Below, in pieces: positions 1-64,000 of a stretch of DNA of 64,000 nt. This DNA comes from a virus, in IMG/VR virus record IMGVR_UViG_3300032246_001967, positions 64,325-128,324 of that record; one strand, written 5' to 3'. The translations under genes and the position numbers were made by a program. Below the pieces are notes generated by a model, which worked only from the letters and a program-made list of their open reading frames with translations, was not told where the DNA came from and did no database searches. Every line of letters begins with the position of its first letter. The first letter of the stretch is position 1.

Positions 1-318
1 AAATTATTAACAGGTAAAGATGAAAAAGCAATAGAATCAGAATTAGAAGGTATTAAAAAAATCAACAAAGACAACATTCCAGAATTAACTACTCGTTTTA
101 AACAAATGATTATAGCTATTGATGGTAATCCTGATAAAAAAGTAATTCGTGATTTTGTTGATAATGCTTTTTTAGCTAAAGATTCAAGAGAATTTAGAAA
201 ATACATTTCAGATTTCCAACCGGATATTGTTACTAAAACTACAATAGAAACAGAAGACGGTCTTGAGGAGGAGATCGATATACCTATTGGTCTTAGCTTT
301 TTTTGGCCTGAGTCTTAA
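1..318 (+). CDS. Tail/baseplate hub assembly chaperone (T4 gp26-like), 5'-truncated by the window edge
   Basis: Frame open from base 1; ends IPIGLSFFWPES; lies just upstream of the tape measure gene. Confidence 0.6.
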   Translation, partial: KLLTGKDEKAIESELEGIKKINKDNIPELTTRFKQMIIAIDGNPDKKVIRDFVDNAFLAKDSREFRKYISDFQPDIVTKTTIETEDGLEEEIDIPIGLSFFWPES

Positions 319-592
319 TAATGCTCCTGAAGTAAGAAAAGATTTATTCTTACAAATTCATGATATTTGTTTTTGGAGTCAAGGAGGTTATGATTTCAAT
401 ACTGTTTATAATTTACCTATATGGATTAGAAAGTTTGTATTAGCACAGTTAAAATCTCATTATGACAAAACCAATAATAATGATGAAGCTAATTATAATA
501 AAACTATACAAGTTTTAAAACAACACAATCAAGAAAACCCATTACCTCCAAATCAAAAATTATTATATAAATCAGGGGCATCTAAAAAATGA
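263..592 (+). CDS. Second tail chaperone segment (gp51/G-T like), probably expressed by frameshift from the upstream gene
   Basis: Overlaps the upstream ORF at a T7 run (298-304); motif GYDFNTVYNLPIWIRKF resembles chaperone C-terminal segments; precedes TMP. Confidence 0.55.
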   Translation: MRRRSIYLLVLAFFGLSLNNAPEVRKDLFLQIHDICFWSQGGYDFNTVYNLPIWIRKFVLAQLKSHYDKTNNNDEANYNKTIQVLKQHNQENPLPPNQKLLYKSGASKK

Positions 593-598
593 TGCCCT
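575..598 (+). terminator. Hairpin between chaperone and tape measure genes
   Basis: GGGGCATC-taaaaaat-GATGCCCT inverted repeat over the stop codon; weak U-tail. Confidence 0.45.
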
Positions 599-602
599 TA
601 AA

Positions 603-610
603 TATTTATA
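603..610 (+). promoter_or_regulatory. TATTTATA motif (putative late promoter), representative copy
   Basis: Exact or 1-2 mismatch copies at 603, 3113, 10740, 11465, 14986, 19017, 19629, 25489, 28543, 34075, 39804, 40562, 44032, 56772, 58163, 59787, 61530, 62687, each shortly before a start codon. Confidence 0.65.
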
Positions 611-614
611 ATAT

Positions 615-3104
615 ATGGCCAAAGAGGATCCAAAAAAGCTGTTAAGAGAAGTAGGTGAAGAAGCACTTTCTATCCAAGAAAGTATTAATTCATTGTCTGG
701 TGCTTTAAATAAAAATTTAAAAGAATTTAACAAAGTTACTGGAGATACTCAAAAGATATTTAATAATGCTTTAAATACAAGTACTAATTTAGGAAAACAA
801 TTATCCGAAATTAATGCTAATTCTTTAAAAAATTCAAAAGAAAGAAAATCTCTTGAAGATCAATTGATTAAAAGTGCTAAAGAAATAACATCTTTAGAAA
901 GACAAAGAGATCAATTTATGAGAAAAGCCCAAACAGCAAGAGGGGCAGAACAAAAATCATTACTAAAAATAGCAGAACTTTTAGGAGATGCTGTTATTTA
1001 TTCTAAAGAACAAGTAGCAAATGCTGAAAGATTAAATAAAGTTTATGTTGATATAGAAAAAAATCTAGGTCTTACTGGTAAAATATTAGATGGTATTAAT
1101 AAAATTCCTATTTTAAATAAATTTATTGATACTAAAAAAGCATTAGAAGCCGCTAATGAAGAAGCATCTAAACTTACTGGTAATAGATGGAGTGTAATGA
1201 GTGCTGCTTTAAAATCTTTAGGTTCATCATTAAAGAAAAATTTAACTGATCCTTTAGTTTTAATAGGAGCAGCTGGTGGGTTATTATCTACTATAGTAAA
1301 ATTATTTAATGAATTTGATAAACGAGCTATAGATATAGGTAGAAATTTTGGTACAACACCTGAAAATGCTAGAAAAACTGCTCAAGAATTTAAAAGAATA
1401 TCAGCAGATTCCGCTAATTTATTATCTACAACCACTAATTTAACTGAATCTTTTAATGATTTAAATTCTGTTGCTGGTACTTATGCTAATTTTACTCAAG
1501 AAACATTAGAAGCTTATAATGATTTAGTTAAAGGTGTAGGAATAAGTAAAGAAGCGGCTTTAGCACAATATAAAATTTCAGTCTTACAAGGTAAAAACTT
1601 TAAAGATATAACGGTTCAAATAACAGGACAAGTAGCATTACAAAAATCTCAAAATAAAATTGCTTTAAGCGATAAAGAGATTATGGAGTCAATTGCTAAA
1701 ACTACTGCTGTTCAAAGATTAAATATTAAAGGAGGAGCAGAAGGATTAGTAAGATCAGTTATTGAAGCTAAAAAATTAGGAGCAGAATTTAACCAATTAG
1801 ACGCGGCGGCAAGTAGTTTATTAAATTTTGAAGATTCTATTGGTGCTGAATTAGAAGCTGAGTTATTAACTGGACAAAATCTTAATTTAGAAAAAGCAAG
1901 AACTTATGCTTTAAATAATGATATAGCAGGATTAGCAAAAGAAATAACTAATCAAGGCATTACAGCTGAAAAATTCAGTAAAATGAATCGTATTCAGCAA
2001 GAATCTATTGCTAAATCATTAGGTTTCCAACGTGACGAATTTGGTCAGATGTTGGAAAACCAAGAAATGTTAAATGCTGCTAATAAATTAGGCGCTAAAG
2101 ATGTAAATGACTTAGCAGCTCAATATGCTAAAGCAGCAGATAAAGAAGCATTTTTATCTAAACTTGGAGATGATAAATTAAAATCTCAAGTACAAAATAT
2201 TACTTTCCAAGAAAAATTAAATAATTTACTAGAAAAAGCAAAAGATATTTTTGTTACTCAATTAGAACCTTTATTTACTAGTATATTAAACGGATTTGAT
2301 AAATTTATTAAAAACGGAGGTATTAATAAGATAGCTGATATTGCTAAAGGCGTAGCTAATTCTTTTATGTCTATTGGTAAATTTTTAGTTGGTCCTGTAG
2401 GTAAAATATTAGGTGGTTTAGCTGCTTTTGGAGCTCTTAAAATGTTAGTAGGAGGTATTCCTGTTAGAGTGATAGGATCAGGCCCAATGGGTGGTGGAGG
2501 AGGTAGTGGATTTATGAGTAATTTTTACAATGCAGGAACAGTAACCTCAAAATCAGGCCAAACATTTTCAGCAAATTCACCTCAAGGAAAGATGATTATG
2601 AATATGAGTGGTCAAAAACCTGTAGGAAGAGGTTTAACAGGAATGGGTGCTGGTATGTTAGGATTAGGAGCAACATTAGCCGGACAAGCAATAGGTGGTA
2701 CAAGTGGAAATATATTATCAGCAACTGGACAAGGAGCAATGATGGGTTCTATGTTTGGACCAATGGGTGCTTTAGTTGGTGCAGGATTAGGACTAGCAGG
2801 ATCGGGAATTTCAGCTTATTATGAACATCAAAATGCTTCATCGGCTGCAGCCTCTTATGCTAAAGATAAAGAAGGTCCCGCAGCTTCTAGAATTAGACAA
2901 AGAAGAGAAGCAATGGCTTCTACTAACGCTATGGATTCTTATTATGAATCTTTAACTGGACATAATGGGGGTGGTGAAGGAATTGAAAAAACAAATATGC
3001 TTTTAGAAAAATTAGTTTCTCAAACTGAAAAAGGAGGAGTAATTAATATTGATGGAAACAAAGCAGGTACTTATCAAGCTAGAGCTATTTATGGACAAGC
3101 TTAA
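615..3104 (+). CDS. Tail tape measure protein
   Basis: 829 aa, helical Ala/Lys/Leu-rich, Gly-rich hydrophobic C-terminal region, position after the chaperone pair. Confidence 0.8.
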   Translation: MAKEDPKKLLREVGEEALSIQESINSLSGALNKNLKEFNKVTGDTQKIFNNALNTSTNLGKQLSEINANSLKNSKERKSLEDQLIKSAKEITSLERQRDQFMRKAQTARGAEQKSLLKIAELLGDAVIYSKEQVANAERLNKVYVDIEKNLGLTGKILDGINKIPILNKFIDTKKALEAANEEASKLTGNRWSVMSAALKSLGSSLKKNLTDPLVLIGAAGGLLSTIVKLFNEFDKRAIDIGRNFGTTPENARKTAQEFKRISADSANLLSTTTNLTESFNDLNSVAGTYANFTQETLEAYNDLVKGVGISKEAALAQYKISVLQGKNFKDITVQITGQVALQKSQNKIALSDKEIMESIAKTTAVQRLNIKGGAEGLVRSVIEAKKLGAEFNQLDAAASSLLNFEDSIGAELEAELLTGQNLNLEKARTYALNNDIAGLAKEITNQGITAEKFSKMNRIQQESIAKSLGFQRDEFGQMLENQEMLNAANKLGAKDVNDLAAQYAKAADKEAFLSKLGDDKLKSQVQNITFQEKLNNLLEKAKDIFVTQLEPLFTSILNGFDKFIKNGGINKIADIAKGVANSFMSIGKFLVGPVGKILGGLAAFGALKMLVGGIPVRVIGSGPMGGGGGSGFMSNFYNAGTVTSKSGQTFSANSPQGKMIMNMSGQKPVGRGLTGMGAGMLGLGATLAGQAIGGTSGNILSATGQGAMMGSMFGPMGALVGAGLGLAGSGISAYYEHQNASSAAASYAKDKEGPAASRIRQRREAMASTNAMDSYYESLTGHNGGGEGIEKTNMLLEKLVSQTEKGGVINIDGNKAGTYQARAIYGQA

Positions 3105-3133
3105 TTTTAAAATATTTATAACAAAATAAGATT

Positions 3134-3406
3134 ATGGGAATTAAAGATTTATTAATAATTAACGGATCAAGTTTAACAGCATATGATGGTAAAACACCAC
3201 ATATAAATCCTTTAGCTACAGGATATTCAATATTACATGCTGATGGAAACAAACCAGGATATTCTTTAAACGGATCTAATTTTAATAAGGTTAATTCTTA
3301 CTATAATAGCTATTTAGACGGTGCTGTTAATAATTTACCTAGACCTTCACAATTAGATTTAGACGGAAAAACCCCATCAAGATATTTAGATAATCTACCA
3401 GAATAA
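3134..3406 (+). CDS. Hypothetical virion protein
   Basis: 90 aa ORF with TATTTATA upstream, in the tail module. Confidence 0.55.
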   Translation: MGIKDLLIINGSSLTAYDGKTPHINPLATGYSILHADGNKPGYSLNGSNFNKVNSYYNSYLDGAVNNLPRPSQLDLDGKTPSRYLDNLPE

Positions 3407-5043
3407 TGTCTTTAAAAAACCTATTAACAGATTTACAGTCTTATTATCAAGATTATACTTTTTCCCAAAAGTATCCTGCTAACTCTGAATATGCTACAAA
3501 ACCACAAGCAATAGCAGAAGGTACTTTTGACCAAAAAAGTATACCTTACGGTTTTGATAGACCTGGAGGAGGTTGGAGTGGGCAACCTTTTATAACTGTA
3601 CCTTTTAAAGATAGTTTTGGATTACCTTTAGAGGATATAGGAGGTGTTGGATTAAATAATGATTTATTTATTAGAGGTGGAGCATCAGTAGCTAAACATA
3701 TTAAAGATGATGAAATAAGAATTGGTAAATTTTTAAAATCAACTCAAGGTGTATTATTTGCTGCTCAACAAAATTTATTAATAAAATCTTCACCTGTAAA
3801 TCTTCCATTAGATATATATCCTGTTGAAGTTTATAACCCTCTTAATACATTAACTCAAATAGCAGGAAATGCTTTTGGAAATCATACTAATAAATTAGGT
3901 TTAAACCCATTTTTATATGATTTACCTCATGGACAAGGACAAAATTCATATTTAGTTAAAACAAAAGATAAATATAATAAAGATAATACAAACCGTTTAA
4001 CTTTATTGTATCAATCTAAAATTCAACAAGTTAAAACATCTTCTAATGTAAAGGTGTCTAATGATTTTGGTATTAAATTTAATGATGATGATTTTATTAT
4101 TAATACTACTTTAGTAAATATTAATAGAGCCACAAACACTACTTTAACAAACCAAAAAATATTAAATTCTAATTATCCAACTTCTAATTTTAGTACTTTT
4201 ACTTCTAAAACTTTATCTAATACTAGTCCTAAGCAAAGTGGTCCTACTTATATAGCTACAAATACTGGCATTAAGGATTTTAGAACAGCAGTTCCTGAAT
4301 CAACTAAATTTACAAGTTTCTTAGCTAAAGGAAATTACTCTATCAATAACAGACAATCTACTTTTGGAATATCTGATCCAGGACTTAAAAATAAAGACGT
4401 ATCAGATATATCTTCTTTATCTTCAGGTACTCCTGATGATAAAATCAATATATCTTCAATATATAAAAGTTCTGTTGTGTCTTCATCATTATCTGATTCT
4501 GATTTAATACCTTTTTATTTTCAAGTAGTAAATAATGATGATCCTTCTCAATATGAATTTATTCATTTTAGAGCATATTTAGATAATTTTAATGATAATT
4601 TCACAGGAAACTGGCAGTCATTCAAATACTCAGGTAGAGGTGAAAATTTTTACATATATGATGGTTTTCAAAGAAATATTAGTTTTGGATTTACTATAGC
4701 TATAGAATCAAGAGCAGAACAATCTCCTCAATACCAAAAAATAAATTACTTAGCTTCATTAACAGCTCCTGATTATGCTCAAAATAGTGGGTTTATGAGA
4801 GGATGTTTTGTTAAAATGACTGTTGGGGATTATTTAATCCAAGTACCCGGATTTTTAACATCAGTTAATTATACTATTGCTAATAATATACCTTGGGACA
4901 TAGCTAGAGGAGTAAATGGTAAATTATTAACAAACGCTAAAATATTACCTACAGTTATTTCTGCTAATGTTAGCTTTACTCCTGTTCATAGTTTTGTACC
5001 TAAAAAAGGTGCTGATTTTATTTCAACTAATAATGCTGTATAA
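3406..5043 (+). CDS. Baseplate / tail-tube-initiator-like protein
   Basis: C-terminal FRAYLDNFNDNFTGNW...GRGENFYIYDGFQRNISFGF segment typical of contractile tail tube-initiator domains; synteny. Confidence 0.55.
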   Translation: MSLKNLLTDLQSYYQDYTFSQKYPANSEYATKPQAIAEGTFDQKSIPYGFDRPGGGWSGQPFITVPFKDSFGLPLEDIGGVGLNNDLFIRGGASVAKHIKDDEIRIGKFLKSTQGVLFAAQQNLLIKSSPVNLPLDIYPVEVYNPLNTLTQIAGNAFGNHTNKLGLNPFLYDLPHGQGQNSYLVKTKDKYNKDNTNRLTLLYQSKIQQVKTSSNVKVSNDFGIKFNDDDFIINTTLVNINRATNTTLTNQKILNSNYPTSNFSTFTSKTLSNTSPKQSGPTYIATNTGIKDFRTAVPESTKFTSFLAKGNYSINNRQSTFGISDPGLKNKDVSDISSLSSGTPDDKINISSIYKSSVVSSSLSDSDLIPFYFQVVNNDDPSQYEFIHFRAYLDNFNDNFTGNWQSFKYSGRGENFYIYDGFQRNISFGFTIAIESRAEQSPQYQKINYLASLTAPDYAQNSGFMRGCFVKMTVGDYLIQVPGFLTSVNYTIANNIPWDIARGVNGKLLTNAKILPTVISANVSFTPVHSFVPKKGADFISTNNAV

Positions 5044-5354
5044 TGGAAAGATATATTAATACTACTGTAAACGTTACTTCAAACCAATCAAGTATTATTA
5101 CTTCTTATTTAGGAGTAAAATATCCTGAAATCCCTTATTCAGATACAGATATTTATGTTTATACTACTATAGGAGATAGATTAGATAAATTATCTCAACA
5201 GTATTATAATTCAACAGAATATTATTGGGTAATAGCATCTGCTAATCCTGATGTAGGATTAAATTCATTATATATTCCTGAAGGAACTCAAATTAGAATC
5301 CCAATTAATTTAAATAATATAATTTTAAGTTTTAAACAATTAAATAATCAATAA
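5043..5354 (+). CDS. LysM-like baseplate protein (gpX/gp53-like)
   Basis: GDRLDKLSQQYY...YWVIASAN...GTQIRIP pattern. Confidence 0.7.
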   Translation: MERYINTTVNVTSNQSSIITSYLGVKYPEIPYSDTDIYVYTTIGDRLDKLSQQYYNSTEYYWVIASANPDVGLNSLYIPEGTQIRIPINLNNIILSFKQLNNQ

Positions 5355-5355
5355 T

Positions 5356-8300
5356 ATGGCTAATATTATAGGAGAAGTTTTTGATGAATATGTTAAAAAT
5401 CAAATAAATGAGCGACAATTTAATTTAGGATTAAATTTAGCAACAAATGATGATTCTTTAAACCAATGGAAGTTTAATAACTCAGCATGGGTTAGAATGG
5501 TTTCATCAGTAGATATAAGCTCAGAAAAAGCTTCTGAATTAAAACTATCAGGTTATGAAGGTTCTAAATTAGCTAAAAATTTTATTTTATATAATGGTGT
5601 TTCTTCTGTAACAGGAAGTAATGATGATCTTTATTTTAATCCTTCAACTAATAACTCTGAATATTTTATTAATAATAAAGATTTTTCAATAAAAAATTCT
5701 TATGGGTTTGGTGGTTTAAATCAAGGTATTAGACCTATGCCTGGTATTGACTCTGTAAAAGTAGGATACATTAATAGAGGTTTTTTAGCTCAAGTAGAAA
5801 TTGAAATTACAGCTTTTAATAGAGAACAATTATATATTTTAGATGCTTTATTTATGCATCCAGGATATACTTTTTTATTAGAATGGGGTCATACACGTTA
5901 TATAGATAATAACTCAAAAGAAATTATTCATATTGACCCAACTAGTTTAATTACACCTGCTTTTTCAAAACTATTTCAAACTAAAAATATAAATTCATAT
6001 GATATTCTTAATTCCATCAAAAACGAAAGAGAAGTAAGATCAGGAAATTATGATGGACAGTTTTTAGTAGTTAAAAAATTTAAATACACATATCAACCTA
6101 ATGGTACTTATAAAATCTCTATTACTGGAGTAAACCAAGGTGATATTATAGAAAATTTAAAAATTAATACTGTTGATGCTCAACGAGCTTCTTCAACAAG
6201 ACAAAAAGCATTAGATAAACAAACAAGAGATAAAAAAATACAAGAATTAACTAATGAACTTAATCGTTTAAATGGTTACTTTGATAAAAATGGAGTTATA
6301 AATTCTGCAGGAAAATTAGCAGCAGCAGACGCAGCTAATAAAATAGCTCAAGAATTAACAAATACAGCCACTTCAGAACCAAATTTAAATCAACCATCTC
6401 CTAATAGATCTTTAAGGTTATATGATGAAAACCAGGTCCAAAGTGATAATTTAGGACGTAATTCATCTGCTGTAGCGAAACAAACTCAAGAAGCATCAAT
6501 AGCTAACTATGTTTTAATTACTGAAACATGGAAAAAAAGACAATTAGAAATAGATTCTGAAATACAAAATTTAACTGGTGAAAATTTATTAGCAGATAAT
6601 TTAGTTGAAAGATACGCTGGTAAATCTAAATTAAATAAACAATTATCTTTTTGGAGAGCAACTTGTAATAAAGAAAAAGAAAATCTTCCAGATGGGGTAT
6701 ATGGTATAAAAACTCAAAAATATCAACCCCCATCTCAAAATAACGAAAGTTCAGGAGGTGGAAAACAATACACAGATTACTCTATGTATTATATTCGTTT
6801 AGGTTCTTTATTAAATTGGATTAAAAATAATTTGTTATTATATGATAAAACTATTTCTAATCCTTATGTAAATATTGATACTAATTATAATACAAATTTT
6901 TGTTTGCATTTTCCTAAACAAGTATCTGCTAATCCTAATATATGTGTTATACCTGTTAAAGATGGAAATATAGCTAGAAAAACGGTTAATGAAGTTAGTG
7001 CTTCAAATAGTACTTTACCTGTTGAATCTTCAACAATATCCTCTGTTAGTAATAGTTCTGATATTTTTTATGGTGCTCTTCCATCAGAATTTTCATTAGT
7101 TACTTCTCCTAGTTCAAGTAAAATTATAGATGAATCATTTTTACATAGTGCCCATGTTGGAAAATTAATGTATATTGATGTAAATTTAGATTTTATAGCA
7201 GCTACAGTTAATGATAATATTGATGAAGATGGAAACTTATCTTTAATATCTTTTTTAAAAGAATTATTAAAAGGTATATCTGCTGCTTTAGGCTATATAA
7301 ACAACTTTGAAGTAATATATGATAGAGAAAACAATCAAATAAAAATATTTGATAATAATGTTTTAAAATACTCAGACCTAATTACTAAAACAGTTCAAAT
7401 ATCTGAATTTGTAGTTAACGGATTTGAAAATTTCAATTTAGGCGATTCAGCTAATCCACAGTATTCTTTATTTGGTAGTTTTATAGAATCAGTAGATTTT
7501 ACTACTGAGTTAAGTAACAATTTTTCTAATATGGTAACAGTAGCTTCTCAAGCTGATACTAATGTATTAGGTATGGACGTTACTGGATTCACTAGATTTA
7601 ATAAAGGTTTAGAAGACAGAATTATTAAAACTAAACAAACTATTGAAGAAATTAATAACAACGGAAATGGTTTATCTGAAGAAGAATTAAGTAAATTATT
7701 AACTACTGCTAAAGAAATAGTTAATGAAATTTGGGGTTTATTTAATATAAGTGAAAGTGATATTGATATTCTTATGTCTTTAAATAGAGACATAGCTAAT
7801 TTTTATGTAAACAAAGCAGCCAAAAAAGGAACTATTCCATCACCATTAGTTATTCCTTTTAATCTATCATTAAAAATGATGGGTATTTCAGGAATGAGAA
7901 TACTTGAAAGATTTAATGTTGATACTAAAATTCTTCCTCCTATGTTTGATAATAACAAGTATAATTTTATTGTTAAAGCCATAACTCATGAGATTGTCAA
8001 TAATAAATGGAATACTATTTTAGAAAGTCAAGTTATTAACAAAGATAATTCTGGAGATAAAGATGAACCTATTTCTAACATTCAAAGAGAATCATTCCAA
8101 GCTAGAATAAATACAGGTAAATGTCCGTCTTGGGCACCTAAAAACGGTGGCACCCCAGTTCTATTAACACCTAACCAAATAATCTTATCATCATTGAAAG
8201 ATTCTGGATATATTACTACTGCTGATTTTGATAGTTTTAAATCTTCAGCATCACCTGCAGTTAAGTTTGCTTCTATTATAGCAACTCAAGAAGGATATGG

Positions 8301-8778
8301 AAAAACATCAACTCTAGGATATAGAAATAATAATCCTGGTAATATAGTAGGATCAGGAAATGCTGGTTCTGAAACTAAAATTATAACAAGAGGTACAAAA
8401 CCTGAAAAATATACCTACGCGAAATATAAAACTAAAAAAGACGGTTGGGATGCTTTAATAAATAAATTTGTTCAAAGTTGGATTAACCAAGGTAATTTAT
8501 TACCTTATACTGGTTGTACTTTATATCCTGATTGTTTTAAAGATCAAGATAATACTTATTTTAAACAAAATAATATTCCTATAATTGAAGGAACATCATA
8601 TAATTATAAAGCAAAACAAACACCAACATTACGTCAATATATTTATCAATTCTGTCCTCCATCTGCTACTGGAACTGATACAACAAATGGATATATAGCT
8701 AATGTTTATAAAAGTTTAAAAAGTTTTGGATTAGATATTAAATCTATAGATGAACCTATGACTAATTATATAAAATAA
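5356..8778 (+). CDS. Baseplate hub protein with C-terminal lysozyme-like domain
   Basis: 1140 aa; follows the LysM protein; C-terminal EG...RNNNPGNI motif seen in virion muramidases. Confidence 0.6.
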   Translation: MANIIGEVFDEYVKNQINERQFNLGLNLATNDDSLNQWKFNNSAWVRMVSSVDISSEKASELKLSGYEGSKLAKNFILYNGVSSVTGSNDDLYFNPSTNNSEYFINNKDFSIKNSYGFGGLNQGIRPMPGIDSVKVGYINRGFLAQVEIEITAFNREQLYILDALFMHPGYTFLLEWGHTRYIDNNSKEIIHIDPTSLITPAFSKLFQTKNINSYDILNSIKNEREVRSGNYDGQFLVVKKFKYTYQPNGTYKISITGVNQGDIIENLKINTVDAQRASSTRQKALDKQTRDKKIQELTNELNRLNGYFDKNGVINSAGKLAAADAANKIAQELTNTATSEPNLNQPSPNRSLRLYDENQVQSDNLGRNSSAVAKQTQEASIANYVLITETWKKRQLEIDSEIQNLTGENLLADNLVERYAGKSKLNKQLSFWRATCNKEKENLPDGVYGIKTQKYQPPSQNNESSGGGKQYTDYSMYYIRLGSLLNWIKNNLLLYDKTISNPYVNIDTNYNTNFCLHFPKQVSANPNICVIPVKDGNIARKTVNEVSASNSTLPVESSTISSVSNSSDIFYGALPSEFSLVTSPSSSKIIDESFLHSAHVGKLMYIDVNLDFIAATVNDNIDEDGNLSLISFLKELLKGISAALGYINNFEVIYDRENNQIKIFDNNVLKYSDLITKTVQISEFVVNGFENFNLGDSANPQYSLFGSFIESVDFTTELSNNFSNMVTVASQADTNVLGMDVTGFTRFNKGLEDRIIKTKQTIEEINNNGNGLSEEELSKLLTTAKEIVNEIWGLFNISESDIDILMSLNRDIANFYVNKAAKKGTIPSPLVIPFNLSLKMMGISGMRILERFNVDTKILPPMFDNNKYNFIVKAITHEIVNNKWNTILESQVINKDNSGDKDEPISNIQRESFQARINTGKCPSWAPKNGGTPVLLTPNQIILSSLKDSGYITTADFDSFKSSASPAVKFASIIATQEGYGKTSTLGYRNNNPGNIVGSGNAGSETKIITRGTKPEKYTYAKYKTKKDGWDALINKFVQSWINQGNLLPYTGCTLYPDCFKDQDNTYFKQNNIPIIEGTSYNYKAKQTPTLRQYIYQFCPPSATGTDTTNGYIANVYKSLKSFGLDIKSIDEPMTNYIK

Positions 8779-9383
8779 TGTACTTTCCAAAGAATAAAAT
8801 AAAAACAGGATTATATGCTAATAAGGGAGAATTTGTTTATTTAGACAATTTTGTACCTTATAATGGTTTTTACTACTCTTTATATAATGGTAAATTTTTT
8901 GAAGGTAAATCACCAACCAAAAACAATAAAGAAATCATTCCAGCTTCAAAAATAGACCAAAATAATAATATAAGTACTTTAGGTACCGAACAATCATCTC
9001 CAGGATATTCAGAAACAACTAATACCGCGTTTATTATTCCAACAGGTGAAACACAAATTGTACCTGTATTCTATTACCCTCAACCAACAGAACAAGACTA
9101 TCAAACAGGACAATTTCTAAGATACTTTTGTAAAAAAACAAATGAACCTAAATTTTTAGAAATAAATAAAACAGATTATGATAGTTTAACAAATAAAGAT
9201 CCAAAATATGTTTATTCATTGTATCAACCTTTTTATTTATTTTGGTATATAACAGGAACAAATAGAAAAGAAACTGCTACTATAAATAAAAGAGTTACTT
9301 TACGTTATGAAAAACTTTTACAACTGCCTGGTTTAGATAAATTTATAGAATCTATAGGTGGTTATGACAAATTTTATAAATAG
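8778..9383 (+). CDS. Hypothetical (baseplate-associated) protein
   Basis: 201 aa ORF coupled to the hub gene (TAATG). Confidence 0.55.
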   Translation: MYFPKNKIKTGLYANKGEFVYLDNFVPYNGFYYSLYNGKFFEGKSPTKNNKEIIPASKIDQNNNISTLGTEQSSPGYSETTNTAFIIPTGETQIVPVFYYPQPTEQDYQTGQFLRYFCKKTNEPKFLEINKTDYDSLTNKDPKYVYSLYQPFYLFWYITGTNRKETATINKRVTLRYEKLLQLPGLDKFIESIGGYDKFYK

Positions 9384-9384
9384 T

Positions 9385-9413
9385 TTGGTTTTGTAAACCT
9401 ATTATGCTATATT
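9385..9413 (+). promoter_or_regulatory. TTGG-N19-TATATT promoter (Bacteroidota -33/-7 like), representative copy
   Basis: TTGG at 9385, 11875, 13888, 15695, 19922, 21404, 22068, 23741, 26063, 27615, 29271, 30695, 34306, 57249, 58742, 59762, 60369, 60533, 62328, 62906, each with a 19-nt spacer to TATATT (TAGATT at 23741, TAAATT at 62328). Confidence 0.8.
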
Positions 9414-9431
9414 AATAGTATAATTAAGGTT

Positions 9432-10718
9432 ATGTTTTGGTTAATTGAGAAGGAAGAACACCTAGAATATTTACAACAAAAAATCATCAAAGATGCTTTT
9501 GTTGAAATTATTCCTTACCATGATTATATTCATCCGGTTTTAAATGATGTGTCTCTAGTGTATATTAGACCGTTTAATGACACTAAAGGTTATATGTTAT
9601 GTATTGACCATAGTGAGACTGACTCGCTTAATAAAACGGTTATAGGCGATATACTACAAAGTATAGAGCGTGTGTGGGTGCAAGATAAAAAACAATCATT
9701 GTATTACTTTCCATTAAAATGCTTGCATGACCTATCCATAATCTCTCCTCCGTATATACAAAATACAAAAACACACAATTATTTTTATTCAAAATATCCA
9801 AATTACGAAAAAATCAATAAGCTTGTTCCGGTAAGCAAGCATTATGAAAAATGTGAGCATATTTATAATCACGTTCGTAGTGTTATACCTAAAGAGCTAC
9901 CACCATATTTTGATTTTTATAATAATAAGGTAGCGTTAGCATTTTTTGGAATAGAAAAGAACGGTATTAAAATAAATAAATATGAACTTGATAAACACTA
10001 TGAACTCAATCACGAATTTTATTCAATCAAAGGCGATCGCATTTTCACAAGTTACAATTTGGCTACAACAACACGTAGACCAAGTAACTCTTTTAATGGC
10101 ATTAATTTTGCAGCACTAAACAAAGACAATGGCGCAAGGAGGAGCTTCATATCGAGTCATGGTTTCTTGGAGTACGATATTAGTGCATACCATCCTCATC
10201 TTGTTTCTCGTATGGTTTCCTTTGATTTCGGCGATGATGATGTCCACCAAACGTTTTCCGAACTCTACGGTACGAGTTACCAAGAAGCCAAAGAGATTAC
10301 TTTCCGTCAACTTTATGGAGGAGTACAGGACGACTATAGGGAAATACCCTTTTTTATACAAGTAGAAAAATTTGTAAAAGAAAATTGGGAATCCTTTAAT
10401 AATTCAGGTCAAGTAACAGTCCCAATTTCAGGATATATCTTTGAAAAAGATAAACTGGAAAATATGAACCCACAAAAACTGTTTAACTATATGTTACAGA
10501 ATGTGGAATCAGCAGTTAATGCTTATATATTAATGGATATACATAAGTTGTTACGTGGGAGAAAGACAAAAATTGTACTTTACACTTATGATTCTTTTTT
10601 GTTTGCGCTTGGAGAAGGTGAAGAAGATATTGAACTTGAGATAAATAAAATATTTAAAAAATATAAATTAACAACTAAAACTAAAAAGGGTTATGACTAC
10701 GATTTTGCGAAGAAATAA
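9432..10718 (+). CDS. Divergent family A DNA polymerase-like protein
   Basis: TTTRRPSN (TGRLSS-like), motif A YDISAYHPHL, motif B AKEITFRQLYG, motif C TYDSF. Confidence 0.75.
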   Translation: MFWLIEKEEHLEYLQQKIIKDAFVEIIPYHDYIHPVLNDVSLVYIRPFNDTKGYMLCIDHSETDSLNKTVIGDILQSIERVWVQDKKQSLYYFPLKCLHDLSIISPPYIQNTKTHNYFYSKYPNYEKINKLVPVSKHYEKCEHIYNHVRSVIPKELPPYFDFYNNKVALAFFGIEKNGIKINKYELDKHYELNHEFYSIKGDRIFTSYNLATTTRRPSNSFNGINFAALNKDNGARRSFISSHGFLEYDISAYHPHLVSRMVSFDFGDDDVHQTFSELYGTSYQEAKEITFRQLYGGVQDDYREIPFFIQVEKFVKENWESFNNSGQVTVPISGYIFEKDKLENMNPQKLFNYMLQNVESAVNAYILMDIHKLLRGRKTKIVLYTYDSFLFALGEGEEDIELEINKIFKKYKLTTKTKKGYDYDFAKK

Positions 10719-10752
10719 ATTCTTTTGTACATTGTAGAATATTTATAGTTAT

Positions 10753-11403
10753 ATGAAAATTTGCTGTGAATGTAAAGTGGAAAAAGATTTAATTTATTTT
10801 AATAAAAATAAAAATCTTAAAGATGGTTTAAACAATAGATGTAAAACTTGTTGTAGTAATAGAAATAAAAATAGATACCAAAATAAAAAAGAAATTATAA
10901 AACAACAAACTAATTTATATTACCATAATAATAAAGAAACAATATCAGAAAAAAACAAAACTAAACCATCATACCATAAAAACAATCCAGAATATTATTC
11001 AGAATATAGAAAAAATAATATTGAAAAACAAAGACAATATTATAAACAATGGAGAGAAAAAAATACTAACATTTATAGATTAAGAATTCAAATTTGGTGG
11101 TGGATACAAAAAAGAGGAATAGAAAAAGAAGCTAAAACAGAAAAAATATTAGGATATAATTTTAAAGAATTTAAAGAAAAAATAGGTGTACCTAAATTTA
11201 ACCAACAGTTAGACCATAAAATTCCTTTAAGTTGGTTTAAAAATGAAACTCCTATAAATATACTTTTTAATTTAGAAAATCTTCATTATATTGATGAAAA
11301 TATAAACAAAACAAAATCAAACTCATATTGTGATAAAGTAAATGATGATTATAAAAAAATTATTATAAAATATATAAAAGATAAATATAAAAATAAGTTA
11401 TGA
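10753..11403 (+). CDS. HNH homing endonuclease
   Basis: N-terminal CxxC...CxxC; C-terminal LDHKIPLS...NL...N..KSN. Confidence 0.75.
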   Translation: MKICCECKVEKDLIYFNKNKNLKDGLNNRCKTCCSNRNKNRYQNKKEIIKQQTNLYYHNNKETISEKNKTKPSYHKNNPEYYSEYRKNNIEKQRQYYKQWREKNTNIYRLRIQIWWWIQKRGIEKEAKTEKILGYNFKEFKEKIGVPKFNQQLDHKIPLSWFKNETPINILFNLENLHYIDENINKTKSNSYCDKVNDDYKKIIIKYIKDKYKNKL

Positions 11404-11873
11404 AAAATATAAATTATGAAGAAACTATTAATATGTATGATGTAGACAATCGATATGATTTCGATATTTATACACATTTAGATATGCTCAACAATAAACT
11501 GTTTTGTACTTTTACAACCTTAGAAGAACTTGATGATTTAGTTAATGGAATAACTAAAGCGTACTCTATTATGTACAATAAGATGTTTGTCTTGTATGTA
11601 AAGAGTACAGATGAGTATGTAGTTACCTATAATGTAGAACAAGGTAACGTTGAGGCGATTCCTGTAAATACTATTTTAGTACATAGAAAAAAAGAAACTA
11701 ATACGCTTTATACTATTAATGCGTTGAATGATCTAATAAAAAAATTAAACGGTGGTGTAGTTGATCCTTCCTACCGTGTGAATTGGCAACATTATAAAAA
11801 CTGTATTTTGTTGACCAACCATAATGAGTTAAAACAATTGAATACAAAAGTATTTAAGATTGTTGAACTTTAG
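11400..11873 (+). CDS. Hypothetical protein next to SSB (likely start 11484)
   Basis: ORF; TATTTATA at 11465 suggests the ATG at 11484. Confidence 0.6.
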   Translation: MKNINYEETINMYDVDNRYDFDIYTHLDMLNNKLFCTFTTLEELDDLVNGITKAYSIMYNKMFVLYVKSTDEYVVTYNVEQGNVEAIPVNTILVHRKKETNTLYTINALNDLIKKLNGGVVDPSYRVNWQHYKNCILLTNHNELKQLNTKVFKIVEL

Positions 11874-11931
11874 TTTGGTTATATAACCACTCGTTCTTAT
11901 ATTTCCTATAATAAACTAATTAATTAAAATC

Positions 11932-12771
11932 ATGGACATATCAGCTATTAAACAACGACTAAATGCTTTACAGTCGACTAACAACACAAGCAAGAGAGAA
12001 AAAATTGATTACTCAAAAGTTTACTGGAAACCAAAAGAAGAAGGCAAGTACCAAATTCGTATTGTGCCATCTAAATTGGACCCTAAAAACCCATTTCAGG
12101 AGGTTTTTGTACACTATGGGTTCGGAAAATTTCCTATTTTTGCTTTAACTAACTGGGGTGAAAAAGACCCAATCGTAGAATTTGCTTCTCAATTGAGAAA
12201 AACTAATGACAAAGAAAATTGGTCATTGGCTAAAAAATTGGACCCAAAATTGAGGGTTTATGCTCCTGTTATTGTTAGAGGTGAAGAAGAAAAAGGTGTT
12301 CGCCTTTGGGAATTTGGTAAAGAAATTTACTTGCAACTTCTAGGTATCGCTGAGGATGAAGATTATGGTGATTACACAGACATCAATGAAGGTAGAGACT
12401 TTACAGTAGACGCTGTTAAAGGTGATGTAGGTGGTCGTCAAGGAATCAAATGCTCAATCAGAATTAAACCTAAAACAACTGCTTTGAGTGCTGACGCTTC
12501 TCAAGTTCAAAAATTTCTTTCAGAACAACCAAGTATTTTAGAAATTCAAAGAAAAATGGATTTTGATGCTTTGAAAGAAGTATTGCAAAATTGGTTGTCA
12601 CCTGAAGATGCTGGTGATGATGTTGAAGAAGTAGAAGATGAGGTAATTGAAGCTCAAGCTCCAACAAAAGCTTATGCTTTGAAAACACCTATGGCTCCTA
12701 AAGCCAACAAAGCAGATCAATTCGATTCATTGTTTATTGATGAAGACGAAGACAACGATCTACCTTTCTAA
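11932..12771 (+). CDS. ssb: Single-stranded DNA-binding protein (gp32-like)
   Basis: YWKP...IRIVP, acidic tail ending DEDEDNDLPF; adjacent to the recombinase. Confidence 0.8.
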   Translation: MDISAIKQRLNALQSTNNTSKREKIDYSKVYWKPKEEGKYQIRIVPSKLDPKNPFQEVFVHYGFGKFPIFALTNWGEKDPIVEFASQLRKTNDKENWSLAKKLDPKLRVYAPVIVRGEEEKGVRLWEFGKEIYLQLLGIAEDEDYGDYTDINEGRDFTVDAVKGDVGGRQGIKCSIRIKPKTTALSADASQVQKFLSEQPSILEIQRKMDFDALKEVLQNWLSPEDAGDDVEEVEDEVIEAQAPTKAYALKTPMAPKANKADQFDSLFIDEDEDNDLPF

Positions 12772-12790
12772 TTAAAAATTAAAGTTATTT

Positions 12791-13885
12791 ATGCCAAGAC
12801 CTAAAAAAAGCGAATCGCTAACGGAAGCCGTATCCGCGGAAATTAAATCTAATTTCAGCCTTGATAAATTCAAGGAAAAGAAATTGCTAAATGGAACAGT
12901 TAAGTTCAAAGAACAAAGATGGATTCCATTCTCAAAAGCTCTACAAGATTCAATTTCTGTAGCCGGTGCTCCAATGGGTCACATTACTTTATTAAGAGGA
13001 CACAGTAATACAGGTAAGACTACAGCATTACTTGAGTTAGCAATTAGCGCTCAAAAAATGAATATCTTACCTGTATTCATTATTACAGAAATGAAATGGT
13101 CATGGGAACACGCTCGTACAATGGGTTTCCAACTTGATGATGTAGTTGATGAAACTACAGGAGAAGTAGTTGACCATACTGGGTTCTTTATTTATCGTGA
13201 TAGGACAACATTGGGTACTATCGAGGATGTAGCTGATTTTGTTTTAGATTTGCTAGACGAACAGAAAAAAGGTAATTTACCTTACGATTTATGCTTCTTC
13301 TGGGATTCAATTGGTTCAATACCATGTAAAATGAGTGTTGAAGCTAATAAAAACAATCCTATGTGGAATGCAGGCGCTATGTCACAACAATTTGGAAATT
13401 TTGTTAACCAACGTTTCCCATTGTCTAGAAAAGAAAATTCACCATACACCAACACAATGGTAGCTATTAATAAAATCTGGGTTGCTCCAGCTGAAAATAT
13501 TATGGCTCAACCTAAAATGAAGATGAAAAATGGTGAAACTATGTTTTTGGATGCTTCAATTGTATTAACTTTTGGTAATATTACTAATAGTGGTACAAGT
13601 AAAATTAAAGCAACTAAAGACGGTAAAGAAGTAGAATTTGCTGTAAGAACGAAAGTATCATGTGATAAAAATCACGTAACAGGACTACAAACTAAAAGTA
13701 CAGTTGTAGCAACTATTCATGGTTTTATTTCAGATGATAAAAAAGACATCGATACTTACAAGAAAGCACATTCTAGTGAGTGGAAAAACATCTTAGGAGA
13801 TGGTAGCTTTGATATTATTGAAGATACCTCAGATTGGGATGAATCATCAAAAGATATTCCTTTGAATTTGATTGATGAAGAATAA
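12791..13885 (+). CDS. recA: RecA/UvsX-like recombinase
   Basis: Walker A GHSNTGKTT, Walker B FFWDS. Confidence 0.85.
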   Translation: MPRPKKSESLTEAVSAEIKSNFSLDKFKEKKLLNGTVKFKEQRWIPFSKALQDSISVAGAPMGHITLLRGHSNTGKTTALLELAISAQKMNILPVFIITEMKWSWEHARTMGFQLDDVVDETTGEVVDHTGFFIYRDRTTLGTIEDVADFVLDLLDEQKKGNLPYDLCFFWDSIGSIPCKMSVEANKNNPMWNAGAMSQQFGNFVNQRFPLSRKENSPYTNTMVAINKIWVAPAENIMAQPKMKMKNGETMFLDASIVLTFGNITNSGTSKIKATKDGKEVEFAVRTKVSCDKNHVTGLQTKSTVVATIHGFISDDKKDIDTYKKAHSSEWKNILGDGSFDIIEDTSDWDESSKDIPLNLIDEE

Positions 13886-13924
13886 GCTTGGCCTATTCGA
13901 AAAAATTTGTTATATTTGAATAAC

Positions 13925-14962
13925 ATGAAGAAAAATGATCTATTAAACCTTCTAGGTAAGGTAACCAAAGAAGAAGAAATAATCACAAACCCATATGAGC
14001 GTGTATTGCTTATTGATGGTTTGAATTTATTTTTTAGAAACTTTGCAATGATGAAAATGGTTAACCAAGACGGTGCTCATATTGGTGGCCTAGGAGGTTT
14101 TTTAAGATCGTTAAATTATCTAATTAACCAACTTCAACCAACTTCAGTCTATGTTGTGTTTGATGGTGCTGGTTCATCTACTAATCGGAAAAATTTATTG
14201 TCTGAATATAAATCAGGTAGAAATTTAGTTAGGATTACTAATTGGGATATTTTTGATTCGTTAGAAGAAGAACATGATTCTAAAATTAACCAAACAGTTA
14301 GATTAATTCATTATCTAAAATGTTTGCCTGTTAAAACAATTAGTATGAATAAGGTAGAAGCCGATGATATTATCGCCTATCTAAGTAATACATTGTCTAA
14401 TAAACATGATTCTAAGGTTTTCATAGTATCTAACGACCAAGACTTTATTCAATTAGTAAACGATAAAATAACAGTATATAGACCAGCTGAAAAAGAATTT
14501 TACACTAAAGATATGGTTAAAAATAACTATGGTGTATTATCTGAAAATTTTATTCTATATAAAACATTATTAGGAGATCAATCAGATAAAGTAGGAGGTA
14601 TTAAAGGTTTAGGTAAAAAAGGTATTATTAAAAAATTCCCTGAATTGCTTGAACGTCCTTTAACTTTTGATGAACTAATGGATATAGCAGAGGCTAAACT
14701 TAAAGAGCATGTTATTTACGCTAGAATACTCCAAGATGAAGATAGACTGAAGAATAATTTCAAAATTATGGATTTAGGTAAACCACTTGTTGATGAAGTT
14801 GAAAAACAATATATAGAAGAGTTTACACAAGAATCCGCTCCAGCTTTGAATACCAAAGCATTTATGTTACTTTATAATGAAGATGGGTTAGGTAGACTAA
14901 TGAAAGACCCAGAATTAACAATTAACAACACATTTAAAGTATTAAACAGTTTTAAAAAATAA
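13925..14962 (+). CDS. 5'-3' exonuclease / flap endonuclease
   Basis: LLIDGLN, VVFDG, EADDIIA, SNDQDF, GDQSD motifs; ATG at 13925 follows a promoter. Confidence 0.9.
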   Translation: MKKNDLLNLLGKVTKEEEIITNPYERVLLIDGLNLFFRNFAMMKMVNQDGAHIGGLGGFLRSLNYLINQLQPTSVYVVFDGAGSSTNRKNLLSEYKSGRNLVRITNWDIFDSLEEEHDSKINQTVRLIHYLKCLPVKTISMNKVEADDIIAYLSNTLSNKHDSKVFIVSNDQDFIQLVNDKITVYRPAEKEFYTKDMVKNNYGVLSENFILYKTLLGDQSDKVGGIKGLGKKGIIKKFPELLERPLTFDELMDIAEAKLKEHVIYARILQDEDRLKNNFKIMDLGKPLVDEVEKQYIEEFTQESAPALNTKAFMLLYNEDGLGRLMKDPELTINNTFKVLNSFKK

Positions 14963-14999
14963 GTTAATTTTTATAATTTTAAGCATATTTGTTATTGTA

Positions 15000-15713
15000 A
15001 TGAATTATCAAAAAATTTATGATCAAATAACAGAAAGAGCTAAAATAAGAAAATTAGAAGGTTACAAAGAAAAACATCATATTATACCAAAATGTTTAGG
15101 TGGTTCAAATGATAAAGAAAATTTAGTTGAATTAACAGCTAGAGAACATTTTTTATGTCATAAATTGCTTTGCAAAATTTATCCTAATGAAACTAAATTA
15201 TGGTATGCTTTATGGTTAATGGCTATTGGAAAAAATAGACAAAGTAATCTTTCATCTTACAAAATTTCTAGTAGAAGTTATGAGCAAACTAAATTAGAGT
15301 TTATTGAAAAAATAAAAGGTAGAAAAATGTCTTTAAAAACTAAAGAAAAAATAAAAAACACTAAACATAATATAGATATGTCTGATTTTTATACTCCAGA
15401 AGTAAGAAAAAAGATGTCTGAAACTAAAAAAGGTAAAAAAATTCATACCGATGAATCTAAACAAAAAATAAGTAAATCTAAAAAAGGAAAAACTAGAAAT
15501 ATTATGTGGGGAAATAAAATAAGTGAGTCTAAAAAAGGTAAATCTAAAAAAGGTAAATCTATAATTCAAATAGATCCTGTAACTAAAGAAGTTATAAATA
15601 TTTTTTCTTCTATTAATGAAGCAATACAAAAAACAGGAATAAAAAGTATTTCTAGTAATTTAATAGGAAAAACAAAAACTTCAGGGGGCTATATTTGGCA
15701 ATATAAAAAATAA
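15000..15713 (+). CDS. HNH homing endonuclease with NUMOD repeats
   Basis: EKHHIIPKCLGG...NLVELTAREHFLCH; NUMOD3-like repeats; C-terminal GGYIW. Confidence 0.85.
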   Translation: MNYQKIYDQITERAKIRKLEGYKEKHHIIPKCLGGSNDKENLVELTAREHFLCHKLLCKIYPNETKLWYALWLMAIGKNRQSNLSSYKISSRSYEQTKLEFIEKIKGRKMSLKTKEKIKNTKHNIDMSDFYTPEVRKKMSETKKGKKIHTDESKQKISKSKKGKTRNIMWGNKISESKKGKSKKGKSIIQIDPVTKEVINIFSSINEAIQKTGIKSISSNLIGKTKTSGGYIWQYKK

Positions 15714-15736
15714 TAATTATATTAAAAATAAAAGTT

Positions 15737-17098
15737 ATGACACTCAATTCATTAAATGCCTACGGGCCATCATTTCAAATAAAAGTAATATCTGCTTTAT
15801 TAACTCATAAAGAATTCTTACTTAATATACAAGACGTATTGAGTGAAGAATATTTTGATAATAATGCTCAAAAATGGATTATTAAAGAAATTTTAAAATA
15901 TTATCAAAAATATCATTGTACTGTTTCAATGGATGTTCTTAAAGTAGAACTGAAAAAAATTGATAATGAGGTGTTACAAGTTTCTATTAAAGAACAATTA
16001 AGAGAAGCATATAAAGCCTCAGACGAAGATTTAAAGTATGTTGAGGAAGAATTTTCTGGTTTTTGTAAAAACCAACAGTTGAAAAAAGCACTATTAACAA
16101 GTGTAGATTTCTTAAATGCGGGTGATTATGACTCAATTAGATTTATGATTGACAGTGCTTTAAAAGCAGGTGGTGATAAAAATATGGGTCATGAATATAA
16201 TAAAGATGTTGAATCAAGATATAGAGAAGATCACAGAACAGTTGTACCTACTCCTTGGATTGAATTTAATGAATTGTTACAAGGTGGTTTAGGTAATGGT
16301 GATTTTGGATTAATATTTGGTAATCCAGGTGGTGGTAAATCTTGGTCATTAGTTGCTTTAGGTGGACACGCTGTTAAATTAGGTTACAATGTACTGCATT
16401 ATACTCTAGAATTAGGTTCAGATTATGTAGGACGAAGATATGACGCCTTTTTTACAGGTGTAGGAGTTCAAAATATTACTAAACATCAAGCTCAAGTTGA
16501 AGAAGTAGTTGAACAATTACCAGGACAATTGATTATTAAAGAATATCCAACAGGTAAAGCATCTATTTCAACTATTGAATCGCATGTTAAAAAATGTATG
16601 GACTTAGATTTCAAACCAGATTTGATTATTATTGACTATGTAGATCTTCTTCGCTCAAAAAGAAATAATCGTGAGCGTAAGGACGAAATAGATGATATTT
16701 ATATTAGCACTAAGGGACTTGCTAGAGAATTAAACTTACCTATTTGGAGTGTATCTCAAGTAAACAGAGCAGGTGCAAAAGATGACATTATTGAAGGTGA
16801 TAAAGCTGCTGGTAGCTATGATAAAATGATGGTTACTGATGTAGCAATATCCTTATCAAGAAAACGTCAAGATAAAGTAAATGGGACAGGAAGATTTCAT
16901 ATTATGAAAAACAGATACGGAATGGACGGTATGACATTCTCGGTTAAAGCTGACACATCTAATGGTCACTTTGAAGTCTCTGCCCAACTTGAGGACGATG
17001 AAGATTCTACTCCTGCTCAAAGTAATAGTTTTGGTAACATTGATGCTGTAGATAAAGCCCTTATTAAACAAAGATTTTTCGAACTACAAACAAATTAA
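15737..17098 (+). CDS. dnaB: Replicative DNA helicase (DnaB/gp41 family)
   Basis: GNPGGGKS, IIIDYVD, SQVNR, KNRYG motifs. Confidence 0.9.
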   Translation: MTLNSLNAYGPSFQIKVISALLTHKEFLLNIQDVLSEEYFDNNAQKWIIKEILKYYQKYHCTVSMDVLKVELKKIDNEVLQVSIKEQLREAYKASDEDLKYVEEEFSGFCKNQQLKKALLTSVDFLNAGDYDSIRFMIDSALKAGGDKNMGHEYNKDVESRYREDHRTVVPTPWIEFNELLQGGLGNGDFGLIFGNPGGGKSWSLVALGGHAVKLGYNVLHYTLELGSDYVGRRYDAFFTGVGVQNITKHQAQVEEVVEQLPGQLIIKEYPTGKASISTIESHVKKCMDLDFKPDLIIIDYVDLLRSKRNNRERKDEIDDIYISTKGLARELNLPIWSVSQVNRAGAKDDIIEGDKAAGSYDKMMVTDVAISLSRKRQDKVNGTGRFHIMKNRYGMDGMTFSVKADTSNGHFEVSAQLEDDEDSTPAQSNSFGNIDAVDKALIKQRFFELQTN

Positions 17099-17114
17099 AT
17101 TATTAAAAAAACAA

Positions 17115-18971
17115 ATGTTAACCACAGAATCACAAATTTTGTCTGAGATCACTACTCACCTTAAATATGCCAAATTCGTTCCTGAAAAGCATAGACGGGA
17201 AACATGGGATGAGTTAGTTACAAGAAACAAAGAAATGCACTTAGCAAAGTTTCCCTTACTGGCTGAAGAAATTGAAGCCGCGTACAAGTATGTTTATGAT
17301 AAGAAAGTATTACCATCAATGCGTTCAATGCAGTTTGCTGGTAAGCCTATTGAAATAAACAACGCTCGTATTTTTAACTGTTCTTATTTACCAATTGATG
17401 ATTATAGAGCATTTTCTGAAATCATGTTCTTATTACTTTCAGGTTGTGGAGTAGGATATTCAGTTCAAACTCATCATGTTGAAAAATTACCTGAGATTAG
17501 AAAACCACTTAAATCAAAACGTTATTTAGTAGGTGATTCTATTGAAGGATGGGCTGATGCAGTTAGAATGTTAACTAAAGCTTATTTTGGTTTTACATCA
17601 ACTGCTCCATTATTTGATTTTAGAGATATTAGAGCAAAAGGGGCTTCATTAATCACTGTGGGAGGTAAAGCACCCGGTCCAGAACCATTAAAAATTGCTT
17701 TGATTCATATGCAAGCGATTTTAGACCGTAAACAAGATGGTGAGAGATTAACAACAGTTGAATGTCATGATATTATTTGCCATTTAGCAGATGCTGTTTT
17801 ATCCGGAGGAATTCGTAGAGCTGCTCTTATTGCGTTATTTAATTTACATGATGAAAATATGTTGACTTGTAAATTTGGAAATTGGTGGGAAGATAATCCA
17901 CAAAGAGGTAGAGCAAATAACTCAGCAGTATTACTTCGTAATAAAATTGACAAAGACACATTTTTAAATCTTTGGAAGAAAATTGAAGCATCTAATAGTG
18001 GTGAACCAGGCTTCTTATTTACAAATGATAAAGATGCAGGAACTAATCCATGTGCTGAAATTAATTTGAAAGCTAATCAATTCTGTAACTTATGTGAAAT
18101 CAATGCTTCAGATATTGAAACACAAGAAGAATATAATGCGAGAGCTAAAGCAGCAGCATTTATCGGTACATTACAAGCTTCATATACTGATTTCCATTAT
18201 TTGAGAGACATTTGGAGAAAAACAACTGAAAAAGAAGCATTATTAGGTATTGGAATGACAGGTATCGCTTCAGGCGCTGTATTTAAATTAAACATGAAGG
18301 AAGCAGCTAAAGTAGCAGTAGCAGAAAACGAAAGAGTAGCAGCTATTTTAGGTATTAATAAAGCAGCTCGTGTTACAACAGTTAAACCATCAGGAACTAC
18401 TTCATTAGTGTTAGGTACTAGTTCAGGTATTCACGCTTGGCATGATGATTTCTATTTACGTAGAATCCGTTTAGGTAAAAATGAAGCATTATATACTTAC
18501 CTAAGTGTGTATCATCCTGAAATGTTAGAAGATGATTTCTTTAAACCAACATTACAATCTATTGTTGCTGTTCCTCAACGTGCTCCAGAAGGTGCTATTA
18601 CTCGTAAAGAATCAGCTATGGATTTATTAGAGCGTATTAAAACCATTAATAAAGAATGGATTAAACCAGGACATAGAAAAGGAGCTAATATGCATAACGT
18701 ATCTGCTACAGTAACTATTAAACATGATGAATGGGATATGGTAGGAGATTGGTTATATGAAAATAAAGAGTATTTTACTGCGTTATCTTTCTTACCATTT
18801 GATGGACACACTTATAAACAAGCCCCTTATGAAACAATTACTGAAGAGCAATTCAATGAAGCCGTTAAATCACTTCATAAAGTAGATCTTTCTAAAGTAA
18901 TTGAAATGACAGACAACACAGCTTTGATGGACCAACAAGCGTGTATAGGAGGAGCCTGCGAAATAGTGTAA
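17115..18971 (+). CDS. nrdJ: Class II (adenosylcobalamin) ribonucleotide reductase
   Basis: FNCS, TNPCAEI, VKPSGT, C-terminal CIGGACEI; no beta subunit nearby. Confidence 0.85.
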   Translation: MLTTESQILSEITTHLKYAKFVPEKHRRETWDELVTRNKEMHLAKFPLLAEEIEAAYKYVYDKKVLPSMRSMQFAGKPIEINNARIFNCSYLPIDDYRAFSEIMFLLLSGCGVGYSVQTHHVEKLPEIRKPLKSKRYLVGDSIEGWADAVRMLTKAYFGFTSTAPLFDFRDIRAKGASLITVGGKAPGPEPLKIALIHMQAILDRKQDGERLTTVECHDIICHLADAVLSGGIRRAALIALFNLHDENMLTCKFGNWWEDNPQRGRANNSAVLLRNKIDKDTFLNLWKKIEASNSGEPGFLFTNDKDAGTNPCAEINLKANQFCNLCEINASDIETQEEYNARAKAAAFIGTLQASYTDFHYLRDIWRKTTEKEALLGIGMTGIASGAVFKLNMKEAAKVAVAENERVAAILGINKAARVTTVKPSGTTSLVLGTSSGIHAWHDDFYLRRIRLGKNEALYTYLSVYHPEMLEDDFFKPTLQSIVAVPQRAPEGAITRKESAMDLLERIKTINKEWIKPGHRKGANMHNVSATVTIKHDEWDMVGDWLYENKEYFTALSFLPFDGHTYKQAPYETITEEQFNEAVKSLHKVDLSKVIEMTDNTALMDQQACIGGACEIV

Positions 18972-19003
18972 AAAAAACGCTTGATTTAAAATCCAACGCC
19001 TTT

Positions 19004-19039
19004 TGAGACTCCGTAATATTTATAATAAACGGAGTCTCA
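19004..19039 (+). promoter_or_regulatory. 11-bp hairpin enclosing TATTTATA just upstream of an endonuclease start
   Basis: TGAGACTCCGT (19004-19014) / ACGGAGTCTCA (19029-19039); ATG at 19042. Confidence 0.75.
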
Positions 19040-19041
19040 TT

Positions 19042-19638
19042 ATGCGTAAATCAAAATATGAAAATTATTTCAAATTAGGACAAAAATTTGGAAAATGGGA
19101 AATTATAGATACTGATATTATCCCACATGAAAAAACAAAAGAATCTCAAATAAAATGTCAATGTAATTGTGGATTTGAAAAATTAGTTTATTGTCTTACT
19201 TTAGTAAAAGGACAATCAACTGCTTGTTTTAATTGTGGTCATGGTAATAAAGGTGAATCTAATTCTAAATGGAAAGGATATAAAGAGGTACCTGGGGCTT
19301 TTATTAATAGAATAACAAATAGGAGTAAAAAAGCAAATAGAGAAGTAGAAATAACTGCTGAAGATATATATAATCTTTGGATAAAACAGAATAAAAAATG
19401 TGCCTTATCCGGTTTACCTATTGATTTTATTAATACAAATCCAGGTAATATTAATAGAAAAGAAAGTAAATACGATTTAATATGTACCGCTTCTTTAGAC
19501 AGAATAGATTCAAACAAAGGATATATAAAAGATAATATCCAGTTAGTACATAAAGATGTAAATATGATAAAAAAAGAATATGATCAAAATTATTTTTTAA
19601 ATCTTTGTAAACTTATAACAGAACATAATATTTATTAA
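19042..19638 (+). CDS. His-Me finger homing endonuclease-like protein
   Basis: GQKFGKW...CQCNCG; CALSG...ASLDRIDSNKGYIKDNIQLVHKDVNMIK. Confidence 0.75.
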   Translation: MRKSKYENYFKLGQKFGKWEIIDTDIIPHEKTKESQIKCQCNCGFEKLVYCLTLVKGQSTACFNCGHGNKGESNSKWKGYKEVPGAFINRITNRSKKANREVEITAEDIYNLWIKQNKKCALSGLPIDFINTNPGNINRKESKYDLICTASLDRIDSNKGYIKDNIQLVHKDVNMIKKEYDQNYFLNLCKLITEHNIY

Positions 19639-19639
19639 C

Positions 19640-19897
19640 ATGGGTAATTTTGATTTAAAAAAATATTTAATAGAAAATAGAGATATCTCTAAAAAAGTAA
19701 TAAATGAAGTTGATGGTGAACCTTTTGATTATGAATGGGGAAAAGGTGTTAGCGTAGGAGGAATAACTCCTTCATCTTTGACATTTTATTTTGATAAAAA
19801 ACTAAACAAACTAATTTATAAATATGATAATACATCTGGAATTTTATCCAGTACCGATTTAAAACAATTACACGATTTTTTAAGTCAATATATTTAA
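19640..19897 (+). CDS. Hypothetical protein with N-terminal NFDLKKYL motif
   Basis: 85 aa ORF directly after TATTTATT. Confidence 0.55.
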   Translation: MGNFDLKKYLIENRDISKKVINEVDGEPFDYEWGKGVSVGGITPSSLTFYFDKKLNKLIYKYDNTSGILSSTDLKQLHDFLSQYI

Positions 19898-19917
19898 CAA
19901 TAAAAAACATTCAACAT

Positions 19918-19950
19918 AAGCTTGGGAAACCAAGCTTTCTTTTTTATATT
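19918..19950 (+). terminator. Intrinsic terminator overlapping a TTGG-N19-TATATT promoter
   Basis: AAGCTTGG-gaaa-CCAAGCTT followed by a T-rich tract. Confidence 0.75.
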
Positions 19951-19956
19951 TATATT

Positions 19957-20223
19957 ATGAAAAAAATTAATATTGAAGAATATAATAACATGTGTTTTGA
20001 GTTTCTTTATGGATACACTCAAAACTTAGAAAATATAAAATTCGATTCTGATTGGAATAACATAATGAAAATTGTTAAAAAAATTTATTCTTATTTAGAA
20101 CCTAGTCATAATCTAAAATTTGATCTTATACAAAGAGTAGGTAGAGGTGATATAGAAGGAACAATAAAAATAATATGGGAATTTTTAAACAATGATGTGA
20201 AAAATCATGTTCCAAAAAATTAA
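19957..20223 (+). CDS. Hypothetical protein
   Basis: 88 aa ORF after a promoter. Confidence 0.55.
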   Translation: MKKINIEEYNNMCFEFLYGYTQNLENIKFDSDWNNIMKIVKKIYSYLEPSHNLKFDLIQRVGRGDIEGTIKIIWEFLNNDVKNHVPKN

Positions 20224-21394
20224 AAACCGAATATTTCCTTTTATTATAGCGTTATCTGCTTTATCAGTAAGTTTAACCGCTGCTTATTATAGCGTTACAG
20301 GTTTAAGTATGTTGTTTGCTGGAGCTAGTTTTGCTGTAATAATTATGGCTTCTTCTTTAGAAGTAGCTAAATTAGTAATTGCTTCTTTATTATATCAATA
20401 TAGAAACACTTTACCTAAATTATTAAAAGTTTATTTAACCATTGCTGCTGTTGTGTTAGTACTAATTACATCAGCAGGTATTTATGGTTACTTATCTTCA
20501 GCATACCAAAAAACAGCAGACCAAACTAGTATTATAGAGTCTAAAGTAGCATCCTTAGAATCCAAAAAGAAATTATTTGAGGAAACTAGAGATAATATTT
20601 TAAAAGAAAAACAATCTATTGCTACTTTACAAGGTACTTTATCTCAAGCTTCAACTACTCAATTTACCGATAAAAAAGGTAATTTAGTAGTAAAATCTAA
20701 TAATGCTGCTATTCGTAATATTGAATCTGCATCTAAATCAAACGATAAATTATCTTCTAAAATAGATGTTGTAAATGATTCTATATTTTCTATTGAATCT
20801 AAAATATTAGAAATTAAAACAACAGCAGTTGGAGAAAGTGAATTAGGTCCTTTAAAATATTTAAGTGCACTTACAGGAGTACCTATGGAAAAAATCATCA
20901 ACTGGTATATTTTAGTTATTATATTTGTGTTTGACCCTTTAGCTATATCTTTAGTAATCGCAGCTAACTTTGCTTTCGCTAAACTAAAACAAAATGAACT
21001 TATGACTGAAATAATCCAGAGAGATCAAGAAATGGGTCTCTATGATAATAAAGATTTAGAGGAAATGAAGGAATGGGAAAAAGCTAGTTTAGAAGATTAC
21101 ATTGATCCTGAAGAAAAAGAATATGAGATCTATAAAGAACAGGATAAGGAATTTCAACAAAAAGAAGAACCTCAACCTCAACCAGAACCTAAAGAAGAAG
21201 ATGATTGGGTTATTATAGATGAAGATACTGAACGGGAAAAAGAAGTAGAAGCTGCTTTAGATAAAATTGAGGCTTTAACTAGCAATATAAGTAGTCCTGA
21301 AAATTTTAAAAAAGAAGCAACATTAAATGAAATTAGAAAATTAAAAGATTTTTTAAAATCAAATAATAAAGAAAACACTATAACTTATTTTTAA
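20207..21394 (+). CDS. Multi-pass membrane protein with coiled coil
   Basis: Three N-terminal hydrophobic helices, a coiled coil, a further helix (IFVFDPLAI), acidic tail. Confidence 0.7.
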   Translation: MFQKIKNRIFPFIIALSALSVSLTAAYYSVTGLSMLFAGASFAVIIMASSLEVAKLVIASLLYQYRNTLPKLLKVYLTIAAVVLVLITSAGIYGYLSSAYQKTADQTSIIESKVASLESKKKLFEETRDNILKEKQSIATLQGTLSQASTTQFTDKKGNLVVKSNNAAIRNIESASKSNDKLSSKIDVVNDSIFSIESKILEIKTTAVGESELGPLKYLSALTGVPMEKIINWYILVIIFVFDPLAISLVIAANFAFAKLKQNELMTEIIQRDQEMGLYDNKDLEEMKEWEKASLEDYIDPEEKEYEIYKEQDKEFQQKEEPQPQPEPKEEDDWVIIDEDTEREKEVEAALDKIEALTSNISSPENFKKEATLNEIRKLKDFLKSNNKENTITYF

Positions 21395-21399
21395 AGAAA

Positions 21400-21432
21400 G
21401 GGCTTGGCTTTGCCAAGCCTTTTTGTTATATT
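21400..21432 (+). terminator. Intrinsic terminator overlapping a TTGG-N19-TATATT promoter
   Basis: GGGCTTGGC-ttt-GCCAAGCCT followed by TTTTG. Confidence 0.8.
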
Positions 21433-21450
21433 TATATCATAATAAAGGTT

Positions 21451-21681
21451 ATGATGAATCAAGAAGATATTTACCAAGCAGAACAAGAATTAGTTCGTTT
21501 TAATGAATTAATGAGTAAAGAAGTTCTTACTCAAGAAGAATATGAGTTTTGTAAAGCATGGGATGCTGAAGAAGCTAAAAATTTAGTTCATATTATTTGG
21601 AATAATACTTATTTAAACTTAAATTTATATTCTGAGGCAGACAAAGAAGAATCTGATCTAAGAAAGGAAATGGGAATTTAA
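21451..21681 (+). CDS. Hypothetical protein
   Basis: 76 aa, AAGGTTATG start after a promoter. Confidence 0.55.
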   Translation: MMNQEDIYQAEQELVRFNELMSKEVLTQEEYEFCKAWDAEEAKNLVHIIWNNTYLNLNLYSEADKEESDLRKEMGI

Positions 21682-21682
21682 T

Positions 21683-22162
21683 ATGCATTCAAGAGAAGTT
21701 ATTCAAAAACATTTATCCAAATTACAAAAACTAAATTATAACCAATTCAGATGGTGGAGAAACTATAGTGTCCCAAAACCATTACCTAAATCTACTCATA
21801 TTGAAAAAAGAATAGATAATGGTGATTTTGAACCATCTCCTTATTTTTGGATGGCTCAATCAGCATTATGGGAAAAACACGATAGTGATAATTCAGGATT
21901 GACAGATTATGAAAGAGCTAAACGGGGTGGTTTATTGTTAGGTAAATATGAGCGTTTAATGGCTGATTTTGAATCAGATGATAAAGATAGATTAGATAAT
22001 TTTATCCATGCTATTTATGATTATTTTGAAATAGACAAAGATGTTGCTGAAGAAGAGATTAAAGCGTTTGGCTTGTCTGTGAAAGATTATTATATTTATG
22101 CTAATAAAAAATACACAGTAAGGAGAGTAGCTCCTAAAAGACGTGGAAGACCTAAAAAATAA
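21683..22162 (+). CDS. Hypothetical protein with C-terminal AT-hook-like RRGRPKK
   Basis: 159 aa ORF. Confidence 0.6.
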   Translation: MHSREVIQKHLSKLQKLNYNQFRWWRNYSVPKPLPKSTHIEKRIDNGDFEPSPYFWMAQSALWEKHDSDNSGLTDYERAKRGGLLLGKYERLMADFESDDKDRLDNFIHAIYDYFEIDKDVAEEEIKAFGLSVKDYYIYANKKYTVRRVAPKRRGRPKK

Positions 22163-22167
22163 GTTAT

Positions 22168-22944
22168 ATGAAGATATCACATGAAGTTCCTATTTGTTTG
22201 CTAGATGATAGTCTAGACTTTAATGACTATCAATATTGTTTACCTCACTTGCTAGATCAAGATGAGGATTATAAAAAGTTTTTTTATGAAGCTAAAAAAG
22301 AAGGTGTTTATATTATAATGGACAACTCGCTTCATGAACTTGGTCATGCATATGATAGATCTCGTTTAATATATTGGATAAATGAGTTAAAACCAAATGA
22401 ATTTATTGTACCTGACGTTTGGCAAGATACAAATGCTTCTGTAGTTAATGCTAGAGAATGGATCAATATTGAATTACCTAATGAAGTTACTAAAGTAGCT
22501 GTTGTTCAAGCTACTAATTATACCGATGCTGCTGTTTGCTATCAGATTTATAAGGATCTAGGTTATAAGAAAATTGCCTTTTCATATGGTGCTGAATATT
22601 ATTTAAATCATTCACATCATCCTAATAAAAATTTAGCTAAAGCATTAGGTCGTATTGAGGTAGTTAGTAGAATGTATGATATGGGTTTAATTAAATCAAC
22701 AGATAGAGTACATTTATTAGGTTGTCAAGTACCTCAAGAATTTAGTTGGTATAAAGGTATGAATTTTATCGAAACTATTGATACATCAAATCCTATTATG
22801 GCTACTTTAGATGGTATTCAATACGGTCATAATGGTTTAAGAGAAAAACCAAAATCAAATATGAATGATAATTTTTATACTACAGAAATTGATTATAACT
22901 TACTTGATTGGAATTTGAGAATGTTTAGAAAATTATTAAAATAA
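22168..22944 (+). CDS. dpdA: TGT-fold transglycosylase, DpdA-like (7-deazaguanine insertion)
   Basis: TGT motifs in order: IIMDNS, FIVPDV, VAVVQ, IAFSYG, VHLLG, TIDTSNP; queC/D/E/folE nearby. Confidence 0.7.
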   Translation: MKISHEVPICLLDDSLDFNDYQYCLPHLLDQDEDYKKFFYEAKKEGVYIIMDNSLHELGHAYDRSRLIYWINELKPNEFIVPDVWQDTNASVVNAREWINIELPNEVTKVAVVQATNYTDAAVCYQIYKDLGYKKIAFSYGAEYYLNHSHHPNKNLAKALGRIEVVSRMYDMGLIKSTDRVHLLGCQVPQEFSWYKGMNFIETIDTSNPIMATLDGIQYGHNGLREKPKSNMNDNFYTTEIDYNLLDWNLRMFRKLLK

Positions 22945-23423
22945 TGCAAGTATTTTTACCATACCCCGACTTTAAAACATCTTTAGAATCTCTAGACGAT
23001 AAACGTTTAGGTAAACAAAGAGTTGAAACTTATCAATTAATTGCTGGTTTAGAAGGTAGACCAACATTAACTGGTAAAGCATATTCTAAAGGCCGAGTTA
23101 ACCACCCTATAAGCCAGATGTTTAGAGATAATATACCTGCGTTGAAACAATATTTAAACGACTCTATAGACGTTTGGGTTGCTCGAGGTAAAAATAACAC
23201 TATGAAAAAAGAAGTGATTAATGAAGAAATCATTATGCCTGTTTGGTTTGGTGATTCTGATTTTCATAAATCACATAGAGCAAATCTTTTAAGAAAAGAT
23301 GCTATTTATTATGGCGCGCATGGTTGGACAGATAATCCTACTTTACCTTATAGATGGTATGATATGGATAAAAAACAATGGTATGACCAAACAGCAGGAA
23401 CTAAAGAAAAAATATATATTTAA
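22944..23423 (+). CDS. Pyrimidine-dimer DNA glycosylase-like (DenV/MSMEG_6728 family)
   Basis: MQVFLPYPDF...LDDKRLGKQRVE...NHP...SHRANLLRKD. Confidence 0.8.
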   Translation: MQVFLPYPDFKTSLESLDDKRLGKQRVETYQLIAGLEGRPTLTGKAYSKGRVNHPISQMFRDNIPALKQYLNDSIDVWVARGKNNTMKKEVINEEIIMPVWFGDSDFHKSHRANLLRKDAIYYGAHGWTDNPTLPYRWYDMDKKQWYDQTAGTKEKIYI

Positions 23424-23430
23424 ATAAGTT

Positions 23431-23655
23431 ATGGAAGAAATGTTATCACTTTATGATTACCTAGGAAAACCAGCAGGTAAAGAATTAGGAGGAGATGTAT
23501 TTAAATCTGCTTCATCTAAAAATGTCCCTTATTCACTTCGTGAAATCTCAAACATTAAATATAAAGGTAAAGTAATGCTTTATCCTAAATGGTTTTTAGA
23601 CGAATATTTTAACAAAACAACTCAAAACTATGAAACAGACGACCTCCCCTTCTAA
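23431..23655 (+). CDS. Hypothetical protein
   Basis: 74 aa; SLYDYLG...VMLYP; ends DDLPF. Confidence 0.55.
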   Translation: MEEMLSLYDYLGKPAGKELGGDVFKSASSKNVPYSLREISNIKYKGKVMLYPKWFLDEYFNKTTQNYETDDLPF

Positions 23656-23659
23656 ACAA

Positions 23660-23791
23660 ATGAAAGACATCAATCCAGCTTGGGAAGCAGAGATTAAAAA
23701 AACATTAGATGCTTTGTGGGAAAATAGACATCGCCTAAGTTTGGCTAATGTAGAACTTTTACGTAGATTTGCTAACAAAACAAAATTATAA
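23660..23791 (+). CDS. Small hypothetical protein (43 aa, not in ORF track)
   Basis: MKDINPAWEAEIKK... fills the gap between neighbours. Confidence 0.45.
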   Translation: MKDINPAWEAEIKKTLDALWENRHRLSLANVELLRRFANKTKL

Positions 23792-23792
23792 T

Positions 23793-24230
23793 ATGGAACC
23801 ACATACATTTACAACTACAGGAACATCAAACACGGCCATTGGCTATGAACAAACAGGGTACAGCGGTATAGTGACAACCGGAAACAGTAACCTTGATTAC
23901 GGAACTATTACCAACTTTAAAACCTCAGGAACAACATACACAACTGAAGGCCTTAACATACAACCCTTTACTTTTTCCCACCCAGTTGGGGGTACAACAT
24001 TAACAGTAAACAATACAACAAATAATAGAATTATGCAAAACAAAGTAGCAATTTTTAAAGTAACAAGAGACGAAGACGAAAAAATCATTAAGACCGAATT
24101 TTTAAAAGAAATGTGGGTAGAAACTAAAAACGGACAAACAGTAGATTTTCAAGTAGCTAGAGACAAAGATTTAGCTGGTTATGAAATGTCTGATTTAATT
24201 ATTAAAACTATCTTTTCATTAACATTCTAA
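23793..24230 (+). CDS. Hypothetical protein with Thr-rich N-terminus
   Basis: ATG at 23793 after the 23741 promoter; alternative start at 24033. Confidence 0.5.
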   Translation: MEPHTFTTTGTSNTAIGYEQTGYSGIVTTGNSNLDYGTITNFKTSGTTYTTEGLNIQPFTFSHPVGGTTLTVNNTTNNRIMQNKVAIFKVTRDEDEKIIKTEFLKEMWVETKNGQTVDFQVARDKDLAGYEMSDLIIKTIFSLTF

Positions 24231-25117
24231 TGAAGAAACAAGCAGTATTATCATTGAGTGGAGGTATGGATTCTTCCACTCTACTGCTTCATCTACTTGC
24301 CAATGGCTATGAAGTAACAGCATTATCTTTTGACTATGGTCAAAAACACTCTATTGAATTGGAGCGTGCTAAAGAATTAGTTAATTATTTAAATCAAACC
24401 AGATATCAAAATAATAGAGCCCCAGGTCCTTTACAGGGGAGTAAAGAAGATTACTCACCAATTAAATATCAAGTAATTAAACTTGATGGTTTAAGCCAAT
24501 TGCTCAATTCAGCACTTGTAACAGGCGGAGATGAAGTTCCTGAAGGACATTATGCTGAAGAAAATATGAAAGCAACTGTTGTTCCTAATAGGAATAAAAT
24601 CTTTAGTTCAATTATTCAAGCAGTAGCTTTATCAATTGCTGAATCTAAAAATACAGATGTTCACATCGCAATGGGTATTCATGCTGGTGATCATAGTATT
24701 TATCCTGATTGTAGACAAGAATTTAGAGACATTGATTATGAAGCTTTTAAAGTAGGTAATTGGGGTGCTGAAAAAGTAGCTTATTATACTCCTTATTTAT
24801 TAGGTGATAAATTCGATATTTTAAAAGATGGAGAGAAATGTTGTGAGACATTAGGACTTGATTTTGATGAAATTTATAGACGTACAAACACATCTTATAA
24901 ACCAATGGTTCATATTGTTTTTGATAATTACGATAATCCATCACCAGAATGGTTTAGTGATTATAAATCAGCAAGTTCAGTAGAACGTGTAGAAGCATTT
25001 ATGAAATTAGGTAGAAAAGATCCTGTACCTTATGCTGACGAATTTGGACCAGTAACTTGGGATTTCGTAAAAGAATACGTATCTTCAGTATTAGATGAGC
25101 ATTCGAAGACAATATAG
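24230..25117 (+). CDS. queC: 7-cyano-7-deazaguanine synthase
   Basis: SLSGGMDS, FDYGQKH, TVVPNRN, YPDCR motifs. Confidence 0.92.
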   Translation: MKKQAVLSLSGGMDSSTLLLHLLANGYEVTALSFDYGQKHSIELERAKELVNYLNQTRYQNNRAPGPLQGSKEDYSPIKYQVIKLDGLSQLLNSALVTGGDEVPEGHYAEENMKATVVPNRNKIFSSIIQAVALSIAESKNTDVHIAMGIHAGDHSIYPDCRQEFRDIDYEAFKVGNWGAEKVAYYTPYLLGDKFDILKDGEKCCETLGLDFDEIYRRTNTSYKPMVHIVFDNYDNPSPEWFSDYKSASSVERVEAFMKLGRKDPVPYADEFGPVTWDFVKEYVSSVLDEHSKTI

Positions 25118-25310
25118 AAAATCAAAACCGTATCCTCAAATGTATGTGGTACTTAATAGGCATGGAGAGGTTTATGCTGGAATGATTAAAGGACAATTAC
25201 AATGGTCTTATAATTGGAATGAAGCTAAACCTCTTCATATTGAAAATACAACTAAATTGATCCAAGAAAATTTTGGATCTGAATTAATTAAAGAAGAAGA
25301 AATTATATGA
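25095..25310 (+). CDS. Hypothetical protein
   Basis: 71 aa ORF. Confidence 0.5.
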   Translation: MSIRRQYRKSKPYPQMYVVLNRHGEVYAGMIKGQLQWSYNWNEAKPLHIENTTKLIQENFGSELIKEEEII

Positions 25311-25462
25311 ATCAACCAGACCCAAAACTACATCAGTCAATCAGCTTTTTAAAATCAGCTGTTAGAATCTCTGGTTATGTTGCTCTATTTTGGAGCCTTA
25401 GCCTTGGAGCAATTATTTTAATTATTAGTGAACTTATAGGAATTATTGAAGAATTAGTATGA
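25307..25462 (+). CDS. Small membrane protein (51 aa, not in ORF track)
   Basis: MNQPDPKLHQSISFLKSAVRISG...LGAIILIISELIGIIEELV; ATGA overlap. Confidence 0.55.
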   Translation: MNQPDPKLHQSISFLKSAVRISGYVALFWSLSLGAIILIISELIGIIEELV

Positions 25463-25499
25463 GATTGGTGTGTTCCTTGATTTTGTAATATTTATAAAC

Positions 25500-26081
25500 A
25501 TGGAACACACTAAAATTTACTATTTACATTTTGGAGATAATATTCCTTTTTATGTTGGAAAAACTAAAAATAAATACCATAGATTAGCTAATCATAAAAA
25601 AACATTTGGAAATAACATACATATGAAAATAATTTCCGAAGTTTTAAATTGGCGTAAATGGGAAAAATATTATATTGAAAAATTTAAAAAACAAGGATAT
25701 ATTCTTCAAAATAAAAATAGCGGAGGAGGAGGACCTGAAGAATGGAAAGAAGAATCAATCCAAAAACTTAAATTTCATCCTACTAGAGGTAAAAATATAA
25801 GTAATTCTCATAAAGGAAAATCTAAATCTCATAAAGGAAAACCTCTTACTGAAGAACATAAACAAAAAATCAAACAAACCCGAGGTTTTTTAAAAAATAG
25901 AAAAAATACTTGGCAAACAATTCCTGTATTACAATATAGTTTAGAAGGTAAATTTATTAAAGAGTGGGAATCTCAAACAGAAGCTACTAAATCTTTAAAT
26001 AAAACAGGAGATGGAATAGGAGCTTGTTGTAGAGGAAGACAAAAACAAGCTTATGGTTATATTTGGAAATTTAAAAATTAA
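25500..26081 (+). CDS. GIY-YIG homing endonuclease with NUMOD domains
   Basis: KIYYL...FYVGKT...RL..H; C-terminal AYGYIWKF; ATG 25500 follows TATTTATA. Confidence 0.8.
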   Translation: MEHTKIYYLHFGDNIPFYVGKTKNKYHRLANHKKTFGNNIHMKIISEVLNWRKWEKYYIEKFKKQGYILQNKNSGGGGPEEWKEESIQKLKFHPTRGKNISNSHKGKSKSHKGKPLTEEHKQKIKQTRGFLKNRKNTWQTIPVLQYSLEGKFIKEWESQTEATKSLNKTGDGIGACCRGRQKQAYGYIWKFKN

Positions 26082-26098
26082 ATATTATATTAAAACAT

Positions 26099-26344
26099 AT
26101 GAAAAAATTATTTTATTTTACTAGTTTAGGATGTGTTCCTTGCCAAACGTTTAGTCCAATAATGGAGCAAATATCGGCTTTAATACCTGTAGAAAAAGTT
26201 ATTACAGATTATGAAATGAGTAAAGCAATATCAGCAAATGTAAGATCAGTTCCTACTGTAATACTTGTAGAAAATGAACAAGAAGTTAGAAGATTTACAG
26301 GAGCAAAAAGTTATCAAGACGTAATGAATTTTATTAATGGGTAA
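26099..26344 (+). CDS. Thioredoxin
   Basis: CVPC active site; VRSVPT. Confidence 0.8.
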   Translation: MKKLFYFTSLGCVPCQTFSPIMEQISALIPVEKVITDYEMSKAISANVRSVPTVILVENEQEVRRFTGAKSYQDVMNFING

Positions 26345-26810
26345 GTATCAATCAACAAAATTATTTGATAACTACTCAGTAGCAATTAGACAGTGGAAAG
26401 CTCAACATTCACACTGTCAGTTGTTGCATGGGTATGCTTTAAAATTTAAAGTATGGTTTGAATCAGTAGAACCACTAGAAGAAAATCAGTTAGACGAGAT
26501 GAACTGGATTCAGGATTATGGTGGGTTTAAATCAGCACCTCAAGGTAATGGTTTAAAAGACTGGATGGATTATATGTGGGACCATACTTTATTAATTGAA
26601 AAAGATGATCCGTATTTAGATTTATTCGAGTCGATGAATCCAACAGTATGCCATTTAAGAGTAATGGATAAGATTGGAGCTGAAAGTGCTGCTAAATTAG
26701 TTTTTGATAAATTCAATGATGTTTTATCAAAACAAGGTGGTGGACGTGTTAAAGTAACAAAAGTAGAATGTTGGGAAGCTGACAAAAACAGTTCAATTTA
26801 TCAAGAGTAA
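26337..26810 (+). CDS. queD: 6-carboxytetrahydropterin synthase
   Basis: HCQLLHGY, DYGG, WDH, ECWE motifs. Confidence 0.88.
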   Translation: MGKYQSTKLFDNYSVAIRQWKAQHSHCQLLHGYALKFKVWFESVEPLEENQLDEMNWIQDYGGFKSAPQGNGLKDWMDYMWDHTLLIEKDDPYLDLFESMNPTVCHLRVMDKIGAESAAKLVFDKFNDVLSKQGGGRVKVTKVECWEADKNSSIYQE

Positions 26811-27601
26811 TGACAACAGAAATTAAAAAACCAGGTCGTATTACCGATTATAGTAAAAAATTACCTATCCTTGAAATTTATACCTGTGTTCAATCAGAAG
26901 GTTCAAGACAGGGTAGACCTACAGTAGCAATTAGAACCACAGGATGTACTCATAGATGTTGGTTTGGTGAAGGTGGATGGTGTGATAGTTGGTATACAAG
27001 TATTCATCCTGAAAAAGGTATTTATACTTTCAACGACATTGTTAAGATTTATGATGAGAATCCACATATTAGAGAGATGATGTTAACAGGTGGTTCACCA
27101 ACAATGCAACCTGATTTAGTTAATGAACTAACTCACTTTGCTTATCAACGTGGTATATTTATTACTATTGAAACGGAGGGTTCCCATTATGTTGAAACAG
27201 ATTATCCTATTGGTCTTATCTCTTTGTCTCCTAAGTTCTCTAATAGTGTGCCTCGTATTGATGTCACCACTCCTCTTGGTAAGTTGGTTGACCAAAAAAT
27301 GATTGACCAGCATAACAAGCTTAGATTAAATAGAGAAGCAATTAGACAAATGTTAGATTATCATGCTGACTACCATTACAAGCCAGTTTGGGACGGCACA
27401 GCTGAATGCTTGGCTGAGATTGAAGAATTCAGACAGGAAATGGATATTCCAAAATGGAAAACCTGGTTGATGCCTGCAGGCGATACTAGAGAGACTTTAA
27501 TTGAGATGTATCCAAAATCCATTGAGTTATGTATGGAGATGGGTTATTGTTGGACAGGTAGAGATCATATCATAGCATATGATCAAAAACGTGCCGTCTG
27601 A
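26810..27601 (+). CDS. queE: 7-carboxy-7-deazaguanine synthase (radical SAM)
   Basis: QSEG, RTTGCTHRC...WCDS, LTGG, IETEG, SLSPK. Confidence 0.9.
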   Translation: MTTEIKKPGRITDYSKKLPILEIYTCVQSEGSRQGRPTVAIRTTGCTHRCWFGEGGWCDSWYTSIHPEKGIYTFNDIVKIYDENPHIREMMLTGGSPTMQPDLVNELTHFAYQRGIFITIETEGSHYVETDYPIGLISLSPKFSNSVPRIDVTTPLGKLVDQKMIDQHNKLRLNREAIRQMLDYHADYHYKPVWDGTAECLAEIEEFRQEMDIPKWKTWLMPAGDTRETLIEMYPKSIELCMEMGYCWTGRDHIIAYDQKRAV

Positions 27602-27649
27602 TTACAATAAAAAATTGGAAAATTAAATAAAATTTATTATATTAGAGTT

Positions 27650-27871
27650 ATGACAACACAAGAATTAGAAAAATTATTACTAAAGTCTTCAGATAGCCAT
27701 CCCTACAGAGGTAAATTATCTAGAAAAGAAAACATTGAAGCAGCAATTGATTTAGCTAACTTATGTAAAGATTTTGCTTCAAAAGGTATGAAAGATGAAG
27801 CAATGAATATACCTGTTGAACAATGGGATGAAGTTATCAATACACTACATAACACTAAGACAGCAGTTTAA
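27650..27871 (+). CDS. Hypothetical protein
   Basis: 73 aa after a promoter. Confidence 0.5.
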   Translation: MTTQELEKLLLKSSDSHPYRGKLSRKENIEAAIDLANLCKDFASKGMKDEAMNIPVEQWDEVINTLHNTKTAV

Positions 27872-27887
27872 TTACATATAAAAAGTT

Positions 27888-28127
27888 ATGGGAAATTTAA
27901 GAAATAGGTACACAAGTGAAGAATGGGATGAACTAGATTCTAAAATTAAAGCTGATAAAAAGCAAGGTAAGCCAAGTGAAAGGGTGTTGTATTTATCTAT
28001 TGTAGGTAAAGATGTTAATGAACTTATACATCTTAGAAATACTCTTTATAATTTTTACAGCCATGATGAATTATCAACTTTAAATGAGTGGATTAATTGG
28101 AAAGCCTTTAAACAACAAGAACAATAA
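27888..28127 (+). CDS. Hypothetical protein
   Basis: 79 aa, AAGTTATG start. Confidence 0.5.
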   Translation: MGNLRNRYTSEEWDELDSKIKADKKQGKPSERVLYLSIVGKDVNELIHLRNTLYNFYSHDELSTLNEWINWKAFKQQEQ

Positions 28128-28140
28128 AAGCAACAATTTA

Positions 28141-28542
28141 ATGGACTTACTATCAACACATCCTGTTAAAAAATTAGATTTAGGTTTCCATGGCAATCTA
28201 TTCGGCGGGCAATTGCTTAGCTGGATAGATGCCGCGGTTGCTGCTTATGCAATGGAAAAATGTAGAAGTCAAAATATGATTACTATTGCCATTGATGAGT
28301 GTGTATTTAAAAAACCAGCCAAAGAAAAAAATCTAGTTAAGATATACGCTGAAATGATTAAGGTAGGAAATACATCTGCTACTTTTAAAGTAGAAGCAAG
28401 AGCTTATAATGTATTTAGAGGTGATGAAGTCACTTTATTATCTACAAGTATGACTTTTGTAAGAGTAGATGATGAAGGAATACCTATTTCAATTTCTAAA
28501 CAAGTAAAAGACCAATTTAATCCTCCTCCAACTAAACTTTAA
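28141..28542 (+). CDS. Acyl-CoA thioesterase (hotdog fold, YciA-like)
   Basis: GNLFGGQLLSWIDAA, F.KP, VGNTS, FVRVD; ATG 28141 is the likelier start. Confidence 0.85.
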   Translation: MDLLSTHPVKKLDLGFHGNLFGGQLLSWIDAAVAAYAMEKCRSQNMITIAIDECVFKKPAKEKNLVKIYAEMIKVGNTSATFKVEARAYNVFRGDEVTLLSTSMTFVRVDDEGIPISISKQVKDQFNPPPTKL

Positions 28543-28553
28543 TATTTATAATA

Positions 28554-28793
28554 ATGAAAATAACATATTTTTATACTAACGAATGTGGTAAATGTGCTGA
28601 ATTAAAACCTTTAATTACTGAATTTAGTAAGGCTGTAGGAATTAAAATGATTAATACTCATGAAGAAGAATTAATTACTGAAGCATATAAAATTGAATGG
28701 GTACCTACCTTAGTTATTGAAGATAGTAACGGTAAACATCATTTTGATGGTGTTAGTGAAATCAAAGAAGTTTTAAAAAAATTAGTAAAATGA
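28554..28793 (+). CDS. Thioredoxin-like protein
   Basis: CGKC; IEWVPTL. Confidence 0.75.
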   Translation: MKITYFYTNECGKCAELKPLITEFSKAVGIKMINTHEEELITEAYKIEWVPTLVIEDSNGKHHFDGVSEIKEVLKKLVK

Positions 28794-29293
28794 TAACTTT
28801 ATTTACAGAAAGAGAAATTAAAAACAAAGTGGGTGAACTTGCCCACAACATTAAAAAAGTTCAACATGAACAACCACCTGTTTTTATTTGTGTTTTAAAC
28901 GGCGCATTTATGTTTTTCACAGATTTAGTGAAACAAGTAGGTGAGTGCCATATAGACTTTATACAGGCAAAATCTTACGAAGGAACGTCACAGGGCGAAA
29001 TTCGTATTTTAAAATCAATAGATATTAATATTGAAGGTAAAGATGTTTATTTAGTAGATGATATCTATGATTCAGGTAATACTATGAATAGATTGATTAA
29101 ACATCTAAATTACCAAAAACCAAAATCAATCACTCCAGTAACTTTATTTAAAAAACATTATTCAAACAATCCAAATTTGATGTATGGTTTTGAATTGAAA
29201 AATGAACATTGGTTAGTAGGATATGGTTTAGATGCGGTTGACGGAACTAAAAGAAACCTTTCACATATACTTGGTTATTTACCTGAAGATTGA
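28790..29293 (+). CDS. hpt: Purine (hypoxanthine/guanine) phosphoribosyltransferase
   Basis: VLNGAFMF, KSY, VYLVDDIYDSGNT, LVGYGLD. Confidence 0.85.
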   Translation: MITLFTEREIKNKVGELAHNIKKVQHEQPPVFICVLNGAFMFFTDLVKQVGECHIDFIQAKSYEGTSQGEIRILKSIDINIEGKDVYLVDDIYDSGNTMNRLIKHLNYQKPKSITPVTLFKKHYSNNPNLMYGFELKNEHWLVGYGLDAVDGTKRNLSHILGYLPED

Positions 29294-29309
29294 TATATTA
29301 AAAAAAGTT

Positions 29310-29999
29310 ATGGATAATAAAACATTTAAATTAGATTTAGAAGTAGTTAAACAAGGATATGCAAATGGAGTTGCTCCTAATTTTCCTTTGACTGAAGAAG
29401 AAAAGTGGGCAATGGTTGATAAAGCAACTGAAGCTTATGGACAGTTTTTAGATGCTTTAGGTTGTGATTGGAGAAACGATCCTAATTCACAAGACACTCC
29501 TCGTAGAGTAGCTAAAGCATATGTGTTTGACTTATGGAAAGGTAGATATGAATCAATGTCTGATATTACAGCTTTCCCATCAGATGGTTATGATGGTATT
29601 GTAATTGAAAGAAATATTCCACTCACATCAATGTGTTCACATCACCACCAAACAATTGGAGGTGTAGTTCATATTGGTTATGTAGTAGGTGAAGGTGGTT
29701 CAGTAATTGGTTTAAGTAAATTAAATCGTATTGTAGAACATTTTGGTCGTAGAGGTGCTATCCAAGAACAATTAACATCAGCAATTCATCAAGCAGTAGA
29801 TAAAATTACTGAAGGTAATCGTGGTGTTATTGTAACTGTAGTTGCCACTCACAACTGTGTAAGTTGTAGAGGTGTTAAACATCAAGGTGCTTCAATGGTT
29901 ACTACAAAAGCATCAGGTGTGTTTTTAGATAATGCTAATTTGTCACGTCAAGAATTTTTTGACAGTATTAAAATTAACAACGGAGGACATCAGATATAA
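29310..29999 (+). CDS. folE: GTP cyclohydrolase I
   Basis: TPRRVAK, SMCSHH, GLSKLNR, QEQLT, HNCVSCRG. Confidence 0.93.
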   Translation: MDNKTFKLDLEVVKQGYANGVAPNFPLTEEEKWAMVDKATEAYGQFLDALGCDWRNDPNSQDTPRRVAKAYVFDLWKGRYESMSDITAFPSDGYDGIVIERNIPLTSMCSHHHQTIGGVVHIGYVVGEGGSVIGLSKLNRIVEHFGRRGAIQEQLTSAIHQAVDKITEGNRGVIVTVVATHNCVSCRGVKHQGASMVTTKASGVFLDNANLSRQEFFDSIKINNGGHQI

Positions 30000-30169
30000 T
30001 GAAGCTAGGTGGTTTTGTTGAGTTATTAATTAAAATAATTACTTTTGGTCAAGGCCACCGAATTGCTTTATTCATAGCTAAAAAAATGGGTTATGATGAT
30101 TGCGGTTGTAGAGCAAGAAAAAACAAGCTAGACTTGTTTTGGGATAAAATATTAAATAAATTAAAATAA
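29999..30169 (+). CDS. Small hypothetical protein with DCGC motif (56 aa, not in ORF track)
   Basis: MKLGGFVE...GYDDCGCRARKNKL; TAATG coupling with folE. Confidence 0.55.
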   Translation: MKLGGFVELLIKIITFGQGHRIALFIAKKMGYDDCGCRARKNKLDLFWDKILNKLK

Positions 30170-30170
30170 T

Positions 30171-30668
30171 ATGTTATTAAATTCAAATCAAATTTCAAAT
30201 CATATCATTGAGTCTGAGTTTTCAAAACGTGCTCAAATTGGTATTGACTTATCAGTTCAAAAAATTGAATGGATTGCAGGAGGTTCTGTAGTATATAAAG
30301 ACAAAACCTATATTAATCCGGGACATTATATTGAACAAAAATTAATTAATATTGATGATAAAGAATGTTGGCGTCTAGAAAAAGGTGTTTATTCAATTAC
30401 CTTTAATGAAGGTATTAATGTACCTAATGATTGTGCTGCTAAAATTACTCACCGTTCATCTTTATACCGTACAGGAACAATTATTGAATCACCTTGGTGG
30501 GATCCAGGTTTTTATTGTGATGTAATGAATTCAACAATGATTGTTAATAATAATATCATTATTGAGAAAAATGCTAGAATTGCTCAAATTGCTTTTTGGC
30601 GTGTTGAAGAAGTAGGAGAGCAATATAATGGTCAATGGCAAGGATTAAACACAGCTTATAAACAATAA
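30171..30668 (+). CDS. Trimeric dUTPase / dCTP deaminase superfamily protein
   Basis: GIDLS, RSSLYRTG, WDPGF, RIAQI, YNGQWQG. Confidence 0.8.
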   Translation: MLLNSNQISNHIIESEFSKRAQIGIDLSVQKIEWIAGGSVVYKDKTYINPGHYIEQKLINIDDKECWRLEKGVYSITFNEGINVPNDCAAKITHRSSLYRTGTIIESPWWDPGFYCDVMNSTMIVNNNIIIEKNARIAQIAFWRVEEVGEQYNGQWQGLNTAYKQ

Positions 30669-30688
30669 CTTTATTATTCATTTTTATT

Positions 30689-30723
30689 AAGGGCTTGGTT
30701 ATCCAAGCCTTTTTTGTTATATT
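30689..30723 (+). terminator. Intrinsic terminator overlapping a TTGG-N19-TATATT promoter
   Basis: GGGCTTGG-ttat-CCAAGCCT followed by TTTTTG. Confidence 0.8.
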
Positions 30724-30729
30724 AACAAT

Positions 30730-33324
30730 ATGTATCAAGCTCTATATTACGATAATGATGAACGACAGTATTATTTAAGGGATGATAGGTGGGATGGTTT
30801 TAAACCTGTTAAATATTGGCCTACATTTTATCAACCTGATGAAGATGGAGAGTATTTAACTTTAGAAGGCACCAGAGTATCACCTGTTAGTAAAATTGAA
30901 AATTGGAGAGACACTAAGTATTTTGAAAAAGACGTAGATAAACTAACTCGTTTTTTAGTAGATCATTATTATGAAACTGATGATACACCTAAATTTCATA
31001 ATATTGTTTATTTAGATATTGAGTGTGTTGTAGCAGGTGCTTTAACTGAAGAAAACATTAAAGATCCTAAAGGTGAAATAACAGCTGTTGCTTTATATGA
31101 TCATAACTCTAAAAAATATTTTTGTTTAGTTTTAGATAAAGATAAAAAAATGTCTAAAGCCGAATCTGAGGATAAAATTATTATGCCTTATCCATCAGAA
31201 AAAGAATTATTAAGTGGGTTTTTAGATAAATGGTATGAACTTGATCCAACTATTATTACAGGTTGGAATAGTGGTTTCTTTGATATACCTTATCTATATT
31301 ACAGAATTAAAAAAGTATTAGGAGAATCATTAGCAAATTCTTTATCTCCAATAGGTAAAATCAAGTTCACACCTCAATTCCCAGAACAACCAGTTAATTT
31401 AGCAGGTATTAATCATCTTGACTATATGCTTTTATTTAAAAAGTATATTATGAAACAAGAACCATCTTATCGTTTAGGTGATATAGGTAAAAAATATGCT
31501 AAATTAGAAAAAATTGAATATCAAGGTTCATTAGATAAATTATTCGCTGAGGATGTAGATAAATTTATTGAGTATAATTTACGTGACGTTGAAATTATTG
31601 TTGAACTTGAAAACCGAATGAAATTTATTGATCTAACAGTTACAATTGGTCATTTATGTCATACGGAATATGAGGCAATTTATTTTTCCACAATGTTAAA
31701 TGAAGGTGCTATTTTAACTTATTTAAAACGTAAAGGAATTGTTTCACCTAACAAACCAACTACTTATAATCCAGCATTAAAAACATTAGAAGAAGAATAT
31801 GCTGGTGGTTATTTAAAAGATCCTGTACCTGGTTTATACGAATGGGTTATTGACTTGGACTTTACATCATTGTATCCATCTATTATTCGTTCTTTAAATA
31901 TGGGTATTGAAACTTTAGTAGGTCGTATTGTAAATAAAGACAAATATGATAATCAATGGTCTCTAAAGGAACTTAAATCAATGAATCCAGATCAAATTAT
32001 CTATATTGAAAAAGTTAAAAAAGATAGAACATTAGTTAGAACTGAAATATCTGTTAAAGAAATTATTAACATTATTGAAAAGAATGATTTGATTGTATCT
32101 GCACCTGGTGTTTTATTTAGAAAAGACAAATCAAGTATCGTTTGTGAAATTTTAGCTGATTGGTTTGCTAAAAGACAAGAATATAAAAAGTTGATGAAAA
32201 AAGCATATAAGGAAGATAACGATCCTGTTATGGGCGCTTTTTATGATAGACGTCAACATGCTTATAAAATTAAATTAAATGACGTTTATGGTGTATTTGC
32301 TATTAATGGTTGGAGATACACAGATGGAAATAAATTTATTAGTAAAGCAATTACTTTAACTGGTCAAAGATTAACTCAAGAATCTATTAAGTTTGTAAAT
32401 AAATGGATGAATAATGAATTAGGTACAGTAGATAAAGACTATATTGTTACTTCTGATACTGACTCACTATTTATTCAATGTAAAGATTTAATTTTATCTC
32501 GTAAACCAGAATTAGCTACTGCTGATCAAGAAACAATTGTTCAAGAAGTATTAAAAGTAGCTACTGAAGTTCAAAAATTAGCAAATGATAATCTACATAT
32601 TTTAGTACAAGAATTATTTAATGTTAAATATCCTAATGAACCTCATTATTTTGAGTTAAAACAAGAAGTTGTACTTGATAGAGGTTATTTTGCAGGTAAG
32701 AGGAGATACGCCCAACATATTGTTAATAAAGAAGGTGTACCTGTAAATGAATTGGATGTTAAAGGTTTGGACCTAATGAAATCAAATTTCCCACCTTTAT
32801 TTAAACAGTTTGGAGAACATATTATTAATGAAATTATGTTTGGTAAACCTAAAGAAGATATGGATAAACAAATCCTTGAATTTAGGAATGAATTAAGAAC
32901 TATTGATTGGAAAAAAATTCTTAAACCAACTGGTCTAAAGAAAATGAGAGAATATATAGCATCACCTCCTAGAGCAGGTGAAGTATTTTCTAAATTAGCT
33001 TTAAAATGTCCTATTAATACTAAAGCAGCTATTTTCTCTAATGATATTTTGAGATTTAGAGGTTTAGATAAAAAATATCCAACGTTCCAAGTAGGTGATA
33101 AAATTTATATAGTATATTTAAAAGACAACCCATATCGAATAGATGTTATGGCTTTAAATGGATACAATGATGCTCCTGAATTATTAGAATTTGCTGAAAA
33201 ATACATTGATAGAGATGGTCTTTTCGACTCAGTTATGAAAAATAAATTAGAATCATTATATTCAGACTTAGGATGGGGTGCAGTAGTGTTAAACCAAAAT
33301 ATAAACAAATTTTTTAAATTTTAA
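30730..33324 (+). CDS. Family B DNA polymerase
   Basis: Exo DIE, GWNS..FD; DFTSLYPS, KIKLNDVYG, SDTDS, KRRY. Confidence 0.95.
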   Translation: MYQALYYDNDERQYYLRDDRWDGFKPVKYWPTFYQPDEDGEYLTLEGTRVSPVSKIENWRDTKYFEKDVDKLTRFLVDHYYETDDTPKFHNIVYLDIECVVAGALTEENIKDPKGEITAVALYDHNSKKYFCLVLDKDKKMSKAESEDKIIMPYPSEKELLSGFLDKWYELDPTIITGWNSGFFDIPYLYYRIKKVLGESLANSLSPIGKIKFTPQFPEQPVNLAGINHLDYMLLFKKYIMKQEPSYRLGDIGKKYAKLEKIEYQGSLDKLFAEDVDKFIEYNLRDVEIIVELENRMKFIDLTVTIGHLCHTEYEAIYFSTMLNEGAILTYLKRKGIVSPNKPTTYNPALKTLEEEYAGGYLKDPVPGLYEWVIDLDFTSLYPSIIRSLNMGIETLVGRIVNKDKYDNQWSLKELKSMNPDQIIYIEKVKKDRTLVRTEISVKEIINIIEKNDLIVSAPGVLFRKDKSSIVCEILADWFAKRQEYKKLMKKAYKEDNDPVMGAFYDRRQHAYKIKLNDVYGVFAINGWRYTDGNKFISKAITLTGQRLTQESIKFVNKWMNNELGTVDKDYIVTSDTDSLFIQCKDLILSRKPELATADQETIVQEVLKVATEVQKLANDNLHILVQELFNVKYPNEPHYFELKQEVVLDRGYFAGKRRYAQHIVNKEGVPVNELDVKGLDLMKSNFPPLFKQFGEHIINEIMFGKPKEDMDKQILEFRNELRTIDWKKILKPTGLKKMREYIASPPRAGEVFSKLALKCPINTKAAIFSNDILRFRGLDKKYPTFQVGDKIYIVYLKDNPYRIDVMALNGYNDAPELLEFAEKYIDRDGLFDSVMKNKLESLYSDLGWGAVVLNQNINKFFKF

Positions 33325-33326
33325 AG

Positions 33327-34067
33327 ATGATAAATAAATTAGACTTAGTAAGTATTATTTCAAAGTATTACCTAAACGGAATGAATGAAGCCGTTAAATG
33401 GGAAATCAAAGATAATAACTTAACAATTAAATTTACCTCTCCAGATAGATCAATGATTGGAGTTGTAACTTATGAAGGATTTGAATTAGAAGATTCAAAT
33501 GTTGGTATCAGTAATACTACTCAATTAAATAAACTATTAGCTATTACAAATGGTTATTTAAATTTAGAATATCATAAACAACATAAAATGATTACTAAAC
33601 TTATTGTAGCTGATAATCAATTCACTCTTAATTATGCTTTAGCTGATACTATGATTATTCCTAAAGCAGGTGAATATATTGGTGATGGTCAATATAATAT
33701 TGAAGCTACATTAGATAACGAAAGTATAAACGCTATAGTTAAAGCCAAATCAGCACTCGCAGATACTGATACAGTTGTATTTAAGCCGTTTATAAACGCT
33801 GATAATGAGTTACAATTAGAAATGTTGTTTGGAGGTAATATTGAACACTCAAATAAAGTATCATTTTATCTTCCAAATATTGAAACTAACAATTTACCTA
33901 AAGATTTTAAAGCACACTACAATTCTAATTTAATTAAAGAGATTATGTATTGTAATAAAGATGTTCCTAATGGTGTGATGGGGATTAATTTAGACGGTGT
34001 TATGAGGTTGTTTTTTGATAGTGGTAAACTTAAAAGTGAGTATTATTTAGTCGCTAAAGAACTTTAA
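33327..34067 (+). CDS. Sliding clamp (gp45-like)
   Basis: 246 aa directly after polB; ends SEYYLV; clamp loader downstream. Confidence 0.65.
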   Translation: MINKLDLVSIISKYYLNGMNEAVKWEIKDNNLTIKFTSPDRSMIGVVTYEGFELEDSNVGISNTTQLNKLLAITNGYLNLEYHKQHKMITKLIVADNQFTLNYALADTMIIPKAGEYIGDGQYNIEATLDNESINAIVKAKSALADTDTVVFKPFINADNELQLEMLFGGNIEHSNKVSFYLPNIETNNLPKDFKAHYNSNLIKEIMYCNKDVPNGVMGINLDGVMRLFFDSGKLKSEYYLVAKEL

Positions 34068-34089
34068 TCTAATATATTTATATCAAATT

Positions 34090-34320
34090 ATGGTTTTCGA
34101 TTTAATTAAGGTTGGTGACAGTTTATATACTGTTGAAAGAAAAATCTCTGAAAGTAAGGGAGTAGATGTAGAAAAATTTAAAGCATCTACTAATTGCACT
34201 AATGTTTTTAGAAAAGACGGGTTACTTTATTTTTGTCGCATTGTAGAAGAAGCACAAATTGTTGAAGATGAACCACTAGAAGAATTACCTGCTCCTGAAG
34301 AAAGTTTGGAAGAACAATAA
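34090..34320 (+). CDS. Hypothetical protein
   Basis: 76 aa after TATTTATA. Confidence 0.55.
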   Translation: MVFDLIKVGDSLYTVERKISESKGVDVEKFKASTNCTNVFRKDGLLYFCRIVEEAQIVEDEPLEELPAPEESLEEQ

Positions 34321-34340
34321 GTTTTTGTTATATTAATGTT

Positions 34341-34628
34341 ATGAGTACTGAAAAAGAATATACCCGGTTTATCAATGATCCTGCTATGGAGCCCTATTTT
34401 ATCTCTATGGATGATAATTGTATGACAGTTAACTTAAAAGTAATGCCTGATTCTCGTTATAGTGATTCTAAAAAAGAATACACTAAAATTATAGGACATT
34501 ACAGCAACTTACCTTCCGCATTAAAATCTATCGCCAAAGATAAAACTAATGGCAAATCCTATGAGTCATTAAGAGAATACATTGACGAATATAATTCAAT
34601 CATTGAAAATTTAAATAAAATAATTTAA
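34341..34628 (+). CDS. Hypothetical protein
   Basis: 95 aa after the 34306 promoter. Confidence 0.55.
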   Translation: MSTEKEYTRFINDPAMEPYFISMDDNCMTVNLKVMPDSRYSDSKKEYTKIIGHYSNLPSALKSIAKDKTNGKSYESLREYIDEYNSIIENLNKII

Positions 34629-34629
34629 T

Positions 34630-36529
<1,900 letters not shown>

Positions 36530-36539
36530 ATTAACGATT

Positions 36540-36728
36540 ATGCAGGACGCAGTAGGTCTTATAGGTAAACAGATTCAAATTGATGAAATCAATTATAGAA
36601 TCAAGGATTTTTATTTTGTACCGGGAACAAATTATTTGTATGTAGGTTTAATGAAGTCTGATTATGTGACTGTTAACTACAGATATGAAGACCTACTGCC
36701 TTACCTGATTAAACAAATTGAGTTATGA
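36540..36728 (+). CDS. Hypothetical protein
   Basis: 62 aa ORF. Confidence 0.45.
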   Translation: MQDAVGLIGKQIQIDEINYRIKDFYFVPGTNYLYVGLMKSDYVTVNYRYEDLLPYLIKQIEL

Positions 36729-36985
36729 GTAAAACAGAAATTCAAGAAAAATTAATTGAAATTGCGATACGTAAGGCACCTGGTGATAATTGGAAAGTAC
36801 ATGGTACTGAAGTAATCCAACATTCATTAACTGATGCTTTAGAAGCTTGGTTCCAATTAGCTACAATTAAACCTAAAGCATTCAGACTAGATTTGGCTTC
36901 AGGTAGACTTTATGCTATATTAACTGAGGAAGTTGAAATCCCAAAACCAGAAGTAAAACGTTATAACATATATGGTGACTACTAA
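36725..36985 (+). CDS. Hypothetical protein
   Basis: 86 aa ORF, ATGA overlap. Confidence 0.55.
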   Translation: MSKTEIQEKLIEIAIRKAPGDNWKVHGTEVIQHSLTDALEAWFQLATIKPKAFRLDLASGRLYAILTEEVEIPKPEVKRYNIYGDY

Positions 36986-37910
36986 AGAACATACTATTTT
37001 CGTAGAAAAATACAGACCTAAAACACTTGACACTTATATCTGTGATGAACAGATTCGTGAAAAAATTCAAGAGTTTATCACTAATCAAGATATTCCTCAT
37101 TTAGGATTTTTTGGATTACAAGGTTCTGGTAAATCTACTTTAGCAAAAATATTAGTTAATAATATTGATTGTGATTTTATCTATCTAAACGCTACTGAAA
37201 ATAGAGGTATGGATGATATTAAAGAAAAAGTAGGTTCGTTTGCTTCAACTCGTAGTTTCAAACCATTAAAGATTGTTATTCTAGATGAATCAACTCATAT
37301 TCTTCAAGCATCACAAGTATTGCTTTTGAATATGATTGAAACTAATAGTTTAACTACTCGTTTTATTCTTACAGGTAACTATCCTGAAAGGTTAATTCCA
37401 CCATTGAGAAGTCGTTTACAAGAATTCAAATTAACTCCTCCATCTAAAAAAATAGTAGCAAAACATGTTTATGAAATTTTAAATAAAGAGGAAGTAGAAT
37501 TTAATATTGAAGATTTAGCCTCTATAGTAAATAGTTCATATCCTGATTTTAGAAAGATTATTAATGATTGTCAAAAATATATTGTAGACAATAAATTAGT
37601 AATTCCTAAAACATTAGGTAAAAATGAAGATGTTCAAAGTAAAATATTAGATGCTTTAAAAAAACCATCTAATAAAACGTTTAATGAAATTAGACAGATT
37701 ATCGCAGATAATGATTTATCTTCGTTTGAAGACGTTTTTAAACACTTATATGAACATATTAATGAGTATGCTGTTGGGTGTGAGGGACAAATAGCAATCA
37801 TCATAAATGAATGCCTATATCAAGCTAATTTTAGAGTTGATTTAGAAATTAACTTCATGTCTGGTATTTCTAAAATAATTGAAGTAATTAAAACTAATAA
37901 AATATTATAA
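36972..37910 (+). CDS. Clamp loader ATPase subunit (RFC/gp44-like)
   Basis: EKYRPK, GLQGSGKS, ILDES, LRSR. Confidence 0.9.
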   Translation: MVTTKEHTIFVEKYRPKTLDTYICDEQIREKIQEFITNQDIPHLGFFGLQGSGKSTLAKILVNNIDCDFIYLNATENRGMDDIKEKVGSFASTRSFKPLKIVILDESTHILQASQVLLLNMIETNSLTTRFILTGNYPERLIPPLRSRLQEFKLTPPSKKIVAKHVYEILNKEEVEFNIEDLASIVNSSYPDFRKIINDCQKYIVDNKLVIPKTLGKNEDVQSKILDALKKPSNKTFNEIRQIIADNDLSSFEDVFKHLYEHINEYAVGCEGQIAIIINECLYQANFRVDLEINFMSGISKIIEVIKTNKIL

Positions 37911-37911
37911 T

Positions 37912-38154
37912 ATGAAAAATAATCAAATGAACCTTAACATCGATTTGTCTAAGACAACATCAGTAGAAACCCCATCAGGAGGTAAAATTTGGAGCCAAGG
38001 AGTTATTCTCCGTAAAGTATCTCGTTTTGTAGTAGGTGCTGATGAAGATGCTCTTATTCCAATTCCAGTATTTTATGATGTTGAAAGTGGAGAAATCTTA
38101 CTTGAAACATTACCTAAGGAATTAAGAAAAGAATACGGCGGTGACAATATTTGA
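37912..38154 (+). CDS. Hypothetical protein
   Basis: 80 aa between the clamp loader genes. Confidence 0.55.
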   Translation: MKNNQMNLNIDLSKTTSVETPSGGKIWSQGVILRKVSRFVVGADEDALIPIPVFYDVESGEILLETLPKELRKEYGGDNI

Positions 38155-38560
38155 TTTTCTTAAAGAAATAACAGGTAAGAAAAAACAATGGTCTTCATTT
38201 AGTGAAGAGGATCAAAAACAATTTAACCCTTATATGGTTCATAGATACATTAGTATGTATGAACCTTATATAGAGGTTGCAAACATTGCTCAACTCCTCC
38301 CTCAAAATGATAAAGAAAAAATATATCAATTTTATTGCAGTATGATACCAAAAAATAACGTATGGTTAAAGTATATTAAAGGTTCTAAGAAAAAACCTAA
38401 TGAAGCTGTATTGAAATATATAGCTGAATATTATACTGTTTCTTTAGGTGAGGCGGAAGATTACATCTATATTTTAAAAGAAGAGGGAGTAGCGAATGTT
38501 TTAGAAAAATTTGGATTAAGTGAAAAAGAAATTAAAAAACTATTAAAAGAAATTAAATGA
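38141..38560 (+). CDS. Clamp loader small subunit (gp62-like)
   Basis: FDFLKEI...FNPYMVHRYIS...WLKY...YY.VS..EA.DY pattern. Confidence 0.7.
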   Translation: MTIFDFLKEITGKKKQWSSFSEEDQKQFNPYMVHRYISMYEPYIEVANIAQLLPQNDKEKIYQFYCSMIPKNNVWLKYIKGSKKKPNEAVLKYIAEYYTVSLGEAEDYIYILKEEGVANVLEKFGLSEKEIKKLLKEIK

Positions 38561-38814
38561 CAAAAAATAGCGACATTTATGGACATCGATTTGATGCTCC
38601 AAGTACTCGAACTATAATCAAAACAGATTCAATTGTTGATTCAGTTATTGATGAACATATTAAACGAGCACAAATGGGTAAAGAAAAATACAATAACACT
38701 TTAGATAGAACAGATCTATCTGTTATTGATTATTTACAACATGCTAAAGAAGAAGCAATGGATTTAGCTTTATACTTAGAAAAAACAATCCAGTTGCTTA
38801 AAGGTAAAAAATAG
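38557..38814 (+). CDS. Small all-alpha protein, possible MazG-like nucleotide pyrophosphatase
   Basis: GKEKY...HAKEEAMDLALY (EExxD). Confidence 0.45.
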   Translation: MTKNSDIYGHRFDAPSTRTIIKTDSIVDSVIDEHIKRAQMGKEKYNNTLDRTDLSVIDYLQHAKEEAMDLALYLEKTIQLLKGKK

Positions 38815-38816
38815 TT

Positions 38817-39785
38817 TTGGGTAAAAAGAAAAAAATACCACCAATTGTAAAACAAATTAAGAAACATACTCTTAAAGAAATCAATTATGCTTTTGAAAAA
38901 GCGATTTCTTACAGTCAGATGTCTATGTTTTTAACTTGTCCTCATAAATGGGCTCTACAATATAGAGACGGTCATTATACATCTGAACAGTCTATCCATA
39001 TGACCTTCGGAACTGCATTACATGAGGCTATACAACATTATATAACAACTATATATGAAGTTAGCGGCGCGGCTGCTGATAGAATTGATATAGAAGAATA
39101 TTTTGAGGAACGTTTTAGGGAAACCTATTTAAAAGATTATAAATCTAATAAAAATGTTCATTTCTCTAATTCGTTTGAAATGAGAGAATTTTTTGAAGAT
39201 GGATTAGCTATTTTAAATTTCATTAAGAAAAAACGAGGTGGTTATTTTGGTAGAAAAGGTTGGCATTTAATAGGATGTGAGGTACCTATTTTATTAAATC
39301 CTCACTCTGAATATAAGAATATTTTATATAAAGGTTATTTGGATGTTGTTTTATATAATGAAACTTATAACGAGTTCATAATTTTAGATATCAAAACCTC
39401 TAAAAAAGGATGGGATGATAAAACTAAAAAAGATGAAAATAAACAACTACAATTAATTTTATATAAAAAATTCTTTAGCCAACAATTTGGAGTACCTGAA
39501 GAAAGCATAAGTGTTAAATTCTTCATAGTAAAAAGAAAAGTATGGGAGGAATCACCTTACCCTATATCCAGGATACAAGAATTTGTTCCTGCAAGCGGTA
39601 AAGTTAAAATGAATAAAGCAACTAATTCAATTAAATCATTTATAGAGGAAGTGTTTAACCATGATGGTTCTCATAAAGATAAATCATTTGAACCAAATCC
39701 TAGTAAATGGAACTGTACTTTTTGTAGCTTTTCAAATAGACCAGATTTATGTCCTAAAGCATACAAAGCATTACCAGCAGGTTAA
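38817..39785 (+). CDS. PD-(D/E)XK exonuclease (RecB/Cas4-like)
   Basis: SYSQ...CP, FGTALH, GYLDVV, LDIKTS, QLILY, CTFC...C. Confidence 0.85.
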   Translation: MGKKKKIPPIVKQIKKHTLKEINYAFEKAISYSQMSMFLTCPHKWALQYRDGHYTSEQSIHMTFGTALHEAIQHYITTIYEVSGAAADRIDIEEYFEERFRETYLKDYKSNKNVHFSNSFEMREFFEDGLAILNFIKKKRGGYFGRKGWHLIGCEVPILLNPHSEYKNILYKGYLDVVLYNETYNEFIILDIKTSKKGWDDKTKKDENKQLQLILYKKFFSQQFGVPEESISVKFFIVKRKVWEESPYPISRIQEFVPASGKVKMNKATNSIKSFIEEVFNHDGSHKDKSFEPNPSKWNCTFCSFSNRPDLCPKAYKALPAG

Positions 39786-39817
39786 CTTATAAGGATAATT
39801 CAATATTTATAATTAGT

Positions 39818-40549
39818 ATGATAGGAATTTATAAAATAATTAATCCTGAAGGTAAAATTTATATAGGTTGTTCTACTGATTTAGATAAAAGAAAATCTAC
39901 ATATTCTTATATGGATTGTAAATCCCAACCTAAATTATATGACTCTTTAAATAATTTTGGATGGGAAAACCATATTTGGAAAGTTATAGAAGAATGTTCT
40001 AAAGAACAATTATTTGATTTGGAAAAATATTATATTAATAAATACAATTCATACAATAATGGTTTAAATTCAAATCTTGGAGGTTATGGAACTATTTACC
40101 ATTCTGAAGAAACTAAATCTAAAATTAGTAAATCTAGAAAAGGTTGGGTACCTTCAAAAGAAAGAGGAGAAAAAATAAGTAATAAAATTAAAGGCAGAAA
40201 ATATACTGAAGAACATAAAAATAAAATAAGTGAAAAAACTAAAGGAAAACCAAAGGGATTTAAAGGTAGAGTATCTCCTAATAAAGGAAATTCTTATTCC
40301 ATAGAAGTAAGAACTAAAATGAGCCAACTTAAATCCTCTACAGTTTTGACAGAAGAAACTAAATTAAAAATGTCTAAAAGTAATTGGAAACGTACTAAAA
40401 TAGAACAATATAGTTTAGAAGGAAAATTTATAAAATTATGGGATTGTATTAGTGATGCTAAAAAATGGTTAGGAAAAGGAGACATTCAAGGATGTCTTAA
40501 AGGAAAACAAAAAACTGCAGGAGGTTTTGTTTGGAAATATATATCTTAG
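39818..40549 (+). CDS. GIY-YIG homing endonuclease with NUMOD domains
   Basis: MIGIYKIINPEGKIYIG; C-terminal AGGFVWKY. Confidence 0.88.
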   Translation: MIGIYKIINPEGKIYIGCSTDLDKRKSTYSYMDCKSQPKLYDSLNNFGWENHIWKVIEECSKEQLFDLEKYYINKYNSYNNGLNSNLGGYGTIYHSEETKSKISKSRKGWVPSKERGEKISNKIKGRKYTEEHKNKISEKTKGKPKGFKGRVSPNKGNSYSIEVRTKMSQLKSSTVLTEETKLKMSKSNWKRTKIEQYSLEGKFIKLWDCISDAKKWLGKGDIQGCLKGKQKTAGGFVWKYIS

Positions 40550-40590
40550 GGAATCTTGATATATTTATATATAACAAAACAATAAAGATT

Positions 40591-40785
40591 ATGACAAATA
40601 AAAAGGATATGACATTAACCTCTGTAAAAGTACAGAGTGAGTTATTTGAACAGTTCAAAATTAATTGTGTTAAGTACAAATTTTCTTTACAAAAGCTTGC
40701 AGACCGTGCTATTCATTTATATATTACGGATGAAGATTTTAGAAAAAAGATACATAGTCACAATAATTTAGACATTAAAGATTAA
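40591..40785 (+). CDS. Small ribbon-helix-helix-like DNA-binding protein
   Basis: LTSVKV..ELFEQFK...SLQKLADRAIHLY; heads the glycan island. Confidence 0.5.
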   Translation: MTNKKDMTLTSVKVQSELFEQFKINCVKYKFSLQKLADRAIHLYITDEDFRKKIHSHNNLDIKD

Positions 40786-40796
40786 AATTAAGTTAC

Positions 40797-42233
40797 ATGA
40801 AAGATAAATTAGGTTATTTACCTCCTGAACAGAGGAAGAAGATCTTGCTTATCTGTGATGACATTAGAGTTCATTCAGGTATTGCAACAGTTGCTAGAGA
40901 AATTGTTATTCATACAGCACATCATTTTAATTGGGTTAACATAGCAGGAGCTATCCAACATCCAGAAAAAGGACAAAAATTTGATGTAAGTGCGGATACA
41001 AACAAAACAGCAGGTATTGAAGATTCATCAGTATTTTTATATCCAGTAGATGGATATGGTGATGCTGATCTTATTAGACAAATAATTAAATTAGAAAACC
41101 CAGACGCTATTATGTTAATTACTGATCCTCGTTATTTTGTTTGGTTATTCCAAATTGAAAATGAAATCAGAAAACATATTCCTATTACTTATTTAAACAT
41201 TTGGGATGATTACCCAGCACCAATTTATAATAAACCGTTTTATGAAGCCTGTGATTTGTTAATGGGTATTTCAAAACAAACCGTAAATATTAATAAAATT
41301 GTTTTAGGTGATAAAGCTGATAATAAAATTATTACTTATGTACCTCATGGTTTAAATGATGAAATTTTTAAACCTCTAGATAAAAACAATTCAGATTTAA
41401 AAGAATTTAAAAAGTATTTATTTAAAGGAAAAACATATGATTTTGCTTTACTATTTAATTCTAGAAATATTAGACGTAAACAAATTCCAGATACTATTTT
41501 AGCATACAAATACTTTATAGATCAATTATCAGAATCAGAAGCTAAAAAATGTGCTTTAGTATTACATACTGAACGTGTTAGTGAACATGGTACTGATTTA
41601 GATGCTGTAATTGAATTATTATGTAATGATGAAAAATATAATGTAATCTTTACAGATGCTAAATTTGACGCTCATCAAATGAACTTATTGTATAATAGTA
41701 CAGATGCTCAAATTTTATTAACATCTAATGAAGGTTGGGGATTAAGTATTACAGAAGCTATTTTAGCAGGAAGACCTATTATTGCAAACGTAACAGGTGG
41801 TATGCAAGATCAAATGAGATTTGAAGATGAAGATGGTAATTGGTTTACTCCATCACCTGAAGTGCCTTCAAACCATACTGGTAAGTATAAAAAACATGGT
41901 AAATGGGCTTTTCCAGTTTATCCAACTTCTAGAACATTAGTTGGTTCACCTCCAACACCTTATATCTGGGATGATACTTGCAAACCAGAAGATGCTGCTG
42001 AACAAATTAAAGCTATTTATAATTTAACTCCTGAAGAAAGACAAGAATTAGGATTAGCAGGTAGAGAATGGGCTACAAGTGATGAAGCAGGATTCACTTC
42101 AACTCATCAAGCTGAAAGAGTTATTAATGCTTTTGCTTCATTATTTAATTCTTGGAAACCAAGAGAAAAATATGAATTGATTAACGTAAATGAATATCCT
42201 GATAGAACATTAAAACATAGTTTATTATATTAA
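40797..42233 (+). CDS. Glycosyltransferase, GT-B (GT4-like)
   Basis: SGIATVA, PHG, RNIRRKQ, EGWGLSITEA. Confidence 0.85.
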   Translation: MKDKLGYLPPEQRKKILLICDDIRVHSGIATVAREIVIHTAHHFNWVNIAGAIQHPEKGQKFDVSADTNKTAGIEDSSVFLYPVDGYGDADLIRQIIKLENPDAIMLITDPRYFVWLFQIENEIRKHIPITYLNIWDDYPAPIYNKPFYEACDLLMGISKQTVNINKIVLGDKADNKIITYVPHGLNDEIFKPLDKNNSDLKEFKKYLFKGKTYDFALLFNSRNIRRKQIPDTILAYKYFIDQLSESEAKKCALVLHTERVSEHGTDLDAVIELLCNDEKYNVIFTDAKFDAHQMNLLYNSTDAQILLTSNEGWGLSITEAILAGRPIIANVTGGMQDQMRFEDEDGNWFTPSPEVPSNHTGKYKKHGKWAFPVYPTSRTLVGSPPTPYIWDDTCKPEDAAEQIKAIYNLTPEERQELGLAGREWATSDEAGFTSTHQAERVINAFASLFNSWKPREKYELINVNEYPDRTLKHSLLY

Positions 42234-42234
42234 A

Positions 42235-43542
42235 ATGAAACCGTTATTTATAATTAGTTGCCCTATAGATACCTATTCTGGTTATGGTGCTCGCTCTCGT
42301 GATTTAGTTAAAGCAATAATTGAATTAGACAAATATGATGTTCAAATATTGCCTCAACGTTGGGGAGGTACACCTTGGAACTTTATTGAAGATCATAAAG
42401 AGGAATGGGGATTTTTACAAAAACATTTATTACTTGCTCCACAATTACCTAAACAACCTGAGATTTGGGCTCAAGTAACTATTCCAAATGAATTTCAACC
42501 TATTGGAAAATACAATATTGGCTTTACAGCTGGTATTGAAACAACACTTTGTGCTCCAGATTGGATTGAGGGGATTAATAGAATGGATGTTACTTTTGTT
42601 TCATCAGAACATTCTAAAAAAGTATTTGAAGAAAGTAAATTTGAACAAAGAGATCCACAAACAAACCAAATGGTTAAATTAATTGAATTACAAAAACCAG
42701 TTGAGGTATTATTTGAAGGAGCAGATTTAAATACTTATTTACCTATTTCTTCTGAAGAAGTAACAGATATTAATTTAGATAGTGTTAAAGAACAATTTGC
42801 TTACTTGTTTGTAGGACATTGGATTAATGGAGATTTAGGTGAGGATAGAAAAAATGTAGGTTTATTAATTAAAGCGTTTTATGAAACCTTTAAAAATAAA
42901 TCTAAAAAACCAGCATTAATTTTAAAAACATCTCATGCTGGTTCGTCTTATGTTGATAGAGAAGAAATTATTAAAAAAATTAAACAGATTAAAAAAACAG
43001 TAAATTCTAAAGATTTACCTAATATTTATCTTCTACATGGTGAGTTTACTGATAAGGAAATGAATCAACTTTATAACCATCCAAAAGTTAAAGCTATGAT
43101 TAGTTTAACTAAAGGTGAAGGTTATGGACGTCCGTTGCTTGAGTTTACTTTAAGTAAAAAACCATTAATTACTACAGGATGGTCAGGACATATAGATTTC
43201 TTAAATTCTGAATTTACTAATTTAATTTCAGGACAATTAACTCCTGTTCATCCAAGTGCCGCTAACCAATGGTTATTAAAAGAGGCAATGTGGTTCACTC
43301 CAGATAATGGTCAAATAGGTTTTTACTTAAAAGATGTATTTGAAAATTATAAAAATTATACTGATAAAGCTAAACGTCAAGCTTATAGAAGTAAAACTGA
43401 ATTTAGTTTTGATAAAATGAAAGAAACAATTAATAGTTATTTAACTAAATATATTCCTGAATTTCCAAAACAAGTCCAAATCCAGTTACCTCAATTAAAG
43501 AAAATTGAATTACCTAAAAAAATAGAAATTAAAAATGGATAA
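42235..43542 (+). CDS. Glycosyltransferase, GT-B (GT4-like)
   Basis: SGYG, DRKN, GEGYGRPLLE. Confidence 0.85.
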   Translation: MKPLFIISCPIDTYSGYGARSRDLVKAIIELDKYDVQILPQRWGGTPWNFIEDHKEEWGFLQKHLLLAPQLPKQPEIWAQVTIPNEFQPIGKYNIGFTAGIETTLCAPDWIEGINRMDVTFVSSEHSKKVFEESKFEQRDPQTNQMVKLIELQKPVEVLFEGADLNTYLPISSEEVTDINLDSVKEQFAYLFVGHWINGDLGEDRKNVGLLIKAFYETFKNKSKKPALILKTSHAGSSYVDREEIIKKIKQIKKTVNSKDLPNIYLLHGEFTDKEMNQLYNHPKVKAMISLTKGEGYGRPLLEFTLSKKPLITTGWSGHIDFLNSEFTNLISGQLTPVHPSAANQWLLKEAMWFTPDNGQIGFYLKDVFENYKNYTDKAKRQAYRSKTEFSFDKMKETINSYLTKYIPEFPKQVQIQLPQLKKIELPKKIEIKNG

Positions 43543-43990
43543 CTTAATAATTTGTGATCGTTGCGGTTCAGACGCATGTTACGTAGATGAAGTAAATCAA
43601 GACATCAAAACATATTTTTGTTATGGATGTGGTTTTCAAACTAACTCTTTAATGAAAGAAGGTGAGGATTTCTATAATAAACAAATAGAAATTTTACCTG
43701 AATTGTATAAAGATTTATTCCACACTGATGAACATGGTAAAATTTGGATGCCATCAGCAGTAAACGTTCCTGATCAAGGTATGGTATTTGCTAATGGTTC
43801 AGGTATTACTAGTTGGGGTTGGAGTGCTGTTAAAGCAGTTCCTGTTAAGGAAGAAGAAAAATCTAAATACCCAATTCCTCATCAACCAGGAAAATTTTAT
43901 GAGTACAGAATGGATATGAGTACAATGAAAAATTTCCATGAGCGTGATTATATGGAAGCCCTTTCATATATTGGGATATTACCGGAGTAA
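43535..43990 (+). CDS. Zn-ribbon hypothetical protein
   Basis: CDRC...CYGC. Confidence 0.6.
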   Translation: MDNLIICDRCGSDACYVDEVNQDIKTYFCYGCGFQTNSLMKEGEDFYNKQIEILPELYKDLFHTDEHGKIWMPSAVNVPDQGMVFANGSGITSWGWSAVKAVPVKEEEKSKYPIPHQPGKFYEYRMDMSTMKNFHERDYMEALSYIGILPE

Positions 43991-44047
43991 AATGTTTTTC
44001 AATCCTTGTTCAATCTTTATTTTTCTTTTAATATTTATAATAAATAA

Positions 44048-44191
44048 ATGGGGCGTTTAAAAAAATATCTAACTGAAGAAGAAAAGTTAGTTGTTAAAAA
44101 ACAACGTGCTTATGATTATTATTGGAAGAATAAAGAAAAACAAGATGAAAGAGCAAAACAAAGATATCAATCTAAAAAGAAAATGTCCTGA
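44048..44191 (+). CDS. Small basic protein overlapping an endonuclease start (47 aa, not in ORF track)
   Basis: MGRLKKYLTEEEK...; follows TATTTATA at 44032. Confidence 0.5.
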   Translation: MGRLKKYLTEEEKLVVKKQRAYDYYWKNKEKQDERAKQRYQSKKKMS

Positions 44192-44846
44192 TTGTAGTAA
44201 AGATTTATATTACAGTTCAAAAAATAATTTTAACACTGCAATTAAGTTAAATAAAGTTTGTAAAAGTTGTTCCTATAAAAAAAGCAAAAATGGAAGAATT
44301 AAATCATTTTGTATTTCTTGTAATAATGAATTTGAACATTTTATATCAGATGGGATAAGAAAATTCTGCAGTAGAAAATGTTTTGATATTGGTAAAAACA
44401 AAACAAATTTATGTAAACCAAAAACTAAAGAAACAAAATTTAAAATAAGTCAAAAATTAAAAGGAAGAATAATATCTGAAGATCAAAAAATAAATCATGG
44501 AATATTCATGAGAACAAGATTTGGTGAGTTAGGTATAAAAGGAAAATTCAAACCTAATTTTAATCCAAATGCTTGTGTTTTAATAGAAGAATATGGAAAA
44601 CAAAATGGATATAATTTTCAACATGCTTTAAATCATGGGGAATATTATATAAAAGAATTAGGGTATTGGGTAGATGGTTATGATAGTGAAAAAAATGTTG
44701 TTATAGAATTTTATGAAGAATGGCATCGTAAAACAAAACAAAAAGAAAAAGATCAAAAAAGAAAAGAATTAATAATGAAAACTTTGAATTGTAAATTCAT
44801 TATATTGTATTGGAATAATAAAATAGAAATATGCAACCTAAAATAA
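44145..44846 (+). CDS. Homing-endonuclease-like protein (Zn fingers, NUMOD3, PD-(D/E)XK/Vsr-like domain)
   Basis: CPDC...CKSC, FCSRKC, ETKFKIS, YWVDGYD...VIEFYEEWH. Confidence 0.7.
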   Translation: MKEQNKDINLKRKCPDCSKDLYYSSKNNFNTAIKLNKVCKSCSYKKSKNGRIKSFCISCNNEFEHFISDGIRKFCSRKCFDIGKNKTNLCKPKTKETKFKISQKLKGRIISEDQKINHGIFMRTRFGELGIKGKFKPNFNPNACVLIEEYGKQNGYNFQHALNHGEYYIKELGYWVDGYDSEKNVVIEFYEEWHRKTKQKEKDQKRKELIMKTLNCKFIILYWNNKIEICNLK

Positions 44847-45448
44847 CAATAGGGGTGACCGTTTGTAATGAGGTAAAGGAACTAGAGGCTTTGTTGGAAC
44901 ATTTAGAAGACAAAGCCTTAGCTCCTGAGTATGAAATCGTAATTCAAATTGACCAAGATAACTACACTGAAGAAGTATTAAGTGTTATTGTCGGTAAAGG
45001 AATAAAACATTGGTTTTATCCCCTTAATAAGGATTTCGCTTCATATAAAAATGAACTTAAAAAACATTGTTCAGGAGAATTTATCTTCCAAATTGATGCT
45101 GATGAATTAGTTGCTCCTGAAATGTTAGAATTATTGCCTAAAATTATTGAGGCAAACCCAGAAGTTGATTTGTATTATGTTCCTAGAATTAATACTGTAA
45201 GTGGTATCACTCAGGAGCATGTACATAGATGGGGTTGGAGGTATGAAAATGAAAGAGTTAATTGGCCTGACTATCAAACTAGGATTTATAGAAACAGTAA
45301 AGATATTAATTGGAAAAATAAAGTTCATGAGGTTATTGAAGGGTTTAAACAATTCACTTTTCTACCAGCTGTTGATGAATTAGCTTTAATTCATCCTAAA
45401 TCAATTGAACGGCAAGAAAAACAAAACCAGTTTTATAATACATTATGA
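44831..45448 (+). CDS. Glycosyltransferase family 2
   Basis: VTVCNE, IFQIDADE, PRIN, WPDYQTR, VHE. Confidence 0.85.
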   Translation: MQPKITIGVTVCNEVKELEALLEHLEDKALAPEYEIVIQIDQDNYTEEVLSVIVGKGIKHWFYPLNKDFASYKNELKKHCSGEFIFQIDADELVAPEMLELLPKIIEANPEVDLYYVPRINTVSGITQEHVHRWGWRYENERVNWPDYQTRIYRNSKDINWKNKVHEVIEGFKQFTFLPAVDELALIHPKSIERQEKQNQFYNTL

Positions 45449-46257
45449 AAATAAAAACTGCTCATTTTGATAAAAAAAGTTTTGAAGATAAACTACAACA
45501 TTTATCCCATATAGATTTTTCATTGTTTGTAGAAACAGCTCCACAATCTCAAGATGAATTATCTTCTATTAATATAATTTCATTCCAAGAACCAAATGAG
45601 TATTTTGGTCTCCATGATTGGGTTATTCAAAATAAAGACTTATTCCAAATAATTTTAACTCAAAGCGATAGAGTATTAAATAATTGTGATACCGCTATTT
45701 TTCAACCTTTTGGACATACTTGGTTAAAACCAGACCAATATGAAAAAGAACATGATAAAGAATTTAAATTAGCTCATTTACAAGGTAAATTACTTAAAAC
45801 ATATGGTCATTCATTAAGACATCAAGTAACATCTAGAAAAAATGAATTTACTATTCCTACTAAGTTTTATGAGACTTATGGAAATAGAAATAATATTGAA
45901 GATGCTCGATTAGGTAAAGAGTTTATATTTGGTGATTCACAATTTGGAGTAGTAATTGAAAATGTTTCTTATAGAGGTTATTTTAGTGAAAAAATATTAG
46001 ATTGTTTTTTATTAAAGACTATTCCTTTATATTGGGGTTGCTCGAACATAGGAGATTTTTTTGATATAAACGGTATTATATCGTTTAGTAACGTAGACGA
46101 TTTAATTCATATATCAAACAATTTAACAGAAGAGTTTTATGATTCTAAAAAAGAAATAATTAATAAAAATTGGAAATTAGCTTTAAATTATGTAAATTAC
46201 GAGCAAAACATAGTTAATACAATCACAGACATCTTTAAACACAACAATATTATATGA
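45445..46257 (+). CDS. GT10 (fucosyltransferase-like) glycosyltransferase
   Basis: VVIEN...YFSEKILDC...IPLYWG motif. Confidence 0.75.
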   Translation: MKIKTAHFDKKSFEDKLQHLSHIDFSLFVETAPQSQDELSSINIISFQEPNEYFGLHDWVIQNKDLFQIILTQSDRVLNNCDTAIFQPFGHTWLKPDQYEKEHDKEFKLAHLQGKLLKTYGHSLRHQVTSRKNEFTIPTKFYETYGNRNNIEDARLGKEFIFGDSQFGVVIENVSYRGYFSEKILDCFLLKTIPLYWGCSNIGDFFDINGIISFSNVDDLIHISNNLTEEFYDSKKEIINKNWKLALNYVNYEQNIVNTITDIFKHNNII

Positions 46258-47396
46258 AAAAAGTATGGTACGCTCCTTATAAGTTTGAGTCTTATGGGGA
46301 AGAAGAAATTAAAGCCGTAGAAGAATCTCTACGCTCAGGCTGGTTAGGTGGACAAGGACCTAAGTCAGTTGAATTTGAAGAAAAAATTGCTAAACGTTTT
46401 GGTAAGAAATTTGGAGTATTTGTTAACTCCGGTTCATCAGCATGTTTGTTAGCTATTGCTTCTTTGGATTTACCTAAAGGATGTAGTATTATTACTCCTG
46501 CTTGTACATTTTCAACTACATTAGCTCCTATTATTCAATTAGGTTATAAACCTAAATTTGTAGATGTAGGATTAAATGATTATGTAGCTGATATTGATCA
46601 AGTAGTAGCTGCTATTACATCTGATGTAAAAGCTATTATGTTACCTAATTTGATTGGTAATAAACCAGATTGGGCTAAACTAAAGCAAGAAATTAAATTG
46701 TTAGGTAGAACAGATATCATTTTGATTGAAGATTCAGCTGATACAATTACTGAAACACCTGAAACAGATGTAGCAACAACTAGTTTTTATGCCTCACACG
46801 TAATTACAGCAGGTGGTGTTGGTGGTATGGTAATGTTTAATGATAAAAAACACGTTACTAAGTGTCTACAATACAGAGACTGGGGTAGATTGGGTGATGA
46901 TTCGGAAATTATGGATGATCGTTTTAATCACAGTGTAGACGGTATTCCTTATGACCACAAGTTCTTATATTCTGTATTAGGATACCATATGAAAGCTTGT
47001 GAAATGAATGCTGCGTTTGGATTAGTTCAATTACACCGTTTTGAAAAATTCTCTCAAATTCGTAGAGAAAATATTGAACGTTACATTGAAAATCTTCAAG
47101 GTGTAGGTGATTTGATCTTACCAGATGATTCTATTCAACCAAACTGGTTAGCAATTCCTTTACAAACAGAAAAACGTTATGAATTACTTAACTTCCTAGA
47201 AGATAATAATATCCAAACACGAGTAACATTCGCTGGAAACGTAACACGTCACCCTGTTTATAGAGAGTATTTACAGTCATTTGAAAACGCTGATACTATT
47301 ATGAAAAACGGTTTCTTGTTAGGTGCACACCACGGAATGACTGTTGAGGATGTAGATTACGTTTGTGGTAAAATTAAAGAATTTTTTAATAAATAA
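46254..47396 (+). CDS. PLP-dependent NDP-sugar 3-dehydrase/aminotransferase (DegT family, RfbH/ColD-like)
   Basis: NSGSSA, IEDSAD, SFYASH with His at the usual Lys position. Confidence 0.85.
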   Translation: MKKVWYAPYKFESYGEEEIKAVEESLRSGWLGGQGPKSVEFEEKIAKRFGKKFGVFVNSGSSACLLAIASLDLPKGCSIITPACTFSTTLAPIIQLGYKPKFVDVGLNDYVADIDQVVAAITSDVKAIMLPNLIGNKPDWAKLKQEIKLLGRTDIILIEDSADTITETPETDVATTSFYASHVITAGGVGGMVMFNDKKHVTKCLQYRDWGRLGDDSEIMDDRFNHSVDGIPYDHKFLYSVLGYHMKACEMNAAFGLVQLHRFEKFSQIRRENIERYIENLQGVGDLILPDDSIQPNWLAIPLQTEKRYELLNFLEDNNIQTRVTFAGNVTRHPVYREYLQSFENADTIMKNGFLLGAHHGMTVEDVDYVCGKIKEFFNK

Positions 47397-47399
47397 ATT

Positions 47400-49187
47400 A
47401 TGATTAAAGTAAGTGATGTTGTTGCTGAATTTTTAAAGCATAAACAAATAGATACTGTATTTGGTATCATTGGTTCGGCTAATTCTCATATTTTTGATTC
47501 AATTCAAAATCTAGGATATACAAAAATTATTTGTACACATCACGAACAAGCCGCAATTATGGCAATGGCTGCTTATTACCGAGCATCAGGTAAATTATCA
47601 GCAGCCATTGTAACTGCGGGGGCAGGAGCTAGTAATGCTATTACTGGAGTTATAAGTAACTGGGCAGATTCTATTCCTGGATTTATTATTTCAGGACAAG
47701 AACCAAGTACATACCTTGATATTCATAAAAATTTAAGGATGTATGGTACTCAAGGATTCAGTGCTTATGAAATGGTTAAAAATGTTACTAAATATAGTAA
47801 TGTATTAACTAATCCAAACACAATACAAGCTGAACTAGAAACACTATATAATATTAGTGTATCTGGAAGACCAGGTCCAACATGGTTAGATATTCCTTTA
47901 GATTCTCAAGCAAAAAAGGTTAAATTTAAAAGTTTTAGTAATTATTCTAATAAATCTTTAAGAATAACAGATGCTTATACTTATGCTGATGATATTATTA
48001 AATTAATAAATCAATCAAAACGTCCCCTTGTATTAGGTGGAATGGGTATTAAGTTAAATAATGCTAAAGATAAATTTAAAAAGTTTATTAACGCAACTCA
48101 ATTACCTACTACATTAAGTTGGTCAGGAATTGATTTATTACCTACTAATCATAGTTGTAATTATGGAAGATTTGGTTTGTATGGTCAACGAGCCGCTAAT
48201 TTTATAGCTCAAAATGCTGATTTGATTGTAGTTTTAGGAAGTAGATTAGCTCTACCTCAAGTAGGATACGATTTTAGTCAGTTTGCTAGAGGAGCTAAAA
48301 TTGTAGTAGTTGATATTGATGAATTAGAATTAAATAAATACGAACGAACCATTAAATATAATCATGATGTAAGTATTGTTTTAGACAAATTATTAGAAAA
48401 TGTTACTAAAATCAATCCTGATATTAGTGAATGGAAAACTAAATGTGATTACTATCGTACTGAATATCCAATAATCAATGATGATTATAAAGACGACAAA
48501 TATGTTAATTCATATAGTTTTGTAAATACACTAACCCAAAAACTATCAGACGATGAAATTATAGTTACTGATATGGGTACAGGTTTATTAAGTGGTCATC
48601 AAGCAGGTCATTTAAAGGAAAACCAAACCATGTTTACAAGTCAAGGTTTAGGTGAAATGGGTGTTGGTTTACCTTATGCTATTGGAGCAGCGTTTGCTGA
48701 ACCAAATAAACAAATCACTTGTTTAAACTGTGATGGGGGTATAATGATGAACCTTCAAGAATTACAAACCATAGTACAACATAACCTTCCAGTTAAAATA
48801 TTCATTTTTAATAATGATGGGTATTTAATGATTAAACATACTCAAAAATTATTCTTTAATGGACGTTATAACTCCGTAGATTCTAGTACAGGAATCCAAC
48901 TACCAGAATTTGAAAGAATTGCTTATGGTTTTAATATTCCTTATGTTAGAATAGATAGAATTAAGGATTTAGATGGAATGAATTTAAATTATAACTCTCC
49001 TGTTATTATTGAAGTGTTTATGGATCCTGAACAAAATTTTATACCTAAAGTAAAAGGTGTAATATTAGAAGATGAATCAATTTTTGCTCCACCATTAGAG
49101 GAAATGTCTCCATTATTGCCTTTTGAAACTATTCAAAAAGAAATGATAGTAGATATTAGTGAAAAATCAAAACAAATCAAAAGATGA
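47400..49187 (+). CDS. TPP-dependent acetolactate-synthase-like enzyme (YerE-like)
   Basis: HHEQAA, GRPGP, MGVGLP, DGGIMMNLQEL, NNDGY; sits within sugar genes. Confidence 0.85.
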   Translation: MIKVSDVVAEFLKHKQIDTVFGIIGSANSHIFDSIQNLGYTKIICTHHEQAAIMAMAAYYRASGKLSAAIVTAGAGASNAITGVISNWADSIPGFIISGQEPSTYLDIHKNLRMYGTQGFSAYEMVKNVTKYSNVLTNPNTIQAELETLYNISVSGRPGPTWLDIPLDSQAKKVKFKSFSNYSNKSLRITDAYTYADDIIKLINQSKRPLVLGGMGIKLNNAKDKFKKFINATQLPTTLSWSGIDLLPTNHSCNYGRFGLYGQRAANFIAQNADLIVVLGSRLALPQVGYDFSQFARGAKIVVVDIDELELNKYERTIKYNHDVSIVLDKLLENVTKINPDISEWKTKCDYYRTEYPIINDDYKDDKYVNSYSFVNTLTQKLSDDEIIVTDMGTGLLSGHQAGHLKENQTMFTSQGLGEMGVGLPYAIGAAFAEPNKQITCLNCDGGIMMNLQELQTIVQHNLPVKIFIFNNDGYLMIKHTQKLFFNGRYNSVDSSTGIQLPEFERIAYGFNIPYVRIDRIKDLDGMNLNYNSPVIIEVFMDPEQNFIPKVKGVILEDESIFAPPLEEMSPLLPFETIQKEMIVDISEKSKQIKR

Positions 49188-49954
49188 AAATATTAATTAC
49201 AGGAGCCAATGGTTATATAGGCAAGTCTTTAACTAATGCTCTAAAAAATGAATATGAAGTAACTACTTTAACTAGACAAAACGCTGATTTAACTAATGCT
49301 GAACAAGTTAAAGAATATTTTAAAGATAAATATTTTGATGTAGTTATCCATTGTGCTATTGAAGGTGGTTATAGATTAGAAAAAGATGGACCTGAGGTTA
49401 TAGATAATAATTTAAAAATGTATTATAATCTTTTAGATAATAAAACACACTTTAATAAATTATTTCATTTCGGTTCAGGAGCAGAAAAACAAGATACATT
49501 TTATGGTTTAAGTAAAAAAGTAATAAACGAATCCCTTCAGAATAAAGATAATTTTTATAATATAAGAATATTTGCTGTATTTGATGAAAATGAAAATGAT
49601 GCTAGATTTATTAAAACAAATATTCGTAAGTATATTAATAAAGAAGATATAGAAATATTTGTTAATAAGTATATGGATTTCTTTTATATGGAAGACTTTA
49701 TTACGTTAATAAAATATTGTATATTAACAGATAATTTACCTAAAATTGTAGAATGTAGTTATAACCATTCTCCAACTTTATATGATGTAGCCCAACTTAT
49801 TAACGAATTAAATAACCATAAAGTAAATATTAATATTAAAAATTGGGAATTAGCACCTTCATTTAATGGTAAGTTTGTAGATTTAGATTTAAAATTTATT
49901 GGTTTAAAACAAGGTATAAAAAACGTTTACGAGAAATTAAAAAATGAATATTAA
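49184..49954 (+). CDS. NAD-dependent epimerase/reductase
   Basis: ITGANGYIG; YGLSK. Confidence 0.85.
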   Translation: MKILITGANGYIGKSLTNALKNEYEVTTLTRQNADLTNAEQVKEYFKDKYFDVVIHCAIEGGYRLEKDGPEVIDNNLKMYYNLLDNKTHFNKLFHFGSGAEKQDTFYGLSKKVINESLQNKDNFYNIRIFAVFDENENDARFIKTNIRKYINKEDIEIFVNKYMDFFYMEDFITLIKYCILTDNLPKIVECSYNHSPTLYDVAQLINELNNHKVNINIKNWELAPSFNGKFVDLDLKFIGLKQGIKNVYEKLKNEY

Positions 49955-50858
49955 AATAGCAACACACATAATGCCTTGGGACATTGATTATGCTTTATTG
50001 ATGTTTACTCAATTAAAAAAATCCCAATACCACTTACCAGAAAATGTTAATATAACTATAGATGTTGAATTAAATCTTTCTAGTTATGTTATTAATTGGG
50101 AAGAAAGTAAATTACCAAAAGAGTATTTTATTGAAAAATATAACACATTGTTGCTATTATTAGATGGTTATAACGTGGTTACAAATGTATATAACGGTGA
50201 CGAGTTACATGGTCATCTAGATCAACAACGTCGGATAGTATCGCCTGAAATAGACTATTATATGAGTATATGTCCTGATGTTTATTTTAGTGAATTAACT
50301 ATTCCTTTATTAATTCAGGGGGCAGCTCAAATAAAAAATAAATATTTTGTTTTAAGTCCTCAACATAGAAAACTAACTGATCCTAGTTGGGATCCTACTA
50401 CTGATACTTCTTATTTAGATATACCTTATGATAAATGTAATAAAATAAGTATTTTTGATATAAGAAATAATAATAAACAAAATAATAAAATCACTATAGA
50501 CCCAGTATCAAATGTTAAATTTGCTGGTTGGTGTGACATTTATAGTAAAGATTTTTATGAGGAATTAGTTCCTATACATGAAGATTGGAATGGATATGGT
50601 CCTTGGGATTGGTATAGTATGATTTTAATTAATTATTCTAAACAATTTAGTATTGATTTTCAACAATATGTTTTAAGAGGACAAACAATAGGAGATTATT
50701 GGACCGGCAATTGGAAAGAAAAAGATGGACTATCAGGCTATTATAAAAATCTAATAGTAAGAAATGAAATACCTAGTCAAAGAGATACATTTGAAGCTAA
50801 CATGGAACAGTATGTTAAAAAAGGTATTTTAATGTTAAAAGAAAAAGGAATTATATGA
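49944..50858 (+). CDS. Putative glycosyltransferase (GT-A-like)
   Basis: CPDVYF, GYGPWD; inside the glycan island. Confidence 0.45.
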   Translation: MNIKIATHIMPWDIDYALLMFTQLKKSQYHLPENVNITIDVELNLSSYVINWEESKLPKEYFIEKYNTLLLLLDGYNVVTNVYNGDELHGHLDQQRRIVSPEIDYYMSICPDVYFSELTIPLLIQGAAQIKNKYFVLSPQHRKLTDPSWDPTTDTSYLDIPYDKCNKISIFDIRNNNKQNNKITIDPVSNVKFAGWCDIYSKDFYEELVPIHEDWNGYGPWDWYSMILINYSKQFSIDFQQYVLRGQTIGDYWTGNWKEKDGLSGYYKNLIVRNEIPSQRDTFEANMEQYVKKGILMLKEKGII

Positions 50859-52213
50859 TTAAATTAGTTATATTTGATTTAGATGGAGTTTTAGTTGAAG
50901 CTAAAAATATTCATTTTGAAGCTTTTAATAAAGCATTAGGTGAATATGCTATTAGTTGGGATGAACATTTATCTATTTACGATGGATTAAAAACAAACCA
51001 AAAATTAGATATGCTTCATGAACGTAAGGGTTTACCTAAAGAATACTTTACTAGTATTTGGAACAATAAACAAAAATATACTTTAGAAGCATTAACTAAT
51101 CTAGAAAAGGATGAAAATTTATATTCAACAATTCAAAATTTATCTTTAGATGGTTATAAATTAGCTGTATGTTCTAATAGCATACGTAAAACTATTTTAA
51201 CAGTATTATCTAAATTAGGTATTATTGAATTTTTTGATTTAATATTATCAAATGAGGATGTAAAAAATAGCAAACCACACCCTGAAATCTATTGGAAAGC
51301 AATATCAGAAATGAGTTGTTTACCTGAAGAAACATTAATTGTTGAGGATTCACCTTATGGACTATTATCTGCCTCTAGATCAAAATCCCATATACTTAGA
51401 GTAGGTTCCCCAAAAGAAGTTACTTATATTAACATAAAGAATAAAATTAATACTATTAAAGAAAATTATAATATGAAGTCACCTGCTTGGAGAGATGAAA
51501 AATTAAATGTACTTATTCCTATGGCTGGAGCCGGTTCTAGATTTGAACAAGCTGGTTATACATTTCCTAAACCACTTATTGAGGTTAGGAATAAACCAAT
51601 GATTCAAGTTGTAGTAGATAATTTAAATATCAAAGCAAACTATATCTATATTGTCCAGAAAAAACATCGTGAAAAATATAATCTAGATACATTACTCAAT
51701 TTAATTACACCAAACTGTAAAATAGTAGAAGTAGATGGTTTAACCGAAGGAGCAGCTTGTACCGCGTTATTGGCTAAGGAATTTATTGATAACGATGCTC
51801 CTTTATTTTTCGCCAATTCAGATCAATTTGTAGAATGGGATTCAAATGAATTTATGTACAAAATGAATGAAACAAATGCTGATGGAGGTATTGTTACATT
51901 TGAAGCAACTCACCCAAAATGGTCATTCGCTAAAGTAGATGAAAAAGGTTTAGTGACAGAAGTAGCTGAAAAAAATCCAATTTCTAATATTGCTACTGTT
52001 GGTTATTATTATTGGAAACATGGTTCTGATTTTGTAAAATATGCTGAACAAATGATTGATAAAAATATTAGGGTAAATAATGAGTTTTATGTTTGTCCTG
52101 TGTTTAATGAAGCTATTGGGGATGCTAAAGAAATTAGAATGTTTAATGTAGAGGGAATGTGGGGACTAGGTACACCTGAGGATTTAAAATATTATTTAGA
52201 AAACTACAAATGA
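50855..52213 (+). CDS. HAD phosphatase fused to sugar nucleotidyltransferase
   Basis: FDLDGVL, KPHP, VEDS; then IPMAGAGSRF...PKPLI, GLGTPEDL. Confidence 0.88.
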   Translation: MIKLVIFDLDGVLVEAKNIHFEAFNKALGEYAISWDEHLSIYDGLKTNQKLDMLHERKGLPKEYFTSIWNNKQKYTLEALTNLEKDENLYSTIQNLSLDGYKLAVCSNSIRKTILTVLSKLGIIEFFDLILSNEDVKNSKPHPEIYWKAISEMSCLPEETLIVEDSPYGLLSASRSKSHILRVGSPKEVTYINIKNKINTIKENYNMKSPAWRDEKLNVLIPMAGAGSRFEQAGYTFPKPLIEVRNKPMIQVVVDNLNIKANYIYIVQKKHREKYNLDTLLNLITPNCKIVEVDGLTEGAACTALLAKEFIDNDAPLFFANSDQFVEWDSNEFMYKMNETNADGGIVTFEATHPKWSFAKVDEKGLVTEVAEKNPISNIATVGYYYWKHGSDFVKYAEQMIDKNIRVNNEFYVCPVFNEAIGDAKEIRMFNVEGMWGLGTPEDLKYYLENYK

Positions 52214-52635
52214 TTAAGATATCACATAGAGGAAACATTAATGGTCGAATAGAAGAAGCCGAAAATAGACCAGACTATATTGAAGATACTTTAAGATTAG
52301 GATACGATGTTGAAGTTGATGTTTGGTATTTAGATAATAAATTTTATTTAGGACACGATGAAGCTTTGTATGCTACCGATAAAATATTTTTAAGTAATCC
52401 TCATTTATGGGTACATTGTAAAAATGTAGATGCTATTTTAGCTTTAAAACATAGTAAGGTACATTATTTTTGGCATGAAAATGATACAATTGCTTTAACA
52501 TCATTAGGATTTATATGGACTTATCCTGGTAAACAACCTATTAAAAATAGTATAGCAGTTATGCCTGAGTTGTATAATGATAATTTAAGTTTTTGTATAG
52601 GTATTTGTTCAGATTATATCCAAAACTATAAATAA
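52210..52635 (+). CDS. PLC-like/glycerophosphodiester phosphodiesterase-like protein
   Basis: ISHRGN...EN...VEVDV...GHD...ICSDY. Confidence 0.7.
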   Translation: MIKISHRGNINGRIEEAENRPDYIEDTLRLGYDVEVDVWYLDNKFYLGHDEALYATDKIFLSNPHLWVHCKNVDAILALKHSKVHYFWHENDTIALTSLGFIWTYPGKQPIKNSIAVMPELYNDNLSFCIGICSDYIQNYK

Positions 52636-53322
52636 ATGCAAGGAATAGTTATACAAGGACCTCTTACTTTTTATAAAGAAATAGTGGAATGCTATAAACA
52701 CGTTCCTAATATTGTTATTTCAACTTGGGATGATGAAAATATAGAACGTATTAATTATATTAAAAATAATAATATTCCAATAGTACTCTCAACAAAACCA
52801 ACAAATCCAGGACATTTAAATATTAATATGCAAACAATTTCAACAATGGGGGGTATACATTATCTAGAACAAACAAAAGTTACAGAAATACTTAAAATCA
52901 GAACAGATGTTATAACCACAAATATAGACAAATTATTAAGTATATTAAAAAATAAATCATTAGCATTTTTAGCTATATGTAAATTAAATGCTAGACCCTT
53001 ATATTATGAATTAGAATATAATCATTATAGTTTTGACTTTCCTATTAACTTTATGGAATATGGAAGTCTAGAAAATATAAAAAATTTATTTAATTTTACA
53101 ATAGAAGATGATATACCTATCCCTCCTGAATCTTTAATATCATATAATTATTTTAAATCAAATAATTTAGAATTTAAACTTGATTATAATTATTTTTTAC
53201 AAAATAATATTTATTTTTATTTAAATGATTGTATTCAACATAATATTGATTTTTTATGGCTAAAAAGAAATTCACAAAGCATTATAAAAATGCATAAAGA
53301 TAAAACATTATATAATTATTAA
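52636..53322 (+). CDS. WavE-like polysaccharide synthesis protein
   Basis: IVIQGP, ISTW, NINMQ..ST..G, KIRTD. Confidence 0.65.
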   Translation: MQGIVIQGPLTFYKEIVECYKHVPNIVISTWDDENIERINYIKNNNIPIVLSTKPTNPGHLNINMQTISTMGGIHYLEQTKVTEILKIRTDVITTNIDKLLSILKNKSLAFLAICKLNARPLYYELEYNHYSFDFPINFMEYGSLENIKNLFNFTIEDDIPIPPESLISYNYFKSNNLEFKLDYNYFLQNNIYFYLNDCIQHNIDFLWLKRNSQSIIKMHKDKTLYNY

Positions 53323-53335
53323 AATATTAATCAAA

Positions 53336-54361
53336 ATGAACACACTATTTACATTCCAGAAATTCCCCAAGAGTATATGTTCTCAAGATACTCCATTAAG
53401 TGATAATGAACAACTAATTGAAGCCAATATTGTAGAATATGAGGATGGATCTATTCATTTTTTACCATATATTGATCCTAAAGAAATATATCTAAACCAA
53501 CATAATAATTGTGTAGGAGAAATATGGAAGCAACATTATATAGAATTTTCAAATTTTGTTTCTAAATATGAAAAACAAAATATAGTTGAAATAGCTGGAG
53601 GAAATGGTAATATATTTTTAAATTTTAAAGAAAATAATCCTAACTATAAAAGTTGGAAAATTATTGATATTAATCCTACATCTAATTATGAGGGAGATGA
53701 TAGAGTAAATGTAATTAAAGGTTTTTATGAACCTAGTTTTGTAAATAGTAATGAAGTTGTTATAAGTTCTCATTTTGTTGAACATGTTTTTGATTTAGAA
53801 ATATTTTTAAAAGAATTATCTAATAGAAATCCTAAATATCATATTTTTTCATTACCTAATTTTAAGTCTTTCTCTTCCAAGAATTATACTGCTACTATAA
53901 TGTTCGAACATCCTAATTATTTACCTGAGGATTACTTAGAATTTATTTTAGATAAAAATGGATGGGAAATAGTTGATAAATATTATTATAAAGAACATTC
54001 TATTTTTTATGTAACTCAACCTACAACTATTAAAAATACTATTCTCAAATTTAATAATAAATCAGACATTATTAATATGATTAATTATATAAAAAACAGA
54101 GTTGAAGATATTAAAGACAAAAAATTTTATGTATTTGGAGCTCATTTAACTTACTACTATTTATTAAATTTAGGTATTAAAGAAGAACAAATAATAGCTG
54201 TAGTAGATAATGATTCTAAAAAGCAAAATAAAAGAATGTATGGTACAAATACTAAAATTATATCATCATTAGATTTACCTACAAATGCTGATGTATTTTT
54301 AGAAATGGGTCCTTATAATGAAGAAATTAAAAAGTCAATAAGTAATGTTAATTTTATATAA
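53336..54361 (+). CDS. SAM-dependent (sugar C-)methyltransferase-like protein
   Basis: VEIAGGNG, SHFVEH, FEH, VFGA, VDND..KQ. Confidence 0.7.
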   Translation: MNTLFTFQKFPKSICSQDTPLSDNEQLIEANIVEYEDGSIHFLPYIDPKEIYLNQHNNCVGEIWKQHYIEFSNFVSKYEKQNIVEIAGGNGNIFLNFKENNPNYKSWKIIDINPTSNYEGDDRVNVIKGFYEPSFVNSNEVVISSHFVEHVFDLEIFLKELSNRNPKYHIFSLPNFKSFSSKNYTATIMFEHPNYLPEDYLEFILDKNGWEIVDKYYYKEHSIFYVTQPTTIKNTILKFNNKSDIINMINYIKNRVEDIKDKKFYVFGAHLTYYYLLNLGIKEEQIIAVVDNDSKKQNKRMYGTNTKIISSLDLPTNADVFLEMGPYNEEIKKSISNVNFI

Positions 54362-54363
54362 TT

Positions 54364-55275
54364 ATGATATCACTTATTATACCAACAAATAAAACAAACT
54401 CAAACTATACTAAAAATTTAGTAAATAATATTAGAGAAATTTATCCGGATGAAACCCAAGTTGAAATTATAGTATCAGAAGATGATACAGTAACTATGGG
54501 GGTAAATTATAACAATGCTGTAGCTAGAGCTAATGGTGAAAAAATTATATTGCTTCACAATGATATGGTTATTAAACCTGGTTTTGTGGAACAAATGGAT
54601 AAAGATATTGTTAAAGGAAGAATCACAGCATACACTAGAGTAGAACCACCAATTTATCCAGATACTTATACTGGTAAAGTTATTCTAGATTGTGGTACAT
54701 CATTAGAAACATTTAATAAAGATAAATTCTTAAATTTTGATATTGAAGAGGGACTTACTGATGGAGGTGCTCAGCTATTCTTTGGATGTATGAAAGAAGA
54801 TTATTTAGGTATTGATGGATATACTTTTAAATTATTCTGTGAAGATGATGATTTACATTTGAGACATAAAATAGCAGGATTTGAACAAAAAGTAAGTTCA
54901 GCGCATGTTTATCATTTTGTAAGTAAAACATCTAGAGCTGGAAGTTATCAAGAAATTGAACAACAATCAAATATAAACTTTATTAAAAAATGGGGTTTTA
55001 GAAACTCAATCCATAATGTTGTTTATAATAAAAAAATTATTGTAAATAATGATACTCAAAATATAAAAAATATTTTAGATATGTGGTTCAATGATGGAGA
55101 GGATATAATTGTTGAAGTTGATGGTAATACTTTTACTCAACAAGATTATAGTTACATTCAACAACTAAATGATATTATAAAAGAAACTAATGACATTGGA
55201 GTTTTTGAAATAGGAAATTTAAAGATAACAGTAAATAATTTAAACGAGCAACAATTTAAATATGTAGAATTATGA
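54364..55275 (+). CDS. Glycosyltransferase family 2
   Basis: SLIIP, LHNDM, EDDDL, HFVSKTSR. Confidence 0.8.
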   Translation: MISLIIPTNKTNSNYTKNLVNNIREIYPDETQVEIIVSEDDTVTMGVNYNNAVARANGEKIILLHNDMVIKPGFVEQMDKDIVKGRITAYTRVEPPIYPDTYTGKVILDCGTSLETFNKDKFLNFDIEEGLTDGGAQLFFGCMKEDYLGIDGYTFKLFCEDDDLHLRHKIAGFEQKVSSAHVYHFVSKTSRAGSYQEIEQQSNINFIKKWGFRNSIHNVVYNKKIIVNNDTQNIKNILDMWFNDGEDIIVEVDGNTFTQQDYSYIQQLNDIIKETNDIGVFEIGNLKITVNNLNEQQFKYVEL

Positions 55276-55430
55276 TATTTGGATTTTATAATAGAAATGA
55301 CATTAATGAAGAACTAATTAGTCGTACAATGTCAAAATCAAGACTTAATGCAGCTAAATATTTTGCTGAAAGAAAACAACTTCCATTAAAAGAGTTCCTA
55401 AAAATATTTGGAGTAAAAACAATTATATGA
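55272..55430 (+). CDS. Small hypothetical protein (52 aa, not in ORF track)
   Basis: ATGA overlaps on both sides. Confidence 0.5.
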   Translation: MIFGFYNRNDINEELISRTMSKSRLNAAKYFAERKQLPLKEFLKIFGVKTII

Positions 55431-55813
55431 ATTTAAAAAACTTTGGTAAAAATTTAAATATAAAACAAAAGAATCCACCATCATCAAATAATAGTAAAGC
55501 ATTTTTTATAGATGTTGTAACACTATTTGATGCTGTTTGTCAGCGTACTGCTGAAATGGATAGTTTTGGTATTAATATGGAAACGTATGATGATGCGTTT
55601 TTTATTTTAATTGAAAATTTAATCTTAAAACAATATGGTGAATGGAAAACAGAATTAGTTTTATGGTATGTTTATGATAGGTTTAATGAAAATGAAGAAT
55701 TAATGCCTGTAAACATTCAAGAAGAAGGTAAAGAAGAAGAAGAAGTGTTTGTTGAAGATCCTGAACAATTATGGAACTTAATTAAACGAATAGAAAAAAC
55801 ATCAAAAAAATAA
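55427..55813 (+). CDS. Hypothetical protein
   Basis: 128 aa ORF. Confidence 0.55.
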   Translation: MNLKNFGKNLNIKQKNPPSSNNSKAFFIDVVTLFDAVCQRTAEMDSFGINMETYDDAFFILIENLILKQYGEWKTELVLWYVYDRFNENEELMPVNIQEEGKEEEEVFVEDPEQLWNLIKRIEKTSKK

Positions 55814-55832
55814 AAGTTATATATTTAGAGTT

Positions 55833-56123
55833 ATGAATTGTGTAAAATGCGGGGAACAAATCCCCGAAGGTAGATTAAAAGCACTACCAACAGCTAAAAC
55901 ATGTGTTAATTGTTCTAGCGTACAGAAAAAAGGAACAGTAACCTTAATGAAAGGTGAAGGTGACCATACTTGGATCGAGACTATTCATTTAGATCATGAA
56001 GATTATAAAGCATATATGGAAGCTGAAAATCGATTAAGAAAAGGTGGACCATTATTATTTGACGAACCAGAAGAAAAAAATGTACCTTATGGTTTCCGTG
56101 AAGTAAAACCTGATGAAGAATAA
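55833..56123 (+). CDS. TraR/DksA-type C4 zinc finger protein
   Basis: CVKCGEQIPEGRLKALPTAKTCVNC. Confidence 0.75.
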   Translation: MNCVKCGEQIPEGRLKALPTAKTCVNCSSVQKKGTVTLMKGEGDHTWIETIHLDHEDYKAYMEAENRLRKGGPLLFDEPEEKNVPYGFREVKPDEE

Positions 56124-56770
56124 TGCCTAAAGCTAGACCATTAAGTAAAAACGAGATACTAAACGCAATGGATAAAACTAAATCCGTTCGTGGTGCTGCT
56201 CGTTACTTAAACTGTTCATACCAACATTTAAAAAAGTGGATGTTATTTTATAAAGATGAATCCACAGGACAAACATTGATGGAAATGCATAAAAACCCAT
56301 CCGGTAAAGGCATTCCAAAGTTCCTAAGCAACTCTCCATTCGGCAGAAAAGAACCTGCTATTTTAGATATCATAAATGGAGTAGTTGACCCTTCAAATTT
56401 TAACCCCCAGAAAATCAAATACCGAATGATTGAAGGGGGTTATTTGAAGGAGGAATGTTACAAATGTGGTTTCCATGAACGTAGAGTATTAGATTATAAA
56501 ATGCCTTTATTGATGCATTTTAAAAATGGTAACAAACAAAACTATACTCTTGAGAATGTAGAAATGTTATGCTATAATTGTTATTATCTTTCAGTAGGAG
56601 AATTATTTACTGATAAACAAATTGAAGGTATAGAAGATCATAAACCGACTCATAATACTCATGTTGATTGGGAAGTGGATGATTATACTTTAGAGCGTTT
56701 TAAAGAATTAGGTTTATATGAATCCAAACCGTTGGATGATGACCCTTATGATTTAGTATCCAAACTGTAA
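56123..56770 (+). CDS. HTH plus HNH-like protein
   Basis: N-terminal SVRGAARYLNCS; CYKC...HFKNGN..N...ENVEMLCYNC. Confidence 0.65.
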   Translation: MPKARPLSKNEILNAMDKTKSVRGAARYLNCSYQHLKKWMLFYKDESTGQTLMEMHKNPSGKGIPKFLSNSPFGRKEPAILDIINGVVDPSNFNPQKIKYRMIEGGYLKEECYKCGFHERRVLDYKMPLLMHFKNGNKQNYTLENVEMLCYNCYYLSVGELFTDKQIEGIEDHKPTHNTHVDWEVDDYTLERFKELGLYESKPLDDDPYDLVSKL

Positions 56771-56782
56771 ATATTTATTATT

Positions 56783-56938
56783 GTGAAAAAGAAAAAACAT
56801 GATAAGTTAGTTAGAGATTATGACAGACAAAAAGAACGTCATTTGGAAAAACTTGCTACAGAAAGCTTGAAAAACCAAGAAAAATTAGCTAACTTAAAAA
56901 GTAAATATATTAATACAGATTTTTTAAATTTATTCTAA
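56783..56938 (+). CDS. Small hypothetical protein (51 aa, GTG start, not in ORF track)
   Basis: Follows TATTTATT and fills the gap. Confidence 0.45.
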   Translation: MKKKKHDKLVRDYDRQKERHLEKLATESLKNQEKLANLKSKYINTDFLNLF

Positions 56939-56940
56939 TT

Positions 56941-57246
56941 ATGGCAGGAGAAATTACAGTCAATAACTATGACGAGTTCCAAGAAATGGCAGACAATAAA
57001 GACTTTAGAATAGCTAAAGCAATTGTAGAATCTATTCTTGATAACATAACTACCAAAAAACGCAATATTCATATACTATCAGTAGCTTGTGTTGAAGATA
57101 ATGCTGTATATGATTTAACTTTAGATAGAAAGTTTTTTGTTGATACGTTAGAGGAAAACCTTAAATACTATATTGAAAAAGAACAATATGAACAATGTCA
57201 AAAAATTGTTGACGCTATAAATAAACTAAAAGAGAAATCCAAATAA
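56941..57246 (+). CDS. Hypothetical protein with C-terminal UVR-like motif
   Basis: EKEQYEQCQKIVDAINKL. Confidence 0.55.
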   Translation: MAGEITVNNYDEFQEMADNKDFRIAKAIVESILDNITTKKRNIHILSVACVEDNAVYDLTLDRKFFVDTLEENLKYYIEKEQYEQCQKIVDAINKLKEKSK

Positions 57247-57295
57247 GTTTGGTTTTCCAAGTTTTATTTATTATATTAAAAAACAAAAATAAGTT

Positions 57296-57613
57296 ATGAA
57301 AAATTTGATCACGGAAGAATTCAAGGAGAAATTCAAACTAGCGTTTACTCGCTTTATGAACATTACCATTGTTGCCTCAACTTTGATTGCTGGTTTTGGT
57401 TTAGGTTACTACTTTCAGGAACTAAAAATGAAACCTAAAGCAGTAAATGAAACTATTTTAAATAAAGAAGTTAGAATCGCTATCGATTCTGAAGACAAAT
57501 TGATCATCATGGACCGCAAAACAGGAGGCTATACTATTTATTCTGATTCTATTGGTAGAATTGTTTTTAAAATGTATGCTTCTAAGATTGCTAGTCCTGT
57601 AACAACTAAATAA
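57296..57613 (+). CDS. Single-pass membrane protein
   Basis: Hydrophobic ITIVASTLIAGFGLGYYF. Confidence 0.6.
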   Translation: MKNLITEEFKEKFKLAFTRFMNITIVASTLIAGFGLGYYFQELKMKPKAVNETILNKEVRIAIDSEDKLIIMDRKTGGYTIYSDSIGRIVFKMYASKIASPVTTK

Positions 57614-57615
57614 TT

Positions 57616-58149
57616 ATGAGTATTTTTGCTAAATTGAAAAACTGGTATTTAATTATTGTCCTAGGAGTTATCGGGGCAATGTATTATAATATCAATCAAA
57701 GATTAGATTACTTTGAAGAGCGTTTAGATTTAGCAGATGGAACTATTTCACTCCAGATGTATGAATCAATAGAACACTGGAGTGATAGTTTCAAAATACC
57801 TAAACATATCGCTTATAATGTTGCTTATCTAGAAACTCGTTATCAAGGTCCGTTTCATTTTAACTACGACCCATATAAAAAATCATCAGCAGGCGCTGTA
57901 GGACCTATGCAAATCATCACAAGATGGGCTCATAAGTATGCTGGTCGGCGTGTAACTGAAAAAGAATTAAAAACAAATATTGATCTAAACGTAATGGTTA
58001 GTATGAAAATGTTACGTGCTAGATATAATACTACTAAAAATTGGGCCACAGCTTGTGGTGGGTATAATACAGGTAGATCTATAGTGAATAGTTATGCTGA
58101 GTATGCTGTTTCAAATAAAGATTATAAATCTAAATGGGAAAGACTTTAA
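57616..58149 (+). CDS. Lytic transglycosylase (SLT domain) with N-terminal membrane anchor
   Basis: LET, SSAGAVGPMQI, YNTG; N-terminal hydrophobic helix. Confidence 0.85.
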   Translation: MSIFAKLKNWYLIIVLGVIGAMYYNINQRLDYFEERLDLADGTISLQMYESIEHWSDSFKIPKHIAYNVAYLETRYQGPFHFNYDPYKKSSAGAVGPMQIITRWAHKYAGRRVTEKELKTNIDLNVMVSMKMLRARYNTTKNWATACGGYNTGRSIVNSYAEYAVSNKDYKSKWERL

Positions 58150-58173
58150 AATTAAAGCCATGTATTTATAAGC

Positions 58174-58329
58174 ATGGCAGCAGCAAAATCTAAAAAAACA
58201 TCAATAAGCGCTTCATCGCTTTACAAAGAAAAACCTAAAAAATCTAGAAAAGGTATTCATGCAAAAACTAAAATGAGTAAAAACAAAAACTCTAAAAACT
58301 ATGTTAAGGTAAGTGTAGGACAAGGATAA
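58174..58329 (+). CDS. Small very basic protein ending GQG (51 aa, not in ORF track)
   Basis: MAAAKSKK...KGIHAKTKMSKNKNSKNYVKVSVGQG; TATTTATA 3 nt upstream. Confidence 0.65.
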   Translation: MAAAKSKKTSISASSLYKEKPKKSRKGIHAKTKMSKNKNSKNYVKVSVGQG

Positions 58330-58332
58330 ATT

Positions 58333-58467
58333 ATGGATACAGTTACTAAAAAATATGTTCCTCATTCTTTACCTAAGCGTTATAAGAAAAGTAGAGTTTC
58401 AAGTAAAAAATTTAACAAACGTATAAAAGAAAATAATGAAGTTTTAAACAAAGCAAAAAATTTATGA
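58333..58467 (+). CDS. Small basic protein (44 aa, not in ORF track)
   Basis: MDTVTKKYVPHSLPKRYKK... Confidence 0.45.
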   Translation: MDTVTKKYVPHSLPKRYKKSRVSSKKFNKRIKENNEVLNKAKNL

Positions 58468-58601
58468 GTAAAACAAGCAACAATCAAAAACTAGAGGTTT
58501 TAAAAATTTGGTTAGACGATCTAAAGAAAAATCAAAAAACTAGAAAACAACAACAACGTAAAGCATCCAAGTGGTTAGAAGAACTTGAGGATGAAAACTA
58601 G
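58464..58601 (+). CDS. Small protein (45 aa, not in ORF track)
   Basis: MSKTSNNQKLEVLKIWL...; ATGA overlap. Confidence 0.45.
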   Translation: MSKTSNNQKLEVLKIWLDDLKKNQKTRKQQQRKASKWLEELEDEN

Positions 58602-58737
58602 TGGATCAGTCATAGCATTCTTTGAAAGTATGTCTGATGAAGTATTGCTAAAATTAGCAATACATGATCCAGAAACACTACATCGTTTATGTATTGCTCT
58701 TACCTTAGATGTACAACTTTATAATGAATCTTTATAG
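58591..58737 (+). CDS. Small protein (48 aa, not in ORF track)
   Basis: MKTSGSVIAFFESMSDE...; ends at the terminator. Confidence 0.45.
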   Translation: MKTSGSVIAFFESMSDEVLLKLAIHDPETLHRLCIALTLDVQLYNESL

Positions 58738-58770
58738 GGGTTTGGCTTCGCCAAACCCTTTTGTTATATT
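58738..58770 (+). terminator. Intrinsic terminator overlapping a TTGG-N19-TATATT promoter
   Basis: GGGTTTGGC-ttc-GCCAAACCC followed by TTTTG. Confidence 0.8.
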
Positions 58771-58795
58771 TATAGCATAATAAGAAATTAAGGTT

Positions 58796-59272
58796 ATGGC
58801 ATTACATAGAGTAATAGAAAAACACAAAATTGTTCTTTTAGGACAAGAAATTACTTACACTAACAAATATATTAAGTACACTAAAGGTACTAGTTATGGA
58901 TTCACTCCTCAATCAGGTTTAATTAGTTATTCATCTCAAATATTCAAATATGAATTTGAACATCCTTATATGACTCCAGCTTTATATGTTGATTCAAAAG
59001 GTGATAAATTTATTGTACCTGGTTTTAAAAAAGTACACCCAGAAACTACTTTGAATGATATTATAGTTATTAGACCAGCTAAAGAAAAATTAGATCCAGT
59101 AGAAAAAAATAGTTGGAAATTTGAATCATCAAGTGAAAAAGGTTTATTTTATACTGTTAGACAAAATGGTACTAAATTAACTTGTACTTGTAGTGGTATG
59201 TGGAGAGCTAAAGACAAACGTTGTAAACATATTAAAGAAATAGAACAAAAATTGAGTAATGATAACAAATAA
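58796..59272 (+). CDS. SWIM zinc finger protein
   Basis: YTV...CTCSG...CKH. Confidence 0.7.
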   Translation: MALHRVIEKHKIVLLGQEITYTNKYIKYTKGTSYGFTPQSGLISYSSQIFKYEFEHPYMTPALYVDSKGDKFIVPGFKKVHPETTLNDIIVIRPAKEKLDPVEKNSWKFESSSEKGLFYTVRQNGTKLTCTCSGMWRAKDKRCKHIKEIEQKLSNDNK

Positions 59273-59477
59273 ACGTCCTATAAAAGAAAAAATCGAAATC
59301 GATTTGAAAGGTCCTGATGGAAATGCTTTTGTATTATTAGCTACTGCTAAAGACTTAAGTCATAAATTTGGAAAAAATTGGGATGAAGTACATGCTAATA
59401 TGACGGCAGGCGATTATGAATGGTTGATTCAAACTATGGATCATTATTTTGGAGATTATATTATAATGTATAGATAA
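59259..59477 (+). CDS. Hypothetical phage protein
   Basis: IDLKGPDGNAFVLL...GDYE.L. Confidence 0.6.
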   Translation: MITNKRPIKEKIEIDLKGPDGNAFVLLATAKDLSHKFGKNWDEVHANMTAGDYEWLIQTMDHYFGDYIIMYR

Positions 59478-59701
59478 TGGCTAGAGGAAAATTATATGTA
59501 GATGATCCGGTTGTGGTAGTATTTAAAACCTCAAATCGATCAAACGCTCAAACTAAAATGAAAGTATTTAATAACCGTAATGTAGATGAAGTTATTAATA
59601 TCAAATCAAAACTACCAGGTATCCCAGAAAGCGCAGTATGGCTTGAAGTAGGTATAGGTGAAAGTTTTATTCAAAAATACAAATCTAAATACAAATTGTA
59701 A
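59477..59701 (+). CDS. Hypothetical protein
   Basis: 74 aa, TAATG coupling. Confidence 0.55.
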   Translation: MARGKLYVDDPVVVVFKTSNRSNAQTKMKVFNNRNVDEVINIKSKLPGIPESAVWLEVGIGESFIQKYKSKYKL

Positions 59702-59834
59702 ATGATTTAAGGAATTTACATCCTATAACCCCTAAAGAAAACCAATCTAAATCAAACATATTTGGAACTCCAATTCCTCTTTCATATATTTATGATATAG
59801 AACAATATATCAAATCACAATATAAAAATAACAT

Positions 59835-60341
59835 ATGGCAACTAGAGGACAAATAGCTTACTTAGCAGACTCAAATTCAATATTTTCAATTTATATTCAT
59901 TACGATGCTTATCCTGAGCATATAGGTAAAATTTTACCTAAATACTTTAATTCAGACGATCAAGCTCAACAATTAGTAATGGATGGTCCGGATATTAGAT
60001 CTATTGAGGATGATGGAACAGTAGATCGCTTTGATAAAGGTGGAGCTAAACAAATTAACGGAGAAACCCCTGAAGAATTATTTTCTAATTTATATGCTCA
60101 TGCTGATAATAATACAGCAGAATATGTTTATGTTTGGTTAGAAGATAAATGGGTTGAACTTGATGTAGATAAAGGCAGAGAATATTTTGTAGGTACTTTA
60201 CTGGATCAAATTAGAAAAATGGAACCAACTATGGAAGTTAATTCTCATTATGTAACTAATGAAGAAGCAGATGAAGATGCTAAAATGAATGAGGATTATC
60301 AAAAACGTCAGTGGCAACATAGAGCAGGTATTATTAAATAA
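59835..60341 (+). CDS. Hypothetical protein (MATR...SIYIHYDAYP) with C-terminal RAGIIK
   Basis: 168 aa after a composite promoter. Confidence 0.6.
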   Translation: MATRGQIAYLADSNSIFSIYIHYDAYPEHIGKILPKYFNSDDQAQQLVMDGPDIRSIEDDGTVDRFDKGGAKQINGETPEELFSNLYAHADNNTAEYVYVWLEDKWVELDVDKGREYFVGTLLDQIRKMEPTMEVNSHYVTNEEADEDAKMNEDYQKRQWQHRAGIIK

Positions 60342-60363
60342 AAAACAAATTAAATAAAAAAGA

Positions 60364-60397
60364 GGGGTTTGGCTTTGTCAAACCCCTTCATTATATT
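60364..60397 (+). terminator. Hairpin overlapping a TTGG-N19-TATATT promoter
   Basis: GGGGTTTGGC-ttt-GTCAAACCCC, with an A-tract upstream (possibly bidirectional). Confidence 0.7.
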
Positions 60398-60403
60398 AAC
60401 GAT

Positions 60404-60550
60404 ATGATGAAACAGGAAGAAAAATTTAACGGCTTAAGTAAAGGACAGGTTAAACAAATCATCCGCCGTAATATGATTACTAAAGTAAAAGCAAGTAAAA
60501 AAGTTTACGACCGTAAGAAAGAAAAGAAGGGTTTGGCTTTCGGAGATTAA
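60404..60550 (+). CDS. Small basic protein (48 aa, not in ORF track)
   Basis: MMKQEEKFNGLSKGQVKQIIRRNMITKVKASKKVYDRKKEKKGLAFGD; own promoter. Confidence 0.55.
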   Translation: MMKQEEKFNGLSKGQVKQIIRRNMITKVKASKKVYDRKKEKKGLAFGD

Positions 60551-60583
60551 TTTGTTATATTTATATTATAAAAGAAAAAGGTT

Positions 60584-60742
60584 ATGGCAAAAAATAAACT
60601 TAAAGAAATCAATGATAAGTTAACACAATTACAAAAAGATAATCGTTTAACTAAAGATGAAGTTGATGAGTTAAAAGGTCTTATTCGTTATTTTGGCAAT
60701 GATGAATGGAGTAAGGGTGCTAAAAGTGGTTTTTTAAGATAA
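60584..60742 (+). CDS. Small hypothetical protein (52 aa, not in ORF track)
   Basis: AAGGTTATG start after the 60533 promoter. Confidence 0.5.
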   Translation: MAKNKLKEINDKLTQLQKDNRLTKDEVDELKGLIRYFGNDEWSKGAKSGFLR

Positions 60743-60760
60743 TAATTATTAATAAAGGTT

Positions 60761-61078
60761 ATGATAGACACTTATAAATTTGTACAAGAGAACAAAGAAT
60801 TGTTCAAAAAATTAGATGCAATTCTATTAGAAAATGGAATCCAAGTAGAACAAGATTTACATGATATTACTATGCCTCGTGTAGGCTCAGGAATATATAA
60901 TGGTGTTGAAGGTTTTTATTTCAACAATCATGATTTTTTTGATTTTAATGAGTTATATTTAAAAACATTATTTCCAATTACAATTGAAGATAAAATAATT
61001 GAATTGATTGATGTTTCTGGTGTTGAATGGGATGATGACCGTATATGGAAATCAAGTATGGGTTTTGTAATTAAATAA
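60761..61078 (+). CDS. Hypothetical protein
   Basis: 105 aa, AAGGTTATG start. Confidence 0.55.
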   Translation: MIDTYKFVQENKELFKKLDAILLENGIQVEQDLHDITMPRVGSGIYNGVEGFYFNNHDFFDFNELYLKTLFPITIEDKIIELIDVSGVEWDDDRIWKSSMGFVIK

Positions 61079-61081
61079 GTT

Positions 61082-61267
61082 ATGTTAGATTATACATTTG
61101 AAGAAACAAAAGGGAAAATGGTTTTCCTAAAATTAGATGAAGATGGTGACATAAACACTGAGTTTATGAAAATTGATACTCTAAATGATTATCAAAAATT
61201 AGAAAGTGTAGTCCTTGAATATGAGAAACAAGGTATTTTAGAGGAGTATTTTATTTATCAAGATTAA
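61082..61267 (+). CDS. Hypothetical protein
   Basis: 61 aa, AAGTTATG start. Confidence 0.5.
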   Translation: MLDYTFEETKGKMVFLKLDEDGDINTEFMKIDTLNDYQKLESVVLEYEKQGILEEYFIYQD

Positions 61268-61268
61268 A

Positions 61269-61496
61269 TTGGGAAAAACAAATATTATAACACCAATGTG
61301 GAAACAGTGTCTAGCGATTCTAGAGACAGGTGATTTAGAATTAGCTGATATTAAGCTAATGGAGTTGGTTTGGAAATTAGCAGACTATACTATGTTAGGT
61401 TATAAGGATGCTGATAAGATTGAGGGTGTAAAGCTTGAAGTATGGAAAGAGCGTGTGTGGTTTGCAATTCAGAACGCAGGTTTACTTCCAGATTAA
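61269..61496 (+). CDS. Hypothetical protein
   Basis: 75 aa, TTG start. Confidence 0.45.
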   Translation: MGKTNIITPMWKQCLAILETGDLELADIKLMELVWKLADYTMLGYKDADKIEGVKLEVWKERVWFAIQNAGLLPD

Positions 61497-61542
61497 GTTA
61501 ACAATTGACGTCTTTAGTTAATTGTCGAATATTTATAAATGT

Positions 61543-62238
61543 ATGATAGGCATTTATAAAATCACAAACCCTAAAGGTAAAATTTATATTGGACAATCAA
61601 GAGACATTGAACATAGATTTTATTATTATAAATTAAGTAGTAAATGGATTAAAGAACAAAGAAAACTATATAATAGTTTACAAAAATATGGTTATGAAAA
61701 TCATATGTTTGAAACAATAGAAGAATGTTCTGAAGATTTATTAAATGAAAAGGAAATATATTGGATAAATTATTTTGATTCGGTTAATGAAGGACTTAAT
61801 TTAAAATATGGTGGTCTTGGAGGTAAACATTCTGAAGAAACAAAACAAAATATAAGTAAATCACTAATGGGTAAAAAACAATCTAAAGAAACTATTGAAA
61901 AACGTTCCCAAAAACTTAAAGGCCAAAAACGCTCAGATTATACTAAACAATTAATGAGTGAAGCTGGTAAAGGTAAAATTATTACTTGGGGAGATAAAAT
62001 AAGTGAAGCTAAGAAAAATAGCACTTATCGACATTCAAAAGAAATCATGGATAAAATTGCTCAAATTCATAGTAAACCTATAGAGCAATACACTCCTGAT
62101 GGTAAATTATTAAACACCTACCCTTCAGCTATGGAAGCTATGAGGCAAACTGGAATTAAAAATGATAATATTAATCAAAATTTAAGAGGCAAAAGTAAAT
62201 CAGCAGGTGGATTTATTTGGAAATATAAAGAACTATGA
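61543..62238 (+). CDS. GIY-YIG homing endonuclease with NUMOD domains
   Basis: MIGIYKITNPKGKIYIGQS; C-terminal AGGFIWKY. Confidence 0.88.
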   Translation: MIGIYKITNPKGKIYIGQSRDIEHRFYYYKLSSKWIKEQRKLYNSLQKYGYENHMFETIEECSEDLLNEKEIYWINYFDSVNEGLNLKYGGLGGKHSEETKQNISKSLMGKKQSKETIEKRSQKLKGQKRSDYTKQLMSEAGKGKIITWGDKISEAKKNSTYRHSKEIMDKIAQIHSKPIEQYTPDGKLLNTYPSAMEAMRQTGIKNDNINQNLRGKSKSAGGFIWKYKEL

Positions 62239-62368
62239 CAAATAACGAACAAGAAATCCTATACCAAAAATTAATGAAAATCCTTATTTTAATAGAGGAT
62301 AGAAACATTAATAAGGCAAAAATTGATTTGGAATCCCTAATTGAGTTTGTTAAATTTAGTCAAGTAAA

Positions 62369-62683
62369 ATGAGCGAAAAAAGAGGACAAACCGAAACCCT
62401 AAAATATGATTTCAATACTGTTATTGAAAGTCAAATTCAACATCAAAATAATAAATGGTATAGGGTTACTTGTAGAGAGTTTAGAAGTTTTAATGGACCA
62501 AGACGTTTAGTTAAATACATTAATAATGAACCTGTCTATGAAGAATATAATGGTCCTCTTTATTATTGGAACACTAACATTAAAGTAAAAGAAACTAAAG
62601 GATTTGGTACTCAATATATTCATAATATTAGACCTCAAGTGTATTTAAGACCACATGAGCGGCATTTATTAGATAAAAAATGA
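62369..62683 (+). CDS. Hypothetical protein
   Basis: 104 aa; WYRVTCREFRSFNG. Confidence 0.55.
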   Translation: MSEKRGQTETLKYDFNTVIESQIQHQNNKWYRVTCREFRSFNGPRRLVKYINNEPVYEEYNGPLYYWNTNIKVKETKGFGTQYIHNIRPQVYLRPHERHLLDKK

Positions 62684-62697
62684 ATATATTTATATCC

Positions 62698-62886
62698 ATG
62701 ACTAATGAAGAACTAATTGAAGAATTGTATCACAAGGCTCATGTTAAAGGTTTCTTTAATGAGCTACATGACAAAGTAATTGAGTTAAACAAGAAAAACA
62801 AATATAAATGTAAACATGAGGTAGTTAGGGTAGCGTACAACGAGCTTAAAAAATCAAAGCTTGCTTTACCTGCCACACATTCTTAA
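62698..62886 (+). CDS. Hypothetical protein
   Basis: ATG 3 nt after TATTTATA. Confidence 0.5.
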   Translation: MTNEELIEELYHKAHVKGFFNELHDKVIELNKKNKYKCKHEVVRVAYNELKKSKLALPATHS

Positions 62887-62957
62887 TCCATATATACAAA
62901 TATATTTGGCCTCACAAGATAAGATACGTATATTAACAATATAATAAGAAATAGGTT

Positions 62958-63113
62958 ATGAAAAATTACCAAAAAGTAAAATACGATCCTAAAAATACTA
63001 TTTTACGTTGTAGTAAATGTAAACATGAAAATATTGAATGGTATAATGATCAACCAGGAGATAAATGTTTAGTAAATAATTGTGAAGGTCATTATTTTAG
63101 AGAAAATAAATAA
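62958..63113 (+). CDS. Small Zn-ribbon protein (51 aa, not in ORF track)
   Basis: CSKC...C....C; AGGTTATG start after the 62906 promoter. Confidence 0.5.
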   Translation: MKNYQKVKYDPKNTILRCSKCKHENIEWYNDQPGDKCLVNNCEGHYFRENK

Positions 63114-63232
63114 AAGTTATGGTTATTATAAAAACTGTTTTGGGAATTATTGGAGCGTTAACAATGTTTTTAGCCGGTTGGTATTTGGCTTATGGTATTC
63201 ATTGGTTGATTAATAAAATTAGAAAATAAGTT

Positions 63233-63424
63233 ATGACAAGATTTATTAAAATAAAAAAAGATGTAGATCAGAATATGTGGGTTGAGGTTTGGGTAAACGT
63301 AAACCATATTGTTGAGGTGTATGAATTTTCACAGTCTATTACACTTAAATTGAATGATGGAACCGTTATTAAAACAAAACAGACCACATTAGAACAGTTA
63401 TTGGAAGAATTAAATGGAAAGTAA
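63233..63424 (+). CDS. Hypothetical protein
   Basis: 63 aa, AAGTTATG start. Confidence 0.5.
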   Translation: MTRFIKIKKDVDQNMWVEVWVNVNHIVEVYEFSQSITLKLNDGTVIKTKQTTLEQLLEELNGK

Positions 63425-63433
63425 ATTTTTATT

Positions 63434-63607
63434 ATGATTACATTAAGTATATTTTTCTTGGTATTGTATGTAATATCAATGAAGAAATTAAAAGAAGCCG
63501 ATTGGGAATTTTTAAGTGTTGATATGCCGTGGGGTATTATTTCTTTCTTCGGTACCGTATTATTAATATTTGTTTTAATGGTTTTAATAGTTACTTATTT
63601 ACCTTAA
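63434..63607 (+). CDS. Small membrane protein (57 aa, not in ORF track)
   Basis: Two hydrophobic stretches; fills the gap. Confidence 0.45.
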   Translation: MITLSIFFLVLYVISMKKLKEADWEFLSVDMPWGIISFFGTVLLIFVLMVLIVTYLP

Positions 63608-63608
63608 T

Positions 63609-63890
63609 ATGGAAAAACAAATAGTACAGAAACAGTTGTTATGGATGAGAAAAGACACACCCATTAACTGGAAAGACATTAAACATATTGAACTCCAGGA
63701 TGATGATATTATTCAATGTTTTGAGGATAATTATAACGATTCTTGGTATGCTTCTATTGTTAGACAACAATTAGAGACAGATGAGGAGTTTGAAGAAAGG
63801 AAAAAAACTTTAGAAAAGATGAGAGAATCATCAAGGGAAAGAAGATACGAAAAATACTTAAAACTAAAAGAAGAATTCGAAAACGAATAA
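63609..63890 (+). CDS. Hypothetical protein
   Basis: 93 aa; ETDEEFEER...YLKLKEEF. Confidence 0.55.
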   Translation: MEKQIVQKQLLWMRKDTPINWKDIKHIELQDDDIIQCFEDNYNDSWYASIVRQQLETDEEFEERKKTLEKMRESSRERRYEKYLKLKEEFENE

Positions 63891-63898
63891 ATCAAAAT

Positions 63899-64000
63899 AG
63901 TCAGGTGGCGGAATTGGTATAGTCACTGGGAGGTTCCGTAGTCGGAGTAATAAATCACACCTTATAACCTTCTTACCAACAGGTTCGAATCCTGTCCTGA
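63899..64000 (+). ncRNA. tRNA-like RNA with no canonical anticodon arm (3' end cut by window)
   Basis: Acceptor AGTCAGG / CCTGA.., D-loop-like TGGCGGAATTGGTA, perfect T-arm ACAGG-TTCGAAT-CCTGT; atypical ~55-nt middle. Confidence 0.7.

Follow-up and report, generated by a model that had tools for sequence, protein, structure and literature searches.

The gene at positions 9432-10718 of the 64,000-nt viral stretch analysed here (hereafter, the window) encodes a member of divPolA1, a family of divergent family A DNA polymerases, as established by homology, operon order and the traits published for this family. divPolA1 was described in 2024 from large phages of the sea and of fresh water, as a second polymerase that accompanies a regular one of family A, B or C (Yutin, Tolstoy, Mutz, Wolf, Krupovic and Koonin; bioRxiv 2024; Virol J 2024;21:200; PMC11348598). 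In the literature searched, the name appears only in the preprint and in its published version. The protein resembles a DNA polymerase rather than a primase. In our view it is probably an active, primer-dependent DNA polymerase of low processivity and without proofreading, which would serve the replication and recombination module around its gene by synthesising short patches (Table 1).

Table 1. Features of the divPolA1 locus and other replication genes of the window. Coordinates are window positions unless given as residues; fractions are related loci that carry the gene.
Feature	Coordinates	Strand	Evidence or remark
up201, 201 aa, no known family	8778..9383	+	directly upstream of divPolA1
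divPolA1, 428-aa divergent family A DNA polymerase	9432..10718	+	profile, AlphaFold model, structure matches
divPolA1, DEDD-fold domain without catalytic carboxylates	residues 1 to ~150		
divPolA1, palm and fingers, thumb truncated	residues ~151 to 428		
Endonuclease VII/HNH-like homing endonuclease	10753..11403	+	phrog_2340, phrog_1035, E ~3e-8
hyp157, 157 aa, no known family	11400..11873	+	follows divPolA1
gp32-like single-strand DNA binding protein (SSB)	11932..12771	+	PF08804, 1.3e-12; 61/61 loci
UvsX/RecA-like recombinase	12791..13885	+	phrog_97, 6.4e-19; 57/57 loci
Stand-alone 5′-3′ exonuclease (FEN/RNase H type)	13907..14962	+	PF02739, 3.7e-35; 47/47 loci
HNH/NUMOD3 homing endonuclease	15000..15713	+	phrog_655, 6.2e-50
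DnaB-like replicative helicase	15737..17098	+	phrog_19, 4.2e-77; PF03796, 2.6e-18; 38/38 loci
Regular family B DNA polymerase (PolB), with exonuclease domain	30730..33324	+	PF00136, 2.4e-34; PF03104, 4.7e-19
Possible PCNA-like sliding clamp (lead only)	33327..34067	+	atlas feature match 0.95
Clamp-loader AAA+ subunit (gp44-like)	36972..37910	+	PF00004, 1.6e-13; DNA_pol3_delta2, Gp44_lid
Small clamp-loader subunit	38141..38560	+	phrog_225 'clamp loader of DNA polymerase', 2.1e-18

The kinship of this protein with PolA escapes single-sequence searches and emerges only from the family profile and from the structure. Searched alone against Pfam, PHROG and PDB, it gave no meaningful match; it did not reach the gathering score of PF00476, and this family had no match at E ≤ 1 across the whole record. 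The homologue in immuto, a phage cultured on Flavobacterium sp. LMO8 (gp001, a type member of divPolA1; 34.5% identity over 91% of the query, tblastn E 7e-75, blastp E 4e-87), reaches 43.9 summed bits with PF00476, unlike the 34%-identical copy in the window. In a HMMER search, a profile built from 88 family members matched the Klenow fragment at E 3.1e-9; its PDB matches numbered 58, every one of them a family A DNA polymerase. Comparison of the profile with E. coli Pol I by hhalign gave a probability of 95.9% over 227 columns, in which motifs 2, A, B, 6 and C of Pol I all align with divPolA1. Using hmmsearch --max at E ≤ 1000, E. coli Pol I scored 37.1 bits with the family profile and T7 RNA polymerase gave no match.

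The AlphaFold model of divPolA1 is confident (pLDDT 95.8) and points in the same direction. Foldseek retrieved 240 chains at E ≤ 0.001 with a best E of 2e-17, and in VIA eleven PolA entries gave Z scores of 19.7-23.5 with 370-416 residues aligned, Klenow among the structures compared reaching Z 22.7 over 414 residues. The bypass polymerases Pol theta and Pol nu were also among the VIA matches. RNA polymerases of T7, mitochondria and N4 matched at Z 8.9-12.9 with ~250 residues aligned (T7 RNA polymerase, Z 11.5 over 250 residues). Judged on the predicted model, the likeness to Pol I exceeds by far what chance would produce (Foldseek E 2e-17; VIA Z 23.5).

The initial annotation had proposed that this 428-aa open reading frame is a second, compact family A polymerase beside PolB with unusual residues at the steric gate, the motif B arginine and the motif C glutamate, and this description stands: the reading frame is real, and its sequences DISAYH (residues 249-254), YQEAK (283-287) and YDSF (386-389) map to motifs A, B and C of Pol I. 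Residue equivalences were taken from alignments of the family profile to the Klenow fragment and to E. coli Pol I, and the E. coli numbers were verified against the polA translation. D249 corresponds to Pol I D705, H254 to E710, Y283 to R754, K287 to K758, F291 to F762, Y295 to Y766 and Q356 to Q849, while Y386-D387-S388 falls on H881-D882-E883; R216 is the equivalent of R668. The gate position, H254 in divPolA1, is occupied by E480 in T7 DNA polymerase.

In public protein collections the family forms 4273 clusters when sequences are grouped at 90% identity, and 1014 when they are grouped at 50%; it is present on more than 581 IMG/VR stretches and belongs to phages of Flavobacteria and of Cyanobacteria. 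Conservation was counted over 252 full-length members with identities down to ~30%. The catalytic aspartates are kept in 252/252 (D249) and 251/252 (D387) members, the O-helix residues K287, Y295 and F291 in 251, 247 and 240 of the 252, R216 in all of them and Q356 in 251. The steric-gate position is His in 249 members and Gln in the other three, the Glu of PolA being absent; directly after the motif C Asp, 214 members have Ser, 35 have Ala and 2 have Gly, with a gap in the remaining one, and the position equivalent to R754 is Tyr in 197/252 and Arg in only 11/252. The gate Glu, R754 and E883 are known from mutagenesis to matter in Klenow. Because the equivalents of E710, R754 and E883 are changed, activity or substrate choice could differ from those of Pol I. 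An alignment of 88 sequences had also suggested that A392 is a private loss of a near-invariant Asp; this reading was dropped because the column varies among the 252 sequences (D 157, E 79, Q 11, A 3), also within the clade of the query.

Two parts of the protein depart from Pol I as a whole. Pol I residues 558-646 (~89 residues), which we take to be the thumb segment, face just 4 positions of the family profile. This assignment agrees with the description of divPolA1 in PMC11348598. The N-terminal domain has a DEDD exonuclease fold (VIA Z 9-11); in the hhalign comparison with E. coli Pol I it remained unaligned. Among the 252 members, column 62 is the sole column of this domain that is acidic in every sequence, and no column of strand beta-1 is more than 75% acidic. 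The four DEDD catalytic carboxylates are not conserved, and on this residue pattern the exonuclease domain is predicted to be dead.

divPolA1 heads a gene cluster of constant composition. The initial annotation had recognised an operon of SSB, RecA, 5′-3′ exonuclease and helicase, and Pfam and PHROG matches confirmed it, with UvsX/RecA-like and DnaB-like proteins as the recombinase and the helicase. Each of these genes, like hyp157, was present in all of the related loci counted for it, 38 to 69 depending on the gene. The module is also intact in the complete genome of cyanophage Mel-JY01, and the operon order is identical in immuto, with divPolA1 as the least conserved operon gene between the virus of the window and immuto (34% versus 39-59% identity). 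Upstream, up201 was found in 63 of the 65 related loci with at least 800 bp of upstream sequence and also in Mel-JY01; it had no match in Pfam or PHROG. Two homing endonuclease genes interrupt the series in the window. The Endonuclease VII/HNH-like one is inserted between divPolA1 and hyp157 and has a homologue in only 1 of 80 related loci, at the same site between the genes; that of the HNH/NUMOD3 type lies between exonuclease and helicase, with a homologue in 2 of the 80. A search for fused or longer forms of divPolA1 (750-2140 aa) returned none at E ≤ 0.001, which is weak evidence.

The gene for hyp157 follows divPolA1 in all 69 loci with at least 900 bp of downstream sequence and is kept in Mel-JY01. 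The protein is 59% identical to immuto gp002, and mean identity in its alignment is 67%. Nothing was found for it in Pfam and atlas searches, nor by Foldseek at E ≤ 0.001, and its best VIA matches (Z 6.4), which cover residues 28-94, were to generic folds of the ferredoxin-like, ACT or RRM kind. Entries for polyomavirus large T antigen (4gdf and 1tbd, the latter its origin-binding domain) were the only VIA rows that spanned residues ~23-156 of hyp157, at Z 5.1-5.6, which is below the noise level of the tool. Prediction of a complex of divPolA1 with hyp157 scored 0.00 in two runs, made without controls, a score that speaks neither for nor against binding. On its genomic coupling, we regard hyp157 as a candidate accessory factor of divPolA1.

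The regular polymerase of this virus is encoded elsewhere in the window. Of the full replisome of PolB, clamp and loader claimed initially, the PolB and clamp-loader genes were confirmed and the sliding clamp is a lead only: the reading frame at 33327..34067 had no match in Pfam or PHROG and shares 201 of 256 features with a cluster in which 63% of the members carry PCNA_N. Chaperonin and nucleotide-modification genes adjoin PolB. The regular polymerase differs among relatives. PolB was found in 3 of the 5 other records searched; immuto lacks PolB, its regular PolA being encoded in a 778-aa frame; a polymerase of the PolC family (PF07733) was found in none of five relatives searched, so that the PolC-bearing members of PMC11348598 were not reproduced.

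These data allow a tentative division of labour to be drawn. Bulk synthesis would be performed by PolB with its clamp and primers would be made by a Toprim primase, leaving short-patch synthesis to divPolA1. One option is that divPolA1 fills gaps after the separate 5′-3′ exonuclease has stripped the primers; since that exonuclease is encoded in the same operon, the pair resembles a Pol I split into two genes. Alternatively, divPolA1 may extend recombination intermediates formed by UvsX and SSB. Gene neighbourhood is the one line of evidence that bears on the choice between gap filling and recombination-linked synthesis, and on it the gap filler acting with the separate exonuclease, a role that the initial annotation had also offered, is the most plausible.

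The initial annotation had further suggested that the enzyme accepts rNTPs and makes RNA primers, that is, that it is a primase or an RNA polymerase. This idea drew on the resemblance of YDSF to HDSF of T7 RNA polymerase (residues 811-814), which is literally true and concerns one tetrapeptide; the loss of the gate Glu and of the motif C Glu throughout the family, the presence of T7-like RNA polymerases among the structural matches and the RNA polymerase role entertained for the sister group divPolA2 in PMC11348598 could be read in the same way. However, DNA polymerases match the model ~10 Z units higher than RNA polymerases and with ~150 more residues aligned, the Phe and Gln equivalent to F762 and Q849 are kept as in Pol I, and the family profile finds Pol I and not T7 RNA polymerase. 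The statement that no primase is recognisable holds for the window, in which none of the three primase families searched was found, but not for the genome: a canonical, DnaG-type Zn-ribbon/Toprim primase (phrog_47, E 2.6e-42) is encoded at G000:C1:18567-19550, ~45 kb upstream of the window, and such a primase is present in 5 of the 6 other divPolA1 genomes searched. The divPolA1 protein itself has no Zn-ribbon, Toprim or AEP match in Pfam even at E ≤ 10. In addition, the gate is a bulky His and not a Gly. H760 of Pol III alpha is described as the presumptive His steric gate of a strict DNA polymerase (PMC8485763), and by this analogy the His of divPolA1 most likely still excludes ribonucleotides. 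The separate primase and the bulky gate residue weaken the idea of a primer maker, which we now consider very unlikely. That the protein has lost catalysis altogether and serves as a structural or regulatory subunit of the replisome is scarcely credible: the replacement of R754 and E883, the lost exonuclease site and the truncated thumb would fit such a subunit, but the catalytic aspartates, the O-helix Lys and Tyr and the DNA-contacting Arg and Gln are (nearly) invariant in 252 members, which one would not expect of a scaffold without catalysis.

Other explanations accept that divPolA1 is active and assign it a different task. It could be, possibly together with hyp157, the constant core polymerase of these phages, acting as the replicase or as an obligatory hand-off enzyme that extends the primers of the primase, with the regular polymerase of family A, B or C as the exchangeable part. 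The constancy of divPolA1 and its replication neighbours beside a regular polymerase that differs (PolB here, PolA in immuto) is in favour, as are the variable, less obviously replicative context reported for the regular polymerases in PMC11348598 and the invariable coupling of divPolA1 to a better conserved hyp157. Such a role is nonetheless difficult to reconcile with a truncated thumb and the lack of proofreading, with divPolA1 being the least conserved gene of its operon and with a PolB that has a clamp loader and a PCNA-like candidate at its disposal; the missing fusions to helicase or primase argue weakly in the same sense, and we consider this explanation unlikely. A related and more speculative version, to which we give only a slim chance, is that divPolA1 and hyp157 form a lineage-constant two-subunit polymerase for one dedicated step, for example the brief extension of primers of the Toprim primase before a swapped-in replicase takes over. 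If so, the His gate, the Ser or Ala of motif C and the Tyr of motif B would be adaptations to RNA-DNA junctions or to a relaxed sugar selectivity, and the free exchange of the main polymerase in these phages would be explained. A specialisation for modified DNA or for lesion bypass, such as the copying or incorporation of 7-deazaguanine bases, is quite improbable as well. The window encodes the full preQ0 pathway (QueC, QueD, QueE and FolE), QueC occurs in 3 of 5 records (immuto and both near-complete IMG/VR relatives), and an open active site without proofreading is typical of bypass polymerases like Pol theta and Pol nu. Yet no QueC match was obtained in the complete genome of Mel-JY01, which keeps divPolA1, hyp157 and the whole module, and the link to 7-deazaguanine was downgraded because of this. 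Moreover, ordinary polymerases copy 7-deaza modifications, whose place is the major groove. A primer-dependent DNA polymerase for short patches remains our preferred reading.

The existence of the gene family has already been published, as have its genomic context, the truncation of the thumb and the dead exonuclease domain. The additions made here are incremental: the residue signature, the size of the family, the co-occurrence with a primase and the coupling to hyp157, the newness of the signature being judged against the main text of PMC11348598. Steric gates, histidine, ribonucleotides, Okazaki fragments and processivity are all absent from that main text, and where primases come up in it, the context is a different one. 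The family is abundant, and its members accompany main replicases of every kind. Knowing what divPolA1 does would reveal how large phages divide the work among their polymerases, and might explain why the main one is exchangeable. For enzyme engineering, too, there is interest in a PolA that is minimal by nature and carries a His at its sugar gate.

Compared with the published divPolA1 group, the gene of the window shares the truncated thumb, the dead exonuclease domain, the conserved catalytic residues of the palm and the downstream operon, together with a regular polymerase located elsewhere beside chaperonin and nucleotide-modification genes; the group was described from 14 phages in PMC11348598, as against the 4273 clusters at 90% identity counted here. 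With the Klenow fragment and Pol I it has in common the overall fold of an exonuclease plus a polymerase. It differs from them in length (428 residues versus 605), in having no counterpart of Pol I residues 558-646, in the replacement of the gate Glu by His, of R754 by Tyr and of E883 by Ser, and in the DEDD carboxylates, which are not conserved. T7-like RNA polymerases share the core of palm and fingers and the Ser-Phe after the catalytic Asp of motif C. In T7 RNA polymerase, however, the gate is a Gly (G542 in DGSCSG, residues 537-542) where divPolA1 has H254, and the N-terminus of divPolA1 is a remnant of a DEDD fold and not a promoter-binding domain.

The divPolA2 protein of barbaviruses is likewise a second, divergent PolA beside a regular PolB, with an atypical thumb and no functional exonuclease (PMC11348598). 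According to the same source, divPolA2 has variable neighbourhoods, its N-terminal domain is unrelated and it may function as an RNA polymerase, whereas divPolA1 resides in a fixed replication module and has kept its DEDD-fold domain. Finally, the 'broken-thumb' PolAs APEX and CHEAP (Czernecki et al., NAR 2023, PMC10201439) are cellular, bacterial enzymes, in contrast to the phage group, with which they are compared here by description. They resemble divPolA1 in being auxiliary enzymes with altered thumbs that do not replace the main polymerase, and in APEX the exonuclease pocket is inactive as well.

The 428-aa product of divPolA1, a divergent family A DNA polymerase gene, gave no match alone to Pfam or PHROG families or to PDB sequences, and no part of the record matched the Pfam PolA model at E ≤ 1. 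Its family comprised, among 7009 candidates, 4273 clusters at 90% identity (E ≤ 0.001); at 50% identity there were 1014 representatives, nearly all of 410–450 aa; in IMG/VR, at least 581 stretches carry relatives. A profile built on alignment A1 (88 members) matched the Klenow fragment (E = 3.1e-9), and the 58 PDB sequences that it matched at E ≤ 10 were all family A DNA polymerases. Comparison with E. coli Pol I by hhalign yielded a probability of 95.9% over 227 columns. The AlphaFold2 model was confident (pLDDT 95.8, pTM 0.92) and retrieved with Foldseek 240 PDB chains at E ≤ 0.001, Pol I-type enzymes being on top and TMq reaching 0.73 on Klenow. A second structure search, independent of Foldseek, returned 11 family A DNA polymerases (Z 19.7–23.5, 370–416 residues aligned); for Klenow (Z 22.7, rmsd 3.6) the 414 aligned residues covered both the exonuclease and polymerase domains. 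The profile match and these Z scores support the initial annotation of the protein as a second, compact polymerase of family A.

With the Pol I numbering checked on the polA translation, the alignments placed D249 opposite D705, H254 opposite the steric gate E710, Y283 opposite R754, K287, F291 and Y295 opposite K758, F762 and Y766, Q356 opposite Q849, and Y386-D387-S388 opposite H881-D882-E883. Therefore, the initial observation that motifs A, B and C (DISAYH, YQEAK, YDSF) carry unusual residues where Pol I has its gate Glu, R754 and E883 was correct, as profile and hhalign alignments bear out. Residues were counted in the 252 full-length members (≥380 aa) of 271 family sequences. At the gate, 249 members carry His and the other 3 Gln. 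The motif A Asp is invariant (252), and the Asp of motif C and the Lys of motif B are each found in 251. The motif C Asp was followed by Ser (214), Ala (35) or Gly (2), never by an acidic residue, and the R754 position was occupied by Tyr (197), Ile (17), Arg (11) or Val (6). F291, Y295, Q356 and R216 were kept in 240, 247, 251 and 252 members, respectively. The gate, motif B and motif C substitutions are thus features of the whole family; in Mel-JY01, a cyanophage with a complete genome, the sequences are DYDAFH in motif A and YDAF in motif C. The changes at the three positions may alter rate or selectivity.

Pol I residues 558–646, which we take to be the thumb, lie opposite only 4 profile positions, in agreement with the truncated thumb published for divPolA1. 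The N-terminal ∼150 residues alone matched DEDD exonucleases (ExnV1, Z 11.1; RNase D, Z 10.6; WRN exonuclease, Z 9.4). A single column of this domain (62) was acidic in 252/252 sequences and every column of its first strand was at most 75% acidic, which suggests that the four-carboxylate DEDD site is not conserved. Near-invariant polar residues persist in the domain (window 9432-9881, residues 1–150), namely H34 (243 of 252), H60 (249), E/D62 (252), K87 (244) and D100 (235), so that it may keep a function other than DEDD catalysis, for example binding.

A single viral contig of 128,324 bp, estimated to be 78% complete, contains the window as its second half (G000:C1:64325-128324). The window, with ∼28% GC, has 62 ORFs of ≥100 aa, every one on the + strand; the genes from divPolA1 to the ribonucleotide reductase follow one another at short gaps.

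Features of the window (window coordinates)
Feature	Coordinates	Strand	Remark
divPolA1	9432-10718	+	428 aa
Homing endonuclease, endonuclease VII/HNH	10753-11403	+	first gene 3′ of divPolA1
hyp157	11400-11873	+	157 aa, unannotated, no known family; after homing endonuclease
gp32-like SSB		+	after hyp157
UvsX/RecA recombinase		+	after SSB
Stand-alone 5′-3′ exonuclease		+	after UvsX/RecA
Homing endonuclease, HNH-NUMOD3	15000-15713	+	between 5′-3′ exonuclease and DnaB
DnaB-like helicase		+	after HNH homing endonuclease
Ribonucleotide reductase (RNR)	17115-18971	+	after DnaB-like helicase
Homing-endonuclease-like, HNH	19003-19638
QueC	24230-25117
Homing-endonuclease-like, GIY-YIG-NUMOD	25470-26081
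QueD/PTPS	26337-26810
Radical-SAM QueE	26810-27601
GTP cyclohydrolase I	29232-29999
PolB (family B polymerase)	30730-33324		own exonuclease domain
Cpn60/GroEL chaperonin	34919-36529		just 3′ of PolB; PF00118, E 4.8e-67
Clamp-loader genes (2)	36972-37910; 38141-38560
Homing-endonuclease-like, GIY-YIG	39818-40549
Sugar/polysaccharide biosynthesis block	40797-55275

The ORF immediately 3′ of PolB is, as a lead only, a candidate PCNA-like clamp. The chaperonin is phage-encoded, and the long sugar block, an unusual phage cargo, includes 2 GT4-type glycosyltransferases, a DegT-type aminotransferase, a TPP-dependent enzyme, a HAD-nucleotidyltransferase fusion and a methyltransferase. A match to the insertion domain of class II (B12-dependent) enzymes was found for the RNR, which has a close homologue in Mel-JY01 (E 1e-273); NrdA and NrdF genes of class I occupy the same position in Flavobacterium phage vB_FspM_immuto, and this looks like a class swap in situ. 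Genes for replication and nucleotide metabolism are interspersed with the five homing-endonuclease-like genes. Of the 80 related loci, 1 has a homologue of the first and 2 of the second, and because of this rarity both look like recent insertions.

Synteny was examined in 80 loci from IMG/VR, with a divPolA1 42–83% identical to the window protein. Among loci with enough downstream flank, all retained hyp157 (69/69, ≥900 bp), SSB (61/61, ≥1900 bp), UvsX (57/57, ≥3100 bp), the 5′-3′ exonuclease (47/47, ≥4200 bp) and DnaB (38/38, ≥5800 bp), and up201, a 201-aa ORF, preceded divPolA1 in 63/65 loci with at least 800 bp upstream. With the flank filter off, hyp157 was present in 78/80 loci, the 2 misses having 0 and 742 bp downstream. 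Its frame starts −70 to +4 nt from the divPolA1 frame end in 77 of the 78; the exception, L009, has an endonuclease in between, as in the window. Mel-JY01 keeps the entire module, up201 and hyp157 included. The nearest cultured phage, immuto, shows the operon order of the window; its gp001, annotated 'DNA polymerase family A', is 34.5% identical to the window protein (91% of query, E 7e-75). Hyp157 is more conserved than divPolA1 (59%, gp002, vs 34% identity to immuto); the corresponding values are 48% for SSB, 59% for UvsX, 39% for the 5′-3′ exonuclease and 58% for DnaB. The hyp157 alignment contains 37 invariant columns, and its model is confident from residue 30 on, following an N-terminal tail predicted to be disordered. 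In the structure search, the only hits covering most of the domain were polyomavirus large T antigen, one being its origin-binding domain, at Z 5.1–5.6, below noise level.

The initial annotation had proposed that divPolA1 possibly makes RNA primers. Motif C does resemble that of T7 RNA polymerase as stated (YDSF vs HDSF, residues 811–814). However, a 327-aa primase combining a zinc ribbon (CxxC...CxxC) with a Toprim domain (DnaG/gp61-type; Toprim_2 above the Pfam cut-off, phrog_47 'DNA primase' E 2.6e-42) is encoded in the same genome at G000:C1:18567-19550 (L003:838-1821), ∼45 kb upstream of the window. The primase gene, which follows a GIY-YIG-like ORF, is far from that of the helicase. A search for AEP (Prim-Pol) gave no match. 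A primase homologue occurs in 4/5 other divPolA1 records, among them the complete genome of immuto and both IMG/VR records of ≥90% completeness, and only a 57%-complete fragment lacks it; Mel-JY01 also has one, making 5/6. The model aligned with T7, mitochondrial and N4 RNA polymerases at Z 8.9–12.9 (∼250 residues), well under the DNA polymerases. The family profile scored 37.1 bits with E. coli Pol I and 0.5 bits with T7 DNA polymerase, and did not match T7 RNA polymerase with filters off. At the gate, T7 RNA polymerase has Gly542, in contrast to the bulky His of divPolA1. Pol III alpha has a presumptive His steric gate, H760 (PMC8485763), a precedent rather than proof, since the polymerase family is different. 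A primase or RNA polymerase is thus very unlikely.

DivPolA1 retains the fold of a templated polymerase, together with its residues for catalysis and DNA contact, and we give hardly any credence to an inert subunit, the last of the ranked rivals. It has lost the proofreading site and most of the thumb, holds a fixed position at the head of a replication/recombination module and coexists with a separate replicase and primase. We infer an active, primer-dependent, non-proofreading, low-processivity DNA polymerase for short-patch synthesis. It could fill gaps with the separately encoded 5′-3′ exonuclease, as a Pol I split across genes, extend UvsX/SSB recombination intermediates, or both; the interpretation in the initial annotation is supported in part, its gap-filler alternative standing and its primase headline falling. 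The regular polymerase type varies among divPolA1 genomes: PolB is present in 3/5 other records and PolC in 0/5, and immuto has no PolB, with a regular PolA in a 778-aa frame instead. That divPolA1 serves the lineage as its constant core polymerase, or as a hand-off polymerase, is unlikely, although this heads our ranking of rivals. In two relatives, reached through loci L061 and L079, PolB matches are spread over 2 open frames (596 + 301 aa; G002:C1:93355-95419, 95% complete) or interrupted by 2 TAA stops (G004:C1:13147-13848), which could reflect inserted elements or broken genes.

Ranked next, ahead of the primase reading, is a specialisation of the polymerase for modified bases or lesions. 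A complete pathway to preQ0, the 7-deazaguanine precursor, lies just upstream of PolB (24230-29999). With the Pfam TGT model, no DpdA/TGT was found in the record, which is 78% complete; a divergent transglycosylase may be encoded, e.g. by one of the unassigned ORFs 20207-21394 and 22168-22944, or the gene may lie in the missing part of the genome. QueC occurs in 3/5 records, but the complete Mel-JY01 genome has the divPolA1 module without it; therefore, divPolA1 is not tied to 7-deazaguanine DNA, and we regard this specialisation as rather improbable.

The family is already known and the window protein is a further member, of modest interest, its function being predicted; useful leads are the residue signature shared by the whole family and hyp157 as an obligate neighbour. 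In the full texts searched, the name divPolA1 occurs only in the work of Yutin et al. (bioRxiv 2024; Virol J 2024;21:200, PMC11348598), who named the group, in its versions. The main text of that paper does not contain 'steric', 'histidine', 'ribonucleotide', 'processivity' or 'Okazaki', and mentions primases in other contexts only; its figures or supplements may show the residues in question. According to the same work, divPolA1 has conserved palm catalytic residues, a truncated thumb, a dead exonuclease domain and replication genes conserved downstream; a regular polymerase encoded elsewhere in the genome adjoins chaperonins and nucleotide metabolism/modification genes, the chaperonin arrangement being noted for all such genomes. 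The window reproduces this published setting, FolE, QueD, QueE and QueC being followed by a dCTP-deaminase-like gene, PolB and Cpn60.
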